IMG/VR virus record: IMGVR_UViG_3300017917_001996
Coordinates: 186,290-250,289 of that record
Reading direction: 5' to 3' (one strand)
Length of the DNA stretch: 64,000 nucleotides
Shown here piece after piece: positions 1-64,000 of the stretch. How positions within the stretch are numbered: position 1 is the stretch's first letter; the number at the start of each line of letters is the position of its first letter. The notes under the pieces were generated by a model, which was given only the letters and a program-made list of their open reading frames with translations, was not told where the DNA came from and ran no database searches. Made by a program: the position numbers and the translations under genes.

Positions 1-2
1 CA

Positions 3-1145
3 TCGAATTTTACCGTTCCTACTGCACCACTAACAGCAATTGAAAATACAAGTTTGTTGACCTGCCAAAATACTACAATAGTAGATAACAGTACCAATAA
101 TTATACTATTACAAAAACAGGTTCTCCGTCTGTAAGTAGTCTAAGTCCTTTTGCAGTAGAGCCCGGTACGGTTCAATTGACAACCAATGGACGAACTCTT
201 GATTTCCCTATCACTTTCGGTGAATTAACTAACGGATCAGGTGTAGTAAAATTAGATGGTGCGTTAACATTAGGAAGTACCAGATCTGTTACTCATACTA
301 TTGGTACCTTAGATTTAAATGATTTTACTTTAACTGCATTAACGTATGTTTCTAATATTGGCAACAACAGATCTATTAATTTTAGATCAACGGGTCTAAT
401 TGTGTTGTCTGGTAGCGCCGCAACAGTATGGGACACATCTACAGGTACAGGTTTCTCCTGGTCGGGTAACTTTCAAGTTAATTCAACATACGCCGGATCC
501 ACTGGAACTAGAACATTTAACTTTGGAAATATCTCCGAAACATATGCACCTAATGTTAAGGTTAGCACAGGAGCAGGCGTGTTTAGTTTAGGTACTGCTG
601 CTGATGTAAAAGTAGTTACAGGATCTATAAATGACTTTGACCTAACTAGTTTTGCTGGTAACTTAAACAACAGCACAAGAACTATTTACGGTAATTTAAC
701 TATACCATCAACTGGGGGAAATATAATTGCTGGTACTTCGACAACCACATTTGGTTCAACTTCAGGTGTAGTTAAAACTGTTAACACCAATGCTAGAACA
801 ACGGATTTTCCGTATACCTTTGACGGAGTTGGTGGTAACTGGCAGCTGACAAATAATTTAGTAACTAGCGCAAGTCGTATAGTAACACTAACCAATGGTA
901 CTGTTGATTTTAATCAGAAATCAGTAACCGCTGCTAACATTAGAGTATTAACTGGAAATGCTGCACTAACCAATTTATCAACGACATTAAATATTGTACA
1001 CACCAGTGGAAATTTAACAATCAATTCAGGAACCATCAATAGCGCAACAACTGGTACATATACATTAACAGCAGGTAATTTAATTTTGAGCGGACCTTTA
1101 AGCACTGGAGCATTTACCAATAACGGTGGGGGAATTTTGTTATGA
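3..1145 (+). CDS. Thr/Gly-rich repetitive virion fibre protein, 5'-truncated
   Basis: Frame open from base 3 (SNFTVPTAPLTAIENTSLLTCQ, the end of a LamG-type module); TTNGRTLDFP repeats shared with the next ORF. Confidence 0.75.
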   Translation, partial: SNFTVPTAPLTAIENTSLLTCQNTTIVDNSTNNYTITKTGSPSVSSLSPFAVEPGTVQLTTNGRTLDFPITFGELTNGSGVVKLDGALTLGSTRSVTHTIGTLDLNDFTLTALTYVSNIGNNRSINFRSTGLIVLSGSAATVWDTSTGTGFSWSGNFQVNSTYAGSTGTRTFNFGNISETYAPNVKVSTGAGVFSLGTAADVKVVTGSINDFDLTSFAGNLNNSTRTIYGNLTIPSTGGNIIAGTSTTTFGSTSGVVKTVNTNARTTDFPYTFDGVGGNWQLTNNLVTSASRIVTLTNGTVDFNQKSVTAANIRVLTGNAALTNLSTTLNIVHTSGNLTINSGTINSATTGTYTLTAGNLILSGPLSTGAFTNNGGGILL

Positions 1146-4100
1146 GTGACTTAACAGTTACTTCTTTTGTATCAACAGGAACCACTGCACGTAGCATTGA
1201 TTTTAGTACTGGCAATATAATAGTGGCCAACAATGCAGGTGGTACATTAATTAATATGACTGCCACTGGTTTAACCGCTACCGGAGAGAGCACCGGCAAT
1301 GGATTTATCGTTCAAAACAATAGCGCGAATGCTACAACATTAACCTTTGGGGCATTTACAGAACCCAACGCAATGAACTTGTCTATTGACCGTGGTACAT
1401 ATGCATTAACCCTAGCATCCAGTGGCGCATATAGAAACTTAAATTTTACTGGATTTGCAGGTTCTCTAACTAACGTAGCAAGTTCTATATATGGAAACTT
1501 GATATTGTCTACTGGAATGACTCTAGTAGCTGGTACCGCTGCTTGGACACTAGCTGCAACAACAGACAATTGGACTGTCACCACAAATGGCAAAACTCTT
1601 GATTTCCCTCTTACCTTCGGTACTGCTACTAGTGCATTGGCTACCTGGATCTTACAAGATGCACTTACACTAGGAACAACCAGACTTTTAACTCTTACCG
1701 GCGGTAATTTAAATATCAATGACAAAACTGTTACAACTGGGTTGTTTGCTAGCAACAATTCAAATACAAGAAATATTAATTTTGGCAATGGTAAAATAGT
1801 CCTTAACGCTAGCACAGCCGTAACAGTTTGGACTACAGCAACGACCACAGGTTTAACTGTTTCTGGAGTTCCTTTGGTCGAATCCAGAGGTGGTGGTACA
1901 GCTATAACAAAAACTATTACACCTGGATCATTAAACGAAGCTAACGCTATTAATTTTAGCTTGCTTGAAACAACTGGCTCGGTTACGTATGTTATCACAG
2001 CCGGTGCAGTCAAGAACTTAACAATAAATGGTGCACAGACCCTTAGTAATACCGCGTTGAGTATTTACGGTCACATTATTCATGGCACAGGTAATGGCAC
2101 CACTACTTTTGCTACTGGTACCAACGCATGGACACTGGCTAATACAGGTACAACTACTGGTAATAATTACGGTGCATTTTTCCCATCGGGCGGGTATTTA
2201 ACTGTACCAGCTAATTCAAATTATGTATTCGATGGTGATTTTACTATAGAAGGTTGGATGTACTTTACAAATGTGGGCTTCGTTGACCCGCAAAGTTTAT
2301 TTTGTATAGGAAACGTTAGTGCTGGGTTTGATGTTCGTTGGTTTAATAGTCGTTGGCAAATTAGTTTTAATGCTGGCGCCGGTACTGACATGGGAGGCAC
2401 TGCTACAAATAATACATGGATTCACGTGGCTGCTGTTAGAAGTGGGTCATCGGTTAAGTTATACATAAATGGCGTAGCCACAGGCACTACTATTACTAAT
2501 AGTTCAACGTTGGGATATAGTAATGTAGCTCTCGGTATTGGCGCAGGCGGGGTGACTGCAGGAAACCCATTGCAAAACGGATATATTTCTAACTTAAGAA
2601 TAGTAAAAGGAATTGCAGTTTATACTAATAATTTTACTCCTCCTAGCGGTCCGCTTACTGCTACACAGAGTGCCGGAACCAATATTGCAGCAATACCAGG
2701 AACGGAGACTGTTCTTTTAACTTGCCAGAGCAGCACGTTTGTTGATAATTCGTCTTACGGAGTCACTCCTACTCAGGTATCTAATGCAGCAGTTTCTGCT
2801 TTAAGTCCTTTTACACTTTACTCAACCAGCACCAAAGCTGTAGGTCTTCGAGCAACTGTGGATTTCCCAATTACCGTAAACGGCGTTGGCGGAGAATGGG
2901 AATTAGATAATAACTTAACATTGGGTGCAACAAGGGTATTCACTTTAACCAATGGTACTTTTGACTTTAATAATAGAACAATAACTGCCAGCGGCATAAC
3001 TGTCTTAACAGGATCAGCAACTGCTCGAAATCTAATAACTACTCTAGCAGTTACACATACCAGCGGTAGTTTGACTTTGGGTTCAAACATCAGTACCGGA
3101 GCTTATACATTAACTGCCGGTAATCTGTTCTTGGGCACAAATACACTAACAATGCTATCGTTTGCTAGCAACAATTCAAATATAAGAAATATAGATTTTG
3201 CCACAGGCAAGATAGTCCTCAGTAACAGTGCAACAGCAACAATTTGGACTACAGCAACTGTTACAAATTTAACAACTTCAGGATCTCGATTAATCGAATC
3301 TACTGGCGGAGGAACCAGCGTTTTAAAAACAATTAATCCTGGATCATTAAGTGAAGCTAATGCTCTTAATTTTAGTTTATTGAACGTTGGCGGTACAGTA
3401 ACATATTCATTTAATTCTGGTTCAGTGAATAATTTATTAATTAACGGACAACAAACATTTGATAACACAGCTACATTGACTATATACGGTAACTATACAC
3501 ATAGCATCTCTAACGGAACTACAACATTTACTGCTAGACCAAGTGCGTGGGTATTTGCGAGTACAACGGGAATCAAAACAATAACTACCGCGTCTGCAAC
3601 ACACGAATTTCCTTGGACATTCAATGGTGTTGGTGGCACATGGTTATTGCAATCCTCGGTTACGCTTGGTATCAATGGTACACTAACTTTGACTAACGGA
3701 AATGTAGACTTAAACGGATATACACTAACCAGCGGTTTGTTTGCAACAGCAGCCGGAACTAAGTCGTTAATATTCAATGGCGGAACACTGGCAATTACAG
3801 GCTCTGGTGCTACCACATTTAATAATGCAAATACCTCGCAGCTAATCCTTGATAAAGGTAGTAGTGTTGGTACAATTAGTCTGACTAGCGCCATCGCCAA
3901 AACATTTATAGGCGGCAACTTTGATTATTCAGGTGTTATTTTAAATCAAGGTGGCACAGGAACACTAACTGTAGCCGGATCAAACACCTTCGAAGATTTG
4001 TCGGCTACTATTAGCACTACTGCAAACTCTACAATAACTTTTAGTTCAGGAACAACTACTACATGGAAAAAGTTTACACTCAATGGTACAGCCACATACC

Positions 4101-5266
4101 AACCAACTGTGGCTTCGGATACAGTTGATAGCCCGGCTACTTTCTACAAAGAACCAGAACCAAGTGGATTTATTACAGGTATTAACTACATTCGAGCACA
4201 GGATATAACTTTTACTCCTTTCGCAACAGATGGCACAGACTTTATACGCTGGCATATAGGAGCAAATTCTGTTATTGTCAGTAGTACTGGTGCCCTAGCG
4301 CAAACTTACCTTGCTGGTTCTACGCCTAAAGTCTATGTTATTGAAACAGGATCATCCTGGAAAGTGCCGAATGATTTTAATACTACTAATAATAGTATAC
4401 ACTTATTCGGAGGCGGTGGTGGCGGCGGCTCGAGTGTTAGCGCAATAACAGCCCGAATTGGTAGAAGCGCAGGAGCCGGCGGCGGGGGCGGCTATACTCG
4501 AGTAACTAACTTTAATCCAAAGAATTTAATTTCTGTAGATTATACAGTTGGTGCAGGCGGGCAAGGATCGACAATTTATTCATCGCCTGGGGGTAACGGT
4601 GGTTCTACAGTATTTTCAACATTTAGCGCAGGTGGCGGATCAGGCGGTGCTGCAATGGCAACTTCGTTAAGCGGAGGAGCAGGTGGTACAGGATCCACAG
4701 CAAACGGCGGTGCAGGCGGTAACGGTACTGATGGTGGTTTAAGTACATATACCGGCGGCGGAGGCGGTGGCGGAGCAGGCGGCGTGTATGGCAACGGCGC
4801 TAGCGGAGCTATTGGTGGATCCACTAATAGTGATTCAGTTGCAGGCGGTGGTGGTGGCGGTGGCGCAGCCAGCGGCGGTACTGCAGGATCCGCTGGATCG
4901 GGTGTTAGCGGCGGTAGCGGTGGTAACAACTCTTTTGGCATCGGCGGAAGCGTTTTCTCAACAACTGTTTTTTCACGAGCTTTTGCTGGTGGCGGTGGCG
5001 CTGGTTCTTATGGTGGCGTGTACCTTGGCGCATCACCTAGACCTGCAACAGCAGGCGGTCATGGAACTGATATTTTAAATTCTGTTGGTGCTGGCGGCGG
5101 CGGTGGCGGCCAAAACCAACGAGCTGCTGGTGGAACAGGCGGAAAATACGGCGGCGGCGGCGCAGGCGGTGCCCGATCGGGGTCTTCTGGTCTTAATGGT
5201 GCTACTGGCGGCATTATCATTCAATATCTACCAGTTACACCAAAATTCCTAGGCTGGTTCAATTAA
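1142..5266 (+). CDS. Large virion fibre/adhesin protein with beta-repeats, a LamG/concanavalin-like domain and a Gly-rich C-terminus
   Basis: DFTIEGW...WIHVAAVR...GYISNLRIVKG LamG motif; GGGGG-rich tail; ATGA overlap with upstream ORF. Confidence 0.75.
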   Translation: MSDLTVTSFVSTGTTARSIDFSTGNIIVANNAGGTLINMTATGLTATGESTGNGFIVQNNSANATTLTFGAFTEPNAMNLSIDRGTYALTLASSGAYRNLNFTGFAGSLTNVASSIYGNLILSTGMTLVAGTAAWTLAATTDNWTVTTNGKTLDFPLTFGTATSALATWILQDALTLGTTRLLTLTGGNLNINDKTVTTGLFASNNSNTRNINFGNGKIVLNASTAVTVWTTATTTGLTVSGVPLVESRGGGTAITKTITPGSLNEANAINFSLLETTGSVTYVITAGAVKNLTINGAQTLSNTALSIYGHIIHGTGNGTTTFATGTNAWTLANTGTTTGNNYGAFFPSGGYLTVPANSNYVFDGDFTIEGWMYFTNVGFVDPQSLFCIGNVSAGFDVRWFNSRWQISFNAGAGTDMGGTATNNTWIHVAAVRSGSSVKLYINGVATGTTITNSSTLGYSNVALGIGAGGVTAGNPLQNGYISNLRIVKGIAVYTNNFTPPSGPLTATQSAGTNIAAIPGTETVLLTCQSSTFVDNSSYGVTPTQVSNAAVSALSPFTLYSTSTKAVGLRATVDFPITVNGVGGEWELDNNLTLGATRVFTLTNGTFDFNNRTITASGITVLTGSATARNLITTLAVTHTSGSLTLGSNISTGAYTLTAGNLFLGTNTLTMLSFASNNSNIRNIDFATGKIVLSNSATATIWTTATVTNLTTSGSRLIESTGGGTSVLKTINPGSLSEANALNFSLLNVGGTVTYSFNSGSVNNLLINGQQTFDNTATLTIYGNYTHSISNGTTTFTARPSAWVFASTTGIKTITTASATHEFPWTFNGVGGTWLLQSSVTLGINGTLTLTNGNVDLNGYTLTSGLFATAAGTKSLIFNGGTLAITGSGATTFNNANTSQLILDKGSSVGTISLTSAIAKTFIGGNFDYSGVILNQGGTGTLTVAGSNTFEDLSATISTTANSTITFSSGTTTTWKKFTLNGTATYQPTVASDTVDSPATFYKEPEPSGFITGINYIRAQDITFTPFATDGTDFIRWHIGANSVIVSSTGALAQTYLAGSTPKVYVIETGSSWKVPNDFNTTNNSIHLFGGGGGGGSSVSAITARIGRSAGAGGGGGYTRVTNFNPKNLISVDYTVGAGGQGSTIYSSPGGNGGSTVFSTFSAGGGSGGAAMATSLSGGAGGTGSTANGGAGGNGTDGGLSTYTGGGGGGGAGGVYGNGASGAIGGSTNSDSVAGGGGGGGAASGGTAGSAGSGVSGGSGGNNSFGIGGSVFSTTVFSRAFAGGGGAGSYGGVYLGASPRPATAGGHGTDILNSVGAGGGGGGQNQRAAGGTGGKYGGGGAGGARSGSSGLNGATGGIIIQYLPVTPKFLGWFN

Positions 5267-5269
5267 TTT

Positions 5270-5298
5270 TTGACAAAACTAAAACTAGGCTATATAAT
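5270..5298 (+). promoter_or_regulatory. Sigma70-type promoter, leaderless to ATG 5304
   Basis: TTGACA-17 nt-TATAAT, ATG 5 nt downstream, no SD. Confidence 0.8.
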
Positions 5299-5303
5299 AG
5301 CGT

Positions 5304-8300
5304 ATGAAAATTGCTATTATAGATATAATTGGGCTTCCGTATGATGGTACAACGGTACACAATCAAGGACTAGGCGGAAGTGAAAGCGCAGTAACATTCA
5401 TGGCCGAGCAGCTGGCTCGGTTGAATTTTGATGTAACTGTTTTTAATAACTGCAACATTGATCACGCCCGTCCTGGGGTATATTCGGGTGTACTGTATAG
5501 ACCACTTGAAGATCTAACTCAAGATCACGAGTTTGATATTGTTATTAGCAGCCGAACTATAATTCCATTTGTTGACCCACACAGGTATCACGAACTTAAC
5601 GACAATCGTGCATTTGCACTGCAACACTATAATCTCTATGACCGTGTAGTCTCCCGAGCACAAATGAGAATTCTTTGGATGCATGACACCTTTTGTCTAG
5701 GTGATAACATGATCGAAGAGTTGGCTGTCAGCAATCGGATTACCGATATCTTTACACTAAGTGACTTTCATCTAACCTATGTGGCTAACTGCCATCACGG
5801 ACGCCGCAGAAATTTTGAAGTACTTAAACCAAAGTTGTTTATTACTAGAAACGGTGCTAACTGTTATCACAAAGAAATCGATCTAAAGAAAAAAGACCCA
5901 AATCTCTTTGTCTATAATGCCAGTGTGACCAAAGGAATGATACCCTTGGTTAATGAAGTTTGGCCAAGATTAAAAGCACAAATACCCGAAGCTCGGTTAA
6001 AGGTAATCGGTGGTTATTACAGATTTAGCGAAAGCTCGGGACCCGATCAGCAAGAACAAGATTGGCGACGAATGGTTGCTGATTCAAGGTATGCTGAGTT
6101 GGATATTGAGTTCACCGGAGTTATTCCACAAAAAGCAATCGGTGACATCTTAGCAGAATCTAATTTTATGATATACCCAACGGCGTTTCCTGAAACGTTT
6201 GGAATATCAACATTAGAATCATTACTTTACAATACTCCAGCAATTACTTGTAGATTCGGTGCTCTTGAAGAAATTGCAGTCGAAGGTGCTTGTTACCTAA
6301 TAGACTATGCCGTTGAACCTAACAGTTTATTTCCTGATATCAATCGAGTTGAGCAAGTACAAAAATTTGTAGACCTGGCTGTACGTGCTTATCGTGATCC
6401 ATATCTACATCAACAAAAACAACAATACTGTAACGTGGTCAAAGACATCGCTGGTTGGGATAGTGTAGCTCTACAGTGGAAGCAGCATTTCTATAAGAAA
6501 GCTGGAGAGTATTTGTCGCGAGACGAATATCGTGCTGTGAGCAAAATCAATCACAAAGTGCACAAAATTTGGAATCGTCGATACACTAACCCTATAGAGT
6601 TTGAACACTACAAGCCGGGTAATGAACAACCCATTGTGGTTGTGAGTACATTCTATAACTGTGCCAACTACATTGCACGTTGCATCAAAAGTGTAGCCTC
6701 TCAAGATTACGATAATTACAGTGTCTACCTGGTTAATGATGCCAGCACAGACAACACGCTAGAAGTAATCAACCAAACATTATCCACATTGCCTGTGGAT
6801 ATTAGATCAAAGTTTAAAACAATCAATCGTGATACAAATGTTGGTGCAGTAAAAAATCAAGTTGAAGTATTTAGAAGTATTCGAGATCCTGAATCAATTG
6901 TTATGATTCTAGATGGCGACGACAGTTTAATAAACAACAATTCCATTTTTAGCTACTACAATTCTATCTATGATGGAACAACAGAGTTTACCTATGGTAG
7001 CTGTTGGAGTATGGTTGACCGCATACCTTTGATCAGCCAACCTTATCCAGAACACATCAAACAGTCTCGAGCATATAGAGAGCATAGGTTTAATTGGAAT
7101 ATGCCTTACACGCATCTTCGCACATTTAAACAATATTTGATTAACAATATTAACAATTCGGTATTCAAGGATCAAGATGGTAATTGGTTCCGTGCTGGCG
7201 GCGATGGTGCTACTTTTTATAACTTAATTGAAGCAGCTGATCCAGATAAGGTTAAATGCTTACAGGAAGTTGTCTATAACTACAACGACACTAATCCACT
7301 GAATGATTACAAGATAAATGGTCACGAACAAAATAAAACTGCCGATGCTATTCTAAATCAAAAGAAAACAGAAAGCAAATTGTATTCGGTGATTGTTCCT
7401 ACAATGTGGAAGACTGCTAAAACATTTGCAGGCTTTGCCAAATCTTTGTGTGCACACCCGTTAGTGGGCGAATTAATCATTATTAATAATCAAAGTGAGT
7501 TGACCCCTGAAGGACTCAACAATCCTAAAATTAGAATGATCGATCCGGGCAGAAATATCTATGTTAATCCTGCCTGGAACCTAGGAGTAAAAACAAGCAG
7601 ATACGATCGTTTGTGTATTGTCAATGACGATGTTATATTTGATCTGACTGTACTAGAACGATTAAAAGATAGGCTAACACCCGAATCAGGAGTATTTGGA
7701 CTTTGTCCTGGTGTAGCCGATTTTAACCAACCTCCGGTTATTAACGGTAATATCGATATTATTCCATGGTCTGGCCAACACACCTACGGCTTTGGTTGCT
7801 TGATGTTTATACACAAAAAGTCTTGGCGAGAGATTCCTGCAGGATTAGAAATTTACTATGGCGACAACTTTATCTTTGACTTGCAGCTACATGAAAAGAA
7901 AACTAACTATCTAATAACCAACATGTTGTTCAAGTCCCAGTTTGCAGCCACGACATCAGACAAATCTATTACTGCTGGATTCTTAGAAAAAGAAACACCG
8001 ATTTACGAACAAATAAAAAGCCAAGGATTTACAACTAAAAAACAAGAGATAGCACCTGCTATAAACAAAACCGCAATGCCTAAAAAAAGAATTTTAATTG
8101 CTATCCCTACTGCACGTAACATAGAAGCAGAAACATTTAAAAGCATATATGATTTAGAAATACCCGAAGGGTATACTGCCACGTTCCAATACTTCTATGG
8201 TTACAACGTTGATCAAGTTAGAAATCTGATTGCTGATTGGGTAGTTAGAGGATTTGATTATTTGTTTAGTGTAGACAGTGATATTGCATTTCCGCCAGAC

Positions 8301-9362
8301 ACTTTGAAGAAGTTATTAGCACACGATAAAGACATGGTTTCTGGTTTGTATATTCAGCGCAAGCCCGGGCAGCATATCTTAGAAGTCTATGAGCATAATG
8401 GTCGAGGTGGTTCGAGTAACATACCCTATGAGAAAATTGTTGGACGAGGATTAGTAGAAATTGCCGGCTGCGGCTTTGGTTGTGTGCTAGTTAAAGCCGA
8501 AGTAATGCGAGCCATTCCTTACCCGCATTTTGTTTATCATAGTGCAATCGACCATAAAGACACTATCAGCGAAGATGTTGATTTTTGCCGTAAAGTGTTA
8601 GCTAAAAACTTTAAGATCTGGGCTGACACAACAGTGCAGTGCCGACATATTGGTTCAGCCGAGTTTGTTATTAACAACAACATTAAGCCAGTATCTGCCG
8701 AATCGAGACTTAGAGAATTACACAGTCAACGACTATTGCCACAAGCACATGTTGAATACTTGCAAAGACTAGCAGCATTGGGATTAAATCCTCCTGTGAT
8801 ATATGATCTCGGTGCTTGTGTGTTACATTGGACCAACGAAGCTCGTAGAATATGGCCCAATGCAAAGTACTATGCATTCGAAGCCATGAGCAGTTGCGAG
8901 TTCTTATACAAAGAAGATGGTATCGAGTACGCTATGGGTTTGCTCAGCGATGTCGATGGCAAAGAATTAGACTTTTATCAAAATGAAGAACATCCCGGCG
9001 GTAACAGTTATTATCGAGAAAACTCAGAGGTGAATCCGCAGGCTCCTATGTATTTTAATGAATCTCATCGACGTCGTTTAATTAGTCGTAGTCTAGACAG
9101 CCTGGTAAAAGAAAAAGGTTTTGCTATGCCTGCCTTATTAAAAATGGACATACAAGGTGCTGAACTAGATGTACTACGCGGCTCTACACAGGTACTTCAG
9201 TCCGTGACTGATGTTATCTTAGAGTTGCAAGTTGTTGAATACAATAAAGGTGCACCACTTCGAGATACCGTATTAGCATATATGGACAGTATCGGTTTTG
9301 ACTGTATAGGTATGTTCTGTAATAACGGTCCAGACGGGGACTATCATTTCAGAAAAAGATGA
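5304..9362 (+). CDS. Multidomain glycosyltransferase (GT4 + 3x GT2-like) fused to an FkbM-type methyltransferase
   Basis: GGSE...ETFGISTLE (GT-B); VNDASTD/LDGDD, IVNDD, VDSD (GT-A DxD); YDLGAC...LKMDIQGAELDVL (FkbM). Confidence 0.85.
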   Translation: MKIAIIDIIGLPYDGTTVHNQGLGGSESAVTFMAEQLARLNFDVTVFNNCNIDHARPGVYSGVLYRPLEDLTQDHEFDIVISSRTIIPFVDPHRYHELNDNRAFALQHYNLYDRVVSRAQMRILWMHDTFCLGDNMIEELAVSNRITDIFTLSDFHLTYVANCHHGRRRNFEVLKPKLFITRNGANCYHKEIDLKKKDPNLFVYNASVTKGMIPLVNEVWPRLKAQIPEARLKVIGGYYRFSESSGPDQQEQDWRRMVADSRYAELDIEFTGVIPQKAIGDILAESNFMIYPTAFPETFGISTLESLLYNTPAITCRFGALEEIAVEGACYLIDYAVEPNSLFPDINRVEQVQKFVDLAVRAYRDPYLHQQKQQYCNVVKDIAGWDSVALQWKQHFYKKAGEYLSRDEYRAVSKINHKVHKIWNRRYTNPIEFEHYKPGNEQPIVVVSTFYNCANYIARCIKSVASQDYDNYSVYLVNDASTDNTLEVINQTLSTLPVDIRSKFKTINRDTNVGAVKNQVEVFRSIRDPESIVMILDGDDSLINNNSIFSYYNSIYDGTTEFTYGSCWSMVDRIPLISQPYPEHIKQSRAYREHRFNWNMPYTHLRTFKQYLINNINNSVFKDQDGNWFRAGGDGATFYNLIEAADPDKVKCLQEVVYNYNDTNPLNDYKINGHEQNKTADAILNQKKTESKLYSVIVPTMWKTAKTFAGFAKSLCAHPLVGELIIINNQSELTPEGLNNPKIRMIDPGRNIYVNPAWNLGVKTSRYDRLCIVNDDVIFDLTVLERLKDRLTPESGVFGLCPGVADFNQPPVINGNIDIIPWSGQHTYGFGCLMFIHKKSWREIPAGLEIYYGDNFIFDLQLHEKKTNYLITNMLFKSQFAATTSDKSITAGFLEKETPIYEQIKSQGFTTKKQEIAPAINKTAMPKKRILIAIPTARNIEAETFKSIYDLEIPEGYTATFQYFYGYNVDQVRNLIADWVVRGFDYLFSVDSDIAFPPDTLKKLLAHDKDMVSGLYIQRKPGQHILEVYEHNGRGGSSNIPYEKIVGRGLVEIAGCGFGCVLVKAEVMRAIPYPHFVYHSAIDHKDTISEDVDFCRKVLAKNFKIWADTTVQCRHIGSAEFVINNNIKPVSAESRLRELHSQRLLPQAHVEYLQRLAALGLNPPVIYDLGACVLHWTNEARRIWPNAKYYAFEAMSSCEFLYKEDGIEYAMGLLSDVDGKELDFYQNEEHPGGNSYYRENSEVNPQAPMYFNESHRRRLISRSLDSLVKEKGFAMPALLKMDIQGAELDVLRGSTQVLQSVTDVILELQVVEYNKGAPLRDTVLAYMDSIGFDCIGMFCNNGPDGDYHFRKR

Positions 9363-9364
9363 AA

Positions 9365-9390
9365 CTAAATATCTAATACTAGATATTTAG
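9365..9390 (+). promoter_or_regulatory. Perfect 11-bp hairpin containing a late promoter TAAATA
   Basis: CTAAATATCTA-ATAC-TAGATATTTAG, ending 4 nt before ATG 9395. Confidence 0.65.
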
Positions 9391-9394
9391 AAAT

Positions 9395-10324
9395 ATGACA
9401 TTTGACCTAGGCGTTATACAAAGACAACAAAAACGTATTCCCTACGGTGAAGCGGTGTTTACAACTCCAGGTACATTTACCTGGACTGCACCCTTTTATG
9501 TTGATAGAGTTTGTGTAGTCTGCATTGGCGGCGGCGGTGGGGGCCAAGCTAGAAAAGATTCAACTCCAAATCATCTTCGTGGTGGTGCAGGCGGCGGTCT
9601 CGGCTGGCGCAATCAAATTCCGGTAGTACCAGGACAAACCTATACTGTAGTAGTTGGTGGCGGTGCACCGGGCGGCGCAACTTCCGCTGCTATGACAGAT
9701 AATGTTTACCCAACTAGCAATGGTGGAGATAGTTATTTTATTGATACTAACACTGTAAAAGGTGGCGGTGGCGCCAGTGCATCACCAGACGTATTTTATG
9801 CTCCAGGCGGCGACTACATTGGTGACGGCGGTGGCCTTGGTGGCGCAGGCGCCGGAGGTTTTGGGTTTTCTGGTTTAGGAAGCACAGGTGGCGGTGGCGG
9901 CGCTGGTGGCTATCTCGGTGCAGGCGGAAATGCCGGAGGCTCTTTACAAGGGATGGATCCACAGCCAGGTCAAGGAGGTGCAGGAGGCGGCGGCGGTTCT
10001 CTCGATGATGGAGTAAATCCTAATCACGGCACAGGCGCCGGCGGCGGCGGTACTGGTATATATGGCATAGGTGAAAGCGGTATAGCAGGCACAAATTCGG
10101 CTACTACGCCTACCGGTGGTTTAGGTGGTAGCAACGGCACCAATGGTATACGGCATAGCACTGTGTTTGTCGGCGGACGTGGAGGCGGACAGTACGGCGG
10201 CGGCGGTGCAGCCACTGGTTTTGATCCTATACCAATGGTAATTAAAGGTGCCGATGGCGGTTCGGGTGCAGTTAGAATAATATGGGGAACCAGCCGAAAC
10301 TTCCCTGATGCCAATGTTGGTTAA
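9395..10324 (+). CDS. Glycine-rich virion protein
   Basis: FTTPGTFTWTAP...VCIGGGGGG...GAVRIIW, a common phage Gly-rich domain. Confidence 0.7.
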   Translation: MTFDLGVIQRQQKRIPYGEAVFTTPGTFTWTAPFYVDRVCVVCIGGGGGGQARKDSTPNHLRGGAGGGLGWRNQIPVVPGQTYTVVVGGGAPGGATSAAMTDNVYPTSNGGDSYFIDTNTVKGGGGASASPDVFYAPGGDYIGDGGGLGGAGAGGFGFSGLGSTGGGGGAGGYLGAGGNAGGSLQGMDPQPGQGGAGGGGGSLDDGVNPNHGTGAGGGGTGIYGIGESGIAGTNSATTPTGGLGGSNGTNGIRHSTVFVGGRGGGQYGGGGAATGFDPIPMVIKGADGGSGAVRIIWGTSRNFPDANVG

Positions 10325-10331
10325 TTGAGAC

Positions 10332-10360
10332 TTGATCTTTTGATTGGCATTTGCTATAGT
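10332..10360 (+). promoter_or_regulatory. Sigma70-type promoter, leaderless to ATG 10368
   Basis: TTGATC-17-TATAGT with extended TG; ATG 7 nt downstream. Confidence 0.65.
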
Positions 10361-10367
10361 AGCAAAT

Positions 10368-10769
10368 ATGAAAAAAGTGTTTGTTAACGGCTCCTTTGAT
10401 TTATTACATCCTGGGCACATTAAGTTATTAAATACTGCTCGTAGTCTAGGTGACTATCTAATGGTAGCCATAGACTCTGATCGACGAATAGCCGAAAAGA
10501 AAGGTCCAGACCGTCCTGTTAACAATCAATTTACTAGATACGTTTTGATGAGCAACATCAAAGCAGTTGATCAAGTTGTTGTTTTTGACAGCGACAGTGA
10601 ATTAGAAGATATTATTAAAAATTTTCAACCAGACATTATGATGGTAGGCAGCGACTGGCGAGGACGTACAGTAATTGGATCGCAGTATGCAGGCCATTTA
10701 GAGTTTTTCGAAAGACAAGATGATTATTCAACTACCAGTATACTCCAAAATTATATTAATCGGAGATAA
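10368..10769 (+). CDS. rfaE2: Heptose-1-phosphate nucleotidyltransferase (HldE/RfaE domain II-like)
   Basis: NGSFDLLHPGH HIGH motif, KKGPDRP, YSTT; start moved to MKKVFVNG. Confidence 0.85.
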   Translation: MKKVFVNGSFDLLHPGHIKLLNTARSLGDYLMVAIDSDRRIAEKKGPDRPVNNQFTRYVLMSNIKAVDQVVVFDSDSELEDIIKNFQPDIMMVGSDWRGRTVIGSQYAGHLEFFERQDDYSTTSILQNYINRR

Positions 10770-11478
10770 CTGCATCGATCAATACCAATACGGCACTGTA
10801 GATCGTATTAGCCCTGAAGCTCCTGTTCCGGTGTTTAAGCCTGAATCAGAAGAATCTCGCCCTGGTATGGCTGCAAATGTTCAAAAAAACCTTGAAGCAC
10901 TAGGACTAACAGTGGATGCATATTTAGGTCCGGCAAGCACTAAAACAAGATTGATAGATACCAGGAGTCAACAGCATATTGTTAGAATTGATAACGATGT
11001 ACTGGCAGACCCAATTGATATATCAGGAATTGATTTCAAACACGCTCAGGCTGTGGTAATATCTGATTACAACAAAGGTTCAGTTACATACGACATGGTT
11101 GAACAAATTGTAGACCAATTTAAAGGACCTATTTTTGTTGATTCTAAAAAACACGAATTGGCAAGATTCGATGGATGCATTGTTAAGATAAATGAAAATG
11201 AATACCGTTCTAGAAATAGTATCAATGACAACTTAATTGTTACATTAGGTGCATATGGTGCTATGTGGAAACAGTACAACAATGAAGAATTCTTTGATGC
11301 AGAAAATGTAGAGATAGCTGATGTATGTGGAGCAGGTGACACCTTCCTTGCAGCTCTAGTTTATCAATATCTGAAATCAAAAAATATACCTGATGCGATT
11401 CGATTTGCTATCCGTGCCAGCGCAGTTACAGTACAACATATAGGAGTATATGCTCCTAGACTAGAGGAAATTAAATGA
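10720..11478 (+). CDS. rfaE1: Heptose-7-phosphate kinase (HldE/RfaE domain I-like, PfkB family)
   Basis: RISPEAPVPV, ISDYNKG, DVCGAGDTF. Confidence 0.88.
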   Translation: MIIQLPVYSKIILIGDNCIDQYQYGTVDRISPEAPVPVFKPESEESRPGMAANVQKNLEALGLTVDAYLGPASTKTRLIDTRSQQHIVRIDNDVLADPIDISGIDFKHAQAVVISDYNKGSVTYDMVEQIVDQFKGPIFVDSKKHELARFDGCIVKINENEYRSRNSINDNLIVTLGAYGAMWKQYNNEEFFDAENVEIADVCGAGDTFLAALVYQYLKSKNIPDAIRFAIRASAVTVQHIGVYAPRLEEIK

Positions 11479-11834
11479 CAAGACTAATGGGTCGAGTAGA
11501 AAAAGGTTGGGGTTCTGAAGAAATTTGGGCCACTAACGACAAGTATTGTGGCAAGCTAATGCACTTCAACACAGGTGCAAAATTCAGTATGCACTTCCAT
11601 GCTACAAAGGATGAAACTTGGTATGTTCTCAGTGGGCAGTTTAGTGTATTCTATATTGATACTAAAGATGCTACTTTACACGAAGCACAATTAAGTACTG
11701 GTGACACTTGGCACAATGCTCCGTTATTACCTCACCAGTTAGTATGCGTAGAAGCAGGTACAATTATTGAAGTCAGTACTCCGGACTCAGTTGAGGATAA
11801 TTATAGAGTAGCAAAAGGTGATAGTCAAAAATGA
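11475..11834 (+). CDS. Cupin protein (sugar-phosphate isomerase-like)
   Basis: KGWGSEEIW...SMHFH...KDETWYV...PHQL cupin motifs. Confidence 0.75.
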   Translation: MTRLMGRVEKGWGSEEIWATNDKYCGKLMHFNTGAKFSMHFHATKDETWYVLSGQFSVFYIDTKDATLHEAQLSTGDTWHNAPLLPHQLVCVEAGTIIEVSTPDSVEDNYRVAKGDSQK

Positions 11835-12142
11835 AATATATTGTAGACATTGATGGTACTATCTGTACCAACACTAAAGGTGATTATCAAAGTGCAGAAC
11901 CTTTTATGGACAGGATTTCATACTTCAATAATCTGTTTGACCAAGGGCACGAAATACATTATTGGACTGCTCGTGGGGGCAATTCGGGTATCGATTGGAC
12001 CACACTAACACAACAGCAATTTGCCAATTGGCAGGTGAAATACACTACATTGAAGTTGGGTAAGCCTGTTTATGATGTATGGATTGATGACAAGGCTTTT
12101 AACGGTGACACCTACTTTGAGGATGTTAAGCGTTACAGTTAA
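11831..12142 (+). CDS. Small HAD-family phosphatase
   Basis: DIDGT, WTARG, GKP...IDDKA. Confidence 0.8.
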   Translation: MKYIVDIDGTICTNTKGDYQSAEPFMDRISYFNNLFDQGHEIHYWTARGGNSGIDWTTLTQQQFANWQVKYTTLKLGKPVYDVWIDDKAFNGDTYFEDVKRYS

Positions 12143-12548
12143 CTTCGGCTACTTTAATTTTAGCCATAATAGTTTCTGAGTTAAAAGTTCTATTAACGCC
12201 AGGGTGTGTAGGTTTCGGAATAGAGGTCAATGGCACCCAAGCATAACCTACGTGTTCATTGTTTAACACAGGAACAAACTCGTACTCAACAGCAATAAAA
12301 AACGTATGGTAAACAAACTGTTCGTTGTTGCTGGTAAACATCTCAATGGGTACCATTTTAGGTGCAATGATAGTACCACCTAGTTCTTCTAGGATTTCTC
12401 TTTCTAGTCCCTGTGAAACAGTTTCGCCAGGGTTTATCTTTCCGCCTGGTAAACCCCATGTTGCTGACCAACTTCCTGACCCTCGTAACAAGAAAAGATA
12501 ACGCTGAGTATCTTTAGCATAAATCAGTGCGCCAACACCTTCGGTCAA
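12126..12548 (-). CDS. NUDIX hydrolase
   Basis: Nudix box GGKINPGETVSQGLEREILEELG; probable TTG start at 12548 overlapping the upstream stop, with GGAG SD. Confidence 0.85.
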   Translation of the reverse strand: MTEGVGALIYAKDTQRYLFLLRGSGSWSATWGLPGGKINPGETVSQGLEREILEELGGTIIAPKMVPIEMFTSNNEQFVYHTFFIAVEYEFVPVLNNEHVGYAWVPLTSIPKPTHPGVNRTFNSETIMAKIKVAEVNCNA

Positions 12549-13927
12549 GGCACGAAACTCCACGCCCCTGCGCCGTAACGTCCTTCCACTGATTTGGTCC
12601 ATTGATTGTCTTTCCATTTGTATTGAGTATTAGTTCTAAGGTTGGTTACGTATTTTACATTAGTTGAGGCATTACTGTCAAAGGAAACAGTCCACTTAGC
12701 ACCATCAAATTCAATAATATCATTGGTTTGAGCAATTAACTCAGGTTGACCTGGCTTGTGCCAAACGGCTGCGCCTTCGTCGTTGGCTGCATTGCCAATG
12801 TCATTGAGTATCAAATACCTTGTTCCAGCAGCTGGTGTAAGTAAATCAGAATCTACTTTAACGTTTAAAGGATCAATGATTGCAGTGACAGGAGCAAGGT
12901 TATTAGCCGGAAGAGTGTCAATGATAGGTGTAAACAATAATAATGTAGCATCGCTTGGATGATATGCTACAGTACCGACTACAGTGGTTCCTGCTTGACT
13001 TAGTCTGATTTGACTGATGCCGTTGGTTAATGTTCCGTAATCTCTAATAATATCGACCCATTTTATATCATTAGTAGTAAATGAAGTAGCACCTGGTATA
13101 AAATCACTGGTGTAATCTGATGTAGAAATTTTCAATGTGTTGCCTATATACAGAACACCATAATTCGAAGGTGTGTAGATTCGTCTAGACAGTAACGTTG
13201 ATTGACTTAGATCAAATGTACCAGCAGCATGGTCGATGGTATTATTTGAATCCCATATGCTTTCAATGATACGCTGTATGACGCCCATCTTTTTAACTTT
13301 AGCAGGTGCACTAAACCAAATTGGAATATCAAATGTTAATGTGGCTATGTCAATGGCGTCTTCGGCACCCATTGGAATTGTGCGGCTAGTAAAGTTAGTA
13401 TCGGTTAATGTAACGTAGGTTAAGCTGGTCCAGTCTACATAGTTGTCTGTGCTTTGTATTTCTAAACTTGGATTGAACAAAACTGAAATTTGTTCTAGTA
13501 ACTGTAACTTTTGCTCAGTATTACTGGTCCAGATATCGCATTTTAACGTCAGCATATATGGAACAGGCATTAATCTTTCAACTGTAATTAAGTCTCCCTG
13601 TTCGCTTGTAAACTCGCCTGCTTCATTAATAGCACGTTCACGAAGATGTACCTTGCTGACATGGAATGGTTCTTGCATTCTTTTTTGGTCATAGCGTAAT
13701 GCACTAATGTACACACTCATAGCAGGCACAGTTGGTGTACTGTTTTCGCTATTGTTGCGTAGAATCATAGCTACCTGGCGGCTGCCGTCACCGTAATATA
13801 TAGGTACCTGAAGTAGTGTAGGATTTCCTTGGTCATTGTATCCAATGGCCACTTGGAAATTACTCATCATCCTTATAAACTGCTGTAAGAATCTTCTTAT
13901 CTGCCCTGAGTAAAAATATGAATTCAT
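12545..13927 (-). CDS. Tail sheath stabiliser/terminator (T4 gp15-like)
   Basis: YFYSGQIRR...VPIYYG...PVPY...QLLEQI..FNP pattern; next to neck genes. Confidence 0.7.
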   Translation of the reverse strand: MNSYFYSGQIRRFLQQFIRMMSNFQVAIGYNDQGNPTLLQVPIYYGDGSRQVAMILRNNSENSTPTVPAMSVYISALRYDQKRMQEPFHVSKVHLRERAINEAGEFTSEQGDLITVERLMPVPYMLTLKCDIWTSNTEQKLQLLEQISVLFNPSLEIQSTDNYVDWTSLTYVTLTDTNFTSRTIPMGAEDAIDIATLTFDIPIWFSAPAKVKKMGVIQRIIESIWDSNNTIDHAAGTFDLSQSTLLSRRIYTPSNYGVLYIGNTLKISTSDYTSDFIPGATSFTTNDIKWVDIIRDYGTLTNGISQIRLSQAGTTVVGTVAYHPSDATLLLFTPIIDTLPANNLAPVTAIIDPLNVKVDSDLLTPAAGTRYLILNDIGNAANDEGAAVWHKPGQPELIAQTNDIIEFDGAKWTVSFDSNASTNVKYVTNLRTNTQYKWKDNQWTKSVEGRYGAGAWSFVP

Positions 13928-13932
13928 TTTAA

Positions 13933-15042
13933 TTATTTGTAATCAGCACGAGGTTTCAATACTTCGTGTAAGTTTTGTTTTTCGTTGTGCGTATTACCAT
14001 TCTTATCAACAAAGGTATTGCTATTGTTGATAAAGGTGTTACGTAGTGTATCATTACCATCGACACCATTGGTCAAATTGGTTCTTACAGAATCTTCGAT
14101 CTTAATCCAACGACGGCCGTCATATCTAAATAACCTATTTGGCATGTAATCAACACGCAGGCAGTAATCTCCTGTTGCAGGATTAGCTGGAAAACTAATA
14201 CCAGAGGTCATTGGTAAACCGTTTGGTGTTGAACCATCGCCAGTTAGATAACCTTTAACTGAAAAGTCCGGTGTTTCTGCGTTTTTAGATTTATGATAGA
14301 TAGGAATAGTGTCGTATCCACTGCGTGGAACTTCAGTTTCTGCTTGTTCAACAATAGCGTCATTGATAAATTTATAGTTGTTGTAGGTACTAATCAAATC
14401 ACCTAATGGTGTAGAATCAGGTTCGCCATCACCATCTGTGTCCACTGTCTTAATATTCTTAAGTATGTCTTTGTATTCTTGGCTATCTACTAGAGGATTT
14501 AATTTAACACGCCAAATGTGTGGCCACCAAGTTGCGCTAAATCCTTCAGAACTTCTAGTACAGTCGCTGACCACAAAGAAACGTTTTAGTGCAGCAGGTA
14601 AATCTGGGTTCAGCGCATCATAATCAGTTAGGTGTACTAACTCAAGTACGTCGCCGTTCATGATCCTACGCCCTAGAGTTTCAACCATGTCATTTAAGTG
14701 AAATGACATGAATAGAGTACCTGTTTGTAAAAATAAACCAAATTGCGTTAGATCAAAGTCATTGTCGCTAACGGTGTAAATACCTCGTAGGCTGTAAACA
14801 CTGGTATCGTATTTGCGATCTCTGTTTTCCAAAAATAGTAAATCTTGGATGTTGAGTTCGCTTTGTGTAGTGTACGCAGGCCTAGTAGCATCTCCGGGTG
14901 GTTGATTGCTAGCTGCGGCACCTAGATATTTGTGTACTAAGATAGACGTACCGCCGATAAAAAACATCTCTGACATTCTGCGGTCAAAGAATTTGTAATC
15001 GTTTGTATGTTTGCCGTCTTTCCAAAGTGATAAACGTGGCAC
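13933..15042 (-). CDS. Neck/head-closure protein (gp14-like)
   Basis: DLLFLENRDRKYD, LTQFGL, GDVLEL; late promoter; position between gp15-like and gp13-like genes. Confidence 0.6.
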   Translation of the reverse strand: MPRLSLWKDGKHTNDYKFFDRRMSEMFFIGGTSILVHKYLGAAASNQPPGDATRPAYTTQSELNIQDLLFLENRDRKYDTSVYSLRGIYTVSDNDFDLTQFGLFLQTGTLFMSFHLNDMVETLGRRIMNGDVLELVHLTDYDALNPDLPAALKRFFVVSDCTRSSEGFSATWWPHIWRVKLNPLVDSQEYKDILKNIKTVDTDGDGEPDSTPLGDLISTYNNYKFINDAIVEQAETEVPRSGYDTIPIYHKSKNAETPDFSVKGYLTGDGSTPNGLPMTSGISFPANPATGDYCLRVDYMPNRLFRYDGRRWIKIEDSVRTNLTNGVDGNDTLRNTFINNSNTFVDKNGNTHNEKQNLHEVLKPRADYK

Positions 15043-15065
15043 AATAATGTCCTTAGAGTATTAAT

Positions 15066-15072
15066 TATTTAT
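15066..15072 (-). promoter_or_regulatory. Late promoter ATAAATA for the gp14-gp15-NUDIX unit
   Basis: Match to T4 late consensus upstream of AAGGA SD and GTG 15042. Confidence 0.6.
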
Positions 15073-15075
15073 GGT

Positions 15076-15104
15076 TTGACAGGCTAACCGTTTTAGTGTA
15101 TAAT
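15076..15104 (+). promoter_or_regulatory. Sigma70-type promoter, leaderless to ATG 15112
   Basis: TTGACA-17-TATAAT, ATG 7 nt downstream. Confidence 0.8.
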
Positions 15105-15111
15105 TACAGTT

Positions 15112-15378
15112 ATGGACGACTTAGAAGCTGCAAAACAACGTTATGAAGCAATTTTGCCTGCGGCTACTGCAATTCGCAGTTCCAACGTCTGGATTGACTT
15201 ACGTAGGATGACTCGAAATTGTGTCAAAATCTTGGATGAAATCAGCAAAGAAAGTGTTGTTTGTAGACAACGGCATACGGTCACTGCAAAATATAATACT
15301 TTAGTTAAAGATTATGTAGAAGCTGTAGATGTACTAGAAAAGTACGTAATGCTGGCACACCTATCTGGAGCCAGTTGA
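15112..15378 (+). CDS. Hypothetical protein
   Basis: 88-aa ORF directly after a consensus promoter. Confidence 0.75.
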   Translation: MDDLEAAKQRYEAILPAATAIRSSNVWIDLRRMTRNCVKILDEISKESVVCRQRHTVTAKYNTLVKDYVEAVDVLEKYVMLAHLSGAS

Positions 15379-15403
15379 CACCCTGTCCAAAAGGCTATAT
15401 AAT
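15375..15403 (+). promoter_or_regulatory. Sigma70-type early promoter
   Basis: TTGACA-17-TATAAT, then CAGGAG SD and ATG 15428. Confidence 0.85.
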
Positions 15404-15427
15404 ACAGTATTCACAACAGGAGTTCAC

Positions 15428-16585
15428 ATGGCTACAGTTGCCGGCGTTAAAATTAAGACCAAAGTGCCCAAGGCACGCAACCCGATCTTCTTTGACGAAA
15501 AGTACACTGGTGGTGAGCCCACATGGCCTGCTGAAGCCAAAGACTGGCCCGAAGATAAATTTGATAGCCGACTTCGAAAGAGTTTTTATTACTACAATTA
15601 TTACTACAGTCAGAAAGACTGCAAGAAGTATGTTGTAGAATGGATGAAGTCTACTACAGAGTTTGACCGTGACGAAGTTCGTGCTTTTGAGCGAGCTAAC
15701 GACAAATGGTTACCTATGACAGCCTGTAGCCTAATTATGGCACATCGCCAAGGTATGCCTTTGCGTCCACGCCACATCGAGTTTTTGGACAAGTGTATTC
15801 TGGAAGTCATTGAGCGTAGCAAGGGCGAACCACAGGAAGAAGATGCAGTAGCAACACCTGCCCAGGTTGCAGCCAAACCTACTATCCAAGATCGTCTTAA
15901 TGAAAAAACCAGTGAGCTAATTGGTGAGCTTGAAGGCAAATACGACGAGCTCGAAGGCACAAAATTCTATGATTGGTTTGTAGCCAATAACGTTGTGCAA
16001 AGCCAACTTGGCAAGTATGAAGCGGTCTACACCAAGCGTAAAGCTGAACTCGAAGAAGCACAAAGCAAAAAGGATGCACAGCTCAAAGAAGCCTATGCAC
16101 ATTACAAAGCCTCAGACTTTAAAAAGCACATTTCCTGGATCGATGATCTGCTAACTGCTATCGAGCAATACCGCGGTGTCAAGAAAGCGGCCAAGAAGGC
16201 ACGAGTTAAAAAGGCACCTAGCAAAGAGAAAATGGTTGCCAAGCTCAAGTACGCCAAAGAGAACAAAACTCTTAAGGTTGTTAGCATTAATCCCGCTGAT
16301 ATTGTTGGCAGTGGCGAACTTTGGGTGTATAACCTTAAAACACGCAAGTTGGGCAAGTATGTAGCCGCAAGCTACCAGACTCTGGGCATTAAAGGTACAA
16401 GTATCACAGGGTACGATGTAGATAAGAGTGTGGCCAAGACCCTACGCAAGCCCGAGGAACAGCTCAAAGAGTTTGCCAAAGCGGGTAAAGTAGCTCTTCG
16501 TACATATCTAAAAGATATTAAGGCTGTTGAAGTTAAGCTAAACGGACGTATCAGCGAAGATGTTCTACTGCTAAAAGTGGCCTAA
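15428..16585 (+). CDS. Conserved basic phage hypothetical protein
   Basis: 385-aa ORF with good SD; C-terminal LWVYNLKTRKL...KTLRKPEE domain recalled from T4-like phages. Confidence 0.75.
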   Translation: MATVAGVKIKTKVPKARNPIFFDEKYTGGEPTWPAEAKDWPEDKFDSRLRKSFYYYNYYYSQKDCKKYVVEWMKSTTEFDRDEVRAFERANDKWLPMTACSLIMAHRQGMPLRPRHIEFLDKCILEVIERSKGEPQEEDAVATPAQVAAKPTIQDRLNEKTSELIGELEGKYDELEGTKFYDWFVANNVVQSQLGKYEAVYTKRKAELEEAQSKKDAQLKEAYAHYKASDFKKHISWIDDLLTAIEQYRGVKKAAKKARVKKAPSKEKMVAKLKYAKENKTLKVVSINPADIVGSGELWVYNLKTRKLGKYVAASYQTLGIKGTSITGYDVDKSVAKTLRKPEEQLKEFAKAGKVALRTYLKDIKAVEVKLNGRISEDVLLLKVA

Positions 16586-16595
16586 GAGTACCCTG

Positions 16596-16648
16596 TACAG
16601 TCCTGTTACAAGTATAAGTTTTTGACTAAATACTTGAACAGGATTGTA
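16596..16648 (+). promoter_or_regulatory. SD-sequestering hairpin with internal late promoter (TAAATA 16627-16632)
   Basis: TACAGTCCTGTTACAAGTAT pairs with ATACTTGAACAGGATTGTA (one G-U, one bulge). Confidence 0.75.
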
Positions 16649-16653
16649 TTTTT

Positions 16654-17787
16654 ATGGCTACAATTAAACCCGGTTTAGACCCAATCACCAAAACACTTAC
16701 AGCAGACAGCCTTGGTGGCCCAGGGCCTATTGCCTTTGACGAAACCACAGTTACTGCACTTGACACTAAGCGTAACGAAATAATTGATTACATCAGGTTG
16801 CGTCTCGGCGACGGAATGGTCGATGTTGAATTAGATTCCGATCATTACTATTTGGCAATTAAAAATGCCTTGATTAAGTATCGTCAAAAAGCGCAAAATG
16901 CATACGAAGAAAGCTATGCATTTTTAAACTTGTTGCCCGAAACACAAGAATACATTCTACCACAAGAAATAATTACAGTCAGACAAGTATTTCGTAGAGG
17001 CATTGGTAGTATCACTGGTACCACTGCAAGTCAGTTTGAACCTTTTGCATCGGGTTACTTGAACACTTACATGTTGGTAGCAGGCCGCGTCGGTGGCTTG
17101 TTAAACTATGATCTGTTTGTGCAGTATCAAGAGCAAGCTATGAAGATGTTTGGTGGTTTTATGAATTTCCAATGGAATTCAGTTAGCAAGAAATTAACCT
17201 TGGTACGTAAGATTCCAGACACTGGGCACACTTACGTAAGATTAAACTCTTTGACTGCTAGCGGAACAGCAGCCGGTAGCACAATAACTATCGTTACTGA
17301 AGATGTTTGGAATGTTAGTGTAGGCAATAGTCTAGTAATCACCAATTGCCGAGTCAAAGGTTACAATGGTACCTATCAAATACAAACAGTCGATCTAGTT
17401 AATAAGACTGTCACTATTACTGCTAACGGCGAATTACAGGATACTTCGGTAGTTACATTTGATCTAAGAAGCACACAAGTTTGGAGCCCGACCACCGACG
17501 TTCCAACTGAAACAGTTCTATTGCATACCTACAATTACAAACCTGATGTAATGTTGCTTAACGATCATTTAGTTTATCCTTGGTTACAGGAATATGCCTA
17601 TAGCTTTGCTAAAATGATGCTAGGCGAAGCACGTAGCAAGTTTGCACAAATTGCTGGCCCACAGGGTGGCACCACACTTAATGGTGATGCATTAAAAACT
17701 GAAGCACTAACTGAAATGCAAAAGCTCGAAGAAGAATTAAAGAACTATTCCGACGGTTCTATGCCACTAACTTGGGTAATTGGATAA
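16654..17787 (+). CDS. Neck protein (T4 gp13-like)
   Basis: DYIRLRLGDGMVDVEL; WLQEYA...GEARSKF...GPQGGTTLNG. Confidence 0.8.
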   Translation: MATIKPGLDPITKTLTADSLGGPGPIAFDETTVTALDTKRNEIIDYIRLRLGDGMVDVELDSDHYYLAIKNALIKYRQKAQNAYEESYAFLNLLPETQEYILPQEIITVRQVFRRGIGSITGTTASQFEPFASGYLNTYMLVAGRVGGLLNYDLFVQYQEQAMKMFGGFMNFQWNSVSKKLTLVRKIPDTGHTYVRLNSLTASGTAAGSTITIVTEDVWNVSVGNSLVITNCRVKGYNGTYQIQTVDLVNKTVTITANGELQDTSVVTFDLRSTQVWSPTTDVPTETVLLHTYNYKPDVMLLNDHLVYPWLQEYAYSFAKMMLGEARSKFAQIAGPQGGTTLNGDALKTEALTEMQKLEEELKNYSDGSMPLTWVIG

Positions 17788-18152
17788 TGAAAATAAATGA
17801 AATAATCACCGAAGGCAAGCATAGAGAACCCTTGCGTCCAATGCATCGTTTAGCTTTGGACAATCTTACACAGTACGACCAATTAGACAACAATGCTAAC
17901 CCTTATCTAGCATATCGATTTGGTGTAGCATTAGCTGGTAGCCCTTCTCAAGATATCGATCAACGTGGACCAATTGGTAGTAATTTCAACATGGTTGATT
18001 ACACCGATGCCGATGAAGAAATTCGAAAAGGTGCAGAAAAAGTTATGGGAATCAAGGCAAGTCGCAGCACAGGTCGAGGCTCCGAAGAGTTGCCATCTGT
18101 AAATACAACCAGTCCGGTGGCAAAACCTAAGAAAAACAAGTACGGCGTATAA
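17787..18152 (+). CDS. Putative internal head protein
   Basis: TAATG coupling; N-terminus MKINEIITE. Confidence 0.6.
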   Translation: MKINEIITEGKHREPLRPMHRLALDNLTQYDQLDNNANPYLAYRFGVALAGSPSQDIDQRGPIGSNFNMVDYTDADEEIRKGAEKVMGIKASRSTGRGSEELPSVNTTSPVAKPKKNKYGV

Positions 18153-18211
18153 CTTGACACTGCTCTTTATGTAAATGTTTAGTATCTTATCCACTTCGTA
18201 TAAATAATTAT

Positions 18212-18644
18212 ATGAGTGAAGAGATTTTTATTAAAATCTACTAGAAATAAAATGTCAAAATCTCAACTCAAACGTTTTCAAAAAAATAACGGAACTTTCC
18301 TCGGAAGGGCACACAGCGTTGAGACGCGAGCAAAAATGTCACAGAAAGCATCACGACCTAAATCAGACAAATGGAGAGAGAGTGCATCTAAGAATAGAAA
18401 AGGTAGACAGGCACATAATAAAGGTATTTTACATTCAGAAGAAACTAAGCAAAAAATAAGAGAATCAGTTAAAGGTGAAAAAAACGGATTTTATGGTAAA
18501 CACCATTCCGCTGAACAACGTGAAAAAAAACGACAGGAAAAACTTACATCTCCTAGACATACTTGTCCTCATTGTAGTAAAATAGTTGATGCAATGAATT
18601 ATGCTAGATGGCACGGCAATAATTGTAAAAAGAGGATTATATGA
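18212..18644 (+). pseudogene. NUMOD3/Zn-finger homing-endonuclease remnant without nuclease domain; apparent frameshift near the start
   Basis: HSVETRAKMS, HSEETKQKI, NGFYGKHHS, CPHC..NYARWHG..CK; ATG 18212 after TATAAATA is out of frame with the main ORF. Confidence 0.55.
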
Positions 18645-19249
18645 TATTAGGCTTAGTGGGTTTCATTGGTTCTGGCAAAGATACAGCAGCAGATTATCTA
18701 GTTAACTTTCACGAGTTCCAGCGTGAAAGTTTTGCCTCTACACTTAAAGATGCAGTGTCTAATGTGTTCGGTTGGAACAGAGAATTACTCGAAGGGCGCA
18801 CAAAGCATAGTCGAGAATGGCGTGAACAGCCCGATGAATGGTGGAGCAATCGACTAAACATGCATATTACTCCACGTTGGATATTGCAAAACTGGGGTAC
18901 TAATGTACTGCGACAGCATTTCCATGATGATATCTGGATTGCCAGCTTAGAAAACAAACTGCGCCAAAGTAAAAACAATGTGGTAATTAGCGATTGTAGA
19001 TTCCCTAACGAAATTACAGCACTACGACGCCAGGGTGGGCGTGTAATTTGGATCAAGCGTGGACACCTTCCTGTATGGTACGAGAATGCAGTATTAGCTA
19101 ACCAAGGCGATATCTATGCTATTGAGTATCTTGAAGAAAACAATATACATCCTAGCGAAACGTCGTGGGCAGGAACTAACTTTGATCAGGTAATTGACAA
19201 TAATGGGTCCATTGAAGACCTATATAGCCAACTTAAAAATCTGGTATAA
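18641..19249 (+). CDS. Deoxynucleoside monophosphate kinase (T4 gp1-like)
   Basis: GFIGSGKDT, SFASTLKD, TPRWILQNWGT, SDCRFPNE, HPSE. Confidence 0.9.
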   Translation: MILGLVGFIGSGKDTAADYLVNFHEFQRESFASTLKDAVSNVFGWNRELLEGRTKHSREWREQPDEWWSNRLNMHITPRWILQNWGTNVLRQHFHDDIWIASLENKLRQSKNNVVISDCRFPNEITALRRQGGRVIWIKRGHLPVWYENAVLANQGDIYAIEYLEENNIHPSETSWAGTNFDQVIDNNGSIEDLYSQLKNLV

Positions 19250-19574
19250 TTGGACCAGGCCGCCAACCAGTTTTTGTTATTTCTGCTTGGCAGTTCAAAC
19301 ACACTGTTTTTAAGTTAGCCCAATTGATGTTGTCTGTATTTCCGTCTGTATAGAACACATTTGACTGACTAAGGAACTTAAACTTAAACCCACAGCGGTC
19401 ACATTTATCAGATTTGCGGTAACCCGAGCGATACCAATTTGGTGCCTCGGGCTTTACCTTTTTTCCTCTGTGAATACAGCTAATGCAGGTTGTTCGATAA
19501 TAAGCCTTACCATTGCGGTAGTAGTTTAATGACACAGGATATTGTCGGCAAACAGGGCATATCTTTCTTTGCAT
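19233..19574 (-). CDS. Cys-rich, HNH-like zinc-finger protein
   Basis: Four CxxC pairs, DGN...NLKTVCLNC; start MQRKICPVC 5 nt after ATAAGTA. Confidence 0.65.
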   Translation of the reverse strand: MQRKICPVCRQYPVSLNYYRNGKAYYRTTCISCIHRGKKVKPEAPNWYRSGYRKSDKCDRCGFKFKFLSQSNVFYTDGNTDNINWANLKTVCLNCQAEITKTGWRPGPIIPDF

Positions 19575-19620
19575 ATACTTACTTATCCTTAAAGGACCAT
19601 GTAAAGGACCGCTAACCAGC

Positions 19621-19672
19621 TCGTTTTTGTAACTTAAAAATAAATAACTACAACCACGTTTACAAAGGACGA
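19621..19672 (+). promoter_or_regulatory. SD-sequestering hairpin with late promoter ATAAATA (19640-19646) in the loop
   Basis: TCGTTTTTGTAA pairs with TTACAAAGGACGA. Confidence 0.6.
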
Positions 19673-19677
19673 TTATC

Positions 19678-22600
19678 ATGGCATTAGTATCACCAGGTTT
19701 ACAACTAACAATCACAGACGAGAGCCAGTACCTACCAACAGCAGTTGGTACTGTACCGTTTGTTGTTGTTGCTACCGCTGAAAATAAAAAAATTAATAAC
19801 GTAACTGCACCAGGAACCTTAAAGGCTAATGCTGGTAAAGTCTACGGAATCACAAGCCAGCGCGAGTTGGCAACTACATTTGGTTACCCACTATTCCGTC
19901 AGAGTAGTGCTGGAACACCACTACACGGAAATGAATTAAACGAATATGGCTTAATGGCTGCTTACAGTGCATTAGGACTTGGAAATCGTGTTTGGGTAGT
20001 ACGTGCTGACATTGACCTAGATCAACTAGTTGGTACTTCTACTAGACCAACAGGAAATCCTGCAGATGGTACAAATTGGTTTGACACATCCTCAACCAGT
20101 TTTGGACTATTTGAATACAATAGAGAAAAAGACAAGTATGACAAAGTAACACCAATGTTGCTGACAACATACGATCAAGTTGATCTAGTTGGCGGTGTTG
20201 CAACACCAAAAGCATCTATTGGATCTATCGGTGACTATGCTGTATTTGTAAAAGAAGATACAAATAAGCTATTTTACAAAGCATCTGACAATGCTTGGAA
20301 GGCAGTTGGTTCTGCAAGCTGGAAAGATGCTCTACCTGTTGCAACAAGTACGACTTCAACAGTTAGTTTACCAGCTGGTAGTGCATTTAAGATTAACGGC
20401 ACAACTGTTGAATACACTAATGCTGGAGCCACAGCACTTACTTCAATGTCAGCACTAAAGACATTGATCGATTCGGCTGCAATTGCTGGTATTACTACTA
20501 GAATTAACTCAAATGGACAGTTAGAAATTCTTGCTGCCTCAAATGCTACCAACGGTGCTGCAAAAATTGAGTCTGCGAGTATTGCCACAGTAACTGCTGG
20601 TAATTTTGTAGTAGGACGTAGATACAAAATTAAAACAGTTGGTACAACAAGTTTTACAGCAATCGGGGCCTCGGCAAACGTAATAGGCACTATCTTCACT
20701 GCAAGTGGTGTTGGTTCTGGTAACGGCGATGCTGATCCTGTAGTTGAAAGTAGCTTAACAAGCATTGGTATTGACAATGCAACTTATGGCCGCGCTGAAG
20801 TACAGCATAGCTCATATGCATCTGTTCCAGAGTGGGCAATTGGAGAAACTGTTACTCGTCCAAGCGGAAGCCTATGGATCAAGACTACTGCACAAAGCAA
20901 TGGTGCTAATTTTGTTGTTAAAAAATACAATTCTAGCCTAGGTGCTTGGAACACAATTGCAATGCCAATGTATGCTGACGGTTTTGAGGCTCTAAACGGG
21001 CTAGATCCTCTAGGTGGTGGCGTTAATATTTCCGTTGGAAGTTCTTTTGTCAAGTACAATCCTTTAAACAACGGTCAAGTTGGCTTCAAGTTTTACACAT
21101 TAAAAACTCGTGGCGCTACAAAAGTAACAGGTGCTACTCCTGGCGTATTCACTTCAGGTGATTCTTTCAGTATAGTAGCTTCGAGTCCTGGTACTGCCAG
21201 TGTTACAACATACAATTGCACTATTAGTGGTACAACTGCAAGTGATTTTGTAGCATCTATTCTAGCAGCCAACATTCCAAATGTTACAGCACAACTTGAT
21301 AATGGTGTTGTCAGTATTACTCATAAAACTGGCGGTATTGTTACACTAACAAACCTAACTGGAACACCAGTTACAACTGCTGGTTTCAATGCAAACACCT
21401 CCGGTGTTGTTGCTGATATTTGCTCAGGTGCTATTAACCTAACAAATTGGATCCCTACAGTTTACACATTCAGTAACCTTAAGCCATCTACCGATCCTAG
21501 CACCGGTACACTTTGGTACTATATGAACCCAGCTGATGTTGATGTTATGATTAACACATCAACTGGTTGGAAAGGTTACCGTAATGTAACACGTGATGCT
21601 AGAGGTTACGATCTATCCTTAACAGATCCAAATGGCGTTATTGTAAGCCCAACCAAGCCAACAACACAAAGTGGCTCTGCTGGTTCTGCACTAAAGCCAG
21701 GCGATCTATGGCTAGACACTAGCGATCTAGAAAACTATCCAAAGATTTATCGTTACAATGTAACAAATACTTGGGATTTAATTGATAATACCGACAAGAC
21801 AAGCCAAAACGGCATTGCGTTTGCTGATGCACGTTGGGGCGGTTCTGGTACTGTAAATCCAGTTAGCGATGCATTCCCATCCGTTGCTAGCTTATTGACT
21901 AGCGATTATCTAGATCCAGATGCTCCAGACTATCGTTTATATCCACGTGGTACATTGTTGTTTAATACACGCCGCAGCGGCTACACCGTTAAGCGTTTTG
22001 TTGTTAATCACTTTAACACAACATCGTTTAATGTTTCTGCAGGCGAGCTACCAGAGCAAACATCTGCATGGGTAAGCCAGCTTTCATTTAAGGCTGATGG
22101 TTCACCATACATGGGTCACCAGGCACAGCGTCAAGCTGTAGTTGGCGCAATGAAGGCTGCTGTCGATGGAAACCTAGAGCTAAGAGAAGAAGGTTATCAG
22201 TTTAACATTCTAACTGCTCCTGGATATCCTGAACTAGTTAGCAACCTAGTAGCTCTGAACAGAGATCGTGCTGAGACTGGTTTCATTATTGGTGACACAC
22301 CAATGGATCTAGTTGGTACATTAGGCGCAATTACCAAGTATGGCAACTCTATTGCAACTGGTGATTCTAATGTTGGATTGTTCTATCCAAGCGCATTAAC
22401 CACAGACTTGAGTGGTAATGAAATTGCTGTTCCTGCTAGCCACATGATGTTACGTGTATTCCTACACAGCGACAACATGAGCTATCAGTGGTTTGCGCCA
22501 GCTGGTACACGTCGTGGTCTAGTAGACAATGCTACTGCAATTGGTTATGTTGACAGCAAAACTGGTCTATTTGTAAGAACAGGTGTAAGCCAACAGCTAC

Positions 22601-23025
22601 GTGACGCTCTATACGAGCTACGTATTAACCCAATTACACTACTACCAGGTTCTGGAATTGTTGCTTATGGTCAGAAGACTCTAAACCCAACAGCAGGATC
22701 GGCACTAGATCGCATCAACGTTGCACGTTTGGTAAACTATCTACGTACAGTACTACGTGGTGTAGCTAACCAGTTCTTGTTTGAGCCTAACGATAAGTTA
22801 ACTCGTGATCAAGTTAAGCAAACTGTTGAAAGCGTATTCAACGATTTAGTTGCCAAGCGTGGTGTTTATGACTACCTAGTTGTTTGCGACACAACTAACA
22901 ACACGCCAGACCGTATTGCTCGTAATGAACTATACGTTGATGTTGCAGTTGAGCCAATGAAGGATGTCGAATTCATCTACATCCCAATTAGATTGAAGAA
23001 CCCAGGATCAATCGCTGCTGCTTAA
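19678..23025 (+). CDS. Contractile tail sheath protein (gp18-like)
   Basis: LVSPG, WFAPAGTRRG, RINVARL, LFEPND, VVCDTTNNTPDRI, EFIYI. Confidence 0.95.
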   Translation: MALVSPGLQLTITDESQYLPTAVGTVPFVVVATAENKKINNVTAPGTLKANAGKVYGITSQRELATTFGYPLFRQSSAGTPLHGNELNEYGLMAAYSALGLGNRVWVVRADIDLDQLVGTSTRPTGNPADGTNWFDTSSTSFGLFEYNREKDKYDKVTPMLLTTYDQVDLVGGVATPKASIGSIGDYAVFVKEDTNKLFYKASDNAWKAVGSASWKDALPVATSTTSTVSLPAGSAFKINGTTVEYTNAGATALTSMSALKTLIDSAAIAGITTRINSNGQLEILAASNATNGAAKIESASIATVTAGNFVVGRRYKIKTVGTTSFTAIGASANVIGTIFTASGVGSGNGDADPVVESSLTSIGIDNATYGRAEVQHSSYASVPEWAIGETVTRPSGSLWIKTTAQSNGANFVVKKYNSSLGAWNTIAMPMYADGFEALNGLDPLGGGVNISVGSSFVKYNPLNNGQVGFKFYTLKTRGATKVTGATPGVFTSGDSFSIVASSPGTASVTTYNCTISGTTASDFVASILAANIPNVTAQLDNGVVSITHKTGGIVTLTNLTGTPVTTAGFNANTSGVVADICSGAINLTNWIPTVYTFSNLKPSTDPSTGTLWYYMNPADVDVMINTSTGWKGYRNVTRDARGYDLSLTDPNGVIVSPTKPTTQSGSAGSALKPGDLWLDTSDLENYPKIYRYNVTNTWDLIDNTDKTSQNGIAFADARWGGSGTVNPVSDAFPSVASLLTSDYLDPDAPDYRLYPRGTLLFNTRRSGYTVKRFVVNHFNTTSFNVSAGELPEQTSAWVSQLSFKADGSPYMGHQAQRQAVVGAMKAAVDGNLELREEGYQFNILTAPGYPELVSNLVALNRDRAETGFIIGDTPMDLVGTLGAITKYGNSIATGDSNVGLFYPSALTTDLSGNEIAVPASHMMLRVFLHSDNMSYQWFAPAGTRRGLVDNATAIGYVDSKTGLFVRTGVSQQLRDALYELRINPITLLPGSGIVAYGQKTLNPTAGSALDRINVARLVNYLRTVLRGVANQFLFEPNDKLTRDQVKQTVESVFNDLVAKRGVYDYLVVCDTTNNTPDRIARNELYVDVAVEPMKDVEFIYIPIRLKNPGSIAAA

Positions 23026-23036
23026 TTGGCAGTAAC

Positions 23037-23065
23037 AAAATAGGCACAGCAATGTGCCTATTTTT
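23037..23065 (+). terminator. Rho-independent terminator
   Basis: AAAATAGGCACA-GCAA-TGTGCCTATTTTT. Confidence 0.85.
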
Positions 23066-23129
23066 ATGACCAAAAATTAACAATAGTTTTAATGATTTTT
23101 ATACCCGAAGAAAATTTATCCAAAAAATG

Positions 23130-23136
23130 ATAAATA
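23130..23136 (+). promoter_or_regulatory. Late promoter ATAAATA
   Basis: Upstream of the AGGAG SD of the tube gene. Confidence 0.7.
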
Positions 23137-23161
23137 TTTTTAACAGATTTAGGAGAAGACC

Positions 23162-23779
23162 ATGGCAGTAGCCTCACTCACAAGATTTACAGTACCTTTA
23201 GCAAACAACCAGAGTGCTAGCACTCAAGGTCTACTAATGCCTAAGCTACAGTATCGTTTCAGAGTTAGTTTCGAAGGCTTTGGTGTAAGCACCAACCGTA
23301 TGGAACTAACTAAACAAGTTGTTTCTTTTACTCGTCCAACAGTTAACTTTGTTGATGTTGACGTTCATGTTTACAACAGTATTGTTAGACTAGCAGGTAA
23401 GCATTCGTGGACTGACGTAACCACAAGCATCCGTGATGATGCAGCTGGTAACGTTACACGATTAGTTGGCGAACAGCTACAAAAGCAATTTGACTTTATG
23501 GAGCAAAGTAGTGCAGCCAGCGGCAGCGATTACAAGTTCATCACACGTTGCGAAATGTTAGATGGTGGTAACGGTGCTAATGAGCCAACTATCCTTGAGA
23601 CATGGGAACTATACGGTTGCTACATTAAAGAAGCTAACTATCAAGAAGTTAACTATGCTAACAGCGACCCTGTAACTATCCAGTTAAGCATTAGATTTGA
23701 TAATGCTGTGCAAGTTCCAGGTGGTTCTGGTATTGGTACATTTATTGGACGTACTATCGGCGAAAACATTACTCAGTAA
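23162..23779 (+). CDS. Tail tube protein (gp19-like)
   Basis: Follows sheath; YRFRV, AGKHSW, WELYGC, IRFDNA. Confidence 0.85.
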   Translation: MAVASLTRFTVPLANNQSASTQGLLMPKLQYRFRVSFEGFGVSTNRMELTKQVVSFTRPTVNFVDVDVHVYNSIVRLAGKHSWTDVTTSIRDDAAGNVTRLVGEQLQKQFDFMEQSSAASGSDYKFITRCEMLDGGNGANEPTILETWELYGCYIKEANYQEVNYANSDPVTIQLSIRFDNAVQVPGGSGIGTFIGRTIGENITQ

Positions 23780-23795
23780 TATATTCGCTTACTCT

Positions 23796-23822
23796 AAAAG
23801 GGCCCTAGTTGGCCCTTTTTTT
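23796..23822 (+). terminator. Rho-independent terminator
   Basis: AAAAGGGCC-CTAGTT-GGCCCTTTTTTT. Confidence 0.85.
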
Positions 23823-23852
23823 ATGGCATAAATATTTGTACTAAGGATTATT

Positions 23853-25463
23853 ATGGCCGATATTTTTTCTGATTTAGCTAACTTTGCTGGAGACACTCTA
23901 AGGCAGGTGATTACTCCTGACAATGTCAGGGATTATACTCATGCCAGTAAGTTGTTTGTTGGCGACCAGTATAGACTAGTTCCAAAGAACGGCTTTCTGT
24001 TTCACGTATTCATTGATATTAATAATCCCTACCTAGACTTTCAAAATCCAAACTCACTAAGTGAAGTAGGTCTTATGGTTAAGAGTGCGGATCTACCGAG
24101 ATTTACCGTTGAAACAAAAACACTCAATGCCTATAACAGACCAAACATTGTACAAAATAAAATTCGTTACGATCCTATAACAATTGCATTCCATGACGAC
24201 AGTAATAACCTAATTCGTAATTTTTGGTCATCGTACATGAAGTATTACTACAGAGATAGTGATTACGCAGAGAATTCTTATGCTATCCCACACAAGTATT
24301 CACCACAACAACTTAGTGGCTTTGGTTATTCGCCGCAACAGACTGCGCCTTATTTAAAGTGTATTCGTTTATATAGTTTGCATCAAAAGAGATTCAGTGA
24401 ATACATTCTTATTAATCCTATAATTAAGTCGATGAGACATGGTTCACATGCCCAGGATAAAATGGAAACTATGCAACATGAGATGACCATCGAATACGAA
24501 GCAGTTTTGTACAACAGTGGTCGTACTTCTTTGGGTAACCCTAAAGGATTTGCTTTGTTACACTATGACACAATGCCAAGTCCAATTACCGGAGCAGGTG
24601 GTGGAGCAAGATCGATATTTGGCCCAGGCGGTCTAATAGACACTGGCAAAGATGTTTTAGATGATATAAGTAATGGTAACTTTGGATCTGCGATATTCAA
24701 GGCAGCACGTGGTATTAACAATGCACGTGGTATGAATCTAAAAACCACTGCTATTACAGAGATAACAGATGCATTTAACCGCAGTATCAGGGAAAGTGTG
24801 ACTTCTCAAAGAATTATGGTACCCAATATGACAGGGACATCTGGTATTGTTAATTCACCTTACAGTGGAATTGGAGTTAGCAATGCTGTGGCTGCTCTCG
24901 CTGGTGTTGTTGCTATCAGAGAAACAAGAGTTCCGGAACCGTTGAACAATCAACGCATCAATGACATACGACAGTCTACAGCCAGTGAGTATTCGTCGCA
25001 ACTTACAAATTATAAAAAAACCTTTCCTCCTAATCCTGGTATAGTTGCCAGTGCAAGTAATACAGGATCGTTGACGTTGCTCAATGACCAAAATACAATA
25101 AGACCGATTGGAGTTCAAGGTACAATTAACGAGACTACTCGAAAACAACAATTAGATAATAATATTAAATCAGCATCGGATGCAGTTACCAACGCCACTG
25201 TAGAATTAGCCAGAGCTAAGAATCAAGAAGCTAATGCCACTGCTGCTATAAGCATGTTAAACATAAAATTAAATGCAGCTCGTGCATTACCTTTATACAA
25301 TCCTAGTAGAGAAGGCCTAATTCAACAATTAACACAAAGCATCGAACAGCAACAAAAAATTAAAGAAGATGCTGCTGCATTGGTTGCTACACTGACTGCC
25401 AAGCTGGCATTGCTAACACAAAAATTACAGGCTTTGAAATCTGAAAAGGATGCAATAAGATAA
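23853..25463 (+). CDS. Tube-fold baseplate/tail-tube initiator-like protein with C-terminal coiled coil
   Basis: VKSADLP...YDPITIAFHDD...MTIEYE; ATAAATA upstream. Confidence 0.55.
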   Translation: MADIFSDLANFAGDTLRQVITPDNVRDYTHASKLFVGDQYRLVPKNGFLFHVFIDINNPYLDFQNPNSLSEVGLMVKSADLPRFTVETKTLNAYNRPNIVQNKIRYDPITIAFHDDSNNLIRNFWSSYMKYYYRDSDYAENSYAIPHKYSPQQLSGFGYSPQQTAPYLKCIRLYSLHQKRFSEYILINPIIKSMRHGSHAQDKMETMQHEMTIEYEAVLYNSGRTSLGNPKGFALLHYDTMPSPITGAGGGARSIFGPGGLIDTGKDVLDDISNGNFGSAIFKAARGINNARGMNLKTTAITEITDAFNRSIRESVTSQRIMVPNMTGTSGIVNSPYSGIGVSNAVAALAGVVAIRETRVPEPLNNQRINDIRQSTASEYSSQLTNYKKTFPPNPGIVASASNTGSLTLLNDQNTIRPIGVQGTINETTRKQQLDNNIKSASDAVTNATVELARAKNQEANATAAISMLNIKLNAARALPLYNPSREGLIQQLTQSIEQQQKIKEDAAALVATLTAKLALLTQKLQALKSEKDAIR

Positions 25464-25843
25464 TGGCAACAAAACCGTCAAACTTAACTTCAGTAAATGC
25501 AGTAGAAATTACATCTGGACAAGTTCCTTCATTTTTTAATAATTTCTATCAACCTGCCTATTCAGTGTCTCAGAATGTTGACGATGCTGTGCTAGCATTT
25601 TTTGAAAAAATAACAGATGGACGTGAAGCTGCTAAAATTATGGCCAGTGCAGTTATCTATACTAGTTTGGCACAAAACATAGATCCATTGGAAACACTGC
25701 AAAAGTTTTCTACTATGTCGTCGGAAGACTTAAATTCTTATGTAGCCATGTTCTTAAACTTAAACAGAGTTGGCACAAGCTACTTAGGAATTAATAATCG
25801 CCCACGTACAGGAAAATACGTGGCAAGAATGATTCGTCCATGA
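25463..25843 (+). CDS. Hypothetical virion-associated protein
   Basis: Translationally coupled ORF in late operon. Confidence 0.65.
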   Translation: MATKPSNLTSVNAVEITSGQVPSFFNNFYQPAYSVSQNVDDAVLAFFEKITDGREAAKIMASAVIYTSLAQNIDPLETLQKFSTMSSEDLNSYVAMFLNLNRVGTSYLGINNRPRTGKYVARMIRP

Positions 25844-26274
25844 GTAAGTACGCACAAGGAAAGTATCAGATAAAAAATCCCGAAAAGTACACAGGCCGTA
25901 AAACCCCTACATACCGTAGTTCGTGGGAATTTACATTTTGTACTTTTTGCGACAATAACCCAGCAGTGATACAATGGGCCAGTGAACCCTTTATGATTCC
26001 TTACAGGAATCCTTTAACTGGTAAGAATACTATATACGTTCCAGATTTTTTAATTGTGTACATGGATAAAAATCAGCAAAAACACGCTGAAGTAATTGAA
26101 GTAAAACCATTGAAAGAAACAACATTTGAGTCAGCTAAGACTGTTAGAGATAAAGCCGCTGTAGCACTTAATATGGCTAAATGGGAAGCTGCTCGTGCTT
26201 TTTGTAAGTCATACGGGTTAAAGTTTAGAGTAGTTACAGAACATGATATCTATCAGGGCGCCCGCCGCCGATAA
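25840..26274 (+). CDS. Head completion nuclease (T4 gp4-like, TnsA-type)
   Basis: NPEKY, YRSSWE, WASE, YVPDF, IEVKP, KWEAA. Confidence 0.9.
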   Translation: MSKYAQGKYQIKNPEKYTGRKTPTYRSSWEFTFCTFCDNNPAVIQWASEPFMIPYRNPLTGKNTIYVPDFLIVYMDKNQQKHAEVIEVKPLKETTFESAKTVRDKAAVALNMAKWEAARAFCKSYGLKFRVVTEHDIYQGARRR

Positions 26275-26282
26275 ATATTCAT

Positions 26283-26777
26283 ATGACTAAGAAACTTGAA
26301 GAATTGTTTAATTTGCCCGAAGGCGCCGAGCCTACACCTGAGCAAGAGAAAATGATTGCAGAAAGCCAAGAAAACCTTGAAGTGGCTAATGATATAATTG
26401 ACCGAATCGATCAAGCATTACCACAAGTCAAAGAACTGGATTCTGCTGACGATGAACTAGATGAGCTATCTAACCTTGCCAAGGAAAAGTTTCAAGATTT
26501 AATGGATTTAGGCATGAATGTTGAAGCACGTTTTAGTGGTACTATACTACAAACTGCTGGAGTCTTATTAGGACATGCTATTACTGCTAAACAAGCCAAA
26601 ATTGATAAAAAGCTACGGATGGTTGATCTTCAATTAAAGAAAATGCGTTTAGATCAAGCTGCTAGTAAAGATGGAGATAAACTGCCTCCGATTGAAGGAC
26701 ATGCTACAGTAATTGATAGAAATGAGCTGCTAAAGCAGATTCTAGCTAGTTCTAAATCCGAAAAGTCAGACAAATAA
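26283..26777 (+). CDS. Possible terminase small subunit (gp16-like)
   Basis: 164-aa helical protein upstream of terL with gp16-like layout; ATAAATA-N5-ATG. Confidence 0.45.
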   Translation: MTKKLEELFNLPEGAEPTPEQEKMIAESQENLEVANDIIDRIDQALPQVKELDSADDELDELSNLAKEKFQDLMDLGMNVEARFSGTILQTAGVLLGHAITAKQAKIDKKLRMVDLQLKKMRLDQAASKDGDKLPPIEGHATVIDRNELLKQILASSKSEKSDK

Positions 26778-26803
26778 CATAAATATAGATATTAGGATTA
26801 CCT

Positions 26804-27382
26804 ATGAAACCCTTTGCTCAATACCTACATGAAATGAATAAAGTCTATGAGTTCAGCATTAAAGTTGCTGGCATAGACTGCGACAAAACCCAACAGGAAA
26901 AGCTAAAGTCTGCTTTGGAGACTTATGCGGTTGAACATTTTGGACCAGTTAAAAGACTGCCAATTCAAGAACACGCAGACTTTCCGGGCTGTGGTCCAAT
27001 GGAATGCCACATGATTGATGTATCAGTTCGTTATCCTGTAGTCAGTGATCAAGTTGCACAATTAGTTGCCGAGAAGCTAAACATGCCTCGCAAGCAAGTC
27101 TTAGTTCGTACCAAGGGCGAAGAAGCAATTCTAACCCAAACATTTGAGCCCAAAAAAGCCAAAGATGGTAGCGTACTAAACAATCCAGAACTAGACAGTG
27201 GTTCGGCTCAGGACCTAGTCGGTGAAGCTCGTAAAGAAAGTATGCTCAAAGAGTTAGAGTCACGTAAGTATGAATTTGCTGCCAAACCGGAAGCAGTTAA
27301 GACAGCAGACATTCCAACTAACAACACAAGCCCAGTTGGTTCACGTCAAAACAAAATACCCAGCCCAGTAAAAGGAAAATAA
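26804..27382 (+). CDS. Putative internal head protein
   Basis: Late promoter; N-terminus MKPFAQYLHE. Confidence 0.6.
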   Translation: MKPFAQYLHEMNKVYEFSIKVAGIDCDKTQQEKLKSALETYAVEHFGPVKRLPIQEHADFPGCGPMECHMIDVSVRYPVVSDQVAQLVAEKLNMPRKQVLVRTKGEEAILTQTFEPKKAKDGSVLNNPELDSGSAQDLVGEARKESMLKELESRKYEFAAKPEAVKTADIPTNNTSPVGSRQNKIPSPVKGK

Positions 27383-27383
27383 A

Positions 27384-28526
27384 ATGGATTTCGCAAAAAT
27401 ATTAGCAAAACTAGATTCTTTCGAGTCTAAACAAAATCTCAACGAGGGTTGGGACGATATGATGAAAGCTTCTAAAGAGAAGTCTAAGGAAGCCGACAAA
27501 GAAAAAGGCACAGGCAAGTTTGATAAAAAAGAAACTAGCACTGGTACAGTTTACACACGTAAGTCTAGCACATTCGACGATGGCGGCGACGATAAGGACG
27601 TAAAGAAAGCTAAAAAGAAAGACAAGGAAGCCAAGAAAGATAAAAAAGATGTCAGCGAGTCAATGGCTGATTTGTTGAAGACCCTTGACGCTATTGTTGA
27701 GTCCGAGAAGAAGCCCGACGAAGATGGCGACGGTGTTCCTGATTGGGCTGACAAGAAGCCAGGCAAGGACGACAACAAAGACAAAGACGAAGATGACGAC
27801 AAGGACGACGACAAGGACGATGACAAAGAAAAAGTCGACGAAAGTAAAATTGACGAAGAAGAAGTTGAAGAAGGTCCTGAGATCCTAAAACTCAAAGCAG
27901 ACCAAGCAAAAGCTAAAGGTGAAAAGTCATTTAAAGTCGGTGACAAAACTTTCCCAGTTAAAGAGTCCGATGAAGAAGTCGAAGAAGGTGTCGAAGACCG
28001 ATTAAAGGATCTAGATCCTAAGAACCCAGTGAACATTCCTGCTTATCAGCGTAAAGCAAAGAGCGGCGACACTGCTGCCCTAGCTAAAGCTGCCACACCA
28101 CCAAAGTCGTTGCAAGAGTGCTACGATCAAGCTATGATGGGCCAAGACGAGTCTGGCATGAACATTAGCAGCAACATGGATACTAAAACTGGCAGCAAGA
28201 GCTTGACTGTTAGCGCACGTGGCCAAGCTGCTGAAGAACTAGCACAGATTCTAAAACTATCTGGCCTAGTAGGTGGTGGTTCACATGCCGAAGAACCTGA
28301 AATGCATGTAGTAGCACAGGAAGAGTATGCTAACGAACCAAATCCAGTTGTACAAGGTATGGACGTACAAATGCAACAAGGCAACGACCTAAATCGTCCA
28401 AAGGGCACATATCCTAAGGTTGCTGGTGGTGACAACCCAATGCAAGCAATGATGGAAGACAAGGAACTAATGATCCTTGAGGCTCGTTTAATGCAAGAAC
28501 TTGAAAGCATTAAAGTTAAGAAATGA
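27384..28526 (+). CDS. Highly charged prohead core/scaffold-like protein
   Basis: D/E/K-rich low complexity; many (L/V/I)xE sites; ILKLSGL motif. Confidence 0.55.
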   Translation: MDFAKILAKLDSFESKQNLNEGWDDMMKASKEKSKEADKEKGTGKFDKKETSTGTVYTRKSSTFDDGGDDKDVKKAKKKDKEAKKDKKDVSESMADLLKTLDAIVESEKKPDEDGDGVPDWADKKPGKDDNKDKDEDDDKDDDKDDDKEKVDESKIDEEEVEEGPEILKLKADQAKAKGEKSFKVGDKTFPVKESDEEVEEGVEDRLKDLDPKNPVNIPAYQRKAKSGDTAALAKAATPPKSLQECYDQAMMGQDESGMNISSNMDTKTGSKSLTVSARGQAAEELAQILKLSGLVGGGSHAEEPEMHVVAQEEYANEPNPVVQGMDVQMQQGNDLNRPKGTYPKVAGGDNPMQAMMEDKELMILEARLMQELESIKVKK

Positions 28527-28741
28527 AATCTTTCAAGCAATACTTGGCTGAAGCAGAAATGCTCAGCCAAGTAAATGAAAACAGTAATCTGCCTGTTGCC
28601 AATGATAGCACTAGTCCTATAAATGGTAGCAAGGTAGATTACGAGTTTGCAAATAAACTCAGACGTAACCCTCCAAAACCTAAACCACATGAAAGAATAC
28701 AGAGTCCGGGCAAACCACTTTTCCCAACCAGAAATTCCTGA
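28523..28741 (+). CDS. Small putative internal head protein
   Basis: ATGA overlap; N-terminus MKSFKQYLAE. Confidence 0.6.
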   Translation: MKSFKQYLAEAEMLSQVNENSNLPVANDSTSPINGSKVDYEFANKLRRNPPKPKPHERIQSPGKPLFPTRNS

Positions 28742-28973
28742 TGCTGTTATGGACAATCAGGACCTTGCAAATCTGCAAAGGTTAGCTGGTATACAGACCA
28801 TTGGTGTTGGCAAACTTGCCGAAGGCAGTAACATATCAGTAACTGGTAACGAGAAAGGCGAGTTAATGAAGAAACACAATATTAAACCAGGAACCCCAGA
28901 ATGGTTCCAACTTTGGTTTACACTGCCATATCTGACAAACACTTCTCCATTGGACCCAAAATTTAATAGATAA
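28689..28973 (+). CDS. Hypothetical late protein
   Basis: LQRLAGI and [14 protein letters not shown] motifs; start MKEYRV. Confidence 0.65.
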
Positions 28974-29004
28974 TTTTTTTACCTTACTGGTGATAAATAA
29001 ACAT

Positions 29005-29771
29005 ATGAATAATTACTATGTTTATGCTTATCTCAGAGAAGATGGAACTCCTTACTATATTGGTAAAGGCAATAAAAATCGAGCATGGACTAAAGGTAAA
29101 GGGGAAATAGGAAAACCTAAGGACCTTAACAGAATAATAATTGTCGAAAAGAATTTAACACTAACTGGTAGTTTAGCAATCGAAAGAAGATTAATCAGAT
29201 GGTATGGTAGAAAAGATATAGGAACTGGAATACTTCGAAACCGAACCGACGGTGGTGATGGAGGAAAAGGCGCTAATGCCGGCAATAAATTATCAGAAAA
29301 AATAAAAAGAAAATATCATTGTCACACAAAGGCAAAAAGAGAACCCCTATGTCTGAAGAATCAAAAAAGAAACTTTCAGAATCATTAAAGGGCAAAAACC
29401 TTGGAAAACAAAGATCAATTGAAACAAAACTTAAAATGTCTCTAACTCTCAAAGGAAGAAAAAGAGAACCGATGTCGGAAGAGACAAAGAAAAAATTAAG
29501 TGAGGCAAATTTGGGTAAACATATAGAACCATTTACAGAAGAGCATAAACAAAAAATATCAAATGCTCTTAAAGGAAAGCCTAAAAAACGAGAATCTGTA
29601 GAAAAACAAAGACAAAAAATAATCGGAAGAAAACCAAGTATAAGCGAAAGAGAAGCATATTTAAATGCTTTAGAAAAAGGAAAAACTGTGTGCGAACACT
29701 GTAAAAAGATTTTTACATTGGGTAACTATCGTAGATGGCACGGTGACAAATGTAAGTTAAATCAAATTTAA
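29005..29771 (+). pseudogene. GIY-YIG/NUMOD3 homing endonuclease, frameshifted at about 29300
   Basis: [19 protein letters not shown] in one frame; NUMOD3 repeats and CEHC Zn finger in the -1 frame. Confidence 0.75.
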
Positions 29772-29797
29772 TATGTACCAGGATAAGTACATATATT

Positions 29798-30712
29798 ATG
29801 AGCGCTGAAAATTCTCTAATTAAAAGACCGTATTCATCAGAATCCTATTCTCTCGAACAGTTACAGGAATTTGCTCGATGTGCTGACCCAATCAACGGGC
29901 CCAGGCATTTCATGAGTAATTACTTTTATATACAGCATCCTATCAAGGGCAGAATGAACTATGTGCCCTTTGAATATCAAGATAGACTAATTGAAACATA
30001 TCATAATTATAGATTCAGTATTAGTCTAATGCCTCGACAAACAGGCAAGACAACCAGCGCCGCAGGATATTTATTGTGGTATGCAATGTTTAATCCTGAT
30101 AGTACTATTCTTATTGCTGCACACAAATACACAGGCGCTCAGGAAATTATGCAGCGTATTCGTTATGCTTATGAATTGTGTCCTGACTTTATTCGTGCAG
30201 GTTGTACCAGTTATAACAAGGGCAGTATTGAATTTGAAAATGGGTCGCGTATTGTGTCGCAGACAACCACAGAAACAACAGGTCGTGGTATGTCTATTAC
30301 ACTCCTATACTGTGACGAGTTTGCATTCGTAAGACCTACCATTGCTACAGAATTCTGGACTTCAATTTCGCCTACACTAAGCACTGGTGGTAAGGCTATT
30401 ATTACTAGTACCCCTAACAGTGACGAAGATCAATTTGCCTTGATCTGGAAAGGCAGTCAAAAGTGTATCGACGAGTTTGGCAATAAAACTGAACTTGGTG
30501 TAAATGGGTTTAAAGGTTACCAAGCCAATTGGTGGGAGCATCCTGACCGTGACGAAAAGTGGAAAGCTGAAGAAATAGGTCGTATTGGCGAAGAACGTTT
30601 TCGACGTGAGCACGGGTGTTTATGTGGTTCATCTCTTATTAAAATAAAACATCCTAATGGTCTAATAGAAGAAGTTACTATAAATGCTTTAAAGTCTCTA
30701 TTAAGTTCGTAA
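29798..30712 (+). CDS. terL: Terminase large subunit, N-terminal ATPase part, fused to a 31-aa N-intein
   Basis: PRQTGKTT, YCDEFAF, ITSTPN, FRREHG followed by CLCGSS. Confidence 0.93.
   Translation: MSAENSLIKRPYSSESYSLEQLQEFARCADPINGPRHFMSNYFYIQHPIKGRMNYVPFEYQDRLIETYHNYRFSISLMPRQTGKTTSAAGYLLWYAMFNPDSTILIAAHKYTGAQEIMQRIRYAYELCPDFIRAGCTSYNKGSIEFENGSRIVSQTTTETTGRGMSITLLYCDEFAFVRPTIATEFWTSISPTLSTGGKAIITSTPNSDEDQFALIWKGSQKCIDEFGNKTELGVNGFKGYQANWWEHPDRDEKWKAEEIGRIGEERFRREHGCLCGSSLIKIKHPNGLIEEVTINALKSLLSS
30617..30709 (+). other. Split intein N-fragment (31 aa)
   Basis: Block A CLCGSSLIKIK...EEVTINAL followed by stop. Confidence 0.88.
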
Positions 30713-30740
30713 TTTTTGATGAAACGGTATAAATAATAAT

Positions 30741-31424
30741 ATGAGAAAGCATAAACATCATATTATTCCTAAGCATGCCGGTGGAACCAATGATCCATCA
30801 AATCTAATAGAATTGACTATAGAGGAACATGCAGAAGCTCATCGTTTGTTATATGAAACTTACGGTAGGTGGCAAGATCGTGTAGCCTGGCTAAGTTTGT
30901 CTGGCATAATGACAAACCAAGAAAGGATATATGAGATTTTAAAAAATTCAAATCCCGGCGGGTATAAGCATTCTGAAGAAATAAAAAAACAACTTTCTGA
31001 AATGCGTAAAGGTAATAAAAATCCAATGTTTGGAAAAGTTGCTGCTAATAGTGGAATTAAACGACCTGGTATCGGTGGCCGGAAAAAAGGGTCAGGATGG
31101 TCTGACGCAGAAAGATTAAAACAATTAGAAGTTCGATCTCAACCGGGTTATTATGATTTTACTAAAGATCCGGAGAGGAATAAAAAAATAAGTCAGGCAA
31201 CTAAAGGTAGAAAAGGTTCGGCATTAGGAAAAAAATGGTTTCATAATAACGAAATTGAAACATATTCATTTAGTTGTCCTATAGGCTTTATACCTGGTAG
31301 GTTACCTGGCAGAAAATCAAACAAGGAAGGACTGCTCTGGTACAATAACGGAATTGTTAATAAGCAATTTAAAGAAGGACAACAAGTAGAAGGATTTACT
31401 CGTGGAAGAATTAATAAAAAATAA
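30741..31424 (+). CDS. Free-standing HNH homing endonuclease (NUMOD3)
   Basis: HKHHIIPKHAGG..DPSNLIELTIEEHAEAH; HSEEIKKQLS; own TATAAATA at 30728-30735. Confidence 0.88.
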   Translation: MRKHKHHIIPKHAGGTNDPSNLIELTIEEHAEAHRLLYETYGRWQDRVAWLSLSGIMTNQERIYEILKNSNPGGYKHSEEIKKQLSEMRKGNKNPMFGKVAANSGIKRPGIGGRKKGSGWSDAERLKQLEVRSQPGYYDFTKDPERNKKISQATKGRKGSALGKKWFHNNEIETYSFSCPIGFIPGRLPGRKSNKEGLLWYNNGIVNKQFKEGQQVEGFTRGRINKK

Positions 31425-31734
31425 CATCGGCCTGCAAATTTTAACAGACACAGGCTGGTCTGATTTTTCAGGACTTCTAGTAAGGGGCAGAAAGAAAACG
31501 GTACAAATACAAACGACAAATAAAAATGTTATATGTACTCTAGATCATAAATTTTTTAAACCTGATTTTACATTTGTTGAAGCACAACAATTAAGACCTC
31601 GACAAAAAATTCTAACAATTAATGGAACAGAACAAGTAGTATCAATTAAGATTCTTGACGAAAGAGAAGTATACGACTTATTTCATGTCTCGAAAAATTA
31701 TAGATTTTATGCAAACGGTATACTTGCTAAAAAT
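31402..31734 (+). other. Split intein C-fragment (111 aa)
   Basis: QILTDTGW, block B CTLDHKF, block F VYDL, terminal FYANGILAKN then Cys+1. Confidence 0.9.
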
Positions 31735-32469
31735 TGCGAATTCTTAATTTTCGACGAAACACTGATCAATGCTTCTACCTTATTAGAAATGCAGGGCACA
31801 GACCCAATCGAAAAACAAGGACAAGTACGCTGGTATCATAAACCCAAACGTGGAAGTACCTATGTGGTTGCCTTAGATCCAAGTCTTGGTACAGGTGGCG
31901 ATGCTGCTGCTATACAAGTTGTTGAACTGCCAGCATGTAAGCAAGTTGCCGAGTGGCAACACAATAAAACAGATATACGTGGGCAAATTCGAGTACTTAA
32001 AGAAATCTGTAATTATCTTTACGAAGAAATTGGAACACAAAACGACATCTACTACAGTGTTGAGAACAACACCTTAGGAGAAGCTGCCCTAATTGCTATC
32101 AGTGAAGTTGGAGAAGAAAACATACGTGGATCTTTTGCCAGTGAACCGCGTAATGGTCAGTCTCGTAAATATAGAAGAGGTTTTACAACTACAAACAAAT
32201 CAAAACTAGCAGCCTGTGCTAAGTTAAAGAGCTTGATAGAAAGCAAGAAGATGACTATATCTAGCTCTAATTTAATTTCGGAACTTAAGAACTTTGTATC
32301 TCACGGCAGCTCGTTTGAAGCTAAAATTGGCGAAACTGACGACCTAGTAATGGCAATGATCCTGGTTATCCGTGTGATACAGTATCTACAGAGCTTTGAT
32401 CCCACTCTAGACAGTTATGTTAAGGATCACGACGAGTTCATAGAACCCATGCCCTTTATTTTGATGTAA
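31402..32469 (+). CDS. terL: 111-aa C-intein fused to terminase large subunit C-terminal nuclease part
   Basis: GTG start with GAAGGA SD; after N|CEFL: ALDPSLGTGGD, VENN, DDLVMA. Confidence 0.92.
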   Translation: MEELIKNNIGLQILTDTGWSDFSGLLVRGRKKTVQIQTTNKNVICTLDHKFFKPDFTFVEAQQLRPRQKILTINGTEQVVSIKILDEREVYDLFHVSKNYRFYANGILAKNCEFLIFDETLINASTLLEMQGTDPIEKQGQVRWYHKPKRGSTYVVALDPSLGTGGDAAAIQVVELPACKQVAEWQHNKTDIRGQIRVLKEICNYLYEEIGTQNDIYYSVENNTLGEAALIAISEVGEENIRGSFASEPRNGQSRKYRRGFTTTNKSKLAACAKLKSLIESKKMTISSSNLISELKNFVSHGSSFEAKIGETDDLVMAMILVIRVIQYLQSFDPTLDSYVKDHDEFIEPMPFILM

Positions 32470-32501
32470 CTAAATATAGTATTAGGACTCAAGGTCGGAA
32501 T

Positions 32502-33917
32502 ATGAAAAATATTGAAAAAATAGCTGAGGAACTGTTTGACAAGATCCGTAGTAGATTTGAAAAGATCACCATTGGTAACGAAGAAGCCAATGAAACTGAT
32601 GATCCTGCTCAGGCACGTTTCTTTAATTTTGATTATGTTGACAGGAATGGAAAAAACTACGGCAACATCATGATTAATATCGTTGATGAAGAAAGTTTAA
32701 AAATTTACTTCAGCAAAAACATCAGCGACGAGTTAAGCGAAGAAGAACAACAGGAATGGTACAACTTTCTTAAAGATCTAAGATATTTTGCCAAGCGTAA
32801 TTTGCTAACATTCGATACCAGAGATATTAGCAGAAACAATTTAACTATAAGAGATGTAAAACAAGTAGCCAAAGATACATCAGTTGTGGATTCATCTGCG
32901 GCACCTACCAATACTGCTACTTCAGTTAACGAAAGCAAGTTATATGGTAGCACAAGAACCAGTATCCAAGAGTTTGGCCCTGTACGTTTAATCATTCGTC
33001 ACAACGAAGCAGTTAACGAAGAAATTCCTGGGGCACGTAGCCGCAAGATCCGTGCCTTGTTCATTGAGACAGATCAGGGCGAACGTTTCCGTATGCCGTT
33101 TACTAAACTAAGTGCGGGTCGTGCCATGGCACAACACCTAGCACACGGTGGACAAGTTCATGACGAAGCTGGACATCACATTGTGGAGATGGTCGAAGAA
33201 ATGAATAGTCTAGCATTCTTTGCTCGTAACACAAGACATAGGATGTTCGAAGAATCTGAAACACAAGCCATGGTTGAAGCCGCAGTTGAACGTTATCAAA
33301 CACTACGTTCAAATCTAAAGCACATGGGCGGCACTCGTGGTTATCAAAACTTTGCTGAAAATTTTGTACCAAATACTCCAGTTGACGAAGAATTTGATTT
33401 AGATGCACTTAAAGAACGTTTTGTTAAAAAGATGTTTGATGAGAGATTAACACAGGCATTACCTTATGTACAACGAGCATATCAGCAAAGACAAGCTGAA
33501 TCTAATGATCGATATGTTAACGAATTTGATACATGGGCCGACGATTTGGTGCAAGAGCAAGACGATGCAGAAACGCAAAATATAATGAAACTTGCCGATG
33601 TTATGCAGTCGCCTATTGCGGTAGGCATTGATGGTATTGATGCAATTAATGCCATCAAAGATTACGTATCCGATGACCAACTCTTTTCGGATATTACAGA
33701 ACTAAGTCGTAATGCTGGAATTGAAGCAGATGCTCGTCCACTAATTAACCAATGGGCAATGGACCAAGGCCATTCGGCATTGTACACCTCGGAACCAACT
33801 ATTCCGACACAAGAACCTCCTGTACAAGATGACGATCAGCCGATAGCACCAAAACCGGAAGCAGATATTACAGAATCCGGTTTGCGGATGTTAAAAAGGC
33901 TAGCAGGACTAGCATAA
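32502..33917 (+). CDS. Conserved late/virion protein
   Basis: TAAATA at 32471; acidic; C-terminal LKRLAGL. Confidence 0.65.
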   Translation: MKNIEKIAEELFDKIRSRFEKITIGNEEANETDDPAQARFFNFDYVDRNGKNYGNIMINIVDEESLKIYFSKNISDELSEEEQQEWYNFLKDLRYFAKRNLLTFDTRDISRNNLTIRDVKQVAKDTSVVDSSAAPTNTATSVNESKLYGSTRTSIQEFGPVRLIIRHNEAVNEEIPGARSRKIRALFIETDQGERFRMPFTKLSAGRAMAQHLAHGGQVHDEAGHHIVEMVEEMNSLAFFARNTRHRMFEESETQAMVEAAVERYQTLRSNLKHMGGTRGYQNFAENFVPNTPVDEEFDLDALKERFVKKMFDERLTQALPYVQRAYQQRQAESNDRYVNEFDTWADDLVQEQDDAETQNIMKLADVMQSPIAVGIDGIDAINAIKDYVSDDQLFSDITELSRNAGIEADARPLINQWAMDQGHSALYTSEPTIPTQEPPVQDDDQPIAPKPEADITESGLRMLKRLAGLA

Positions 33918-33950
33918 TAAAAAGGCAGATCAATTCTGCCTTTTTTCTTG
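33918..33950 (+). terminator. Terminator, copy 1 of the direct repeat flanking the OMP gene
   Basis: AAAAGGCAGA-TCAAT-TCTGCCTTTTTT. Confidence 0.85.
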
Positions 33951-33976
33951 CGTAATCAAAAAACATATTCTATAAT
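33948..33976 (+). promoter_or_regulatory. Sigma70-type promoter
   Basis: TTGCGT-17-TATAAT. Confidence 0.7.
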
Positions 33977-34012
33977 AGTCGGAGTCTATGACTATTTAGA
34001 AGGAAATAAAAT

Positions 34013-34465
34013 ATGAAGAAAATCGCAATCGCATCTGTAATCGCTTTGGCTGCTACCGCAGCATCTGCATTAGAAGTTGGCACATCTGTCACTCGTGACT
34101 ACTCTGGCGCAGAAAACCGTAATGGTGGCGGTATTAACCTAACTCAGCGTTATGGTGCAGTTGGCGTTACAGCCGGCTTTGATCGCTTTACAAAAGGCGA
34201 AAATGACCAAGATCGTTACAGCGTTGTCGCTGGCTATGATGTTGCTAAGGTTGGCTCATTCACAGTGACTCCTAAGTTAGGTGTTGCGTATTTGAACAAC
34301 CAAGTTGGTGAAAACGGCTATGCAATGACCGCAGGTGTTGGTGTTTCTACACCTATTACTAAACGAGTCACCCTAGGGCTAGACCTAGCAAGTCAACGTG
34401 GCCAAGACCGCGTTAAAGCCAGTGATGGCAACACTGTAGCAGTTGGCCTAAGCTATAAGTTCTAA
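34013..34465 (+). CDS. Small outer-membrane beta-barrel protein (OmpA/Ail/Lom-like)
   Basis: Signal peptide MKKIAIASVIALAATAASA; alternating beta strands; terminal VGLSYKF beta-signal. Confidence 0.85.
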   Translation: MKKIAIASVIALAATAASALEVGTSVTRDYSGAENRNGGGINLTQRYGAVGVTAGFDRFTKGENDQDRYSVVAGYDVAKVGSFTVTPKLGVAYLNNQVGENGYAMTAGVGVSTPITKRVTLGLDLASQRGQDRVKASDGNTVAVGLSYKF

Positions 34466-34485
34466 TTTGAAAATTAGACTTAACC

Positions 34486-34517
34486 TAAAAGGCAGATTTA
34501 TTCTGCCTTTTTCTTTG
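34486..34517 (+). terminator. Terminator, copy 2 of the direct repeat
   Basis: AAAAGGCAGA-TTTAT-TCTGCCTTTTT. Confidence 0.85.
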
Positions 34518-34544
34518 ACATTGATAAATACTATATCATATACT
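34515..34544 (+). promoter_or_regulatory. Sigma70-type promoter with nested late ATAAATA for the ssb gene
   Basis: TTGACA-18-TATACT; ATAAATA at 34524-34530. Confidence 0.6.
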
Positions 34545-34611
34545 AATGCTTGTGCATTATTGTATGATTAGGCACTTTGTAAGACCATCTTAATTTTAAG
34601 GAGAAAACATT

Positions 34612-35643
34612 ATGGCAACATCATTGGCAGAAATTCGCGCTCGATTACAAGCGGCTGAGAACCGTGGCTCAACTGGTTCAACTATGAATGGCGAGTCAGC
34701 CATTTACGCACACTGGAACATTGCGGAAGGTACCAGTGCAAAAGTTCGATTCCTTCCTGACGCAGATACTAATAACACCTTCTTCTGGGTCGAACGAGCA
34801 ATGATCAAGCTCCCATTTAGCGGAGTAAAGGGACAAGTAGATAGCAGACCAGTTGTTGTACAAGTTCCTTGTATGGAAATGTATGGTAAAGATGTTCCGT
34901 GTCCAATCCTTACTGAAGTCCGTACTTGGTTTAAGGATCCATCACTGGAAGATATGGGTCGCAAGTACTGGAAAAAGAAGTCGTATCTCTTTCAAGGTTT
35001 TGTTCGAGAAAATCCGCTGGCAGACGATAAAGCACCTGAAAACCCAATTCGTAGATTCATTATTAGTCCACAGATTTTTAATCTCATTAAGGCTGCGCTT
35101 ATGGATCCTGAACTTGAGAATCTTCCGACTGACTATGATGCTGGTTTGGATTTCACTATTACTAAGACTAGCAAGGGTGGGTACAGTGACTACAACACCA
35201 GCAAGTGGGCAAGAAAAGAAACAGCCCTAACATCCACAGAACAAGCTGCTATCGAGAATTACGGTTTGTTTGATCTATCCAGCTTCCTACCTAAGAAGCC
35301 TGGCGATGTTGAACTTAAGGTTATCAAGGAAATGTTTGAGGCCAGCGTTAACGGCGAAGAATACGATCCTGAGCGCTGGGGTCAATACTTCAAGCCAAGT
35401 GGTATGAACATCGGTGGCAATGCGGCTGTACCAGCATCTGATGTAGATGCCGCAGAAGCAAGTTTTAAAGCCCCTACTACACCGGCACCAACAGCCGCAG
35501 CACCTGCTGAATCGGCTAGTTCTCCCTGGGAAGACGATGCTGCTGAAGCAGCCGAAGCACCTGTTGTTACACCTAGTGCTAACAAAACATCAAGCCAACG
35601 TGCCGAAGACATCTTGGCAATGATCCGTAATCGTCAGAAGTAA
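34612..35643 (+). CDS. Single-stranded DNA-binding protein (gp32-like)
   Basis: VRFLPD, CMEMYG..CPI, YNTSKW, acidic tail; upstream of uvsX. Confidence 0.88.
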   Translation: MATSLAEIRARLQAAENRGSTGSTMNGESAIYAHWNIAEGTSAKVRFLPDADTNNTFFWVERAMIKLPFSGVKGQVDSRPVVVQVPCMEMYGKDVPCPILTEVRTWFKDPSLEDMGRKYWKKKSYLFQGFVRENPLADDKAPENPIRRFIISPQIFNLIKAALMDPELENLPTDYDAGLDFTITKTSKGGYSDYNTSKWARKETALTSTEQAAIENYGLFDLSSFLPKKPGDVELKVIKEMFEASVNGEEYDPERWGQYFKPSGMNIGGNAAVPASDVDAAEASFKAPTTPAPTAAAPAESASSPWEDDAAEAAEAPVVTPSANKTSSQRAEDILAMIRNRQK

Positions 35644-35653
35644 AATGTAAACT

Positions 35654-35690
35654 GAGAACCCTGCCGGTGCAACACCGGTGGGTTTCTTTC
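35654..35690 (+). terminator. Rho-independent terminator
   Basis: GC-rich stem GCCGGTG-CAA-CACCGGT followed by a T-rich tract. Confidence 0.7.
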
Positions 35691-35706
35691 TATAAGGGGA
35701 ATATCA

Positions 35707-36771
35707 ATGGCCAAACCTTTTGACCTAAGTAAATTTAGAAAAAACATCACAAAAAGTATTGAAGGCTTGAGTATCGGATTTAACGATCCAACAGACTGGG
35801 TTAGTACTGGTAACTATGCACTTAACTATTTGATCTCTGGAGACTTCCATCGCGGAGTACCCTTGGGCAAAGTTACTGTGTTTGCTGGCGAATCTGGCGC
35901 AGGCAAATCTTATATCTGTTCAGGTAATTTAATTCGACACGCACAAGAACAAGGCATCTATCCAATTCTAATCGATTCGGAAAATGCTCTAGACGAAGCT
36001 TGGTTACACGCACTAGGCGTTGACACCAGTGAAGAAAAACTATTAAAAGTTAATATGGCTATGATTGATGACGTAGCCAAAATGATTTCGGAGTTTGTCA
36101 AAGAATACAAAACATTACCCGATGACCAGCGTCCTAAGGTCTTGTTCATTCTCGACAGCCTTGGTATGTTGTTGACACCTACTGATGTTAATCAGTTTGA
36201 AGCAGGTGAAATGAAAGGTGACTTGGGTCGTAAGCCTAAAGCACTGACAGCACTTGTTCGTAACTGTGTTAACATGTTTGGTAGCTTGAACATTGGTCTG
36301 GTTGCCACTAACCATACCTATGCTAGCCAGGACATGTTTGACCCGGATGACAAGATCAGCGGTGGTCAAGGCTTTATCTATGCCAGCTCGATTGTTGTTG
36401 CTATGAAGAAACTCAAACTTAAAGAGGACGATGATGGCAATAAGATTAGTGAGGTACGCGGTATCCGTGCTGCTTGTAAGATCATGAAAACTCGTTACGC
36501 AAAACCTTTTGAAAGCGTACAGGTTAAGATTCCCTACGAGACAGGTATGAATCCGTATTCTGGTCTCACCGATCTGGTTGAAGCCAAAGGTATGCTTAAG
36601 AAGGAAGGCAATAGTCTTGTGTATACTACAACAGACGGCGAAATCATTAAGAAGTTCCGCAAGGGCTGGGAACGTAATGATGATGGTTGCTTGGATGTGA
36701 TTATGAAAGATATTACTGCAAATCCTCAAGCCATAAGTAGTCAAGCAACAGTTGAAGAAACTGTTGAATAA
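35707..36771 (+). CDS. uvsX: RecA-like recombinase UvsX
   Basis: AGESGAGKS, IDSENA, LDSLG, TNHTY, SGG. Confidence 0.95.
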   Translation: MAKPFDLSKFRKNITKSIEGLSIGFNDPTDWVSTGNYALNYLISGDFHRGVPLGKVTVFAGESGAGKSYICSGNLIRHAQEQGIYPILIDSENALDEAWLHALGVDTSEEKLLKVNMAMIDDVAKMISEFVKEYKTLPDDQRPKVLFILDSLGMLLTPTDVNQFEAGEMKGDLGRKPKALTALVRNCVNMFGSLNIGLVATNHTYASQDMFDPDDKISGGQGFIYASSIVVAMKKLKLKEDDDGNKISEVRGIRAACKIMKTRYAKPFESVQVKIPYETGMNPYSGLTDLVEAKGMLKKEGNSLVYTTTDGEIIKKFRKGWERNDDGCLDVIMKDITANPQAISSQATVEETVE

Positions 36772-36787
36772 CTTCTAAAGGAAAAAT

Positions 36788-37015
36788 ATGAGCATTGAAG
36801 TAGATGTTCTCAGCGAAGTATATACTATTTTAAAGCAATACATTCCACAAAAAGATCGCCAGGAAGCTGCTGACCATATTATGAGCGTTGTAGTTGATTT
36901 ACTCGACGATAACGAACTTAAAGAATTCGGCGCTACTGATAACAATTTAAGTCGTGCATTTAAGGAATACGCCGGAGATGCTGACGACGAAGATTATGAG
37001 GACTACGACGAATAA
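36788..37015 (+). CDS. Small acidic hypothetical protein
   Basis: AAGGA SD; between uvsX and uvsY. Confidence 0.75.
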   Translation: MSIEVDVLSEVYTILKQYIPQKDRQEAADHIMSVVVDLLDDNELKEFGATDNNLSRAFKEYAGDADDEDYEDYDE

Positions 37016-37467
37016 TGTGGTACAATCGAGTTGTCGATGACATCTCAAACATACCGGACTTTATCACTTACTACGAAAATGAACTGGAGATAGCTAAGAA
37101 AGAATGCCGTATCTCCGGTCATGTAGAAAAGAGTATTTCTGCTTTACCCGGTATTACCGAGCACCGTTTTAATCAACTACAGGAGATTGAAGCGGTGCTT
37201 AACTACCTCAACATCCAGCTACGCAAAATTCGACGTAAGCATTTCCAAAAGTATTTGGAAGCCTATAATCGAGTTTTAACTAGCCGTGATGCTGAAAAGT
37301 ATGTTGACGGCGAAGATGAAGTTATCGACTACGAAACAATTATTAACAGCGTGGCTCTGTTGCGTAATAAGTACTTGGGCATACTCAAGGGACTAGAGAG
37401 TAAGAACTTTATGCAAGGGCATTTAGTTAGACTCAAATGTGCCGGTATGGAAGATTATACCATTTAA
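37015..37467 (+). CDS. uvsY: Recombination mediator UvsY-like protein
   Basis: 150-aa helical protein; KYVDGE...ILKGLESKNF...RLKCAG; near uvsX. Confidence 0.75.
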   Translation: MWYNRVVDDISNIPDFITYYENELEIAKKECRISGHVEKSISALPGITEHRFNQLQEIEAVLNYLNIQLRKIRRKHFQKYLEAYNRVLTSRDAEKYVDGEDEVIDYETIINSVALLRNKYLGILKGLESKNFMQGHLVRLKCAGMEDYTI

Positions 37468-37468
37468 A

Positions 37469-37729
37469 GTGAAAACATCTCAGCAACGGGCACAAGATTT
37501 ACTAGATCAATGGCAGCAGTTTAGAACCAGTGGTATCTGTGCCGATCTTTGGAATATACAAGAAAGCAAAGAGCAGCTAGAGCACCTTGCTCTTGGATTG
37601 TCTACTATTCTATACTGTAATCCTGAAGATGTTAGTTTGGATCAGTCTTGTCAAGACTTTGAGCGTGAGCTTAGTAGATTTAAAAACAAAATCTACGACG
37701 ACCTGCTCAAGGGTTTAAAAACTAAATAA
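37469..37729 (+). CDS. Hypothetical protein
   Basis: ORF filling the gap; GTG start assumed. Confidence 0.6.
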   Translation: MKTSQQRAQDLLDQWQQFRTSGICADLWNIQESKEQLEHLALGLSTILYCNPEDVSLDQSCQDFERELSRFKNKIYDDLLKGLKTK

Positions 37730-37734
37730 CAGTT

Positions 37735-39267
37735 ATGCGAGATCTAATTAATATCATCACTGAATCACGTGGGCTTGGCGCACGTAAACCTGGCGAGGAG
37801 TTTGTTAATACAACTAACCCCGAAGACAAAATCTTTATTAAAAGCGTGAGCTTTTACCCTGAAGATCGAGTTGCCTATGGTTCGTATGAAGAAATGGCCG
37901 CGGCGCTACAGAAAATTGTTAACGCTATCCCTAACGCCTATGTTGATTTAATTGGTAAATTTACTAACAAGGATCTAGCATTTGGTATTGCTATATTCTC
38001 TCGTCCTGGCTCGCAGGATCTAGCATTTGTAAAACCATACCGCGCAGTTAAGCCGGACCCAACACAAAACGCCTGGGATAATCAAACGGGTATTCCCGGT
38101 TTTAGATATAACAGTAAATCGGCAGCTAAAACACAAGCAGGTATGACACCTCAGGATGTGTTAACCAAGCTGTCTGACCTAACTGCACAAGAAGTAGTAG
38201 ACCAAGTTCACGCTAAGTTTGGATCAACAAGTCCGTTGACTAAGTTTGCACAGTCTATTGCAGCAGGACAAAAACTTCCTATTGCTATTCCTGCAGATTC
38301 CACCATGAGCTTCTCGGCGTTTAGAGATTACTTCTGTGAACTCATGCATCCTATTGCACTACAGACAGGTAACTACAAAGGCAATGCTGGCGAAGCTGCC
38401 AGTAAGTTTTTAGGTGTTGGTGGTTTTGCTGAAACATTGATTAGTTTTGGTTCAGATAAGACCGAAGGACTCAGTGACAGTATTTTGATATCCGACACTG
38501 GCAAGAAAATTAAAGTAAGTAGTAAAGGTGCAGTTGGCGCAGAAGCCAGTAGCAAGAACGTTCTTGATGCTATCAATGAACTACAAGACTCTGATCTTAA
38601 TAAAAAACACGCAGAAGTTATTGACTTGGTAAGAGACGTAGTTAAAGGTGGCCAAGGTGGTGCTCCATTGATATTGGGTGTTCGTTACAAAATCATTGGT
38701 ACCGAGGATGCACAAGACATACAAAACTTTAAAAAACTTCCTCCGACTAACTTGGATGCAGTTGCTCAGATGAAATTGAGCCCAAAATTAAAAAAGTTAA
38801 TTGAAGAAAGAAACACAAACACACCTGAAAATTTAAATTTGTATTTTCACAGCATAGCCGCAGTAGCACATAAGGTCGCAGAATATGTTAACGAAAATAC
38901 TAATTTCAGCCAGGCAGTTAGCGAGATACTAAACAACGGTGCTTTGGTCCAAGTTTACACCAAAGCCACAGAATCACCTACAGAATGGACAGTACAATCG
39001 TTTACAACCGTCTGGCCTAGCAATACAGTTACTGGTGTTAAGTTCAGCGCCAGCAAAACCTACTACAGTACAGGCATCAAAGGCAACTTTACATTTAAAA
39101 TTCTACGTAACGGTGCTAAAGACGTAGAGGATGAGCGTTCTACAGATGTAGCTATGCAATCCAAAGAGCCTGTGGCTACACCTGGTGTGCTTACAGGAAA
39201 ACGCACCGAGATACGACCAACTCGTGACAAAAAACCCACAGGAGATGTGGGCAGAGAAAAAAGATAA
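37735..39267 (+). CDS. Putative internal head protein, possible PD-(D/E)xK fold
   Basis: TAAATA-N6-ATG; MRDLINIITE; LSDSIL...IKVSSKG. Confidence 0.5.
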   Translation: MRDLINIITESRGLGARKPGEEFVNTTNPEDKIFIKSVSFYPEDRVAYGSYEEMAAALQKIVNAIPNAYVDLIGKFTNKDLAFGIAIFSRPGSQDLAFVKPYRAVKPDPTQNAWDNQTGIPGFRYNSKSAAKTQAGMTPQDVLTKLSDLTAQEVVDQVHAKFGSTSPLTKFAQSIAAGQKLPIAIPADSTMSFSAFRDYFCELMHPIALQTGNYKGNAGEAASKFLGVGGFAETLISFGSDKTEGLSDSILISDTGKKIKVSSKGAVGAEASSKNVLDAINELQDSDLNKKHAEVIDLVRDVVKGGQGGAPLILGVRYKIIGTEDAQDIQNFKKLPPTNLDAVAQMKLSPKLKKLIEERNTNTPENLNLYFHSIAAVAHKVAEYVNENTNFSQAVSEILNNGALVQVYTKATESPTEWTVQSFTTVWPSNTVTGVKFSASKTYYSTGIKGNFTFKILRNGAKDVEDERSTDVAMQSKEPVATPGVLTGKRTEIRPTRDKKPTGDVGREKR

Positions 39268-39276
39268 CCGTTTTAG

Positions 39277-39305
39277 TTGACCTGATCTATAACTAGTGCT
39301 ATTAT
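39277..39305 (+). promoter_or_regulatory. Sigma70-type promoter
   Basis: TTGACC-17-TATTAT with extended TG. Confidence 0.7.
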
Positions 39306-39335
39306 TATGGTGTATTAACTCCATATAGGATCACT

Positions 39336-39557
39336 ATGTTGAAACCCAGCCATATTCGTACTCCCCGTACTCTCTCCGAATGCTACTTTTCTGCCGGTGA
39401 TTCGACTATCGAACCTGCAATGTGGGGAAGTCGGTGGAATTCTGGTCTTCCACCAAAGAAACGTTTTATACTTAATAACCTGTCTGCGCTTTCTTCTATT
39501 GGTATAGGACTAGTTGTTATTGTTGCGGCATCTCTGTTAATGACCAATCTTAAATAA
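39336..39557 (+). CDS. Small membrane protein
   Basis: AGGA SD; C-terminal hydrophobic helix. Confidence 0.7.
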   Translation: MLKPSHIRTPRTLSECYFSAGDSTIEPAMWGSRWNSGLPPKKRFILNNLSALSSIGIGLVVIVAASLLMTNLK

Positions 39558-39566
39558 GGATCAAAA

Positions 39567-39716
39567 ATGTTTGAATCAATTGAAATCCGCCGTGCGGCTA
39601 ATGGCTTTATCCTAGTCATTACTACCGAAGACGAGACCAAAGAATATGTCTACGACACTAGTCGTAAAACACTTAAAGTCCTCAAGGACTACCTGGAGTC
39701 AAAGTCTGCCCAATGA
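39567..39716 (+). CDS. Small hypothetical protein (49 aa, not in ORF track)
   Basis: AAGGA SD; MFESIEIRRAANGFILV; ATGA overlap with next gene. Confidence 0.75.
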   Translation: MFESIEIRRAANGFILVITTEDETKEYVYDTSRKTLKVLKDYLESKSAQ

Positions 39717-40435
39717 ACCAATATGCATTTTTAGTAACCAGTGCTATTAATACCAAATTTGGTATCTTTAATAGTGAACAAAGACTTGAGCAAACTCTTG
39801 CTACTATTGCTAGCATAAAATCTCGTGTACCCGGTGCTAAGATTATCCTAGTTGAAATGGGAGCTATTCCCTTGACTGCAGAACAAACTCAAAGTCTTAG
39901 TAAAGAGGTTGATCGAGTTCTAAGTTTTAACAGTGATCAAACTGTAATTGATCTTTTTAATAGCACTGACAATTGGGATGTTGTAAAAAACGTTACTGAG
40001 GTAATGTGTTTTGGTCAGGCATTGGCCACTTTAACTAATCACACCGACGTTCTTGATGGAGTACAGCGAGCTTTTAAAGTTAGCGGTAGATATACTCTTA
40101 CTGACGACTTTGACATTAATTACTACAACCAGTATAATGTTCAGCATCATATTGTAGTTAGTCAGGCTAGATCTAGTCAGTTTCCTTATAACGTCACTGG
40201 CGTTGAACGTCAGTACATGAGTAGGCTATGGAGTTGGCCGATTTCTCTTACATCGGAAATACTTGATGTGTACACCCATGGTCTTGTTTATATGCAAGAG
40301 CGTATTGTCAACGGTGGCTACTGCGATATTGAACACATGCTATATAAATTCCTAGATCACAATAAAATTATAGAAAAGGAACTGGTAGGTATTTGTGGTA
40401 ATATTGGACCCAACGGTGCCGCAGTAAAAGATTAA
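39713..40435 (+). CDS. Glycosyltransferase-like hypothetical protein
   Basis: FLVTSAI..RLEQT..TIASI..IILVE, FKVSGRY, DIEH; located in GT cluster. Confidence 0.5.
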   Translation: MNQYAFLVTSAINTKFGIFNSEQRLEQTLATIASIKSRVPGAKIILVEMGAIPLTAEQTQSLSKEVDRVLSFNSDQTVIDLFNSTDNWDVVKNVTEVMCFGQALATLTNHTDVLDGVQRAFKVSGRYTLTDDFDINYYNQYNVQHHIVVSQARSSQFPYNVTGVERQYMSRLWSWPISLTSEILDVYTHGLVYMQERIVNGGYCDIEHMLYKFLDHNKIIEKELVGICGNIGPNGAAVKD

Positions 40436-41197
40436 ATGAATCCTTATATTAACGAACAAGACTGGAATAAGCTGCACGAACAATTTCAAACAGCACAGCC
40501 TTTTAGGCATGTCGTCATTGATAATTTTTTTAAACCTGAAGTTGCACAACAGTTATTTGACGAATTTCCAAACTATAATAGTGATGTTTGGAATGCACAT
40601 TACAATAATCCGGTAGAAAACAAAAAGGCCTGCGATCATTGGACTAAATTTCCTCCGATGACCTATAGGGTCTTTAATTTTTTTTGCGGGCGTGAGTTTA
40701 CGCACACTGTAGAACAGATCACAGGGCATCCTGAAGTGCTTCCTGATATTGGTCTACACGGCGGCGGCTGGCATGCTCATGCTAAAAGTGGCAAGTTAAA
40801 CATACACTTAGATTACAGTATTCATCCTAAACTCAAACTAGAGCGCCACTATAATCTAATTGTATATCTTACTCCAAATTGGAATTCCAGTTGGGGTGGC
40901 GGCCTTGAGTTTTGGTCACACAATCATGAAACTAATCAGCCCTTGCAGTGTGTTACTACAGTTGAGAATAAGTTTAATCGTGCTGTGATTTTTGATACAA
41001 CACAAAATTCATGGCACGGCTTACCCGAGGATTTAATTTGCCCTGATGATCAAATACGACGTAGCCTAGCTATGTATTATGTAACAAATCCTGAGACCAA
41101 TGCCCCTGACCGCCTAAGAGCCAAATTTGCTCCGTATCGAGAGCAGAATCAAGACCAAGAAATTTTAGACTTTATTGAAAAGAGACAAAAACTATGA
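40436..41197 (+). CDS. 2OG-Fe(II) oxygenase (prolyl-hydroxylase-like)
   Basis: HLD...WHG...RRSLA; PFRHVVIDNF. Confidence 0.88.
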   Translation: MNPYINEQDWNKLHEQFQTAQPFRHVVIDNFFKPEVAQQLFDEFPNYNSDVWNAHYNNPVENKKACDHWTKFPPMTYRVFNFFCGREFTHTVEQITGHPEVLPDIGLHGGGWHAHAKSGKLNIHLDYSIHPKLKLERHYNLIVYLTPNWNSSWGGGLEFWSHNHETNQPLQCVTTVENKFNRAVIFDTTQNSWHGLPEDLICPDDQIRRSLAMYYVTNPETNAPDRLRAKFAPYREQNQDQEILDFIEKRQKL

Positions 41198-41814
41198 ACG
41201 AAACTAGTAAAGCATTAATCCGTAGGCTTAACGACTCTCGTTATGCTAGTACATATTTCCGAGGTAACGGAATTGATATTGGTGCAGGGGACGATTCCCT
41301 TGGGCGTTATCAACAACAGTTTCCTTTGATTGAATCGGTTCGTGCTTGGGATATTCCCGATGGTGATGCCCAGTTAATGGAAAGTGTTGTAGATAATACT
41401 TACGATTTTGTACACAGCAGTCATTGTCTTGAACATTTAAATAATCCTTTTGAAGCATTTAAAAACTGGATTAGAATTTGTCGTCCCGGCGGACATATTA
41501 TTACTACAATACCCGACGAAGATCTTTATGAACAAGGTGTGTTTCCTAGCACATTTAATAATGATCATAAGAGTTCATGGACCATTCTTAAAGGTAAGAG
41601 TTGGAGCCCTGTAAGCGTTAATGTTATTGAACTTCTTTATCAATTCCGTAACGAGATTGAAATCTTAAAGATTGAATTAGTTAATGGTAGTTTTAACTAC
41701 AACCAGCCGCGCTACGATCAAACTCTTTATGGAATTAGCGAATGCGCCATTGAATTCATTGTTAGAAAGCGCCCACAGTCAGAAATTGATCGTCTAGGAA
41801 GACTACCCGAATGA
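41194..41814 (+). CDS. Class I SAM-dependent methyltransferase
   Basis: IDIGAG, YDFVHSSHCLEH, RICRPGG. Confidence 0.88.
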   Translation: MNETSKALIRRLNDSRYASTYFRGNGIDIGAGDDSLGRYQQQFPLIESVRAWDIPDGDAQLMESVVDNTYDFVHSSHCLEHLNNPFEAFKNWIRICRPGGHIITTIPDEDLYEQGVFPSTFNNDHKSSWTILKGKSWSPVSVNVIELLYQFRNEIEILKIELVNGSFNYNQPRYDQTLYGISECAIEFIVRKRPQSEIDRLGRLPE

Positions 41815-42641
41815 AAGACATCACTATTGTAGCCGTTGACACTTATGCACACGATCTGACTCGTTGTGCTATAGAACGTACTCTAGAAGAAATACCTTGT
41901 CGAGAAGTTCTAGTATTCAGCGACAAAAACATTTTTCCTGATGGTCGCTGGATCGATATTAATCCTATTGACATAGTTGGTTATAATACTTTGATGGTTA
42001 AACATTTATGGCCTTTTATTCGTACCGAACATGTACTAATTGTTCAGTACGACGGACTGGCTGTGAATTCCAATAATTGGACTGATGACTTTTTAAACTA
42101 TGATTATATCGGCGCAATCTGGCCCTGGGATCACCACCCTCCTGAATATAAGGTGGGCAACGGCGGATTTAGTCTGCGTAGTCGAAAATTGATTGAAGCC
42201 TGTAAGAATCATGACATGGCATTAACTAACAAGCTGCCCATGTACGAAGATTTGTATATCTGTGTGCACTACAAGAAGTACTTAGAAAGCCAGGGTATCC
42301 GTTATGCCGACATAAGTACAGCTAAAAAGTTTAGTCATGAGCACCATCCTGGTTACCAAGATACTTTCGGGTTTCACGGCACATTTAATGTTCCGTACTA
42401 CTTAGACGATCAGTATTGTGAAAAGTTTATTGAACTGTTACCAGGGTGGACTAGCGAGGGCGTTCTTTTAATGGTAGCACATTGTTTCCAGGCAGGGAAA
42501 TTTGAATTAGGTAAACTTGCACTAGAACAAGGTCGCCGAAAAACAGATAACTTTGATTCTCGTGTTAGACAGATTTTAACACAACATTCTAGCCAGTTTA
42601 ACGGCGAAGATTTTCAAACAATTTATCGACACTTAAAATGA
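41811..42641 (+). CDS. DUF5672-like putative glycosyltransferase
   Basis: LIVQYDG, YDYIGAIW, VGNGGFSLRS, FGFHG. Confidence 0.8.
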   Translation: MKDITIVAVDTYAHDLTRCAIERTLEEIPCREVLVFSDKNIFPDGRWIDINPIDIVGYNTLMVKHLWPFIRTEHVLIVQYDGLAVNSNNWTDDFLNYDYIGAIWPWDHHPPEYKVGNGGFSLRSRKLIEACKNHDMALTNKLPMYEDLYICVHYKKYLESQGIRYADISTAKKFSHEHHPGYQDTFGFHGTFNVPYYLDDQYCEKFIELLPGWTSEGVLLMVAHCFQAGKFELGKLALEQGRRKTDNFDSRVRQILTQHSSQFNGEDFQTIYRHLK

Positions 42642-43525
42642 CAAGAACAAGTATATTAGTTAATAGACAAGGTGCAAGCGGCGATGTACTAATGACATCG
42701 CCTATTGTTCGTAAGTTGCATCAAGACTACCAAGGTAACTGCGACATTGATTTTTCTGTATGGCATGAATGTGCTCCGATGATCGAAAAGAATCCTTACA
42801 TTAGGAAAGTTCTTCACACAAAACCTACAGAAGATTTAATTGCACAGTATGATCGTTATATTGACTTAGATCTAGTCTACGAACGTAACCCAGAAATTCA
42901 TGCTGTTGATGCTTATGCACTACACGCCTTTGGTACTACAGACTTTGATCGAAGTTTAGAATTGCACACCGACAGCGCCGATCAAGAAGTTGGCAACAAG
43001 TTCCAAGAGATTCTCGGAGGCAATTACATTGTGTTACATCAGCGTCGTTGGGCATGGCCAAGTAGAAACATTGACCCTGACATGTGGGCACAAGTAGTTA
43101 AACAAATACTTGAAAATACTTCGGTATATATTGTACAGGTTGGTCAGGCACACGAACCTTGTTTTACTGATCATCCGAGATTAATCGATGCTCGGGGACA
43201 ATTTACTGTACACGAACTCAAAGAAGTTATTGGCAAAAGCAAATTATTCATGGGTGTCGACTCTGCACCCGGGCACATTGCGGCTGCAACCGAAACTGAT
43301 ATGTTGCTATTGTTCACCAGTGTGCGCGAAGAATATCGCAGACCCCTGCGTTCGAAAGGGCAATTTGTTCCTATCATTCCCGACATTGATTGCTACGGTT
43401 GTCATGCCAAGAACCCTGCACCGTGTACAACATTTATTTGTCACCGTGGTGATGTGGACTGCGTAAATAAGTTTAACTCGGAAGACATTGCACAACGAGC
43501 AATTGAATTAATAAACGCACAATGA
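42638..43525 (+). CDS. GT9 (heptosyltransferase-family) glycosyltransferase
   Basis: [26 protein letters not shown]-terminal Cys cluster. Confidence 0.85.
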
Positions 43526-44661
43526 GATTCCATATTCTAGGATTACCTCACACGGTAACAAACAAAGCATACAATGCCTGTGCATACACACAGAAGGTTT
43601 GGAAATTTGGTAAAATGATGAAAGCTCGAGGGCACGAGATTATTCATTACGGGCACCCTGACAGTGACGTTATCTGCGACGAACATGTTAATGTTATTAG
43701 CAACCAAGATTTAGAAATTGCCTATGGTAATTACGATTGGCGTCGGAACTTTTTTAAGTTTGATGTTAACGACCATGCTTACCAGACATTCTATAAAAAT
43801 GCTATTCGTGAAGTTGGCTTACGTAAAAAGAAACACGACTTTATCTTGCCGTTCTGGGGTTCCGGGCATAAACCAATCTGCGACGCACATCCTGACCTAA
43901 TTACTGTTGAGCCTGGTATTGGGTATGCCGGTGGACATTGGGCAAGGTTTAAGATATTCGAAAGTTATGCGATTTATCATGCATATTATGGTTTAGATGC
44001 AGTAGGTAGATGTAAACAGGACTGGTATGACGTTGTTATTCCTAATTATTTTGACCCTGATGATTTTGAATATGCACCTGAAAACAAAGAAGATTATTTC
44101 TTGTTTGTGGGTCGAGTATATGACGGTAAAGGTGTAAATGTTGCTATTCAAGCAACAGAAGCGATTGGCGCTCGATTAAAGATTGCCGGTCAAGGTAGTT
44201 TACAGGATATGGGATATCAAGAAATCCCCAAGCATGTAGAATTTATTGGTTATGCTGATATCGAAACTCGTCGACAGTTAATGAGTCGGGCACGAGCCGC
44301 ATTTGCACCTAGTATGTATGTAGAACCATTTGGCGGTGTGCAAATTGAAATGTTAATGTCAGGTACTCCTACAATCACCACAGATTGGGGTAGTTTCTCT
44401 GAAAATAATATTCATGGATTAACTGGTTATCGGTGCCGTACATTTGAACATTTTAAATGGGCTGCACAGAATATCGGTAATATCAAACCAGAAAACTGCC
44501 GTGCTTGGGCCATGGATAATTTTAGTTTAGATCGCGTGGCTAAAATGTATGAGGAGTATTTTCAGTCAGTATTAAATATATACACTGGAAAAGGTTGGTA
44601 TGAGTCAAATGATAATCGAAAAGATTTAGATTATCTAGGTAGATTTATTCCAAAAATGTAG
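43522..44661 (+). CDS. GT4 glycosyltransferase
   Basis: [18 protein letters not shown]...GTP. Confidence 0.88.
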
Positions 44662-44672
44662 GAGATAATATT

Positions 44673-44837
44673 ATGTCGTTTAGAGCCTGGTTACAAGAAA
44701 TGTGGTATCTTCATGTAATTGAAATAGAACAATGGACCGGGCGAGAACCGACATATAACAGTCAAGATTATTTTCAACGTAATAAATGGTGGTTAAGACA
44801 AGCATTTAGACAGTGGCAAAATCGAGAAATTTTGTAA
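44673..44837 (+). CDS. Small hypothetical protein (54 aa, not in ORF track)
   Basis: AGGAG SD; MSFRAWLQEMW...KWWLR. Confidence 0.7.
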   Translation: MSFRAWLQEMWYLHVIEIEQWTGREPTYNSQDYFQRNKWWLRQAFRQWQNREIL

Positions 44838-44893
44838 TACTTTTTGTGTACTAAAACCCTGTTCTTGACAGGGTTTTATTTTGGCAGTATAAT
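44833..44893 (+). promoter_or_regulatory. Early promoter element copy 1 (inverted repeat across -35)
   Basis: TTGACA-17-TATAAT; AAAACCCTGT/ACAGGGTTTT. Confidence 0.8.
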
Positions 44894-44899
44894 TAGGGC

Positions 44900-45247
44900 A
44901 TGTCCAACAAGGAGATGCTGATGCAAACTACATACCTCGACACTAAAGAAGCACCTAACAAGTGGTTTGCTCTGCAAGATCGTCGTATGCGTAATCACGC
45001 AAATCGTACACTGTACACCGATGCCCAACAAGTTCGCCTTGAGCGCATTCGCCTTGCCCTGGAGATGGTTGTGCGCGGTACTGTTTACGAAGTTGCATAC
45101 GGCCGTCGTAGCGCATCTGTAAAAGTACAAAACGGTGCAATCATTGCAGATCGTAAAATGTTGGCCTTGCTCGAATCAGACTGGAGTAAGGAAGGTATCA
45201 CCAAGAAAGAAACACCGCAAGGTTTTCAATATCACATGCCTCTTTGA
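44900..45247 (+). CDS. Hypothetical early protein
   Basis: After promoter; alternative start 44921 with AAGGAG SD. Confidence 0.75.
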   Translation: MSNKEMLMQTTYLDTKEAPNKWFALQDRRMRNHANRTLYTDAQQVRLERIRLALEMVVRGTVYEVAYGRRSASVKVQNGAIIADRKMLALLESDWSKEGITKKETPQGFQYHMPL

Positions 45248-45257
45248 AAGTTAAATT

Positions 45258-45593
45258 ATGCCTTGTATGAACTACGACGACTCCTGGCGAGATAACTGGC
45301 ACGACAGAGCAAAAATTACAGCACTATCAGAAATTACCAATAGGGTCTCTCGGGTCGCCTGCCGGGCACTTCGTGCCTTGGAACAAGGTACTAAAATCGA
45401 AGATGTCCTTAAAGATAAGGAAACTCGAGATTGGTGGGCCGCCCACAAGAAAGCCGACGACGCACGTATTGCTAAGGAAGAAAAAGCCAAGCAAAAACAG
45501 CTCGAGCTCACAGAAGTTAAAAAGCAAGCTATTGCCAAATTGACCGACGAAGAGCTTGAAGCATTCGGCTTACGCAAAGATAAGAAGAAATAA
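45258..45593 (+). CDS. Hypothetical protein (paralogue of the next gene)
   Basis: WW...KLTDEELEAFGLRK. Confidence 0.75.
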   Translation: MPCMNYDDSWRDNWHDRAKITALSEITNRVSRVACRALRALEQGTKIEDVLKDKETRDWWAAHKKADDARIAKEEKAKQKQLELTEVKKQAIAKLTDEELEAFGLRKDKKK

Positions 45594-45594
45594 C

Positions 45595-45933
45595 ATGGAA
45601 GAATCGCAACAAATTCCTGGTCTCGAAGACGATATTGTTGATGCTATTATCAACGGTGTCGGTAGTGGCTACATGGGTAAGTCTGAACGAGTAGCCAGAA
45701 AAGTCATGATCGAACTTCTACGTGCAGAACGAGCAGATTTCCTTTTACTGCGAGATGGCGAAGTCCAAGAATGGTGGGGTTCTGTATATAGTGGCATTCG
45801 TAAAAAGATTGACGCATATAGAGAAAAGGTTCGTATTTACGAAGTCAAACTCAACGCATATAATCGACTTACCGCTCAAGAGCGTAAATCTCTTGGTATT
45901 AGAAAACCCACTAAACCTAAGGCAGAACTATGA
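45595..45933 (+). CDS. Hypothetical protein (paralogue of the previous gene)
   Basis: WW...RLTAQERKSLGIRK. Confidence 0.75.
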   Translation: MEESQQIPGLEDDIVDAIINGVGSGYMGKSERVARKVMIELLRAERADFLLLRDGEVQEWWGSVYSGIRKKIDAYREKVRIYEVKLNAYNRLTAQERKSLGIRKPTKPKAEL

Positions 45934-46109
45934 AACATGTAATCGAAACCCTTGAATCTAAAAACATTTACGATGTTTATTTTGCTAATGGTAAATTGTT
46001 TTTCCTTAATGAATGGGATGAGGATTCTATTCGCCGATTAATGAAAGATATTGCACCCGAGCTTAAAGAAACCGATATTGAATTAGATAGTCCAGAAACT
46101 AATTATTGA
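45930..46109 (+). CDS. Small hypothetical protein (59 aa, not in ORF track)
   Basis: ATGA overlap; MKHVIETLES. Confidence 0.65.
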   Translation: MKHVIETLESKNIYDVYFANGKLFFLNEWDEDSIRRLMKDIAPELKETDIELDSPETNY

Positions 46110-46134
46110 CACTGCTCTAGCTTAGTGCTACAAT
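46106..46134 (+). promoter_or_regulatory. Sigma70-type promoter
   Basis: TTGACA-17-TACAAT with extended TG. Confidence 0.8.
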
Positions 46135-46158
46135 GCAGTTTTACACACAGAGGTCAAG

Positions 46159-46494
46159 ATGAAAGTTGTTCGCGAAACTACTGTTTGGAATCCTCCTGCC
46201 CCTAACGGCAACCATACATATTTTGTCAATGACTCAATGACGCAGATGGTTGCCTACATTCGAGCTGGCACTCGCAAGAAGGTTACCTTTAGTAAACCAA
46301 TAACCTTTGACCGACGTGGTCGTACCTTTGTTGTTGTCAAGAACGTCGAAGATGAAAAGGAAAGCATCCGAGTCGAAGGTAGCAAAGGGCAAGTGTATAG
46401 TCTAACCAAGCATGATGGCCAATGGCGTTGCAGTTGCCCTGGTCATGTGTACCGGGGTACCTGCAAGCACCTAAGCCTTGCGCCTAAGGAATAA
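46159..46494 (+). CDS. SWIM zinc-finger protein
   Basis: VEGSKG..Y...CSCPG...CKH. Confidence 0.8.
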   Translation: MKVVRETTVWNPPAPNGNHTYFVNDSMTQMVAYIRAGTRKKVTFSKPITFDRRGRTFVVVKNVEDEKESIRVEGSKGQVYSLTKHDGQWRCSCPGHVYRGTCKHLSLAPKE

Positions 46495-46496
46495 TT

Positions 46497-46736
46497 ATGG
46501 AAAAATGTTCAACCTGCAGAAAAGATATAGACCCAAATTGTGATTACAATCAAGGACGGTGTCCGCATCGTCCTGCCACTACTACTGTTGAAAAAATTAA
46601 ATCAGTAATGGCTTGGATCATTGTGGTTTTATCTGCAATTAACATATACCTTTACTGGGGAACTTCGGATGCCGTATATGCCTGGATTGTGGCATTTGTT
46701 GGCTGGTTAAATGTTGCATTTTGTAAAGGAAAATAA
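46497..46736 (+). CDS. Small membrane protein with Cys-rich N-terminus
   Basis: CxxC...CPH followed by two hydrophobic segments. Confidence 0.65.
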   Translation: MEKCSTCRKDIDPNCDYNQGRCPHRPATTTVEKIKSVMAWIIVVLSAINIYLYWGTSDAVYAWIVAFVGWLNVAFCKGK

Positions 46737-46903
46737 TGGAAGTACAACCTAAAGATACTAGCCGCGGACATTTTTATGTTAGCCTTGTAAAAAGTTTTAT
46801 TCGAATAGGAGCAGGTTGCTGGCTAATGGCAGGAAATTTGCTAATGGCAGGGGTATGTCTTATCCTAGCAGAAGTGTTAGGAATCGTTGAGGAATTGGTT
46901 TAA
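46736..46903 (+). CDS. Small membrane protein (55 aa, not in ORF track)
   Basis: AAGGA SD; TAATG coupling at both ends; HFYVSLVKSFIRIGA. Confidence 0.7.
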   Translation: MEVQPKDTSRGHFYVSLVKSFIRIGAGCWLMAGNLLMAGVCLILAEVLGIVEELV

Positions 46904-47556
46904 TGAATTTTTCAAATGTCTTTTTAGATTTTCACTCGCCAAAGGTAGAAAAGCGTTCAGTTGAATTGCCTAATTCGGTAAATCGAAGACTGCTTATGAG
47001 CAACGTTTTCGGCGCCAAATTAGCAAAGTTTCTTGATCTATCAATGGATGGTGGCCCCTGGCTTGCAGGCGGTGCCGTTCGCAAAGTACTACTTGGCCAA
47101 ACAATAGGGCAGTCTGATTGGGACATTTGGTTTAAATCTGCAGAGCAGTTTAGTCGCGCCGAAACTCTTATGCATCAACTAGGTGCTTCGGTTGCACACT
47201 CGTCTGAAAATGCAATATCTTTTAAATGCGAATACGATGGGACCTTTCACAATGTTCAATTGATTCGTCGTAGGTATTTTGAGCGTCCAGAACAAGTTAT
47301 TGGACAGTTTGATTTTACTATTTGTCAGTTACTAACAGACGGCAACACTATACTAATGGGCGATGATACCGCCCTGGATCTTGATTCTAAGACAATACGT
47401 TTAGGGTCGTCACCTATGCAGAACTATGTAATTTCTAGGTTAATCAAATACATGGTCTACGGTTATTACCCAAGTCAAGAACTCATTGAACACATCGAGT
47501 CGCAATCGGTTAATATTAATTGGACAGAGGGTCAACATGACTACGACGCAAGCTGA
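46903..47556 (+). CDS. Pol-beta-superfamily nucleotidyltransferase (class II CCA/poly(A) polymerase head-like)
   Basis: LAGGAVR..DWDIWF..VQLI..FDFTICQ. Confidence 0.8.
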   Translation: MNFSNVFLDFHSPKVEKRSVELPNSVNRRLLMSNVFGAKLAKFLDLSMDGGPWLAGGAVRKVLLGQTIGQSDWDIWFKSAEQFSRAETLMHQLGASVAHSSENAISFKCEYDGTFHNVQLIRRRYFERPEQVIGQFDFTICQLLTDGNTILMGDDTALDLDSKTIRLGSSPMQNYVISRLIKYMVYGYYPSQELIEHIESQSVNINWTEGQHDYDAS

Positions 47557-47929
47557 TGCAGTCCTTCTTAGCCTACTAGGCCCAAGACCTGTGTTTTGGC
47601 GTAATCCTAAATTTCCAGATACATTAACTGCCTGGAACGGTATATGCATGACACAGCGACATGCATTGATGTTAGCTGGAGAAAGATTTTGGGGTGCGTT
47701 TCCTACACCAGAGATGAAACATGCCGCAGACAGTCATTTGATGTTTTTGCACTCTGCAGGTGCGTTTGAGAATAGCGACAACTGGGGCAGGATCATTAAC
47801 GGAAATTCTGGATCAATGCACAATTGGTATCGCCGAAGACTTACACCATTCTTTGACAAAGAGCTAAAGGACCAAAAACCTCACGAAATTTTCAAATGGT
47901 TTGATCTAAAAGAATGGGCTAAAAACTAG
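47537..47929 (+). CDS. Hypothetical protein
   Basis: GAGG SD; overlaps the end of the nucleotidyltransferase gene. Confidence 0.7.
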   Translation: MTTTQADAVLLSLLGPRPVFWRNPKFPDTLTAWNGICMTQRHALMLAGERFWGAFPTPEMKHAADSHLMFLHSAGAFENSDNWGRIINGNSGSMHNWYRRRLTPFFDKELKDQKPHEIFKWFDLKEWAKN

Positions 47930-47948
47930 GCTAAGTCAACCGAAAAAA

Positions 47949-48014
47949 TGTAATACTTGAGTACTACCTTTTAGAAACCCTAGTCTTGACCTGGGTTTCT
48001 GTCTGTGTTATAAT
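47949..48014 (+). promoter_or_regulatory. Early promoter element copy 2 (inverted repeat across -35)
   Basis: TTGACC-17-TATAAT; AGAAACCC/GGGTTTCT. Confidence 0.8.
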
Positions 48015-48065
48015 TTAGGCATAGTAAGCAATAAGGAACAGCAAAAAACTTGTTTCAAAAAACGG

Positions 48066-48094
48066 TTGCACTGCTATCCAAAATCGCTTATAAT
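48066..48094 (+). promoter_or_regulatory. Second tandem sigma70-type promoter
   Basis: TTGCAC-17-TATAAT, then CAGGAG SD. Confidence 0.75.
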
Positions 48095-48124
48095 AACAGC
48101 ATACTGACACACACAGGAGCCCAA

Positions 48125-49144
48125 ATGTCGCAAGCTAACATCCGCATCAAATCTGGCATGTACCGCACCTTTCCTGCAGACGGTAAGGTGTTTGCACTAG
48201 TTGAGCAGTACAAGCGTACAGCCAAAGGCGGATATGTAACCGTTGTCAATGGTGGTGCATTTCCTGGCTTCCCTGACGAGATTCGCATCAAAGTTGAGGG
48301 ACCTGCTGACTACGAGTTTGTAACTGGCAACGATGCAGTTGCAGTTGCATCTGCAGAAGTTGCACCTACCCAGACTGATGAAGAACGCATTGCAGAAATT
48401 GCAGAGCGTTTTGACATCCTGCATGACATGACTAAGGCTGCAATCAGTGGCGACATCCGTGCTATGATTGTGTCGGGCCCGCCTGGAGTTGGCAAGAGCT
48501 TTGGTGTTGAGCAAGAAATCGAAAAGGCTTGCCTGTTGGATCAATTGGCTGGCAAACGAATCCGCGCCGAAGTTGTCAAAGGCAGTGCTACTCCTATCGG
48601 TCTGTACCAAACCCTGTACAAATACTCGGATCCTAACTGCGTGGTTGTGTTCGATGACTGCGATAGTATCCTGCTTGACGATGTGAGTTTGAACTTGCTC
48701 AAAGGTGCTTTGGATTCGGGTAAGAAGCGTAAAATCAGTTGGCTCAGCGAATCCAGTGCCTTGCGCCGCGAAGGCATTCCTGACAGCTTCGAATTCAAAG
48801 GTAGTGTGGTATTCATTACTAACCTCAAGTTTGATGCAATGAAGAGCCAGAAGCTCAAGGATCACCTGGACGCATTGCAGAGCCGTTGCCACTATCTGGA
48901 CCTGACTCTTGATACTATGCGTGATAAGATTCTGCGTATCAAACAAATTGCTCGAGACGGCGAACTGTTTGCAGACCTGGATATCTCCGAAGCTGGTAGC
49001 GATGAGATCATCGAGTTTATGGACACTAACAAGAACAAACTGCGCGAAATGAGTCTGCGTATGGCTCTTAAGATCGCTCAACTCTACAAGAGCTTTCCGC
49101 TTCGTTGGAAAGCCCTGGCAACCACTACCTGTATGAAAGTTTAA
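48125..49144 (+). CDS. AAA+ ATPase
   Basis: GPPGVGKS, VVFDDCD, FITN, ALQSRC. Confidence 0.88.
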   Translation: MSQANIRIKSGMYRTFPADGKVFALVEQYKRTAKGGYVTVVNGGAFPGFPDEIRIKVEGPADYEFVTGNDAVAVASAEVAPTQTDEERIAEIAERFDILHDMTKAAISGDIRAMIVSGPPGVGKSFGVEQEIEKACLLDQLAGKRIRAEVVKGSATPIGLYQTLYKYSDPNCVVVFDDCDSILLDDVSLNLLKGALDSGKKRKISWLSESSALRREGIPDSFEFKGSVVFITNLKFDAMKSQKLKDHLDALQSRCHYLDLTLDTMRDKILRIKQIARDGELFADLDISEAGSDEIIEFMDTNKNKLREMSLRMALKIAQLYKSFPLRWKALATTTCMKV

Positions 49145-49146
49145 TA

Positions 49147-49299
49147 ATGAATTGGCTGGCACTAATCAATTTATATTTTGTATTTTTCAGTTGGCGTTGG
49201 GCTAACGAATCATTCAAGAATGGAAACAATGGTGCAGGTTGGTTCAACATCTTTGCTAGTGCATTGAACGCCGCGGCAGTGGCAAGTGTCATTTTTTAA
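49147..49299 (+). CDS. Small membrane protein
   Basis: Hydrophobic 50-aa ORF in operon. Confidence 0.6.
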   Translation: MNWLALINLYFVFFSWRWANESFKNGNNGAGWFNIFASALNAAAVASVIF

Positions 49300-49309
49300 G
49301 GAGTTAGTT

Positions 49310-49492
49310 ATGACTTGGGTTTTGGTTTTGTTCCTTCATGCAGGTATGCTCAGCGAAAAAGATAGCATGGCTTTGACAAGTGTGCCAGGTTTCAAAACTG
49401 AAGCCGCTTGCCTGGCTGCTGGTAAACAAAGTGAGGCCTTGGGTAAACGCACTACTAAGGAAGTTAAGTTTGTTTGTCTTAAGCAAGACTAA
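49310..49492 (+). CDS. Small exported/membrane protein
   Basis: AAGGAG SD; hydrophobic N-terminus; two Cys. Confidence 0.7.
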   Translation: MTWVLVLFLHAGMLSEKDSMALTSVPGFKTEAACLAAGKQSEALGKRTTKEVKFVCLKQD

Positions 49493-49503
49493 GGAGATTG
49501 ATC

Positions 49504-49656
49504 ATGGAAATGAAATGGGCAATGATTACCATGTGTGTATTGTTCGGTGGCATGTTTGTAGGTCTTAGTGTTGAAAAGTATCAACAAAACCAATGCCGCA
49601 TCGCAAGTGTCCAAGCAGGTAAGTCTTCTGACGACATCGCAAAAATTTGTAAGTGA
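49504..49656 (+). CDS. Small membrane-anchored protein (50 aa, not in ORF track)
   Basis: AAGGAG SD; MEMKWAMITMCVLFGG. Confidence 0.7.
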   Translation: MEMKWAMITMCVLFGGMFVGLSVEKYQQNQCRIASVQAGKSSDDIAKICK

Positions 49657-49663
49657 GGTAATT

Positions 49664-50107
49664 ATGGGACTTGATCAATACGCATACGTGGCTGCACAAG
49701 CCGGCGAACGTGATGCATACTATGATGCTGATGGTAGTTTTGAAGACGGCGAATGGGTAGTACCGGGCAAGACTAAGCCGCGTGAAATTGCCTATTGGCG
49801 CAAGCATCCTAATTTGCAAGGCTGGATGGAGTTTACTTGGAAACGTAAGCTAATTGAGTCAAAACAAGAAGAGCCCAACGACGATGGTTGGGGCAGTAGC
49901 TTTAACGGTATCGAATTGGAATTAACACTTGAAGATCTCGATGCACTCGAGCAAGATGTGTTGCATGGCAGACTGCCTAAGACTTCAGGTTTCTTCTTTG
50001 GTAATGATTCCGACGATCATTACAAGCAACATGACCTAGAGTTTATTAAACAAGCTCGTGTAGATATTGCATCCGGACTCAAAGTATTTTACAATTCAAG
50101 TTGGTAA
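49664..50107 (+). CDS. Conserved phage hypothetical protein
   Basis: MGLDQY...EIAYWRK...GFFFG...YNSSW; GAGG SD. Confidence 0.8.
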   Translation: MGLDQYAYVAAQAGERDAYYDADGSFEDGEWVVPGKTKPREIAYWRKHPNLQGWMEFTWKRKLIESKQEEPNDDGWGSSFNGIELELTLEDLDALEQDVLHGRLPKTSGFFFGNDSDDHYKQHDLEFIKQARVDIASGLKVFYNSSW

Positions 50108-50108
50108 C

Positions 50109-50321
50109 ATGAACGAAATAATTGAACAATTAGCTGAACTAGCAACCGAAGACATGGAGTTTGTTGACGATACTGTGTTGCGTGTTACAGCCGAGACAGG
50201 TATTGAATACGAGATACCTGCCGAATTCATTAAAGCATTTGCCGAATTGATTGTTCGTGAATGTGCTACGTTAGCATATGATGGACCTGGGGGCATTTTG
50301 GAACATTTTGGAGTTGAATAA
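50109..50321 (+). CDS. Hypothetical protein
   Basis: FAELIVRECA...EHFGVE motif. Confidence 0.7.
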   Translation: MNEIIEQLAELATEDMEFVDDTVLRVTAETGIEYEIPAEFIKAFAELIVRECATLAYDGPGGILEHFGVE

Positions 50322-50686
50322 TGTCTGGCTACCACATGATTTTGAAGTGTGAAAAGATTAGAGAACGAGCCGACAAACTTGGCTTTATGCTTTGCTATCC
50401 TCGTAATGGTTGGGGTGGCAGTCGCGGTGATGACTATGTTGCTATTAAACCAAAGGACAAAGAAGCATTGCCTATCTATAGTCGCGATGCTGAACTGTTT
50501 TGTGGTACAATCGACGATCTAGAATCATTCTTTCAAGGTATCGAGTGGGCACGACAGTACGACGACATGCTTAGAGTGTCTACGTCAGTCAAGCGTGAAC
50601 GCAAAGAACAAGATTATAGAAATCAGAAACTTCTTCGAATGATTAAAGAAGGGCAAGACCCAGATGACCATTCCGTCCGAACATAA
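50321..50686 (+). CDS. Hypothetical protein
   Basis: Coupled ORF with GGAG SD. Confidence 0.75.
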   Translation: MSGYHMILKCEKIRERADKLGFMLCYPRNGWGGSRGDDYVAIKPKDKEALPIYSRDAELFCGTIDDLESFFQGIEWARQYDDMLRVSTSVKRERKEQDYRNQKLLRMIKEGQDPDDHSVRT

Positions 50687-51056
50687 AGTAGATATTATCC
50701 AAAGTGGCATGACTTTTATGCGAGCTATCACAGAAGCCTACGGCGTCGACGAAGGCATGCGACTTTGGGATACTATTGCCGACACTCTTGACCCGGATTT
50801 CAAAGGTCAGATTTTCTTAGCCATGCTCACCGGTCAATATACCAACGTCATTTATGTAACAGGGCACAATATCGGCGCTGATCGTGTTCGTATGATCAAG
50901 ACTGTACGTAACATTGATAAGCGAGGACTTGGTTTGAAAGAAGCCAAAGATATGTGTGATTCATTGAGTGCAGGTGTACCCTTTAAACTTGAAATTAATC
51001 CCGAAGCAAGGTCTATCAGCCTGAGCGAATTGCGTAAAGCAGGATTTTATGTATGA
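50664..51056 (+). CDS. Protein with ribosomal L7/L12 C-terminal-like domain
   Basis: RMIKTVRNI...GLGLKEAKDMCD. Confidence 0.65.
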   Translation: MTIPSEHKVDIIQSGMTFMRAITEAYGVDEGMRLWDTIADTLDPDFKGQIFLAMLTGQYTNVIYVTGHNIGADRVRMIKTVRNIDKRGLGLKEAKDMCDSLSAGVPFKLEINPEARSISLSELRKAGFYV

Positions 51057-51538
51057 AAAAAACATTCTATGAAAAAGTTGGCCGCAAATACGTACCAGTA
51101 CGTGAGTACGATAGCGACTTGGTAGATTCCTTACCCAAAGGTACTCACGTAATCATGTGCTACCCTGGCGGACAGTCGACTCGCTATAATGTAGACCCGA
51201 ACTATGTGGCACTGATTGCCGCAGGGCGTGTTGCCGAAGATGCTATTTCTGAGGCAATAATGAAAGCTACAGAAATTCGCAGGCAACAACGTTATGAAAA
51301 AGGCACACCGTTGACACCGGGCCAAAAAGCCGCTTGGGAAAAACTCGTCGAAGAGTTTGGCCCAGAAGCTAAACAACTTGAGTGGGCAAGTGTGCGAGAA
51401 TGCGCTGAAGCTGGTAATCAGGCTTTACAAGAACAGGCAAATCTGTTATTATCTAATCCTACAGTTCGTGCAGCCTATGAACAATTTATTATGGTTTGCG
51501 AACTGTCCAAAGGTGCCACATACAAGGAAGACAAATGA
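51053..51538 (+). CDS. Hypothetical protein
   Basis: ATGA-coupled ORF. Confidence 0.75.
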   Translation: MKKTFYEKVGRKYVPVREYDSDLVDSLPKGTHVIMCYPGGQSTRYNVDPNYVALIAAGRVAEDAISEAIMKATEIRRQQRYEKGTPLTPGQKAAWEKLVEEFGPEAKQLEWASVRECAEAGNQALQEQANLLLSNPTVRAAYEQFIMVCELSKGATYKEDK

Positions 51539-52068
51539 TTACTCTTAAAGATTTTATGGAAACAGTTGACTATCGTATCACCGAAGGTAGTGACTACTAC
51601 GGCCTAGGTCAGTCTGCATATACATTCACATACTGGAATGGTGATCAGGATGGTTGCAGTGTTAGCATAGTGTTTAGCACCGCCGACCAAGCAGTGCTAA
51701 TTGCAGAAGTTTGTGACTATTCTGCAGATCGCGCATATCGTCTAATTTGTCCAAGTGTGCAAAATCAAAGAACGGACAAAGAGGCTTGGGATTCTGTTAA
51801 ATGGACTGATCTGGAAACTGATCAAGACTGGCTGGAAAAAGCTGGTGCTATTGTTCGTGGCGAAGAGTACGATACTCGTGTAAGCATTCCTCTGGACTTC
51901 ACAGACGAGGAATTGCTCAAGTACATGATCATGGCACACGAACGTGAAATGACGTTTAATCAATTTGTTGAACAAGCATTGCAGAGTGCTATCGACGATT
52001 ACAAAAATGATCCTGATGGGTTCAAGGCTCGGGCTGCTCGTTGGAAAGAAATGAATGACCCTGCCTGA
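51535..52068 (+). CDS. Hypothetical protein
   Basis: ATGA overlap, AAGGA SD; MITLKDFME. Confidence 0.75.
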   Translation: MITLKDFMETVDYRITEGSDYYGLGQSAYTFTYWNGDQDGCSVSIVFSTADQAVLIAEVCDYSADRAYRLICPSVQNQRTDKEAWDSVKWTDLETDQDWLEKAGAIVRGEEYDTRVSIPLDFTDEELLKYMIMAHEREMTFNQFVEQALQSAIDDYKNDPDGFKARAARWKEMNDPA

Positions 52069-52309
52069 CGAAAGGTATCGAGCTGTCTTGTGGGCCGGAC
52101 GTTTTCTTCGAGATGTGGCCTACAATACAAAACAGTATCCTCGTGTACCTGAGACTGTCAGAAAAGAAGCATCTAGCATTTTACGTCATTTTCCATTGGA
52201 ATACGAAATGAAGTGTGCCGCAGAGGCTGCACCGGAAGTATTCCAAGAACGTATGGATCCATTGCATCGATTATTGGTACAGCACCAACAAGAAACCGAA
52301 CAAAAATGA
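52055..52309 (+). CDS. BPSL0761-like small protein
   Basis: MTLPDERYRAV...PRVP..VR..A..ILRHFP. Confidence 0.65.
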   Translation: MTLPDERYRAVLWAGRFLRDVAYNTKQYPRVPETVRKEASSILRHFPLEYEMKCAAEAAPEVFQERMDPLHRLLVQHQQETEQK

Positions 52310-52617
52310 CCACATACATTGCTTACTTTGATAGTCTTGGGTTTGAGTTTATATTCGACTTGACTAACTATGAGCACGAGCAGTTGCTAGGTATACTTGG
52401 CGACAAGCCAATAAGTAATCGTATTCCGCAATACGCTATCCTTCGTGCCAAGTCAAACCCACAAAGATTTCCTGAAATCTGGGCGTTTGATTCTGATGTA
52501 GACCAAAACACTTTAGATGAGTTAGCAAGGGAATCGCCGCAGATGCTAGCCGACTTAATTAGGAAACACGGCGAGCCAATATATCAAACTCCAAAACAAA
52601 AGTCAGTTATAGTTTAA
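52306..52617 (+). CDS. Hypothetical protein
   Basis: ATGA overlap; ends before terminator. Confidence 0.75.
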   Translation: MTTYIAYFDSLGFEFIFDLTNYEHEQLLGILGDKPISNRIPQYAILRAKSNPQRFPEIWAFDSDVDQNTLDELARESPQMLADLIRKHGEPIYQTPKQKSVIV

Positions 52618-52642
52618 TACCCGGAGCCCCGGGTATTTTTTT
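52616..52642 (+). terminator. Rho-independent terminator
   Basis: AATACCCGG-AGCC-CCGGGTATT followed by a T tract. Confidence 0.85.
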
Positions 52643-52669
52643 GACATTATCCTAGTAGTATGCTAAACT
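52641..52669 (+). promoter_or_regulatory. Sigma70-type promoter, leaderless to ATG 52676
   Basis: TTGACA-17-TAAACT with extended TG; ATG 6 nt downstream. Confidence 0.75.
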
Positions 52670-52675
52670 TATAAG

Positions 52676-53803
52676 ATGCAAAAACAGTCTTTTCGTTACC
52701 TAGAAGATTATATTGAATACCTTGCTGGATTCCCTATGACTAATAATGTTAGGCCGGGTACAGTGAGCTTGGCTAGATACGACACGCAGATTGTTGCTAG
52801 TATTGCAAACCAAACGTTCAATGGTACCGGCTTCAGTGATCGACAAGCCCTACTAGCTCATAAGTTGGTAGTAAAGTATAAAAGGCAATTTGCCAACAAT
52901 GGAATTCTAATTGGCGAACATGAAGAAGACCCAAAGTTTCGATTACCACTTAGACAAGTTGATCGTTCTAAAATTATTACCCTTAATGATAAAAAAATTG
53001 TTGTACGTTTTCCCTACGACGTTAAAATGATTGATGCTCTACGAGAGTATGGTAAAAAGATTCCCAGCGAGTTGAGATTTAACAAACCCAATCGACAGTG
53101 GGAAGCTGACATTACTGAACCAAGAGTTCTTTGGGCCTGCGAGTTTGCTGATAAATATGAGTTTGAGATTGATACGGTATTGCTAGAGCTTAGAGAAAAG
53201 ATCGATCATTGCCAACAAATAAGGTATGCCATTGAGCTGGATTATGTTGACAATCAGATAGTTATTTCTAATGCTGAGTCTAGTCTATTAGATTATATTA
53301 ACAGCAACGTTGGTGGACTTGGCAAAGACAATCTACTAAACTTAATTGACCAAAGTAGCATTTTAGGCTACACGGTTAGTGAAAAGATCATTACACTCTA
53401 TGACTTCGGCCAAGTTGACAAAAGGTTAGCACTAAAGAAAGAAAGTCATTTTCCTTGGAATGACGAAGGCAGCTTTGAAAAAATCGTAGACTATGCTGAA
53501 TGGTCGCAAAGATATCCTATATTTGTTTTTGATCCATTGAACGAAAATAAACCTAATAACCCAGTCCTTGAAAAATTAAAAAATCATTTTAAAGACGAGT
53601 TAGAAGTAGTCGGCGCTCGACAAAAACGTATCGATTACCAAAATAAGAAGTGTGTATACTTAACCCACTGGCATTCTAGCTGGCAAATGAAGATTCCTTT
53701 GCTGGTTACACTAACAGGGCTAATGGTTGGGTTAAAGAAACAACACATACTTCAGCACTCAGAAAAGATTGTATTTTCTTCTGAGATTCTCTATAATCCA
53801 TAA
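52676..53803 (+). CDS. Conserved hypothetical protein upstream of uvsW
   Basis: 375-aa ORF. Confidence 0.75.
   Translation: MQKQSFRYLEDYIEYLAGFPMTNNVRPGTVSLARYDTQIVASIANQTFNGTGFSDRQALLAHKLVVKYKRQFANNGILIGEHEEDPKFRLPLRQVDRSKIITLNDKKIVVRFPYDVKMIDALREYGKKIPSELRFNKPNRQWEADITEPRVLWACEFADKYEFEIDTVLLELREKIDHCQQIRYAIELDYVDNQIVISNAESSLLDYINSNVGGLGKDNLLNLIDQSSILGYTVSEKIITLYDFGQVDKRLALKKESHFPWNDEGSFEKIVDYAEWSQRYPIFVFDPLNENKPNNPVLEKLKNHFKDELEVVGARQKRIDYQNKKCVYLTHWHSSWQMKIPLLVTLTGLMVGLKKQHILQHSEKIVFSSEILYNP
53769..53797 (+). promoter_or_regulatory. Sigma70-type promoter, leaderless to uvsW ATG 53805
   Basis: TTGTAT-17-TATAAT; ATG 7 nt downstream. Confidence 0.65.
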
Positions 53804-53804
53804 T

Positions 53805-55298
53805 ATGCCTGAATGTATACTAGAAATACTTGACGAAGTAAACGTAAAAATTAAAGGGTTGGATTTAGACAGCCGTCGCCAACTAGTCAATCGATATAAA
53901 TTTGAAATTCCTGGAGCAAGGTATTTGCCTGCTGTACGTCTAGGTCGTTGGGATGGCAAAGTAAGTTATTTTCAACTCAGTGGCAGTACTTATATTAACC
54001 TGTTGCCGGAAATTTTACCTTGGTTAGAAGAACGGGGCTACAATGTTGAACTAGAAGATCAACGTGATTATCGCACACAGTTCAGCTTTGAGCAAGTACA
54101 CGAAAAAAGTTTTGAGCACATACTGTGGCCCAAAGGACATCCTGCTGAAGGAAAGCCTATCATGCTACGTGACTACCAAGTTGAGGTAGTTAATAAGTTC
54201 TTGTCCAATCCACAGTGTATACAGGAAATCGCCACTGGTGCTGGTAAGACAATTATGACTGCTGCCTTGAGCAATGCAGTTAGTCCTTATGGCCGTAGCA
54301 TTGTTATTGTACCTAACAAAGACCTAGTTCGCCAAACAGAAAAAGACTACATTAACATGCAACTGGATGTTGGTGTTTACTTTGGCGACCGCAAAGAATA
54401 CAATAGGCGGCACACTATCTGCACTTGGCAAAGTCTTAATGTTATGCTTAAGAATACCAAGAACCACGAAGCAGAAGTTACTATACACGAATTCTTAGAG
54501 GATGTAGTGTGCGTGATCGTTGACGAAGTGCACATGGCCAAGGCTGATGTACTTAAACAACTGCTAACAGGTCCTATGTCTCGAGTGCCGCTACGTTGGG
54601 GTCTAACTGGTACAATACCCAAAGAGAAATATGAATTTATGAGCTTGTTCTGTAGTATTGGACAAGTCATTGGACGTCTCAGAGCCAGCGAACTGCAAGA
54701 GCAAGGTGTGCTGGCGCAGTGCCATGTTAACATTGTTCAGTTAGTTGAGTATGCAGAATACAGCAACTATCAAAGCGAATTGAAGTACTTGCTGGAAAAC
54801 GATAAAAGAATCGCTTACATCAGTAAGATGATCAGCAGAATCAAGGATTCGGGTAACACATTGATTCTAGTGGACAGGATTGGTGCAGGCAAGGCATTAC
54901 AAGCTCATCTCAGCTCGTTGTTTAGTGTATTAAAAGATGCACCCGACGTAGTGTTTATTTCGGGCAGTACCAAGTCTGCTGATCGTCAAGATGAATACGA
55001 ACAAGTTAGCACAGCAAATAACAAGGTTATGATTGCTACCTACGGTGTAGCTGCTGTGGGCATTAACATTCCACGAATTTTCAATCTAGTGCTAATTGAG
55101 CCTGGCAAGAGCTTTGTGCGTGTTATCCAAAGTATCGGGCGTGGCATTCGTAAAGCCGAAGACAAAGACTTTGTACAGATCTGGGACATTACCAGCACCT
55201 GCAAGTTTGCCAAGAGACACCTAACACAGAGAAAGAACTTTTACAAAGAAGCCAACTATCCATTTACCATAGACAAAGTTGACTATCAAAAACAATAA
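53805..55298 (+). CDS. uvsW: SF2 helicase UvsW
   Basis: WDGK, LRDYQ, ATGAGKT, DEVH, GLTGT, QSIGRGIR. Confidence 0.92.
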   Translation: MPECILEILDEVNVKIKGLDLDSRRQLVNRYKFEIPGARYLPAVRLGRWDGKVSYFQLSGSTYINLLPEILPWLEERGYNVELEDQRDYRTQFSFEQVHEKSFEHILWPKGHPAEGKPIMLRDYQVEVVNKFLSNPQCIQEIATGAGKTIMTAALSNAVSPYGRSIVIVPNKDLVRQTEKDYINMQLDVGVYFGDRKEYNRRHTICTWQSLNVMLKNTKNHEAEVTIHEFLEDVVCVIVDEVHMAKADVLKQLLTGPMSRVPLRWGLTGTIPKEKYEFMSLFCSIGQVIGRLRASELQEQGVLAQCHVNIVQLVEYAEYSNYQSELKYLLENDKRIAYISKMISRIKDSGNTLILVDRIGAGKALQAHLSSLFSVLKDAPDVVFISGSTKSADRQDEYEQVSTANNKVMIATYGVAAVGINIPRIFNLVLIEPGKSFVRVIQSIGRGIRKAEDKDFVQIWDITSTCKFAKRHLTQRKNFYKEANYPFTIDKVDYQKQ

Positions 55299-55309
55299 AG
55301 AAAAACAAT

Positions 55310-55819
55310 ATGTCAAGAATTTTAAACTTAGATACCAATCGTGCATACGATATGAACGAGATACCCGAAGAGGTTGATGACCTTAGGTTCTGTGTGCTAG
55401 ATAACAGCGACCCGAAGAATCCTGATTACTTTTTTATACCATTAATCTTTTTAGAGAGCTTTAATAGCCCTGCACTGGTACTAAAAATTGGACCTTGGAC
55501 AGTTAAAATGCCTGTGGACTGGCAACTGTTAATTGGCGAAAAGGATCTGGGCGATCTAGAAGTAGTACCATTGACCAGTATTAATGATCGCGGCTTTTGT
55601 GCATTTTGCTTTAATCCTATTAGCAGCTTTAGACCTGAATTTCATCCAGTTGAAATTGTAGACATCTATCAAGATGTTAAATGGTATTTTCCTAAACTCA
55701 AGCCCGGACAGATGTTGGCAGTACCATTGGAGTCAGATACTGATAAACCTATGTGCGTGTATTTTGTCAAAGAGATTAGCCGAATGAGCGAAGTAGTTGA
55801 TTTTAGCAAGGCATGGTAA
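55310..55819 (+). CDS. Conserved hypothetical protein
   Basis: 169-aa ORF in replication module. Confidence 0.75.
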   Translation: MSRILNLDTNRAYDMNEIPEEVDDLRFCVLDNSDPKNPDYFFIPLIFLESFNSPALVLKIGPWTVKMPVDWQLLIGEKDLGDLEVVPLTSINDRGFCAFCFNPISSFRPEFHPVEIVDIYQDVKWYFPKLKPGQMLAVPLESDTDKPMCVYFVKEISRMSEVVDFSKAW

Positions 55820-55825
55820 TATAAT
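55797..55825 (+). promoter_or_regulatory. Sigma70-type promoter, leaderless to ATG 55832
   Basis: TTGATT-17-TATAAT; ATG 6 nt downstream. Confidence 0.7.
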
Positions 55826-55831
55826 ACAGCT

Positions 55832-56290
55832 ATGAGTGATAAACTAAACATTGCCAACGAAATGCGAGCCTTTGATAACAAGGATCGCGGTTTCTATGAT
55901 AGCCTAACTGAAGAAGAACGCAAGAAGTTCAGCACCTACTTAATGCTCAAGTGGGGCGCCAACGTAGAAGGCAGTCCCGAATTGCAAGAATGGTATTTGC
56001 GTGTGGTCAATGATCGTGTAAATCTTAACTTTTTTGATTTAGGAAGACATCCTAAGTTGCAGTGGCTTCTGTGTACAACGGTGAGCCCTGGGCTAGGAGT
56101 AAAACGTCACTATTGGATTACTTCCAAGCGTGGTAGTACCAGCAAAGCATATAAGTTTATTGAAAAACAATATCCTCATCTTAAACCCGATGAAATTGAA
56201 CTGATGTTGCAGATCAACAGTCCAGATCAAATTAAGAGTTATGCACGAGCATTGGGTTGGGATGATAAACAGATCAAATCTGAGCTATGA
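55832..56290 (+). CDS. Possible clamp-loader small subunit (gp62-like)
   Basis: FSTYLMLKW..VN..HPKLQWLL..KRHYWI pattern; size; context. Confidence 0.5.
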   Translation: MSDKLNIANEMRAFDNKDRGFYDSLTEEERKKFSTYLMLKWGANVEGSPELQEWYLRVVNDRVNLNFFDLGRHPKLQWLLCTTVSPGLGVKRHYWITSKRGSTSKAYKFIEKQYPHLKPDEIELMLQINSPDQIKSYARALGWDDKQIKSEL

Positions 56291-56991
56291 TTGTGGCAGA
56301 ACCTGTAGTCAAATATACTTGTAAATTTTGTGGGAAGAGTTTTTCAAAAGAAACTACACTGATCTCTCACGTCTGTGAAAAGAAGCGCAGAGCACAACAA
56401 GAAAAAGAAGTCGGCGTACAGCTAGGTCTGCAAGCCTACTTGATGTTCTATCAAAGTACCCAAGCAGGCACTAAAAATAAAACGTATCAAGACTTTGCGG
56501 AAAGTCCATACTATACTGCATTTGTAAAGTTTGGGCGCTATTGTGTGTCTATTAAGTGTATTAACTTTGCATCATTTACTCGCTGGCTACTACAGAACAA
56601 CAAAAAGTTAGACTACTGGTGTTCAGATAAGTTGTATGAAGAATGGATGGCAGAATACTTAAAGCGAGAGCCTGCACAAGATGCACTGGAACGAGCCATC
56701 AAGGAGATAACCGAGTATGCAGAAGATCATCCAGAGCTTAAAAACGGCTTTCGGGATTACTTTAGGTATGCTAATAGTAATCGAATTTGTCATCATATCT
56801 GTAGCGGCAGGATTAGTCCTTGGGTGGTGTTTAACTGCGCTAGTGGGGTAGAGTTTGTTGAGCGATTACCAGCAAATCAAGTTAACCTACTGTTACCGTG
56901 GATTGACCCAACATACTGGAACGGGTTTTTTAAAGATAATCCCAACGATGTTCAATGGGCTAGGAGCATCTTAGCAGCAGCAGGATTATAA
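56287..56991 (+). CDS. Conserved protein with N-terminal C2H2-like zinc finger
   Basis: YTCKFCGKSFSKETTLISHVC. Confidence 0.7.
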   Translation: MIVAEPVVKYTCKFCGKSFSKETTLISHVCEKKRRAQQEKEVGVQLGLQAYLMFYQSTQAGTKNKTYQDFAESPYYTAFVKFGRYCVSIKCINFASFTRWLLQNNKKLDYWCSDKLYEEWMAEYLKREPAQDALERAIKEITEYAEDHPELKNGFRDYFRYANSNRICHHICSGRISPWVVFNCASGVEFVERLPANQVNLLLPWIDPTYWNGFFKDNPNDVQWARSILAAAGL

Positions 56992-56992
56992 T

Positions 56993-57370
56993 ATGTCACA
57001 ACTTAAAACATGTGCCAAGTGCAATGAAACAAAAACGCTGGCTGAATTCTGCAAAGCCAGCGGCGGCAACTACTATAGATCCGAGTGCAGGGCGTGTGAA
57101 AAAGCATTAGCTAAAGTCAGAAAGCAAATTAAAGAATCTGCGCCACCGGTACCAGATAACTATTCCTGCCCTATATGCAATAGAACCGAAGCTGAAGTAA
57201 AAGGCCGCGGAGGTAAGAAGTCAGGTACATGGTGTTGTGATCATGATCATGTAACTAACAAGTTCCGGGGGTGGTTGTGTCATCAATGCAATAGAGCATT
57301 GGGCGGAATGAATGACAGTGTCGATCGACTAAAAAATTCAATTAAGTATTTGGAAAGTTCAAGGAAATGA
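56993..57370 (+). CDS. Endonuclease VII-family HNH nuclease
   Basis: CPIC...DHDH..KFRGWLCHQCNRALG. Confidence 0.88.
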   Translation: MSQLKTCAKCNETKTLAEFCKASGGNYYRSECRACEKALAKVRKQIKESAPPVPDNYSCPICNRTEAEVKGRGGKKSGTWCCDHDHVTNKFRGWLCHQCNRALGGMNDSVDRLKNSIKYLESSRK

Positions 57371-57963
57371 AATTCACCAGTGACGTTGATATAGACTTTG
57401 CAGATAGACAAAAAGTCTTAAGTTTAATCCGGCATGTGCCTGCGACTATAGCTGAAGGTACAGATCGTACAGCACACAATACTGGAATTTACGTTACTGA
57501 CATTCCTGTAGACCCATTTACAGGGCGTAGTGCAATAGATTATCGAGAAGCTGAACGTCGTGGTTATATTAAGCTAGACTTTCTTAATGTTGGGTTATAT
57601 AACCAAGTTAAAGACGAATCGCATTTGCTAGAACTTATGCACCGCGAGCCACCTTGGCACAGGCTCTACGAGCCGGAGTTTTGTTCACAGTTGATCCACG
57701 TGAACAATCATTATGATACACTGATTAAAATGCCCGAGGCTGTTAACAGTATTCCTAGGCTAGCTATGTTCTTGGCTATCATCCGCCCTTCTAAGCGACA
57801 TCTAATAGGTAAGACTTGGGCAGAAGTTGCTCGGACTATATGGGACAAGCCCACGGATAACAGCTACTACTTTAAAAAGAGCCATAGCGTAGGCTACAGT
57901 CATCTAGTAGTAGTTAATATGAATTTGTTGGATCTAAACGGTCTTACGAATCAAGGTAATTGA
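57367..57963 (+). CDS. Miniature DNA polymerase III alpha (DnaE)-like catalytic fragment
   Basis: DVDIDF, HNTG, KLDFL, LAIIRP, YFKKSHSVGY. Confidence 0.8.
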   Translation: MKFTSDVDIDFADRQKVLSLIRHVPATIAEGTDRTAHNTGIYVTDIPVDPFTGRSAIDYREAERRGYIKLDFLNVGLYNQVKDESHLLELMHREPPWHRLYEPEFCSQLIHVNNHYDTLIKMPEAVNSIPRLAMFLAIIRPSKRHLIGKTWAEVARTIWDKPTDNSYYFKKSHSVGYSHLVVVNMNLLDLNGLTNQGN

Positions 57964-58305
57964 CCGACGCTTACTGCGTTTTGATGCTATCTCTTTGAGA
58001 TTAATCTGAGGTCCCATGCGGATCTCAACGTCTTTGCTGTTCATAGTTTTAACGCAAAACTTGAATTCAGCCCATTCTTTCTTTAGGAAAACGTTAATAG
58101 GAATTATCCTATTGCTTTCCCACCACCATTGCTCTCCTAATTCTAGGAAACGCTTCTTCTGTTCAGGGAACTTTATACTACCAAAGTCGTAAATGGTAGT
58201 GATTTGCTCATCGGAATTTTGTATGATTCCGATGTATTCGTTGCCCCCGTAAACCAAATAGGTTATAAAAGGGTACCGTGCGAGTAAGGGTTCGATTTCT
58301 TCCAC
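57934..58305 (-). CDS. Conserved hypothetical protein
   Basis: YPFIT..EYIGIIQN..WWWESNR.IPI; minus-strand TATAAATA at 58337-58344. Confidence 0.75.
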   Translation of the reverse strand: MEEIEPLLARYPFITYLVYGGNEYIGIIQNSDEQITTIYDFGSIKFPEQKKRFLELGEQWWWESNRIIPINVFLKKEWAEFKFCVKTMNSKDVEIRMGPQINLKEIASKRSKRRSITLIRKTV

Positions 58306-58324
58306 TGGGCTAAATATAAAAATA

Positions 58325-58819
58325 ATGATAACAATCTATTTATATCCAAATATAATTGACGTTCAATTTTGGGACGTAACTCTTTTCAGTGCAAGGAACC
58401 AATATATGTATGCTAAACCTGTAGTCGTGTACCAAGGAATTGACAATCCTCTGCAGGTTCGCGTCAAGAACCAGGAGCAAACTCCGGTGAACATGACACC
58501 GTATTTACTGCAGGCCGAAATACAAGACCCTGATAGTTTCCTAACAGTAGAATCCTTTGGTATTCAATTTCAAAATGTTACCAAGGGTATAGGAACATTT
58601 GTAATCCCAAAAGATTTAGTAAATGGTTTAGAGCAGCGACGTTACAAGTTAACGTTTAAAGCTATAAACAAATCAAGCAACCAAGAACAGCCAGCATATA
58701 TTGACCACAATTATATGGTTCCGATGGATTTAATAGTGTTACCTGGTTATTATTCGACAATGCCTCCGGATGCCGAGGAAACCGACGACTTCTTAAAAAT
58801 TGATGGTGGAACAATATGA
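58325..58819 (+). CDS. Putative virion structural protein
   Basis: TAAATA at 58311; beta-rich; precedes fibre genes. Confidence 0.6.
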   Translation: MITIYLYPNIIDVQFWDVTLFSARNQYMYAKPVVVYQGIDNPLQVRVKNQEQTPVNMTPYLLQAEIQDPDSFLTVESFGIQFQNVTKGIGTFVIPKDLVNGLEQRRYKLTFKAINKSSNQEQPAYIDHNYMVPMDLIVLPGYYSTMPPDAEETDDFLKIDGGTI

Positions 58820-61800
58820 GCTTAAACAACCAAGTTTTAAATTTAGATGCAAGACAGATCCTTTTAAAAAGAGGAAATGCAATAGTTAGCCAAGGTTACG
58901 TGGGTCCAATTGGCGAAATAACTTTAGATACAACTCTTAATACACTACGTATTCACGACGGTGTTACACCCGGCGGTACTATTATTCCTACTGCTGCTAA
59001 CGTTGCAGCCGAAGTCACTGATGCAGTTAATGTAATTGGCGGAACTACTATTTCGGGACAGATTGCTACAGCACTTTTACCAGTATATGCAAATATTGCA
59101 TTAGTAAATGCAAATGTATCTAGTTTAATTGGCAATGGCCCAACAACACTTAACACTCTAGCAGAATTGGCTGCTGCGGTTGATAACGATCCAGATTTTG
59201 GTGCTAAAGTTTTGCTAGCATTAACACAGGTACGTGCCAATGTTACCAATGAAGTTAACCGTGCAATTAACGCTGAACAAGTATTACAAACAGCGATCAA
59301 TAATGAAGTTTCGGCTAGAACCGCAGCAAATGCAGTATTAGTCAGTTTGATAGGCACCCAATCTAACGCATATATTGCTGCTGACAGCGTACTTCAAAAT
59401 AATATTAACACAGAATCCGGATTACGAGTTGCTGCTTTTAATCAATTACAAACTGATATTAGTAATGAGGCTACTGCAAGATCTTCTGCTGACACAGCAT
59501 TACAAGGCAATATCATTGCTGAAGCCACTGCAAGAGCTTCTGCAGATACAACACTGCAAACAAATATCAACAACGAAGCAACAACAAGATCTTCTGCTGA
59601 TGCAGCACTCCAAGCAAACATTGATTCGTTGAACAATAGTTTATCAACTGTTGCTAAAACTGGTTTGTATTCAGACCTTTCCGGTAAGCCAACTCTATTA
59701 AGTCAGTTTACCAATGATACAAATTTTGCAAACGTTTCTTATGTTGACACGCAAATTTCCAACATAATAAATGGTGCACCGTCAACTCTGGATACCTTAA
59801 AAGAAATTGGTGATGCATTCCAGTCAGCTGACGGTAATCTACTAGCAGCAATAAATTCTCTAACCAGCTCGAGCTCTTCGACAGTTGATGCCGAAGAAGC
59901 AGCTCGAATTGCAGCAGATACTGCTCTCCAGGCAAACATCGATGCTGAGACTACTGCTCGTATTTCTGCAGATACAACACTGCAAACAAATATCAACAAC
60001 GAAGCAACAGCTCGTCTAAATGCAGACGCAGCGTTACAAGGTAATATTGATGCAGAAGCTACTGCTCGTATTGCAGTAGATACTGCACTACAAGGAAACA
60101 TTTCTGCTGAAGTTACCGCTCGCACTGTGGCAGATACTGCACTACAAGGCAATATTGATGCAGAAGCTACAGCACGTACTAGTGCAGATACCACTTTACA
60201 GACTAACATTAATAATGAAGCTACCACTAGGGCAAATGCAGATATAGAATTACAAGGTAATATTATTGCTGAAGAGACAGCCCGAATTGCAGCCGACTTG
60301 TCATTGCAAGGAAATATTACTGCCGAAACTACTGCACGTATTGCAGCAGATTCTGCATTGCAGGCTAATATTACTGCTGAGGAAACAGCCCGCATTGCTG
60401 CCGACACAGCACTACAAGGAAACATTACTGCTGAAATTAGTGCAAGAGTAAGTGCCGATACTGCACTACAGGGTAACATAACTGCCGAAGAAACAGCAAG
60501 AATTGCAGCCGATACAGCACTGCAAGGAAATATTACTGCTGAAGCTACTGCTCGTTCTAGTGCCGACACTACATTGCAGACAAACATTAACAATGAAGCC
60601 ACTGCAAGAGCAAATGCTGATACTGCACTACAAGGCAATATTGATGCAGAAGCTACAGCACGTATTGCAGCAGACTCTGCATTGCAAGCAAATATTGAGG
60701 CAGAAGCAACGGCTCGTCAGTCTTTACAATCAAATTTACAAAGTCAAATTAATAACATCATTAGTAATGTTGACCCTGGTGCCTTAGACAGCTTAACGGA
60801 GATCGTTACAGCATTCCAAGGTTCTGATGGTAATATTATAACGGCACTTAATACGTTAAGTTCTGGCACAGGCTCTAATATTGCTGCTGAAGCTAATGCT
60901 CGTATTGCAAGTGACTTGTCACTACAGAGTAACATTGAAACACTAACAAATAGTCTAGCCAATGTTGCATTTACTGGAAACTATTCTGACTTATCAAATG
61001 TTCCACCAGCTCTGAATACTGGTGATGTGCAATTCCTCGACGACGAGATTTATACTCAAACAGGAAGGATGTCATTCTATACAGAAGGTGCAGTATTTCC
61101 TGAAATTAACAGAATTGACTTCAGTACAGATCAATTTGGTATTGATGTTACAGGTGAAATACAACTTTATGCTGGCACCAATCTAAGAGTTGTTACAAAC
61201 AATGCTGTAAATGGTAGAACTTGGGAATTCAAAGATACTGGATCTTTAGAACTCCCGGGCATTGAAGACGATACTACACCAGTGCTGGATTTCTTTGGTG
61301 GCCCAAGCGGCTCCTTAGGAAACCATATTGTAACACTAGCCAGCGATTGGACACTGAAAGTCAAGGCTCGTGCCGATGCTGCCAACGAAGGTCACTTATG
61401 GTTAGAAGCAGGACAGAATACCAAGATTGAAATCAATGGCTCGACTTCTAACATAAACTTAATTGCCAGCGATGGAGTGTCCACAAGCACTTGGACCTTT
61501 GATAGCAACGGTGATCTAACTGCTGCCGGTAATGTAATCAGCGGTAATGGCAGAATTAATTTTGTAGCTAACAGTTCCGGCGACGGTTACGGTTACACAA
61601 CCATGGAACTACGACCCGACACCAGTATTTCCAGCGATCAATACATTATCATTGATCCTACTGCTCCAAGCCACATACACATTCGTGCAGGCGGCACCCA
61701 GGATCAAAGTGGCGCACAGCTATTCTTAGGCGGCGAGAAAAACCACTTTACTGTTACCGATGGTGGCCTAACCAGAATGCAAACTGAGCAGCTGATGTCT

Positions 61801-62778
61801 ACTGCTACCTATAGCTTTAATACCACATTGGGCTTTAGTTCTGCGGTATGGAGCAGCGATGGATTAAATCATACGATTCTAATCACCGATCCTACTGTTG
61901 ATGTTTATACAGCAGTCTGGGCATTGACCGGCGAAAGTTTAATTGAACTTTATGACGGTAACAACTATTATACTGTAACTTATAGTGGTTATGGTACTCC
62001 TGGACATCCTGCTCCTGTGACTTTAACTGTCAACGAAGCACCGCCTTCGAGTCCAATTAATCTAAATAGTATCTACATTGATATTAGACAGACTAGACAA
62101 TCCTATGTTGAAGTCAATGGCACTGATATCCGTATGGAGGCCATGGACGACATCAGAATTTATAGTAACGATGTGTTTAGACTGTATAACAACTCAACAG
62201 TTGATCCAATTGAAATAATTGTTAATGCCGATGTTGGACCAGAAAAGCGATGGACGTTTAATGTTGGCGGAACAATAACCTTCCCCGACGATACAAATCA
62301 GTCAACTGCCTGGCTTGGGTCAATCGATCGAATTGAAAGCGGGTTAGCTAATGTAACTGTTGCCAACACTGGCGTAGTAAGTTTACCAGCGGTAAGCAAT
62401 AGTCAGGTTACAATTTCTGGTGCAACCAAAACTGTTAAAGGTAATCCATATTCAGTAAGAAGTGCCTATAGCAGTGAATACGAAATTTGGAAGGCCAGCT
62501 CTGAAGATGTTGTAGCAGCTAAGGTCACTGTCAGATTACACAATGACTATTATACTTACACTGAATTGTTTGATGTAATGCTAGTCAAAGAAGCAACTAA
62601 CAATGCTAATGTCAGCTTTAGTGTGGGACCTAGAATTAAGTCCAATGATTCCTATCCAGACGGCGTTGTTGATGTAAGACTAAGCGACGGAAATAAACTG
62701 ACCTTGTACTATGCAAGTGTTCAAGGTGATGCCAGCTTCTACACATTTGATGCTGTTGAATTTACAAAAACTGTTTAA
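58816..62778 (+). CDS. Long coiled-coil tail fibre/whisker protein
   Basis: N-terminal GEITLDT..LRIHDGVTPGG; 18-aa repeats; GAPSTLDTLKEI modules; beta-rich C-terminus. Confidence 0.8.
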   Translation: MSLNNQVLNLDARQILLKRGNAIVSQGYVGPIGEITLDTTLNTLRIHDGVTPGGTIIPTAANVAAEVTDAVNVIGGTTISGQIATALLPVYANIALVNANVSSLIGNGPTTLNTLAELAAAVDNDPDFGAKVLLALTQVRANVTNEVNRAINAEQVLQTAINNEVSARTAANAVLVSLIGTQSNAYIAADSVLQNNINTESGLRVAAFNQLQTDISNEATARSSADTALQGNIIAEATARASADTTLQTNINNEATTRSSADAALQANIDSLNNSLSTVAKTGLYSDLSGKPTLLSQFTNDTNFANVSYVDTQISNIINGAPSTLDTLKEIGDAFQSADGNLLAAINSLTSSSSSTVDAEEAARIAADTALQANIDAETTARISADTTLQTNINNEATARLNADAALQGNIDAEATARIAVDTALQGNISAEVTARTVADTALQGNIDAEATARTSADTTLQTNINNEATTRANADIELQGNIIAEETARIAADLSLQGNITAETTARIAADSALQANITAEETARIAADTALQGNITAEISARVSADTALQGNITAEETARIAADTALQGNITAEATARSSADTTLQTNINNEATARANADTALQGNIDAEATARIAADSALQANIEAEATARQSLQSNLQSQINNIISNVDPGALDSLTEIVTAFQGSDGNIITALNTLSSGTGSNIAAEANARIASDLSLQSNIETLTNSLANVAFTGNYSDLSNVPPALNTGDVQFLDDEIYTQTGRMSFYTEGAVFPEINRIDFSTDQFGIDVTGEIQLYAGTNLRVVTNNAVNGRTWEFKDTGSLELPGIEDDTTPVLDFFGGPSGSLGNHIVTLASDWTLKVKARADAANEGHLWLEAGQNTKIEINGSTSNINLIASDGVSTSTWTFDSNGDLTAAGNVISGNGRINFVANSSGDGYGYTTMELRPDTSISSDQYIIIDPTAPSHIHIRAGGTQDQSGAQLFLGGEKNHFTVTDGGLTRMQTEQLMSTATYSFNTTLGFSSAVWSSDGLNHTILITDPTVDVYTAVWALTGESLIELYDGNNYYTVTYSGYGTPGHPAPVTLTVNEAPPSSPINLNSIYIDIRQTRQSYVEVNGTDIRMEAMDDIRIYSNDVFRLYNNSTVDPIEIIVNADVGPEKRWTFNVGGTITFPDDTNQSTAWLGSIDRIESGLANVTVANTGVVSLPAVSNSQVTISGATKTVKGNPYSVRSAYSSEYEIWKASSEDVVAAKVTVRLHNDYYTYTELFDVMLVKEATNNANVSFSVGPRIKSNDSYPDGVVDVRLSDGNKLTLYYASVQGDASFYTFDAVEFTKTV
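59890..60730 (+). repeat. Degenerate 54-nt (18-aa) tandem repeat, roughly 15 copies
   Basis: EATARIAADTALQGNIDA consensus; further copies around 59250-59630. Confidence 0.85.
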
Positions 62779-62788
62779 GGTATAAGCA

Positions 62789-64000
62789 ATGACTAAAAAA
62801 TTATTAAGAATAGACGGAATACAAATTGGCGGAGCTTCGCTAACAGCTACTGGTAATACTGTGGTCACTAGTGGACCAGTTGATTTATCTAATAGTACCA
62901 TTGCATGGACTTCAGTTAGTGACAAACCTATTTTTTCAAATATTGCCTTAAGCGGTAGTTATGCTGATCTATCAAATATACCAGTTACTGTAGAAACAGC
63001 AGCTATAATAGGAACTGACTTGCAGCTAACATACACTGATTCAACTACTGCTAATTTAGGATCAGTTATGGGCGCAACTGGACCACAAGGCATTCAGGGC
63101 GACACAGGAGCCACTGGACCACAAGGAATTCAGGGCGTTCAAGGCGACACAGGAGCCACTGGACCACAAGGGATTCAAGGGATTCAAGGGATTCAGGGAG
63201 ATGTTGGAGCTACAGGTTTAACTGGAGCCACTGGTGCCCAAGGCGACACAGGAGCCACAGGTCCACAAGGCATTCAAGGTGATGTAGGTGCCACTGGTGC
63301 ACAAGGCGTTCAGGGCGTTCAAGGCGATACAGGAGCCACAGGTCCACAAGGGATTCAAGGGATCCAAGGCGACACAGGAGCCACAGGAGCCACAGGTCCA
63401 CAAGGGATTCAAGGCGACACAGGAGCCACAGGTCCACAAGGCATTCAGGGCGATGTAGGAGCCACAGGTCCACAAGGGATTCAAGGCGACACAGGAGCCA
63501 CAGGTCCACAAGGCATCCAAGGAGATACGGGTGCTACCGGTTTAACTGGAGCAACAGGTGCCCAAGGAAATACAGGATTAGGGTTTAAGATAGCTAAAAC
63601 TTACTCTAGTGTTGCTGCTTTAACGGCCGATACTATTCCCACAGGGATCAATCAAGGTGAGTTTGCGTTAATTGACACTGGTGATGTTGAAAATGCAGAA
63701 AATTCTAGATTATATCTATGGAACGGTAGTACATACGAATATGTAACTGATTTATCTGGTGCGGCAGGCATTACTGGACCTCAGGGAGCCACAGGACCAC
63801 AGGGTATTCAAGGTGATGTAGGTGCTACCGGTTTAACAGGAGCCACAGGCCCACAAGGCATCCAAGGTGATGTAGGTGCTACCGGTTTAACAGGAGCCAC
63901 AGGCCCACAAGGCATTCAGGGCGATACGGGTGCTACCGGTTTAACAGGAGCCACAGGTCTACAGGGCATCCAGGGGGATACGGGTGCTACTGGCCCACAA
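62789..64000 (+). CDS. Collagen-like fibre protein, 3'-truncated (not in ORF track)
   Basis: ATG 62789 [10 protein letters not shown]; [12 protein letters not shown] Gly-X-Y repeats; open to window end. Confidence 0.9.
63071..64000 (+). repeat. Collagen-coding 9/36-nt tandem repeats in two blocks
   Basis: GGAGCCACAGGTCCACAAGG repeated; interrupted at about 63575-63760. Confidence 0.9.

What the first reader, a model, noticed from the sequence alone, without database searches (positions are those of the whole stretch)
5304..9362. Glycan assembly line: four glycosyltransferase domains plus a methyltransferase in one 1352-aa protein
Seen: a GT4-like domain, three GT-A (DxD) domains and an FkbM domain in series, embedded among Thr/Ser/Gly-rich virion genes. 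Established: GT-methyltransferase fusions build and methyl-cap glycans, e.g. chlorovirus PBCV-1 A064R. Inference: the phage builds a defined, O-methyl-capped oligosaccharide on its own virion proteins, or on the host surface.
Basis: partly seen in the sequence, partly recalled or inferred. Interest (0 to 1): 0.7.

Follow-up and report, generated by a model that had tools for sequence, protein, structure and literature searches.

The report
Five-module phage glycan-building enzyme
A large freshwater phage encodes one 1352-residue protein carrying four sugar-adding enzymes and a methyl-adding enzyme, beside genes that make an activated seven-carbon sugar; the enzyme looks fully active, but what it decorates (the phage's own tail fibres or the host surface) is still open.

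Summary
ORF 5304-9362 (+) encodes 1352 aa with five modules: GT4-like GT-B (1-430), GT2 GT-A (431-692), a second GT-A (693-915), a third GT-A closest to STIV A197/Mnn9 (916-1135) and an FkbM methyltransferase (1136-1352). All five keep their catalytic signatures across more than 100 homologues, and both AlphaFold halves are confident.

The window is the end of a 250-kb pond-metagenome record of a T4-like jumbo myovirus. The gene sits at the right end of the tail-fibre module.

New findings:
- The family (over 1200 clusters) is modular. GTB-GTA1-GTA3 is constant; GTA2 and the methyltransferase are optional, duplicated or replaced.
- The gene has its own sigma-70-type promoter 5 nt before the ATG, conserved in relatives. 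ATAAATA late motifs mark other structural genes.
- An ADP-heptose cassette (HldC-like, HldA-like, cupin, HAD) lies downstream. In seven relatives' loci it directly follows the enzyme gene; in three of them (one gene order) it includes a clear HldD.
- No route to hydroxylated DNA bases and no integrase were found.

The acceptor is unresolved: virion or fibre proteins about 0.4, host envelope glycan about 0.3. This is a new variant of a known kind and moderately interesting.

The parts
5270..5298 (+). Sigma-70-type promoter (TTGACA, 17 nt, TATAAT; 12 of 12) ending 5 nt before the ATG, with no Shine-Dalgarno sequence. This implies a leaderless or near-leaderless transcript.
   Evidence: Conserved in relatives: 41 of 59 distinct upstream sequences score at least 10/12 (20 are perfect), against 6 of 2000 random 60-mers. 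The spacer is only 36% identical between pairs.
5304..6593 (+). Module 1, residues 1-430: GT-B fold, GT4-like retaining glycosyltransferase, plus a helical linker (about 348-423) to module 2.
   Evidence: PF00534 at 42.4 bits. VIA Z 25-29 to GT4 enzymes SPS, PimA, PglA, WaaG and BshA; Foldseek matches. E297-x7-E305, G24-G25 and K210 are invariant in 108 sequences.
6594..7379 (+). Module 2, residues 431-692: GT-A fold, GT2. It is held in a fixed orientation to module 1.
   Evidence: PF00535 at 64 bits. Z about 20 to K4CP, PmHS2, TarS and SpsA. D479, S481, D483 and D537-G-D-D540 are invariant. pTM 0.88 for residues 1-697.
7380..8048 (+). Module 3, residues 693-915: GT-A fold, GT2-like. This is an optional module, absent from the roughly 1120-aa relatives.
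   Evidence: PF00535 at 22.4 bits, E 1.3e-4. Z 15-16 to DPMS, WrtF and GalNAc-T. N774-D-D776 is conserved in at least 90% of sequences. Presence and absence are mapped.
8049..8708 (+). Module 4, residues 916-1135: compact GT-A fold closest to the archaeal-virus GT A197 and yeast Mnn9. Constant in the family, with homologues in cyanomyoviruses.
   Evidence: phrog_1574 E 4.5e-22. VIA Z 21.2 to STIV A197 (rmsd 2.1, 22% identity) and Z 17.5 to Mnn9. D991-S-D993 and E1090-D1091 are invariant. tblastn matches to Synechococcus phages at 31-33% identity.
8709..9362 (+). Module 5, residues 1136-1352 plus stop: FkbM-family SAM-dependent methyltransferase. This is an optional module, missing or duplicated in some relatives.
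   Evidence: PF05050 at 48.6 bits and TIGR01444 at 54.3 bits, both above cut-off. Class-I methyltransferase fold, Z 13-14. The YDLGA motif (1167-1171) and K-x-D-x-Q-G-A-E (1280-1287) are conserved in at least 90% of sequences.
1142..5266 (+). Upstream neighbour P0002 (1374 aa): T/S/G/N-rich fibre-like protein with a Laminin_G_3 domain and a C-terminal glycine-rich domain. It is a candidate acceptor and part of the receptor-binding module.
   Evidence: LamG-type large proteins lie upstream of the enzyme gene in most relatives.
3..1145 (+). C-terminal end of a 2673-aa fibre-like protein (30% S+T, the highest in the record). It starts outside the window at G000:179413.
9395..10324 (+). 309-aa Gly_rich_2 protein (31% Gly), the same family as two paralogues in the fibre module. 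PHROGs label a related family 'tail fiber assembly'.
   Evidence: PF21722 E 2e-12; phrog_4474 and phrog_863. No match to any solved structure.
10332..10360 (+). Second sigma-70-like promoter (TTGATC, 17 nt, TATAGT, preceded by TG) ending 7 nt before the ATG at 10368.
10344..10769 (+). HldC / RfaE-domain-II-like heptose-1-phosphate adenylyltransferase. The likely start is the ATG at 10368. The HxGH motif is present.
   Evidence: TIGR02199 E 8e-35, but 119.8 bits is below the 181.5 equivalog cut-off. PF01467. PDB matches. Motif.
10720..11478 (+). HldA / RfaE-domain-I-like heptose-7-phosphate kinase (PfkB family). The GAGD motif is present.
   Evidence: TIGR02198 E 8e-41, but 140 bits is below the 345 cut-off. 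The best PDB match is D-beta-D-heptose 7-phosphate kinase 4e84 at E 1.3e-18, against 7e-9 for ribokinases.
11475..11834 (+). 119-aa metal-binding cupin, weakly like mannose-6-phosphate isomerase and WbuC. It is present in every copy of the cassette and is a candidate sugar-phosphate isomerase.
   Evidence: It is 65-78% identical in relatives, the best-conserved cassette gene. No SIS-type GmhA is found in this record or in the complete relative.
11831..12142 (+). 103-aa HAD-type phosphatase with a DxDxT motif. It is a candidate for the GmhB step.
   Evidence: Weak matches: TIGR01689 E 2.4e-5 and PF25109 E 0.04. Motif. A homologue is present in L018.

Best explanation
P0001 is a soluble, cytoplasmic, five-module glycan assembly enzyme of a lytic T4-like jumbo phage. 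A GT4-like GT-B module and three GT-A modules each add one sugar, and the C-terminal FkbM module methylates the product. The result would be a short, defined, probably methyl-capped hetero-oligosaccharide. At least one sugar is probably heptose, drawn from the adjacent phage-encoded ADP-heptose pathway. The gene is transcribed from its own strong sigma-70-type promoter, so probably from early in infection. Swapping modules (GTA2, the methyltransferase, extra inserts, duplicated GT-B) changes the glycan between related phages. The most likely acceptor is the phage's own virion proteins, above all the Ser/Thr-rich fibre and adhesin proteins encoded next to it, which would be glycosylated in the cytoplasm before assembly. 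What is shown: the domain anatomy, catalytic motifs, modularity, promoter conservation and cassette identity. What is inferred: one sugar per module, the methyl cap, heptose use by this enzyme, and the acceptor.
For: Active modules: invariant EX7E, DxD, ED and SAM motifs in 64-108 homologues and confident folds. Cytoplasmic: no hydrophobic segment typical of a membrane span, the highest 19-residue hydropathy being 1.74 in a buried strand of module 4. Modularity: the core GTB-GTA1-GTA3 is constant, while GTA2 and the methyltransferase are optional and some relatives have duplicated GT-B or methyltransferase modules or roughly 190-aa inserts. Position: always at the edge of the fibre, adhesin or baseplate genes, including a 34%-identical homologue in a distant T4-like contig next to a TylF-like O-methyltransferase. 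Donor supply: the HldA-like, HldC-like, cupin and HAD cassette directly follows the gene in seven loci in two different gene orders. In L090-L092 the cassette includes an HldD homologue (E 4e-51 to E. coli ADP-heptose 6-epimerase). A GalE is also encoded in the record. Lytic lifestyle: no tyrosine integrase in the 100%-complete relative, so slow seroconversion of a lysogen is unlikely. Precedents: module 4 is structurally closest to STIV A197. From my own knowledge, STIV, the chloroviruses, Mimivirus and some mycobacteriophages glycosylate their virions with virus-encoded enzymes.
Against: No direct evidence shows that any virion protein is glycosylated. The gene has an early-type sigma-70 promoter, whereas many structural genes carry the late ATAAATA motif, so it is not simply co-expressed with the fibres. 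In most relatives its right-hand neighbours are typical early or auxiliary genes such as a non-specific endonuclease and an ADP-ribosyltransferase, so its place beside the fibres may be a module boundary rather than a functional link. ADP-heptose is best known as an LPS-core donor. A separate GT9-like heptosyltransferase at 42638-43525 could be the real user of the cassette. High S/T content is common in tail fibres generally. More distant relatives (G006, G007; 80% and 67% complete) show no copy of the enzyme.
Confidence: 0.4

Rival explanations
1. The enzyme remodels a host envelope glycoconjugate (LPS core, O-antigen or capsule precursor) on the cytoplasmic face of the inner membrane, starting early in infection. 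The modified surface would block superinfection or stop progeny from re-adsorbing to infected cells and debris. The gene sits next to the receptor-binding genes because receptor specificity and receptor modification are co-adapted.
For: It has an early-type sigma-70 promoter, conserved across relatives. The ADP-heptose and UDP-Gal supply genes provide the classic LPS-core donors. GT4 structural neighbours include WaaG, WaaB, PglA, WbnH and PimA, which act on lipid-linked acceptors. The published reading of cupin, PfkB, nucleotidyltransferase and GT clusters in jumbo cyanophages is host surface modification (PMC7824862, section 3.4.10). FkbM/RfbT-type methylation of O-antigen termini is a known serotype determinant (own knowledge; a stand-alone methyltransferase in L067 weakly matches the RfbT family).
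Against: The 250-kb record shows no candidate flippase, ABC exporter, ligase or initiating transferase by a hydropathy screen. The few multi-span proteins are unrelated, for example Bax1-I. No integrase was found, and a lytic cycle leaves little time to replace existing surface LPS (the argument about time is inference). The enzyme is present in all close relatives sampled rather than sporadically. No lytic-phage precedent with experimental support was found in the paper searches.
Confidence: 0.3
2. The enzyme acts on another acceptor. It might build a free or small-molecule-linked methylated oligosaccharide, such as a cytoplasmic polysaccharide, a signalling or decoy glycan, or a sink for host nucleotide sugars. 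It might also glycosylate non-virion phage or host proteins.
For: The closest GT-B structures include enzymes with soluble acceptors: sucrose-phosphate synthase, BshA, MshA, glycogen synthases and the methylmannose-polysaccharide mannosyltransferase. The gene is expressed early and independently of the fibres.
Against: There is no positive evidence for this reading. It does not explain the persistent placement next to fibre and baseplate genes across 34-80% identity.
Confidence: 0.12
3. The enzyme hypermodifies phage DNA by glycosylating hydroxymethylated or hydroxylated pyrimidines, as in T-even phages.
For: It has an early-type promoter, as T4 alpha-gt and beta-gt do (own knowledge). Phage DNA glycosyltransferases include GT-B enzymes; T4 alpha-GT appears at Z 21 among many GT-B matches.
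Against: No thymidylate-synthase-family gene (needed for 5hmC, 5hmU or 5hoC) and no TET/JBP dioxygenase were found in this record or in the 364,554-bp, 100%-complete relative. The TET search also found nothing in the control genomes, so that negative is weaker. All known routes start from such enzymes (PMC13326640 abstract). A four-GT plus methyltransferase chain and ADP-heptose have no precedent on DNA.
Confidence: 0.03
4. The protein is a degenerate relic with inactive modules.
For: Modules 3 and 4 score below Pfam cut-offs when scanned alone.
Against: Catalytic motifs are invariant or nearly so in every module. The family has more than 1200 clusters at 90% identity, with 59-72% mean pairwise identity per module and no internal stops.
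Confidence: 0.02

Closest known systems
Chlorovirus PBCV-1 A064R (two rhamnosyltransferase domains plus a methyltransferase; it builds part of the capsid-protein glycan). Characterised from the literature as I recall it.
   Same: It is a virus-encoded, soluble, multi-domain fusion of glycosyltransferases with a terminal methyltransferase. It works without host ER or Golgi or membrane machinery and produces a methylated terminal sugar.
   Different: No sequence or structural match to A064R turned up. Here there are five modules rather than three, including a GT-B module. The virus is a bacterial one and the acceptor is unknown.
Jumbo cyanophage 'LPS / cell-surface' gene clusters (P-SSM2 type; Iyer et al. 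2021, PMC7824862)
   Same: The same enzyme families occur together: cupin, PfkB kinase, HIGH-type nucleotidyltransferase, NAD epimerase and several GTs. Module 4 has 31-33% identical homologues in Synechococcus myoviruses.
   Different: In the cyanophages the genes are separate and lie in hypervariable islands. Here four GTs and a methyltransferase are fused into one polypeptide at the fibre-module edge, and the sugar pathway is identifiable as ADP-heptose. Function is untested in both cases.
Mycobacteriophage virion glycosylation (Freeman et al. 2023, cited in PMC12619734; the paper itself is not held)
   Same: Phage-encoded GTs near structural genes decorate virion proteins.
   Different: Those are single-domain GT genes in small siphoviruses of Actinobacteria. 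No homology was tested.
STIV A197 (archaeal-virus GT-A) and yeast Mnn9 (GT62)
   Same: They are the closest solved folds to module 4: Z 21.2 and 17.5, 20-22% identity, with a DxD motif.
   Different: A197 is a stand-alone 191-residue protein. The Pfam Anp1 score for module 4 is below cut-off, so GT62 membership is not shown.
Bacterial multi-domain glycan synthases with tandem GT domains (K4CP, PmHS2) or terminating methyltransferases (WbdA/WbdD, WsaE). The last three are from my own knowledge.
   Same: They have tandem GT modules in one chain, and K4CP and PmHS2 are top structural matches for the tandem GT-A region. Methylation acts as a chain terminator.
   Different: Those enzymes are polymerases that make repeats. 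Here each module type occurs once and modules are gained or lost, which suggests a fixed-length oligosaccharide.
ADP-heptose pathway (GmhA, HldE or HldA+HldC, GmhB, HldD)
   Same: The kinase and adenylyltransferase match RfaE domains I and II best, a HAD phosphatase is present, and HldD is present in relatives.
   Different: The scores are below the equivalog cut-offs and the genes are split and reordered. There is no SIS-type GmhA; a small cupin always present in the cassette may take its place. That substitution is inference.

Membership tests
CAZy GT4-type retaining GT-B (module 1) | Two-Rossmann GT-B fold | tested here: met
   VIA Z 25-29 over residues 1-403 to GT4 enzymes; Foldseek E about 1e-13.
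CAZy GT4-type retaining GT-B (module 1) | EX7E motif in the C-terminal half | tested here: met
   E297 and E305 are invariant in 108 sequences.
CAZy GT4-type retaining GT-B (module 1) | Pfam Glycos_transf_1 above the gathering score | tested here: met
   42.4 bits against a 26.4 cut-off.
CAZy GT4-type retaining GT-B (module 1) | Retaining transfer from an NDP-sugar | not testable with these tools
   This needs an enzyme assay and product NMR.
GT2 GT-A (modules 2 and 3) | Pfam Glycos_transf_2 above the gathering score | tested here: inconclusive
   Module 2 scores 64 bits against a 23.3 cut-off (met). Module 3 scores 22.4 bits, just below it.
GT2 GT-A (modules 2 and 3) | GT-A fold with a DxD metal and nucleotide motif | tested here: met
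   Module 2: D537-G-D-D540, Z about 20 to K4CP, TarS and SpsA. Module 3: N774-D-D776, Z 15-16 to DPMS and WrtF.
GT62 / Anp1-Mnn9 or A197-like GT-A (module 4) | Pfam Anp1 above the gathering score | tested here: not met
   17.2 bits against a 28.8 cut-off. Module 4 is therefore not filed as GT62.
GT62 / Anp1-Mnn9 or A197-like GT-A (module 4) | Fold and DxD shared with A197 and Mnn9 | tested here: met
   Z 21.2 and 17.5; D991-S-D993 is invariant.
FkbM methyltransferase (module 5) | PF05050 and TIGR01444 above their cut-offs | tested here: met
   48.6 bits against 22.7 and 54.3 bits against 37.7.
FkbM methyltransferase (module 5) | SAM-binding motif I and class-I fold | tested here: met
   The YDLGA motif (1167-1171) is conserved in at least 90% of sequences; Z 13-14 to class-I methyltransferases.
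FkbM methyltransferase (module 5) | O-methylation of a sugar hydroxyl | not testable with these tools
   Inferred from the family and context only.
ADP-heptose biosynthesis (cassette 10344-12142) | HldE-type kinase and adenylyltransferase at equivalog level | tested here: not met
   The best matches are RfaE domains I and II (E 8e-41 and 8e-35), but the scores of 140 and 119.8 bits are below the cut-offs of 345 and 181.5. The cassette resembles these enzymes but membership is not certified.
ADP-heptose biosynthesis (cassette 10344-12142) | SIS-type sedoheptulose-7-phosphate isomerase GmhA | tested here: not met
   No SIS_2 match in this record or in the complete relative.
ADP-heptose biosynthesis (cassette 10344-12142) | HldD epimerase linked to the cassette | tested here: inconclusive
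   HldD is absent next to the cassette in this window. It is present in the cassette of L090-L092, with E 4e-51 to PDB 1eq2.
Virion-glycosylation system | A glycan demonstrated on a virion protein | not testable with these tools
   This needs glycoproteomics of virions or co-expression with candidate acceptors.
DNA-glycosylating phage GT | A partner enzyme that makes a hydroxylated base (ThyA homologue or TET/5mYOX) | tested here: not met
   The TET model also found nothing in the control genomes, so that half of the test is weaker.

The most novel reading that the evidence does not exclude
This jumbo-phage lineage carries a programmable glycan assembly line. A constant GTB-GTA1-GTA3 chassis takes plug-in modules (an extra GT-A, methyltransferases, duplicated GT-B). 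It is co-transcribed with a self-sufficient ADP-heptose pathway in which a small cupin replaces GmhA. The system would place heptose-containing, methyl-capped O-glycans on the phage's own receptor-binding fibres. That would be the first heptosylated phage virion, and possibly a GT4-like domain using ADP-heptose.
Probability: 0.2. Interest if true: 0.8.

Novelty: new variant of a known kind. Interest (0 to 1): 0.55.

Why it matters
Virus-encoded glycosylation independent of host machinery is established for chloroviruses, Mimivirus and some mycobacteriophages. It is barely explored in phages of Gram-negative bacteria.

This family has several features that make it useful:
- It is abundant in freshwater viromes: over 1200 clusters at 90% identity, and 442 or more IMG/VR stretches confirmed by tblastn.
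- It packs four transferases and a methyltransferase into one soluble chain.
- It varies by module swapping, so sequence should be relatable to glycan structure directly.

If the fibres are the acceptor, phage glycans would become a new variable in host recognition, defence evasion and phage engineering. If the host envelope is the acceptor, this would be an experimentally tractable case for the long-standing but untested idea that lytic jumbo phages remodel host surfaces.

Two side-findings are each testable with simple complementation or reporter assays: a cupin in place of GmhA, and conserved leaderless sigma-70 promoters.

Tried and rejected
- **Nucleotide search of isolated phages:** a megablast of the gene against 50,697 phage records found nothing. 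tblastn found only single-module matches under 40% identity. No cultured relative exists to lean on.
- **A064R homology:** no A064R chain appeared in the sequence search of solved structures or among the fold-search rows listed. It remains an analogy only.
- **DNA modification:** rejected on the absence of ThyA-family and TET genes.
- **Temperate lifestyle and seroconversion:** no tyrosine integrase was found. Serine recombinases were not searched.
- **Late co-transcription with the fibres:** the gene has no ATAAATA motif and instead has its own sigma-70 promoter.
- **Link between cassette and module architecture:** the cassette occurs with 4-module and 5-module forms and is missing from near-identical relatives (L087-L089 against L090-L092). 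No module could be tied to heptose.
- **Host identification:** there are no tRNAs in the window. GalE found no close bacterial relative. The source is a pond metagenome.
- **AlphaFold DB cluster search:** many GT-B plus GT-A fusions exist, but none shares the inter-domain arrangement (TM at most 0.46).
- **The 'moraphage' lineage (PMC12619734):** it is described as up to 307 kb with Bacteroidota hosts. No evidence links it to this phage.
- **Solved-structure searches of other genes:** the Gly_rich_2 protein, the GT9-like ORF and the DUF5672 ORF gave nothing.
- **Complex prediction:** not run. An enzyme-substrate contact with an unknown site is a poor target for that test.

Full report
**Observation**

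The ORF at 5304-9362 (+) is real, uninterrupted and 1352 aa long. Pfam, PHROGs and NCBIfam find:
- a Glycos_transf_1 C-half at 191-342;
- three Glycos_transf_2-type stretches at about 446-604, 695-795 and 985-1070;
- an FkbM methyltransferase at 1170-1333.

I folded two halves on alignments of 108 and 64 homologues. Residues 1-697 gave pLDDT 89.3 and pTM 0.88. Residues 690-1352 gave pLDDT 92.0 and pTM 0.49. So modules 1 and 2 are predicted as one rigid unit joined by a helical linker, and modules 3 to 5 behave like beads on a string.

Structure searches assign the modules as follows:
- Module 1 is a GT4-type GT-B enzyme, with Z 25-29 to SPS, PimA, PglA, WaaG and BshA.
- Module 2 is GT2, with Z about 20 to K4CP, PmHS2, TarS and SpsA.
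- Module 3 is a generic GT2-like GT-A, with Z 15-16.
- Module 4 is closest to the archaeal-virus enzyme STIV A197 (Z 21.2, rmsd 2.1) and yeast Mnn9 (Z 17.5).
- Module 5 is a class-I methyltransferase.

Every module keeps its signature residues across the family:
- E297-x7-E305, with G24-G25 and K210;
- D479/D483 and D537-G-D-D540;
- N774-D-D776;
- D991-S-D993 and E1090-D1091;
- the YDLGA SAM motif and the KxDxQGAE motif.

**The genome**

The window is the last 64 kb of a 250,289-bp IMG/VR record that CheckV rates 71% complete. It comes from a pond metagenome.

It is a T4-like jumbo myovirus:
- a gp15-type tail sheath stabiliser at 12545-13927 (-);
- a sheath protein at 19678-23025;
- collagen-like fibres with GYTGS repeats;
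- a protein with six LamG repeats.

The gp15 homologue is 35-38% identical to those of Sinorhizobium phage Phosso and Atu_ph07, and 34-35% identical to PA5oct-type phages. Rak2-type phages match only its N-terminal half.

ATAAATA, the core of the T4 late promoter, occurs 47 times in the record. Of these, 29 lie in the 60 nt upstream of gene starts on the sense strand, against a shuffled mean of 6.5 and maximum of 18. They cluster in the structural region.

**Context**

Upstream of the enzyme gene lie a 2673-aa protein with 30% S+T and P0002, which has LamG and Gly_rich_2 domains. Further upstream are collagen-like fibres and two 309-319-aa Gly_rich_2 proteins. Downstream lies a third Gly_rich_2 protein (9395-10324).

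- an RfaE-domain-II / HldC-like adenylyltransferase (E 8e-35);
- an RfaE-domain-I / HldA-like heptose-7-phosphate kinase (E 8e-41), whose best PDB match is the Burkholderia heptose kinase at E 1e-18, against 7e-9 for ribokinases;
- a 119-aa metal-binding cupin;
- a 103-aa HAD phosphatase with DxDxT.

All scores are below NCBIfam's equivalog cut-offs, so I say these genes work like the ADP-heptose pathway, not that they are certified members.

The relatives add support. In seven loci (L014, L018, L019, L080, L090-L092) the cassette directly follows the enzyme gene, in two different gene orders. In L090-L092 it includes a clear HldD, with E 4e-51 to E. coli ADP-L-glycero-D-manno-heptose 6-epimerase and the next family at 1e-9.

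No SIS-type GmhA exists in this record or in the 364,554-bp, 100%-complete relative G001. The cupin is present in every cassette and is its best-conserved gene. It is therefore a candidate replacement isomerase, but this is inference.

**The family**

The 5.8-billion-protein search returned 1241 clusters at E <= 0.001 among the 8000 candidates scored. The profile-free scan of 1.84 billion representatives found 274 at E <= 1e-30.

Mapping the five modules onto homologues shows a constant GTB-GTA1-GTA3 chassis. Around it:
- GTA2 is present or absent (about 1350 aa against about 1120 aa);
- the methyltransferase is absent in some relatives, duplicated in others, or supplied by an extra stand-alone FkbM gene next door;
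- GT-B is duplicated in the 1800-aa forms;
- unassigned inserts of about 190 aa occur in the 1540-aa forms.

In other genomes GTB-GTA1 and GTA3-MT occur as separate proteins. Mean pairwise identity is 72% for GTB, 65% for GTA1, 62% for GTA2, 72% for GTA3 and 59% for the methyltransferase. This fits a fixed-length product whose outer part varies, rather than a polymerase.

**Expression**

A perfect TTGACA-17-TATAAT promoter sits at 5270-5298, 5 nt before the ATG, with no Shine-Dalgarno sequence. Only seven perfect sites exist in 250 kb, against 0.3 expected. Five are intergenic and lie 6-56 nt upstream of a gene start.

Among 59 distinct upstream sequences of homologues, 41 score at least 10/12 and 20 are perfect. 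Random 60-mers reach that score in 6 of 2000 cases. Twenty-five of the 41 carry the extended -10 TG. The hexamers are conserved while the spacer is only 36% identical, and the -10 element ends 5-11 nt before the ATG.

The start codon is secure. Residues 2-6 form the first strand of the Rossmann fold, and A4, I5 and D7 are invariant. The cassette has a similar promoter ending 7 nt before its ATG.

The enzyme and its donor genes are therefore most likely read by unmodified host polymerase from early in infection, on leaderless or nearly leaderless messages. This sets them apart from the late-motif structural genes.

**What it acts on**

DNA is unlikely. No ThyA-family hydroxymethylase or hydroxylase and no TET enzyme occur in this record or in the complete relative. 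Every known route to glycosylated DNA begins with one of these.

Seroconversion of a lysogen is unlikely, because no integrase was found.

Two readings remain.

For virion or fibre glycosylation:
- The gene keeps its place at the edge of the fibre, adhesin or baseplate genes across 34-80% identity. This includes a distant contig that reads only with TAG as Gln, where the GTB-GTA1 core sits beside a TylF-like O-methyltransferase and upstream of large ORFs and a T4 baseplate gene.
- The enzyme is soluble, with no membrane partner encoded nearby.
- It was found in all the close relatives sampled and is absent from the more distant relatives G006 and G007.
- Other viruses provide precedents.

For host-envelope remodelling:
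- The promoter is of the early type.
- ADP-heptose and UDP-Gal are LPS-core donors (GalE).
- GT4 structural neighbours include enzymes that act on lipid-linked acceptors.
- The gene's right-hand neighbours in most relatives are early or auxiliary genes, namely a non-specific endonuclease and an ADP-ribosyltransferase.
- The published interpretation of similar cyanophage clusters is host surface modification.

A further complication is a second cluster in this window at 40436-44661. It holds a 2OG oxygenase, a methyltransferase, a DUF5672 protein, a GT9-like heptosyltransferase and a GT4-like enzyme. It could be the real consumer of ADP-heptose.

I put virion proteins at about 0.4, host envelope at about 0.3, other acceptors at about 0.12 and DNA at about 0.03.

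**Comparison and novelty**

The closest functional analogue is PBCV-1 A064R, but no homology to it was detected. The closest genomic analogue is the cyanophage cupin, PfkB, nucleotidyltransferase and GT clusters described by Iyer et al. (PMC7824862). Full-text searches found no paper on this fusion family or on phage-encoded ADP-heptose operons.

I rate it a new variant of a known kind. The interest lies in four things:
- five catalytic modules in one phage protein;
- the visible module swapping;
- the co-transcribed ADP-heptose pathway with a possible cupin isomerase;
- the conserved leaderless early promoter.

Noticed in passing
window 40436-44661: There is a second sugar or modification operon with overlapping stops and starts: a 2OG-Fe(II) oxygenase (40436-41197), a class-I SAM methyltransferase (41194-41814), a DUF5672 protein (41811-42641), a GT9-like heptosyltransferase (42638-43525) and a GT1/GT4-like enzyme (43522-44661). 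It lies next to a UvsX-like RecA gene (35707-36771). The GT9 plus GT1 pair is also present in relative G005. It may be the real user of ADP-heptose.
   Followed up: partly
window 15076-15104, 15375-15403, 44865-44893 (and G000:28774-28802): There are further perfect TTGACA-17-TATAAT promoters. Two of them end only 6-8 nt before an ATG with no Shine-Dalgarno sequence. This suggests that the phage uses leaderless early messages as a regular device.
   Followed up: partly
whole record G000; in the window e.g. upstream of the genes starting at 18252, 19678, 23162, 23853, 26804, 29005 and 30741: ATAAATA, the T4 late-promoter core, is about 20-fold enriched in the 60 nt upstream of gene starts: 29 of the 47 genome-wide occurrences lie there. 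They are mostly before structural genes.
   Followed up: yes
window 11475-11834: The small cupin is present in every copy of the heptose cassette and is its best-conserved gene, while no SIS-type GmhA is found even in the complete relative. It may be a non-orthologous sedoheptulose-7-phosphate isomerase.
   Followed up: partly
G000:C1:58587-63549 (outside the window; loci L012, L174): A GalE UDP-glucose 4-epimerase (E 3e-58 to solved GalEs) lies beside a 403-aa ORF with a weak GT-B-like match, GTP cyclohydrolase I, an HNH endonuclease and a five-span Bax1-I family membrane protein.
   Followed up: partly
G000:C1:40784-41659 (locus L002 1159-2034): A 291-aa ORF has 25% identity to module 4 (residues 985-1130) of the enzyme and no Pfam match. 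It is probably another stand-alone A197-like GT-A.
   Followed up: no
L003 76-2385 and 10197-12866 (G000:166375-168684 and 176496-179165): The collagen-like tail fibres are built of GYTGS-type triplets, with Thr in the Y position in 26 of 87 and 53 of 151 triplets. Thr-rich collagen repeats are O-glycosylated in Bacillus BclA (own knowledge), so these are further candidate acceptors.
   Followed up: no
L175 (Logan contig, 30,304 bp): A 34%-identical GTB-GTA1 homologue translates to the database protein only if TAG is read as Gln. The contig belongs to a T4-like phage (UvsX-like and T4_baseplate genes). A TylF-like O-methyltransferase lies just upstream.
   Followed up: no
L006 643-2892 and L007 553-2802: In a relative, a 749-aa protein with an Mtd_N domain (major tropism determinant, the target of diversity-generating retroelements) lies in the fibre module a few genes upstream of the enzyme gene.
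   Followed up: no
window 9367-9388: There is an AT-rich perfect hairpin (9-bp stem, 4-nt loop) in the 32-nt gap between the enzyme's stop codon and the next gene. It could be a processing or attenuation site.
   Followed up: no
L030 4808-5641 and 5744-6433; L057 11508-12212; L067 14059-14757: The genes to the right of the enzyme gene vary between relatives. A non-specific DNA/RNA endonuclease is the most common (22 copies among the loci examined). Others are an ADP-ribosyltransferase-like protein, a fatty-acid-desaturase-like membrane protein, and extra stand-alone FkbM methyltransferases.
   Followed up: partly

What the first reader, a model, noticed from the sequence alone, without database searches (positions are those of the whole stretch)
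10368..12142. Phage nucleotide-heptose operon with cupin and mini-HAD where GmhA/GmhB would be expected
Seen: split HldE nucleotidyltransferase and kinase genes overlap with a cupin gene and a 103-aa HAD phosphatase gene; no SIS-fold GmhA or HldD in this window. Established: ADP-heptose synthesis needs an isomerase, kinase, phosphatase and nucleotidyltransferase. Inference: these four genes may form a complete non-canonical pathway, with the cupin as isomerase, feeding the GT9 at 42638.
Basis: partly seen in the sequence, partly recalled or inferred. Interest (0 to 1): 0.62.

Follow-up and report, generated by a model that had tools for sequence, protein, structure and literature searches.

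The report
Phage heptose-nucleotide operon with cupin isomerase
A pond jumbo phage carries a four-gene operon that probably makes a nucleotide-activated heptose sugar, with a small PMI-like cupin and a 103-residue HAD phosphatase standing where bacteria use GmhA and GmhB; the same module is widespread and mis-annotated in T4-like phages.

Summary
Window 10368-12142 holds four overlapping + strand genes:
- an HldE-domain-II-like nucleotidyltransferase;
- a shortened HldA/HldE-domain-I-like kinase;
- a 119-aa metal-site cupin;
- a 103-aa capless HAD.

The whole 250-kb record (about 71% complete) has no SIS/GmhA, no GmhB-type HAD and no HldD.

The mini-HAD is a homologue of RB69 gp51/AfhF (PDB 9iqw). 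A paper reports that enzyme as a sugar-1,5-bisphosphate 5-phosphatase.

The cupin relates to type II phosphomannose isomerase cupin domains (hhalign 93%), not to RmlC epimerases (1.4%). It lies within 3 kb of the kinase in 54 of 58 informative viral loci. None of the cassette-bearing records I scanned for GmhA has a SIS gene, six near-complete jumbo genomes and six complete cyanophage genomes among them.

In phage Bellamy the cupin and mini-HAD accompany HddA/HddC-type enzymes instead. So they go with both heptose routes, as GmhA and GmhB do in cells. Phages with a SIS isomerase (Cr30, RB69) lack the cupin.

The cupin as sedoheptulose-7-phosphate isomerase is well supported by comparison but not shown biochemically (confidence 0.6). 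This is a new variant of a known pathway.

The parts
10368..10769 (+). Heptose-1-phosphate nucleotidyltransferase-like gene (HldE domain II / HldC type). The ORF opens at TTG 10344, but ATG 10368 is the likelier start.
   Evidence: PF01467 61 bits. TIGR02199 rfaE_dom_II 119.8 bits is the best NCBIfam hit but lies under the 181.5 cut-off; TagD scores 69 bits. phrog_7878 2e-47. PDB HldC-like 5x9q 5.8e-17 over residues 11-134. The HxGH motif (HPGH) and the C-terminal YSTT can be read in the translation.
10720..11478 (+). Shortened heptose-7-phosphate kinase-like gene (HldA / HldE domain I type, PfkB fold, 252 aa). It overlaps the NT gene by 50 nt in another frame.
   Evidence: TIGR02198 140 bits is the best hit, under the 345 cut-off. 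The best solved relative is B. cenocepacia HldA 4e84 at 1.3e-18, against ribokinases at about 1e-8. The GAGDTF motif and the N-terminal GDxCxDxYxYG...R.SPEAPVP motif are conserved across 8 phage homologues. phrog_8133 9e-85.
11475..11834 (+). 119-aa single-domain metal-site cupin of the type II phosphomannose-isomerase kind. Proposed sedoheptulose-7-phosphate isomerase, an analogue of GmhA.
   Evidence: Cupin_2 32 bits; PF01050 24.1 bits against a cut-off of 23.6, over residues 7-97. hhalign to the E. coli CpsB C-terminal cupin gives probability 93.4%, against 1.4% for RmlC. H40, H42, E47, H87, S38, K27, K45 and R111 are nearly invariant in 73 relatives. AF2 model pLDDT 95.5. Context evidence.
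11831..12142 (+). 103-aa capless HAD phosphatase of the AfhF / 1xpj kind. Proposed heptose-1,7-bisphosphate 7-phosphatase, an analogue of GmhB.
   Evidence: PDB 9iqw 5.6e-11 and 1xpj 2.8e-4. 37.5% identity to RB69p051 (gp51), E 5e-9. gp51 is analogous to AfhF, which PMC13326640 reports as an Mg-dependent Araf-1,5-bisphosphate phosphatase. D6, D8, T46, K78 and D87 are invariant in 9 homologues. In close relatives a non-homologous NT5C-type HAD stands in the same operon slot.
42638..43525 (+). GT9-like glycosyltransferase, a candidate heptosyltransferase. It is the only GT9 in the record and is a possible consumer of the product.
   Evidence: PF01075 31.7 bits against a cut-off of 22, with partial coverage. 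TIGR02201 heptosyltransferase III 70 bits, under its cut-off. It is the only hit in G000.
40436..44661 (+). Second glycan-modification cluster around the GT9: 2OG-Fe(II) oxygenase, SAM methyltransferase, DUF5672, GT9-like and GT4.
   Evidence: Pfam scan.
5304..9362 (+). 1352-aa fusion of a GT4 domain, GT2 domains and an FkbM methyltransferase, two genes upstream on the same strand. Probably part of the same glycosylation unit.
   Evidence: Pfam scan. In relative L002 the same place holds a separate 1123-aa GT and a 232-aa FkbM methyltransferase directly upstream of the NT gene.
9395..10324 (+). Glycine-rich protein (Gly_rich_2) between the giant GT and the cassette. It is fibre-like and is a candidate glycosylation target. 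That role is inference only.
   Evidence: PF21722 48 bits. phrog_4474 and phrog_863 'tail fiber assembly'.

Best explanation
[quoted passage not shown] Because the record has no HldD, the product would not be epimerised at C6.

Proposed steps:
1. The PMI-like cupin isomerises sedoheptulose-7-P to heptose-7-P. This is the seven-carbon counterpart of fructose-6-P to mannose-6-P. It would be metal-dependent, through H40, H42, E47 and H87. This step is inferred.
2. The shortened HldA-like PfkB kinase phosphorylates O1. This is inferred from homology.
3. The AfhF-like mini-HAD removes the 7-phosphate from the 1,7-bisphosphate. This is inferred from homology to a phage sugar-1,5-bisphosphate 5-phosphatase reported as characterised.
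4. The HldC/HldE-II-like transferase adds the nucleotide. This is inferred from homology.

The activated heptose would then be used by phage glycosyltransferases. Candidates are the GT9-like gene at 42638 and possibly the giant GT upstream. The acceptor is unknown; it may be virion fibre-like proteins or host surface glycans.

The cupin and mini-HAD are non-orthologous replacements of GmhA and GmhB. The module is widespread in T4-like aquatic phages.
For: Heptose identity:
- The kinase's best solved relative is HldA (1.3e-18).
- The best NCBIfam hits for kinase and NT are rfaE domains I and II.
- 48 of 58 informative related loci have an SDR matching the cassette-SDR profile within 3 kb.
  - All six short SDRs (252-290 aa) that I scanned score TIGR02197 189-237 bits, against GalE 35-73 bits.
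  - The two 324-326-aa SDRs are GalE.
- A GT9-like gene is present here and in relatives.

Phosphatase:
- The mini-HAD is homologous to RB69 gp51/AfhF and to PDB 9iqw, with intact HAD motifs.
- A different HAD (NT5C type) occupies the same slot in close relatives.

Cupin as isomerase:
1. It belongs with type II PMI cupins.
   - PF01050 scores at the cut-off.
   - 27 of 73 relatives hit PF01050 and 24 of 73 hit D-lyxose isomerase.
   - hhalign to the CpsB cupin gives 93.4%. S38, H40, H42, K45, E47 and H87 align to the PMI Ser, Gln, His, Arg, Glu and His.
   - There is no detectable relation to RmlC.
2. It lies within 3 kb of the kinase in 54 of 58 informative viral loci. It is elsewhere in the record in 2 of the 4 exceptions.
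3. Natural fusions exist: mini-HAD+cupin, NT5C-HAD+cupin and NT+cupin.
4. No SIS was found in any scanned record that carries the cassette.
   - That covers G000, 50 kinase-bearing viral records (6 of them at least 90% complete) and 6 complete cyanophage genomes.
   - The same search finds GmhA in Cr30, which lacks the cupin. RB69 (SIS isomerase plus AfhF) also lacks it.
5. In phage Bellamy the cupin sits between an HddA-like kinase (279 bits) and an HddC-like NT, with the mini-HAD upstream.
   - So the cupin and mini-HAD go with both heptose routes.
   - This matches what GmhA and GmhB do in cells, which is established knowledge of the ADP- and GDP-heptose pathways.
6. Marine Synechococcus hosts of cupin-bearing cyanophages have LPS without heptose (PMC4515613).
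Against: - No enzymology exists for any member of the cupin family.
- Fold comparison does not discriminate. The best VIA match is the CapF cupin domain (Z 15.8), followed by a flat list at Z 12-14 that includes PMI and lyxose isomerases. From my own knowledge, not tested here, the CapF cupin domain is a C3-epimerase acting on a UDP-4-keto sugar.
- Only 15 of 58 related cassettes carry any recognisable phosphatase. These phages therefore do lean on host enzymes for at least one step, and could equally lean on a host GmhA.
- The cupin is often next to the HldD-like SDR, which also fits a tailoring role.
- The record is about 71% complete and the host is unknown.
- I could not check whether the hosts encode gmhA.
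- The kinase and NT score far below the HldE equivalog cut-offs, so substrate and nucleotide are not certain.
Confidence: 0.6

Rival explanations
1. The cassette makes nucleotide-heptose but takes heptose-7-phosphate from the host's GmhA. The cupin would then be a tailoring enzyme, such as a CapF-like or other epimerase or ketoisomerase, acting on the nucleotide-heptose or on a keto intermediate. That would change the sugar's configuration.
For: The best structural match is the CapF cupin domain (Z 15.8). There is a weak hit to the WbuC cupin family (26.8 bits, under its cut-off). The cupin is often adjacent to the HldD-like SDR. In Bellamy it lies beside Gmd-like and RmlD-like SDRs. Most related cassettes lack a phosphatase, so they do depend on host enzymes.
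Against: - In this record the only SDR is a GalE 126 kb away, so nothing here would make or reduce a keto sugar.
- 8 informative loci have the cupin without a nearby SDR.
- G008, 92% complete, has no HldD-like SDR.
- The fusions found are with HAD and NT domains. In a BLASTP of the representatives of 160 aa or more against cassette SDRs, none matched an SDR.
- There is no detectable similarity to RmlC-type epimerases.
- Sequence-family hits are to aldose-ketose isomerases.
- Cyanophage hosts have LPS without heptose.
Confidence: 0.17
2. The cupin is a true phosphomannose isomerase. The operon would make a nucleotide-mannose by the bisphosphate route: fructose-6-P, mannose-6-P, mannose-1,6-bisP, mannose-1-P, NDP-mannose. 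The cupin might instead accept both six- and seven-carbon substrates.
For: PF01050 and the hhalign match to a GMP/PMI cupin. Small single-domain cupin PMIs exist, for example T. kodakarensis 7zvy, with Foldseek TM-score by target 0.80 and VIA Z 13.8. The kinase is shortened and scores far below the HldE cut-off. Cyanophage cupins have been read as MPI in the literature (PMC9602691).
Against: - Most relatives have an HldD-like epimerase beside the cassette. From established knowledge, HldD acts at C6 of a heptose, a centre that mannose lacks.
- Bellamy has an HddA-like kinase.
- The kinase's nearest solved relative is HldA.
- GT9-like transferases are linked to the cassette.
Confidence: 0.13
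3. The same enzymes work in another order. The cupin makes heptose-7-P, the HAD removes the 7-phosphate to give free heptose, and the kinase then acts as an anomeric kinase on the free sugar before nucleotidyl transfer. No bisphosphate intermediate would form.
For: HAD-cupin fusions of two independent kinds suggest consecutive steps. The kinase lacks about 50-60 residues relative to HldA. D-lyxose/D-mannose isomerase-type cupins, which 24 of 73 relatives hit, act on unphosphorylated sugars (the substrate point is my own knowledge).
Against: The homologous AfhF is reported to act on the 1,5-bisphosphate, after the kinase step (PMC13326640). S38, which aligns to the PMI phosphate-binding Ser, and several conserved basic residues fit a phosphorylated substrate.
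Confidence: 0.07

Closest known systems
Bacterial ADP-L-glycero-beta-D-manno-heptose pathway (GmhA, HldE or HldA+HldC, GmhB, HldD)
   Same: It follows the same four-step logic and has homologous kinase and nucleotidyltransferase. An HldD-like epimerase is present in most related phage cassettes. A GT9-like transferase is in the genome.
   Different: - The isomerase slot holds a cupin, not a SIS protein.
- The phosphatase is an AfhF/1xpj-type 103-aa HAD, not a GmhB-type HAD.
- Kinase and NT are separate, shortened, overlapping genes in reversed order.
- There is no HldD in this record.
Phage NDP-arabinose pathway for arabinosyl-5-hydroxycytosine DNA (RB69 gp55, gp52:53 and gp51; HY126 AfhE/AfhF; PMC13326640)
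   Same: It is the same viral scheme: isomerase, then 1-kinase, then mini-HAD bisphosphate phosphatase, then nucleotidyltransferase. The mini-HAD here is a homologue of gp51/AfhF, with 37.5% identity.
   Different: There the isomerase is a SIS arabinose-5-P isomerase, and the kinase/NT is a MurU-like plus APH-like fusion. The sugar is a pentose and the acceptor is DNA. RB69 has no cupin of this family.
Cyanophage 'LPS/heptose' gene clusters (P-SSM2 PSSM2_309-313, S-CAM1 SXBG_00216-00220, S-SSM7; T4-GC 304-308)
   Same: The same NT, kinase, mini-HAD and cupin families are present at 33-49% identity, plus an HldD-like SDR. These clusters have been known as sequence since 2005.
   Different: - The gene order is NT, kinase, HAD, cupin.
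- Records annotate the HAD as 'phosphoheptose isomerase' and the cupin as 'cysteine dioxygenase' or 'nucleotidyltransferase'. The missing GmhA therefore went unnoticed.
- The present phage is a freshwater jumbo relative without the SDR.
Type II phosphomannose isomerase cupin domain (AlgA/WbpW/PslB/CpsB C-terminal domain; single-domain T. kodakarensis PMI, PDB 7zvy)
   Same: It has the same fold and metal-site motif, and the Ser, [Gln/His], His, [Arg/Lys] and Glu residues align. The chemistry is the same, ketose-phosphate to manno-aldose-phosphate.
   Different: - The first metal ligand is His, not Gln, and Lys replaces the catalytic Arg.
- Identity is only about 24%.
- The family is almost wholly viral.
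- It is linked to heptose genes, not to a GMP domain.
GDP-D-glycero-alpha-D-manno-heptose pathway (GmhA, HddA, GmhB, HddC); Caulobacter phage Cr30 cluster
   Same: Phage Bellamy combines HddA- and HddC-like genes with this cupin and mini-HAD. Cr30 combines an HddA-like kinase with a true SIS GmhA.
   Different: The window's own kinase and NT are of the HldE type. Cr30 shows the canonical isomerase in a phage and has no cupin.
Viral NDP-heptose biosynthetic enzymes of Tang et al. 2024 (commentaries PMC11573728, PMC11461863)
   Same: That work recognises HldE-type nucleotidyltransferases and kinases in viruses, and notes that viruses seem to lack the phosphatase.
   Different: As the commentary describes it, the survey intersected HENase homologues with homologues of the three other canonical enzyme types. 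Cassettes with a cupin and an AfhF-like HAD would therefore not be recognised as complete. The NT here has Tyr, not Arg, at the STTR5 position (translation).

Membership tests
HldE domain II / HldC heptose-1-phosphate nucleotidyltransferase (TIGR02199) | Cytidylyltransferase-like fold with the HxGH motif | tested here: met
   PF01467 61 bits. 'HPGH' can be read in the translation.
HldE domain II / HldC heptose-1-phosphate nucleotidyltransferase (TIGR02199) | Scores over the curated equivalog cut-off | tested here: not met
   119.8 bits against a cut-off of 181.5. It is still the best family, ahead of TagD at 69 bits.
HldE domain II / HldC heptose-1-phosphate nucleotidyltransferase (TIGR02199) | C-terminal xSTT motif; Arg at position 5 (STTR5) marks NTP promiscuity | tested here: inconclusive
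   STT is present (…DDYSTT…), with Tyr rather than Arg before it (the motif is described in PMC11573728). This suggests a non-promiscuous enzyme, but the nucleotide was not tested.
HldA / HldE domain I heptose-7-phosphate kinase (TIGR02198) | PfkB fold with the GAGD catalytic motif and the N-terminal GDxxxDxYxxG…RxSPEAPVP motif | tested here: met
   Both motifs are conserved in 8 phage homologues. Residues 8-62 align to HldA 4e84 residues 53-107.
HldA / HldE domain I heptose-7-phosphate kinase (TIGR02198) | Full-length match over the equivalog cut-off | tested here: not met
   140 bits against a cut-off of 345, in three stretches. The protein is 252 aa against a 315-position model, with two internal deletions relative to 4e84.
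GmhA (SIS-fold sedoheptulose-7-phosphate isomerase) | SIS fold (PF13580) | tested here: not met
   The candidate isomerase is a cupin. There is no SIS anywhere in G000. It is therefore not a GmhA family member; the claim is only that it works like GmhA.
Type II phosphomannose isomerase cupin (PF01050) | Profile match at or over the gathering score, covering the domain | tested here: met
   24.1 bits against 23.6, residues 7-97 on profile positions 11-105 of 116. The margin is small. hhalign to the CpsB cupin gives probability 93.4%, E 2.4e-7. 27 of 73 relatives hit PF01050.
Type II phosphomannose isomerase cupin (PF01050) | Metal ligands and the Ser…Gln…His…Arg motif | tested here: met
   S38, H40 (for Gln), H42, K45 (for Arg), E47 and H87 are aligned and nearly invariant. 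Two substitutions are conservative, not identical.
Type II phosphomannose isomerase cupin (PF01050) | Aldose-ketose isomerase activity on a sugar phosphate | not testable with these tools
   This needs an enzyme assay.
GmhB (HAD subfamily, TIGR01656/TIGR00213) | Match to GmhB / histidinol-phosphatase-type HAD models | tested here: not met
   The mini-HAD hits only TIGR01689 (24 bits) and NF046079. TIGR01656 finds nothing in G000.
AfhF / 1xpj-type capless mini-HAD (phrog_1238; PDB 9iqw) | Sequence homology to characterised or solved members | tested here: met
   9iqw 5.6e-11 and 1xpj 2.8e-4. RB69p051 37.5% identity over 94% of the length, E 5e-9. phrog_1238 1.9e-25.
AfhF / 1xpj-type capless mini-HAD (phrog_1238; PDB 9iqw) | HAD catalytic motifs I-IV | tested here: met
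   D6, D8, T46, K78 and D87 are invariant in 9 homologues.
AfhF / 1xpj-type capless mini-HAD (phrog_1238; PDB 9iqw) | Acts on a sugar 1,omega-bisphosphate within a kinase/NT operon | tested here: inconclusive
   The operon context is met. The substrate is not testable here.
GT9 heptosyltransferase | PF01075 over the gathering score | tested here: met
   31.7-32.6 bits against a cut-off of 22, but only about 55-100 profile positions are covered. The best NCBIfam is heptosyltransferase III at 70 bits, under its cut-off of 170.
RmlC-type NDP-sugar epimerase cupin | Detectable homology to dTDP-4-dehydrorhamnose 3,5-epimerase | tested here: not met
   hhalign probability 1.4%. There is no PF00908 hit.

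The most novel reading that the evidence does not exclude
The 119-aa viral cupin is a previously unrecognised second class of sedoheptulose-7-phosphate isomerase, an analogue of GmhA derived from the type II PMI cupin. Together with the AfhF-like mini-HAD it would form a virus-specific 'isomerase plus phosphatase' pair. That pair would plug into either the HldE-type or the HddA/HddC-type activation enzymes. Thousands of aquatic T4-like phages, including major marine cyanophages, could then make activated heptoses even in hosts that have no heptose pathway. The likely use is to glycosylate their own virion fibres.
Probability: 0.5. Interest if true: 0.72.

Novelty: new variant of a known kind. 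Interest (0 to 1): 0.6.

Why it matters
- Nucleotide-heptose synthesis is a drug target and the source of ADP-heptose, an innate-immune agonist. As far as I know and could find, its isomerase step has been ascribed only to SIS-fold GmhA. A cupin doing that step would be a clean case of non-orthologous displacement and would add a new enzyme class.
- It would correct two annotations that are spread through hundreds of phage records. phrog_1238, 'phosphoheptose isomerase', is a HAD phosphatase. phrog_7851, 'cysteine dioxygenase', is the likely isomerase.
- It would explain why surveys found viral heptose pathways incomplete.
- It would show that abundant aquatic and marine phages bring a complete heptose route into hosts whose own LPS lacks heptose. 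That raises a testable question: what do they heptosylate (virion proteins, the host surface or DNA)?
- The prediction can be tested directly with four small soluble proteins and E. coli gmhA, gmhB and hldE mutants.

Tried and rejected
1. DNA-level search for relatives in cultured phages found only a 104-nt stretch at 74% identity in two cyanophages. It was useless for context, so I moved to protein searches.
2. Function from fold did not discriminate. Foldseek and VIA both return generic metal cupins in a flat list: quercetinase, OxdC, CapF, KdgF, lyxose isomerase and PMI.
3. I reject the PHROG label 'cysteine dioxygenase' for the cupin.
   - No cysteine-dioxygenase family appears in the Pfam scans.
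   - Only a low-ranked fold match to a putative CDO was found.
   - The genomic context is sugar activation.
4. I reject the label 'phosphoheptose isomerase' for phrog_1238. The protein is a HAD with a DxD motif, homologous to AfhF.
5. The RmlC-like epimerase idea fails at hhalign 1.4%.
6. I tried to get a picocyanobacterial genome handle, to ask whether cyanophage hosts encode gmhA.
   - The single genome-contig scan, seeded with a cyanophage ferredoxin, returned only two MAG contigs.
   - The host test could therefore not be run. I fell back on the literature on heptose-free Synechococcus LPS.
7. Literature searches found nothing on a cupin-type sedoheptulose-7-P isomerase, on phage-encoded GmhA/HldE, or on PDB 9IQW.
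No result exists, and I make no binding claim.
9. Read laying was not used. The only run that holds most of the stretch is a DNA run of a pond metagenome that may be the source sample.


Full report
**What is there**

The window is the last 64 kb of a 250,289-bp linear IMG/VR virus record. CheckV puts the record at about 71% complete. The only run that holds most of the stretch is from a pond metagenome and may be the sample it was assembled from.

Neighbouring genes place it among T4-like myoviruses: tail-sheath stabiliser, sheath, gp13-like, UvsX-like and dNMP kinase. Its closest relatives are jumbo phages of 320-365 kb.

At 10344/10368-12142 four + strand ORFs overlap one another.
- NT and kinase overlap by 50 nt in different frames. 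Homology to the heptose enzymes runs into the overlap on both sides.
- Kinase/cupin and cupin/HAD each overlap by ATGA.

Upstream on the same strand lie a 1352-aa GT4+GT2+FkbM-methyltransferase fusion and a glycine-rich protein.

**Identity of the four proteins**

Nucleotidyltransferase:
- It is a cytidylyltransferase-fold protein. Its best family is rfaE domain II (120 bits, against TagD at 69 bits), though under the equivalog cut-off.
- It aligns over residues 11-134 with the 'putative cytidylyltransferase' 5x9q (5.8e-17). I take 5x9q to be the Burkholderia heptose transferase HldC.
- It carries HPGH and a C-terminal YSTT.

Kinase:
- It is a 252-aa PfkB protein. Its best family is rfaE domain I.
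- Its best solved relative by ten orders of magnitude is HldA of B. cenocepacia.
- It keeps the GAGD motif and the HldA-type N-terminal motif.
- It has two internal deletions relative to HldA.

Mini-HAD:
- It has no Pfam hit.
- It matches PDB 9iqw at 5.6e-11 and 1xpj at 2.8e-4.
- It is 37.5% identical to RB69p051.
- The aligned part of 9iqw reads the same as RB69 gp51.
- gp51 is the counterpart of HY126 AfhF. PMC13326640 reports AfhF as the Mg-dependent phosphatase that turns arabinofuranose-1,5-bisphosphate into the 1-phosphate.
- Motif residues D6, D8, T46, K78 and D87 are invariant.

Cupin:
- It has the full cupin metal motif, H40-x-H42-x4-E47 … H87.
- It reaches Pfam's gathering score for the PMI C-terminal domain (24.1 against 23.6).
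- It folds with pLDDT 95.5.

**Absence of the canonical enzymes**

In the whole record:
- PF13580 and PF01380 (SIS) find nothing.
- TIGR01656 finds nothing.
- The single SDR is a GalE, not HldD.

**The cassette is a widespread module**

- The cupin family has over 4,000 word-search hits. The top 120 are 75-88% identical to the query.
- It has 3,078 50%-cluster representatives at E up to 0.001.
- By the ESM Atlas it is almost wholly viral.
- A profile of the kinase finds more than 560 viral stretches.

I scored the neighbourhoods of the best 80 loci. Of these, 58 have at least 2.5 kb on both sides of the kinase. Within 3 kb of the kinase in those 58:

| Neighbour | Loci |
|---|---|
| NT | 56 |
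| Cupin | 54 |
| SDR matching the cassette-SDR profile | 48 |
| Any recognisable HAD | 15 |

Two of the four exceptions for the cupin carry it elsewhere in the record.

Of eight cassette-neighbour SDRs that I scanned, the six short ones (252-290 aa) are HldD-like: TIGR02197 189-237 bits against GalE 35-73 bits. The two of 324-326 aa are GalE.

In close relatives an unrelated NT5C-type HAD stands where the mini-HAD stands here. That marks the slot as a phosphatase step.

The same four families sit together in cultured cyanophages: P-SSM2, S-CAM1, S-CAM3, S-SSM7, P-TIM68, S-T4 and others. There the HAD is labelled 'phosphoheptose isomerase'. The cupin is labelled 'cysteine dioxygenase' or 'nucleotidyltransferase'. 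My comparisons show the so-called isomerase is the mini-HAD.

**Why the cupin is the likely isomerase**

1. Family.
   - 27 of 73 relatives hit PF01050, and 24 of 73 hit the D-lyxose/D-mannose isomerase family.
   - hhalign to the cupin domain of E. coli CpsB gives 93.4% probability. S38, H40, H42, K45, E47 and H87 fall on the PMI Ser, Gln, His, Arg, Glu and His.
   - RmlC gives 1.4%.
   - GmhA's reaction is the seven-carbon homologue of the PMI reaction. This is established chemistry.

2. Exclusivity.
   - No SIS was found in 50 kinase-bearing viral records, 6 of them at least 90% complete.
   - None was found in six complete cyanophage genomes.
   - The same search does find GmhA in Caulobacter phage Cr30, which has a heptose cluster and no cupin.
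   - RB69, with a SIS arabinose-5-P isomerase plus AfhE and AfhF, also has no cupin.

3. Modularity.
   - In Synechococcus phage Bellamy the cupin lies between an HddA-like kinase (NF049969, 279 bits, full length) and an HddC-like transferase.
   - The mini-HAD lies upstream, and Gmd-like and RmlD-like SDRs lie downstream.
   - The cupin and mini-HAD therefore travel with both non-homologous activation systems.
   - In cells, the two enzymes shared by the ADP- and GDP-heptose routes are exactly GmhA and GmhB.

4. Fusions. Mini-HAD+cupin occurs in three 50%-clusters. NT5C-HAD+cupin occurs on three contigs from at least two samples. NT+cupin occurs once.

5. Need. Marine Synechococcus LPS contains no heptose (PMC4515613). 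Their phages therefore cannot be assumed to find heptose-7-P in the host.

**What speaks against it**

- There is no biochemistry for any member.
- The fold search is flat. Its top hit is the CapF cupin domain, which as I recall is an epimerase domain.
- Three quarters of related cassettes lack a phosphatase, so reliance on host enzymes is real.
- The cupin often abuts the HldD-like SDR.
- The genome is incomplete, and the host and its gmhA status are unknown. My attempt to reach host genomes failed.

I therefore hold the isomerase assignment at about 0.6. The rivals are:
- a tailoring epimerase, 0.17;
- a true PMI feeding NDP-mannose, 0.13;
- a re-ordered pathway through free heptose, 0.07.

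**Consumer**

- The GT9-like gene lies 30 kb downstream, in a second cluster with a 2OG oxygenase, a methyltransferase, DUF5672 and a GT4.
- GT9-like genes occur in 4 of 6 near-complete relatives, two of them over Pfam's cut-off.
- They lie two genes upstream of the cassette in P-SSM2 and S-CAM1, and about 2 kb upstream in G006.
- The link is plausible but circumstantial.
- The acceptor is unknown. The operon's place among fibre-like, glycine-rich structural genes suggests virion glycosylation. Sullivan et al. proposed host-surface change for P-SSM2.

**Novelty**

- The genes have been in databases since 2005 and are described as 'heptose-related LPS genes'.
- Viral HldE-type enzymes were surveyed in 2024.
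- I found no report that the isomerase is a cupin, or that the 'phosphoheptose isomerase' is really the phosphatase.
- This is a new variant of a known pathway, ready for a bench test.

- No alternative genetic code was used.
- The costly representative search was used once, on the cupin, because family scans left its function open.

Noticed in passing
window 5270-5298 (+): A perfect sigma-70 consensus, TTGACA-17-TATAAT (12 of 12), lies 6 nt upstream of the start of the 1352-aa glycosyltransferase gene. It could drive the whole 5304-12142 glycosylation unit from host RNA polymerase. The count of such sites in the region is not above chance, so this is a single-site observation only.
   Followed up: no
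window 10720-10769; also L002 7246-7307, L003 7261-7319, L010 3925-4004, L011 3916-3956: The NT and kinase genes overlap by 41-80 nt in different frames in this phage and in distant relatives. S-SSM7 overlaps by only 14 nt. The order is reversed relative to HldE. Such a conserved long overlap might reflect translational coupling, or a frameshift that makes an NT-kinase fusion. This was not tested.
   Followed up: no
window 5304-9362 (+): A single 1352-aa protein combines a GT4 domain, two GT2 matches and a C-terminal FkbM methyltransferase. In relative L002 the methyltransferase is a separate gene.
   Followed up: partly
window 12126-12617 (-): A NUDIX hydrolase gene converges on the mini-HAD gene and overlaps its 3' end by 17 nt. 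The same NUDIX neighbour is kept in relative L002. It might hydrolyse a nucleotide sugar, or it might be unrelated housekeeping.
   Followed up: no
PHROGs phrog_1238 and phrog_7851; RefSeq records such as RB69p051, PSSM2_311/312, SXBG_00218/00217: These are systematic mis-annotations. phrog_1238, 'phosphoheptose isomerase', is a DxD HAD phosphatase found in 389 phage records. phrog_7851, 'cysteine dioxygenase', is the PMI-like cupin. The wrong name has entered genome papers, for example PMC7378029.
   Followed up: yes
G000:C1:60195-62000 (outside the window; L012): A GalE (TIGR01179, 287 bits) lies next to a GTP cyclohydrolase I FolE (331 bits). In relatives L006-L009, FolE and a PTPS-like gene lie just downstream of the heptose cassette. 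That hints at a 7-deazaguanine or pterin pathway near the sugar genes.
   Followed up: no
L013/L107 (Synechococcus phage S-SM2, 148.4-163.3 kb): A large sugar island holds a transketolase-like gene and an alcohol dehydrogenase directly upstream of the HldE-like kinase. It also holds an HldD-like SDR, an HldE-like NT, a 522-aa NT fusion, a class II aldolase/epimerase, two mini-HADs, the cupin and four glycosyltransferases. That may be two activation routes, with a possible supply of sedoheptulose-7-P.
   Followed up: partly
L110 2217-3116, L111 613-1512: A 299-aa NT5C-HAD+cupin fusion stands alone between regA and the DNA polymerase gene of a T4-like phage, away from any kinase or NT in the 6 kb seen. 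In RB69 the arabinose genes also lie next to the DNA polymerase gene.
   Followed up: no
window 1142-5266 and 9395-10324 (+): Two glycine-rich-domain proteins (PF21722), one with a Laminin_G_3 lectin-like domain, flank the giant glycosyltransferase. They are probably fibre or decoration proteins, and they are candidate glycosylation targets.
   Followed up: no

What the first reader, a model, noticed from the sequence alone, without database searches (positions are those of the whole stretch)
16596..16656. Long hairpin sequestering the neck-gene SD, released by an internal late promoter
Seen: a 19-bp stem (one G-U, one bulge) covers CAGGAT; TAAATA lies at the loop/3'-arm junction; upstream is a strong sigma70 gene with no separate terminator. 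A late transcript would lack the 5' arm. This is the clearest of three such switches and suggests systematic use for core structural genes, beyond the few T4 examples I know.
Basis: partly seen in the sequence, partly recalled or inferred. Interest (0 to 1): 0.62.

Follow-up and report, generated by a model that had tools for sequence, protein, structure and literature searches.

The report
Hairpin-masked neck gene with late promoter
A conserved RNA hairpin in front of a giant phage's neck-protein gene hides the ribosome-binding site on transcripts coming from the early gene upstream, while a late promoter inside the hairpin should give transcripts that lack the masking arm; this is the timing switch known from phage T4, here found on a structural gene and kept across dozens of related phages.

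Summary
A 20-pair helix (16595-16615 with 16630-16649, bulged A16608, two G-U) folds at -28 kcal/mol (z -5.8). It pairs the AGGA Shine-Dalgarno (16640-16643) with TCCT (16601-16604), and TAAATA (16627-16632) sits at the loop/3'-arm junction. It is the most structured of 255 gene-upstream regions in the 250-kb record.

The timing-switch reading is well supported, though only in silico:
- TAAATA is the most enriched upstream hexamer, and a gp55-like late sigma factor is encoded.
- The upstream 385-aa gene has a perfect sigma70 promoter and no terminator before the hairpin.
- Among 58 distinct relatives TAAATA is invariant, and 55 keep a helix around it with many independent compensatory changes.
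- Six cultured jumbo phages (GAP32, CBB, XaC1, Munch, Hallingskeid, EJP2) carry an analogous hairpin.

The claim of systematic use for core structural genes is not supported. The sheath gene of the same relatives keeps TAAATA but has no hairpin, and only about 4 of 37 late-promoter genes in this genome show one; one of those is an HNH endonuclease.

This is a new, deeply conserved member of the T4 e/soc/I-TevI type of switch. No transcript data exist for it. Terminator and translational-coupling roles remain possible additions.

The parts
15076..15104 (+). Perfect sigma70-type promoter (TTGACA-17-TATAAT). Its -10 box ends 7 nt before ATG 15112 of an 88-aa ORF, a leaderless-like layout.
15375..15403 (+). 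Perfect sigma70-type promoter of the upstream 385-aa gene; presumed early promoter.
   Evidence: There are 7 perfect sites in 250 kb, against roughly 0.3 expected (my estimate from base composition). A promoter-like element sits at the same position in relatives.
15428..16585 (+). Upstream gene, 385 aa, phrog_11903, function unknown; presumed early and non-structural.
   Evidence: Homologues lie in replication/early regions of phiM12 and Cr30. The PA5oct homologue carries no virion MS note, unlike its neighbours.
16595..16615 (+). 5' arm of the hairpin, including the anti-SD TCCT at 16601-16604 and bulged A16608. It lies upstream of the predicted late start, so it is present only on read-through transcripts.
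16627..16632 (+). TAAATA, core of the T4-type (gp55) late promoter, at the loop/3'-arm junction. Predicted +1 is near 16638.
   Evidence: Invariant in 58 relatives. Most enriched hexamer upstream of genes. A gp55-like sigma factor is present. The T4 TATA box spans -13 to -6 (PMC2988020).
16630..16649 (+). 3' arm of the hairpin, containing the Shine-Dalgarno AGGA at 16640-16643.
   Evidence: P(SD unpaired) is 0.00 on the long RNA and 0.47 on the RNA starting at the predicted +1.
16650..16653 (+). T run directly after the stem. It is the SD-ATG spacer and gives the element an intrinsic-terminator look in this phage.
   Evidence: Among relatives only 8 of 49 have at least 5 T in the 7 bases after the stem.
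16654..17787 (+). gp13-like neck protein / head-tail adaptor Ad2 gene, 377 aa.
   Evidence: phrog_211, E 2.8e-33; PDB neck protein gp13 9mkb, E 2.9e-5

Best explanation
The element is a temporal translational switch of the kind known for T4 genes e, soc and I-TevI.

1. Host sigma70 RNA polymerase starts early at 15375-15403 (and 15076-15104), transcribes the 385-aa gene and runs into the intergenic hairpin.
2. On these long RNAs the arm 16595-16615 pairs with 16630-16649 and buries the AGGA Shine-Dalgarno, so the neck gene is not translated. In this particular phage the T run after the stem may also stop part of the transcription.
3. Late in infection, polymerase carrying the phage's gp55-like sigma factor recognises TAAATA at the top of the hairpin and starts near 16638, downstream of the whole 5' arm.
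4. The resulting 16-nt leader cannot form the helix, the SD is free, and neck protein is made.

Shown here: the helix, selection for it, the promoter motifs, the sigma factor and the gene order. Inferred: the transcript ends and the effect on translation.
For: Structure in the window: -28.2 kcal/mol, z -5.8; the most structured of 255 upstream regions.

Selection for pairing:
- 55 of 58 distinct relatives (60-77% aa identity, many different metagenomes) have at least 8 pairs around TAAATA, and the SD core lies in the 3' arm in 48.
- Subgroup A2: 90.6% of cells paired, against about 40% when the partner is slid. 9 of 13 pairs show compensatory changes, and 0 of 500 shuffles reach the observed value.
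- The window's own subgroup A3: 82% paired against 28-45% for slid partners, with 7 compensating pairs.
- On the neck-protein tree, pair 17-36 changes state at least 8 times and stays paired in all 23 sequences.
- Cognate 5' halves fold at -19.3 kcal/mol, against -10.4 for chimeras.
- Internal G-U pairs outnumber A-C mismatches 31 to 11, which points to an RNA of the + strand.

Late promoter:
- TAAATA is invariant in all 58 and enriched 14-fold at -40 to -12 of gene starts (33 genes against 2.3 expected).
- A gp55-like sigma factor is encoded (phrog_12791, E 1.9e-56).
- The same motif was predicted as the late promoter of the neck gene in phage CBB (PMC5259590 supplement).

Early read-through: 12/12 sigma70 promoters and no + strand terminator before the hairpin; the promoter position is conserved in relatives.

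Accessibility: median P(SD unpaired) is 0.00 on long RNA and 0.48 on predicted late RNA.

Context controls:
- The sheath gene, whose upstream neighbour is divergent, keeps TAAATA but has no hairpin.
- In Atu_ph07 the upstream gene is divergent and there is no hairpin.
- In L067 an antisense HNH gene is inserted and the 5' arm is lost, while the promoter and ribosome-binding region are identical to L068.
- An HNH endonuclease gene in the same genome has the same layout, as T4 homing endonucleases do (PMC2988022).
Against: No RNA data exist. The only public runs holding this DNA are DNA libraries from a pond metagenome, so neither the late start near 16638 nor early read-through has been observed.

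The predicted late leader is very short (13-18 nt, with the SD 2-4 nt from the 5' end). The SD on the short RNA is only moderately open (median 0.48).

In the window the hairpin plus T run could terminate most early transcripts, which would make the translational block secondary.

The upstream stop codon lies close to the helix (median 4 nt, and 9 nt to the anti-SD). A terminating ribosome could therefore open the helix in many relatives.

PA5oct, 121Q and RaK2 have a co-directional upstream gene but no hairpin, so the device is not obligatory.
Confidence: 0.68

Rival explanations
1. The hairpin is mainly an intrinsic terminator that ends the early transcription unit. The late promoter is embedded in it so that late transcripts, which lack the 5' arm, escape termination. 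SD pairing would be a by-product of using the purine-rich SD as stem material.
For: In the window a 20-pair stem is followed directly by a T run. XaC1, CBB and GAP32 have 5-8 T after the stem. No other terminator separates the early gene from the neck gene. The tube gene of the same phage is insulated by an ordinary terminator followed by TAAATA.
Against: The T tail is not conserved: 8 of 49 relatives have at least 5 T in the 7 bases after the stem, and 22 of 49 have 2 or fewer. What is conserved is inclusion of the SD in the 3' arm (48 of 58). The CBB authors' terminator list has no entry for this site.
Confidence: 0.12
2. The hairpin couples neck-gene translation to translation of the upstream ORF on long transcripts. 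A ribosome terminating a few bases before the helix melts the anti-SD and frees the SD.
For: The gap from the stop codon to the helix has a median of 4 nt, and to the anti-SD a median of 9 nt, within reach of a terminating ribosome in about half of the relatives. GAP32 is similar.
Against: In the window itself the anti-SD is 15 nt past the stop and the helix has 20 pairs. The gap ranges from 5 to 17 nt, and up to 30, so it is not tightly constrained. The upstream gene differs between clades (phrog_11903 here, small unrelated ORFs in GAP32/CBB) while the hairpin stays with the neck gene. Coupling does not explain why the late promoter is always placed so as to drop the 5' arm.
Confidence: 0.08
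3. The inverted repeat acts at the DNA level, as a protein operator over the late promoter, a cruciform, or a hairpin-form promoter as in phage N4.
For: The promoter core lies on the dyad axis. I-TevI-type operators overlapping late promoters are known in T4 (PMC2988022).
Against: The arm sequences differ widely between relatives while pairing is kept. G-U exceeds A-C by 31 to 11, so the constraint is strand-specific. Other late promoters of the same genomes have no repeat. L067 keeps the promoter without the 5' arm.
Confidence: 0.04
4. The hairpin is an RNA processing or stability element, for example an RNase III site or a 3' stabiliser of the early mRNA.
For: The window's helix is about 20 bp, near the length that RNase III needs (established knowledge, not tested here).
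Against: Most relatives have stems of only 10-15 pairs. This reading gives no reason for the SD to be the conserved partner.
Confidence: 0.04

Closest known systems
T4 gene e (lysozyme) leader hairpin with late promoters (McPheeters et al. 1986, as reviewed in PMC3014915)
   Same: The late gene lies downstream of early transcription. The SD is sequestered in a helix on long transcripts. A TATAAATA-type late promoter is placed so that late RNA lacks the 5' strand. A gp55-type sigma factor is used.
   Different: The gene here is a gp13-like neck protein in a distant jumbo phage. The promoter core is the shorter TAAATA and sits at the hairpin apex. The predicted leader is only 13-18 nt. Conservation with covariation is documented across about 60 genomes. 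Nothing has been tested experimentally.
T4 I-TevI, I-TevII, I-TevIII, segB and Aeh1 mobE homing-endonuclease hairpins (PMC2988022)
   Same: The arrangement of RBS hairpin and late promoter is the same. The window's genome also has an HNH endonuclease gene with this layout (G000 57881-58615).
   Different: Those regulate selfish endonucleases embedded in early operons. This one regulates a core virion gene and is retained through deep divergence.
T4 soc, 49, 25 and 26 translational control by RNA structure (PMC2988022, PMC3014915)
   Same: These are late (partly structural) genes lying on long early or middle transcripts and controlled by structure at the ribosome-binding region.
   Different: Different genes and different geometries. 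The gene 25 structure is a conserved stem at the ribosome-binding region rather than a promoter-containing hairpin.
Intrinsic (Rho-independent) terminators
   Same: In the window the element is a stable stem followed by a T run, at the end of a transcription unit.
   Different: The T run is absent in about half of the relatives. The stem contains a promoter core and the next gene's SD.

Membership tests
T4-type late-promoter / RBS-hairpin translational switch | SD and/or start codon sequestered in a stable helix on the long (early or middle) transcript | tested here: met
   The fold is -28.2 kcal/mol. P(SD unpaired) is 0.00 on the long RNA. Covariation supports the helix. All of this is computational only.
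T4-type late-promoter / RBS-hairpin translational switch | gp55-type late promoter placed so that the late transcript lacks the 5' strand of the helix | tested here: met
   TAAATA at 16627-16632 is invariant in relatives and enriched genome-wide. By T4 geometry +1 falls near 16638, and the 5' arm ends at 16615. The start site itself has not been mapped.
T4-type late-promoter / RBS-hairpin translational switch | Phage encodes the gp55-like late sigma factor | tested here: met
   L083:1240-1830 matches phrog_12791 at E 1.9e-56 and T4 gp55 at E 1.4e-6. No convincing match to T4 gp45 was found (E 1e-3 inside a 1577-aa frame). gp33 was not sought. The record is about 71% complete.
T4-type late-promoter / RBS-hairpin translational switch | Early or middle transcription from upstream reads into the regulated gene | tested here: inconclusive
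   There are perfect sigma70 promoters and no terminator before the hairpin, but the hairpin plus T run may itself terminate. No RNA runs are available.
T4-type late-promoter / RBS-hairpin translational switch | Translation blocked on long RNA and active on late RNA | not testable with these tools
   Needs toeprinting, reporter fusions or Ribo-seq in a cultured carrier.
Intrinsic terminator | Stable stem immediately followed by a U tract, conserved among relatives | tested here: not met
   The feature is present in the window, but only 8 of 49 relatives have at least 5 T in the 7 bases after the stem and 22 of 49 have 2 or fewer.
Any Rfam family | Match to a curated covariance model | tested here: not met
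   No match at E up to 1 in 16300-16900.

The most novel reading that the evidence does not exclude
The hairpin is an ancient boundary element tied specifically to the gp13-like neck gene. It combines an anti-SD arm, a late promoter and, in some phages, a terminator in 55 nt or less. It has been kept through more than 50% protein divergence, from uncultured pond phages to phages of Cronobacter, Pectobacterium, Salmonella, Erwinia, Xanthomonas and E. coli, whatever gene lies upstream. That would mean untimely neck-protein synthesis is itself selected against, for example because it interferes with portal or packaging steps, and is not just a side effect of gene order.
Probability: 0.2. Interest if true: 0.65.

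Novelty: new member of a known kind. Interest (0 to 1): 0.5.

Why it matters
The T4 trick of timing translation by choice of promoter is usually treated as a curiosity of a few T4 genes and homing endonucleases. These results show it under strong, long-lasting selection on a core virion gene in a large and poorly studied group of jumbo phages.

The result has three practical uses:
- It gives a covariation-supported RNA element that could be added to RNA family libraries.
- It gives a rule for annotating early/late boundaries in metagenomic jumbo phages: TAAATA at the top of a hairpin that pairs the SD.
- It names six cultured phages in which the mechanism can be tested directly.

It also corrects the idea that such switches are systematic for structural genes. 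In this genome a strong switch was found only at late genes with a co-directional gene upstream, and at only about 4 of those 30.

Tried and rejected
- Covariance model R1, built from subgroup A2, did not recover even the window's own hairpin, because stem and loop lengths differ between subgroups. I used my own fold-based scans instead.
- A MAFFT alignment of all 58 leaders (A1) was not structurally consistent, so pair counts were made on two subgroups of uniform geometry (A2, A3).
- The public run search found only DNA libraries of one pond-metagenome study. Read laying was therefore not used, and no transcript evidence could be obtained.
- The PA5oct RNA-seq paper gives no gene-level timing for the homologous gene pair, and none of its supplementary files is held as text in this library.
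- The exact T4 consensus TATAAATA is not enriched in the window (3 sites against 5.6 expected). The functional core here is TAAATA.
- Rfam gave no match. The Atlas and PDB sequence searches did not identify the upstream protein.
- 'Three switches' in the window: the sites at 10429, 19641 (sheath) and 32471 fold weakly (z -2 or weaker). The sheath one is not conserved.
- A DNA-level palindrome reading was rejected because of strand-specific G-U tolerance and the sequence diversity of the arms.
- The search for homologous proteins, the large representative search, structure prediction and complex prediction were not needed.

Full report
**Where the window lies.** The window is the last 64 kb of a 250,289-base IMG/VR virus record, estimated 71% complete. 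The DNA is held by DNA libraries from a pond metagenome. The record is a T4-superfamily-like jumbo myovirus:
- a gp15-like sheath stabiliser, a 1115-aa sheath, a tube protein and a dNMP kinase surround the finding;
- the nearest named relatives of the neck protein are PA5oct, Atu_ph07, 121Q/PBECO4 and GAP32-like phages, at 31-47% identity.

**The observation.**
- The sequence 16586-16670 folds at -28.2 kcal/mol, against -12.65 +/- 2.68 for shuffles (z -5.8).
- The helix pairs 16595-16607 with 16637-16649 and 16609-16615 with 16630-16636. A16608 is bulged, and there are two G-U pairs, one of them terminal.
- AGGA (16640-16643) pairs with TCCT (16601-16604). TAAATA is at 16627-16632, the ATG at 16654, and a T run (16650-16653) follows the stem.
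- Of 255 gene-upstream regions in the record this is the most structured (z -8.1, next -5.7).

**The genes.**
- The downstream gene (16654-17787, 377 aa) matches phrog_211 head-tail adaptor Ad2 (E 2.8e-33) and solved gp13 neck proteins (9mkb, E 2.9e-5).
- The upstream gene (15428-16585, 385 aa) is phrog_11903, of unknown function.
- Homologues of the upstream gene sit among replication and early-type genes in phiM12 and Cr30. The PA5oct homologue carries no virion MS note, unlike the neck, sheath and tube proteins next to it.
- The upstream gene is preceded by a 12/12 TTGACA-17-TATAAT promoter at 15375-15403, and another perfect one lies at 15076-15104.
- The record has 7 perfect and 27 near-perfect such sites. 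I estimate about 0.3 perfect sites from base composition alone.
- No terminator-like site lies on the + strand between these promoters and the hairpin.

**Is TAAATA a late promoter?**
- It is the most enriched hexamer at -40 to -12 of predicted gene starts: 33 genes against 2.3 expected, a 14-fold enrichment. It clusters at -22 to -32 and -37 to -43, in front of the sheath, tube, neck and other virion genes.
- The record encodes a gp55-like late sigma factor (phrog_12791, E 1.9e-56; T4 gp55, E 1.4e-6) next to a gp47-like gene, as in T4.
- In T4 the 8-bp late TATA box spans -13 to -6 (PMC2988020). This puts the predicted start near 16638, inside the 3' arm and 23 nt past the end of the 5' arm.
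- An ATAAATA-type late motif and a gp55-like factor were predicted for the related phages CBB and GAP32 (PMC5259590). The CBB supplement lists this very motif as the neck-gene promoter.

**Comparative evidence.** A scan of viral contigs returned 79 loci with neck proteins 60-77% identical, from many different metagenomes; 58 have distinct leaders.
- TAAATA is invariant in all 58 and lies 24-29 nt before the ATG.
- 55 of the 58 have at least 8 pairs enclosing it, and in 48 the SD core is in the 3' arm.
- The arms differ in sequence between lineages.
- Subgroup A2 (uniform geometry, 23 sequences): a 13-pair helix has 90.6% of cells paired, against 37-42% when the partner is slid. 9 pairs show compensatory changes, and 0 of 500 shuffles reach the observed covariation.
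- The window's own subgroup A3 (17 sequences): 82% of cells are paired against 28-45% for slid partners. 7 pairs compensate, mainly the outer pairs next to the SD.
- On a neck-protein tree, pair 17-36 of A2 changes state at least 8 times and is paired in all 23 sequences.
- Swapping 5' halves between relatives raises the mean energy from -19.3 to -10.4 kcal/mol.
- Internal G-U pairs outnumber A-C mismatches 31 to 11, as expected for an RNA of the + strand rather than a symmetric DNA site.
- The partition function gives a median P(SD unpaired) of 0.00 on long leaders and 0.48 on RNAs starting at the predicted late +1. For the window the values are 0.00 and 0.47.

**Context controls.**
- The sheath gene of the same relatives (49 distinct leaders) keeps TAAATA but has no conserved structure (median z 0.03). 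Its upstream neighbour is on the other strand.
- Across the record, about 4 of 37 late-promoter genes combine z below -3 with an SD paired to bases upstream of the predicted start. All 4 have a co-directional upstream gene, and none of the 7 genes with a divergent neighbour does.
- One of those 4 is an HNH endonuclease gene (G000 57881-58615). That is exactly the class regulated this way in T4 (PMC2988022).
- In locus L067 an antisense HNH gene has been inserted between the early gene and the neck gene. The 5' arm is gone, but the promoter, SD and start are identical to those of its close relative L068. The 5' arm is therefore not part of the promoter.
- In Atu_ph07 the upstream gene is divergent and there is no hairpin.

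**Wider distribution.** Cultured jumbo phages carry an analogous hairpin before their neck genes, with TAAATA in the 5' arm or loop and the SD in the 3' arm:

| Phage | Energy (kcal/mol) | z |
|---|---|---|
| EJP2 | -21.4 | -6.4 |
| GAP32 | -19.2 | -4.2 |
| CBB | -20.2 | -5.1 |
| XaC1 | -18.3 | -5.2 |
| Munch | -25.3 | -5.5 |
| Hallingskeid | -20.9 | -5.1 |

PA5oct, 121Q and RaK2 lack the hairpin. The upstream genes of the carriers differ from the one in the window, so the element travels with the neck gene. I found no paper in the searchable library that describes this hairpin, and the CBB terminator list has no entry for it. That is no proof that it has never been noted.

**Mechanism and rivals.** The best reading is the T4-type switch: long sigma70 transcripts carry a masked SD, and gp55-type transcripts start inside the hairpin and are translatable. 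This mechanism is established for T4 e, soc, I-TevI and others (PMC3014915, PMC2988022).
- Terminator role. Two features allow an added role. The window, XaC1, CBB and GAP32 have a T run after the stem, so the element may also terminate early transcription there. But the T run is missing in about half of the relatives.
- Translational coupling. The upstream stop codon lies a median of 4 nt before the helix and 9 nt before the anti-SD. A terminating ribosome could open the helix in some relatives, though in the window the anti-SD is 15 nt away.
- DNA-level and RNase III readings fit the data poorly.
- One further consequence is my inference only and is not tested: an untranslated neck gene on early RNA would be open to Rho-dependent termination, which would shield the downstream late genes.

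**Limits.** No transcript data exist for this phage. Gene calls for the genome-wide counts come from a simple ORF heuristic of my own. The host is unknown.

**Verdict.** The switch interpretation is supported by strong comparative evidence but is not proven. The claim of systematic use is not supported. This is a new, deeply conserved member of a known kind of regulation, of moderate interest, and it can be tested directly in cultured relatives.

Noticed in passing
L100:602-652, L101:603-652, L103:621-661, L104:604-645, L105:607-652, L097:1401-1452: Six cultured jumbo phages (GAP32, CBB, XaC1, Munch, Hallingskeid, EJP2) have an analogous hairpin before their neck genes, with TAAATA in the 5' arm or loop and the SD in the 3' arm (z -4.2 to -6.4). 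PA5oct, 121Q, RaK2 and Atu_ph07 do not.
   Followed up: partly
L087:18234-19015 (G000 57834-58615): An HNH endonuclease gene (phrog_681/559) elsewhere in the same genome has the same layout: a 19-pair hairpin pairs its GGAGGA SD, with TATAAATA-like TAAATA in the loop.
   Followed up: partly
window 5270-5304, 15076-15112, 44865-44900: Perfect sigma70 consensus promoters whose -10 box ends only 5-7 nt before the ATG of an ORF (1352, 88 and 115 aa). This suggests leaderless early mRNAs.
   Followed up: no
window 18199-18644: A NUMOD3 homing-endonuclease-like ORF (142 aa) sits between the neck module and the dNMP kinase gene. One of only three exact TATAAATA sites in the window lies just upstream of it.
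   Followed up: no
L067:2194-3027 (- strand): An HNH endonuclease gene is inserted antisense between the early gene and the neck gene. It removes the 5' arm of the hairpin but leaves the promoter, SD and start unchanged relative to L068.
   Followed up: yes
L096:1416-1488 and L102:573-643: 121Q and RaK2 keep a sequence like the 5' arm of the Hallingskeid hairpin, ending in TAAATA, but lack the 3' arm and any recognisable SD before the annotated neck start.
   Followed up: no
window 23780-23853: The tube gene is insulated differently: a canonical GC-rich terminator with a T run is followed directly by TAAATA and an unpaired SD.
   Followed up: partly
window 18641-19249: A dNMP kinase gene sits between the neck and sheath genes. 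The same order is seen in PA5oct, 121Q, GAP32, CBB and XaC1, and in PA5oct the kinase carries a virion MS note.
   Followed up: no
L083:1240-2896 (G000 115407-117063): The gp55-like late sigma gene lies directly upstream of a gp47/SbcD-like gene, close to the T4 gene order. No convincing match to T4 gp45 was found in the 71%-complete record.
   Followed up: partly
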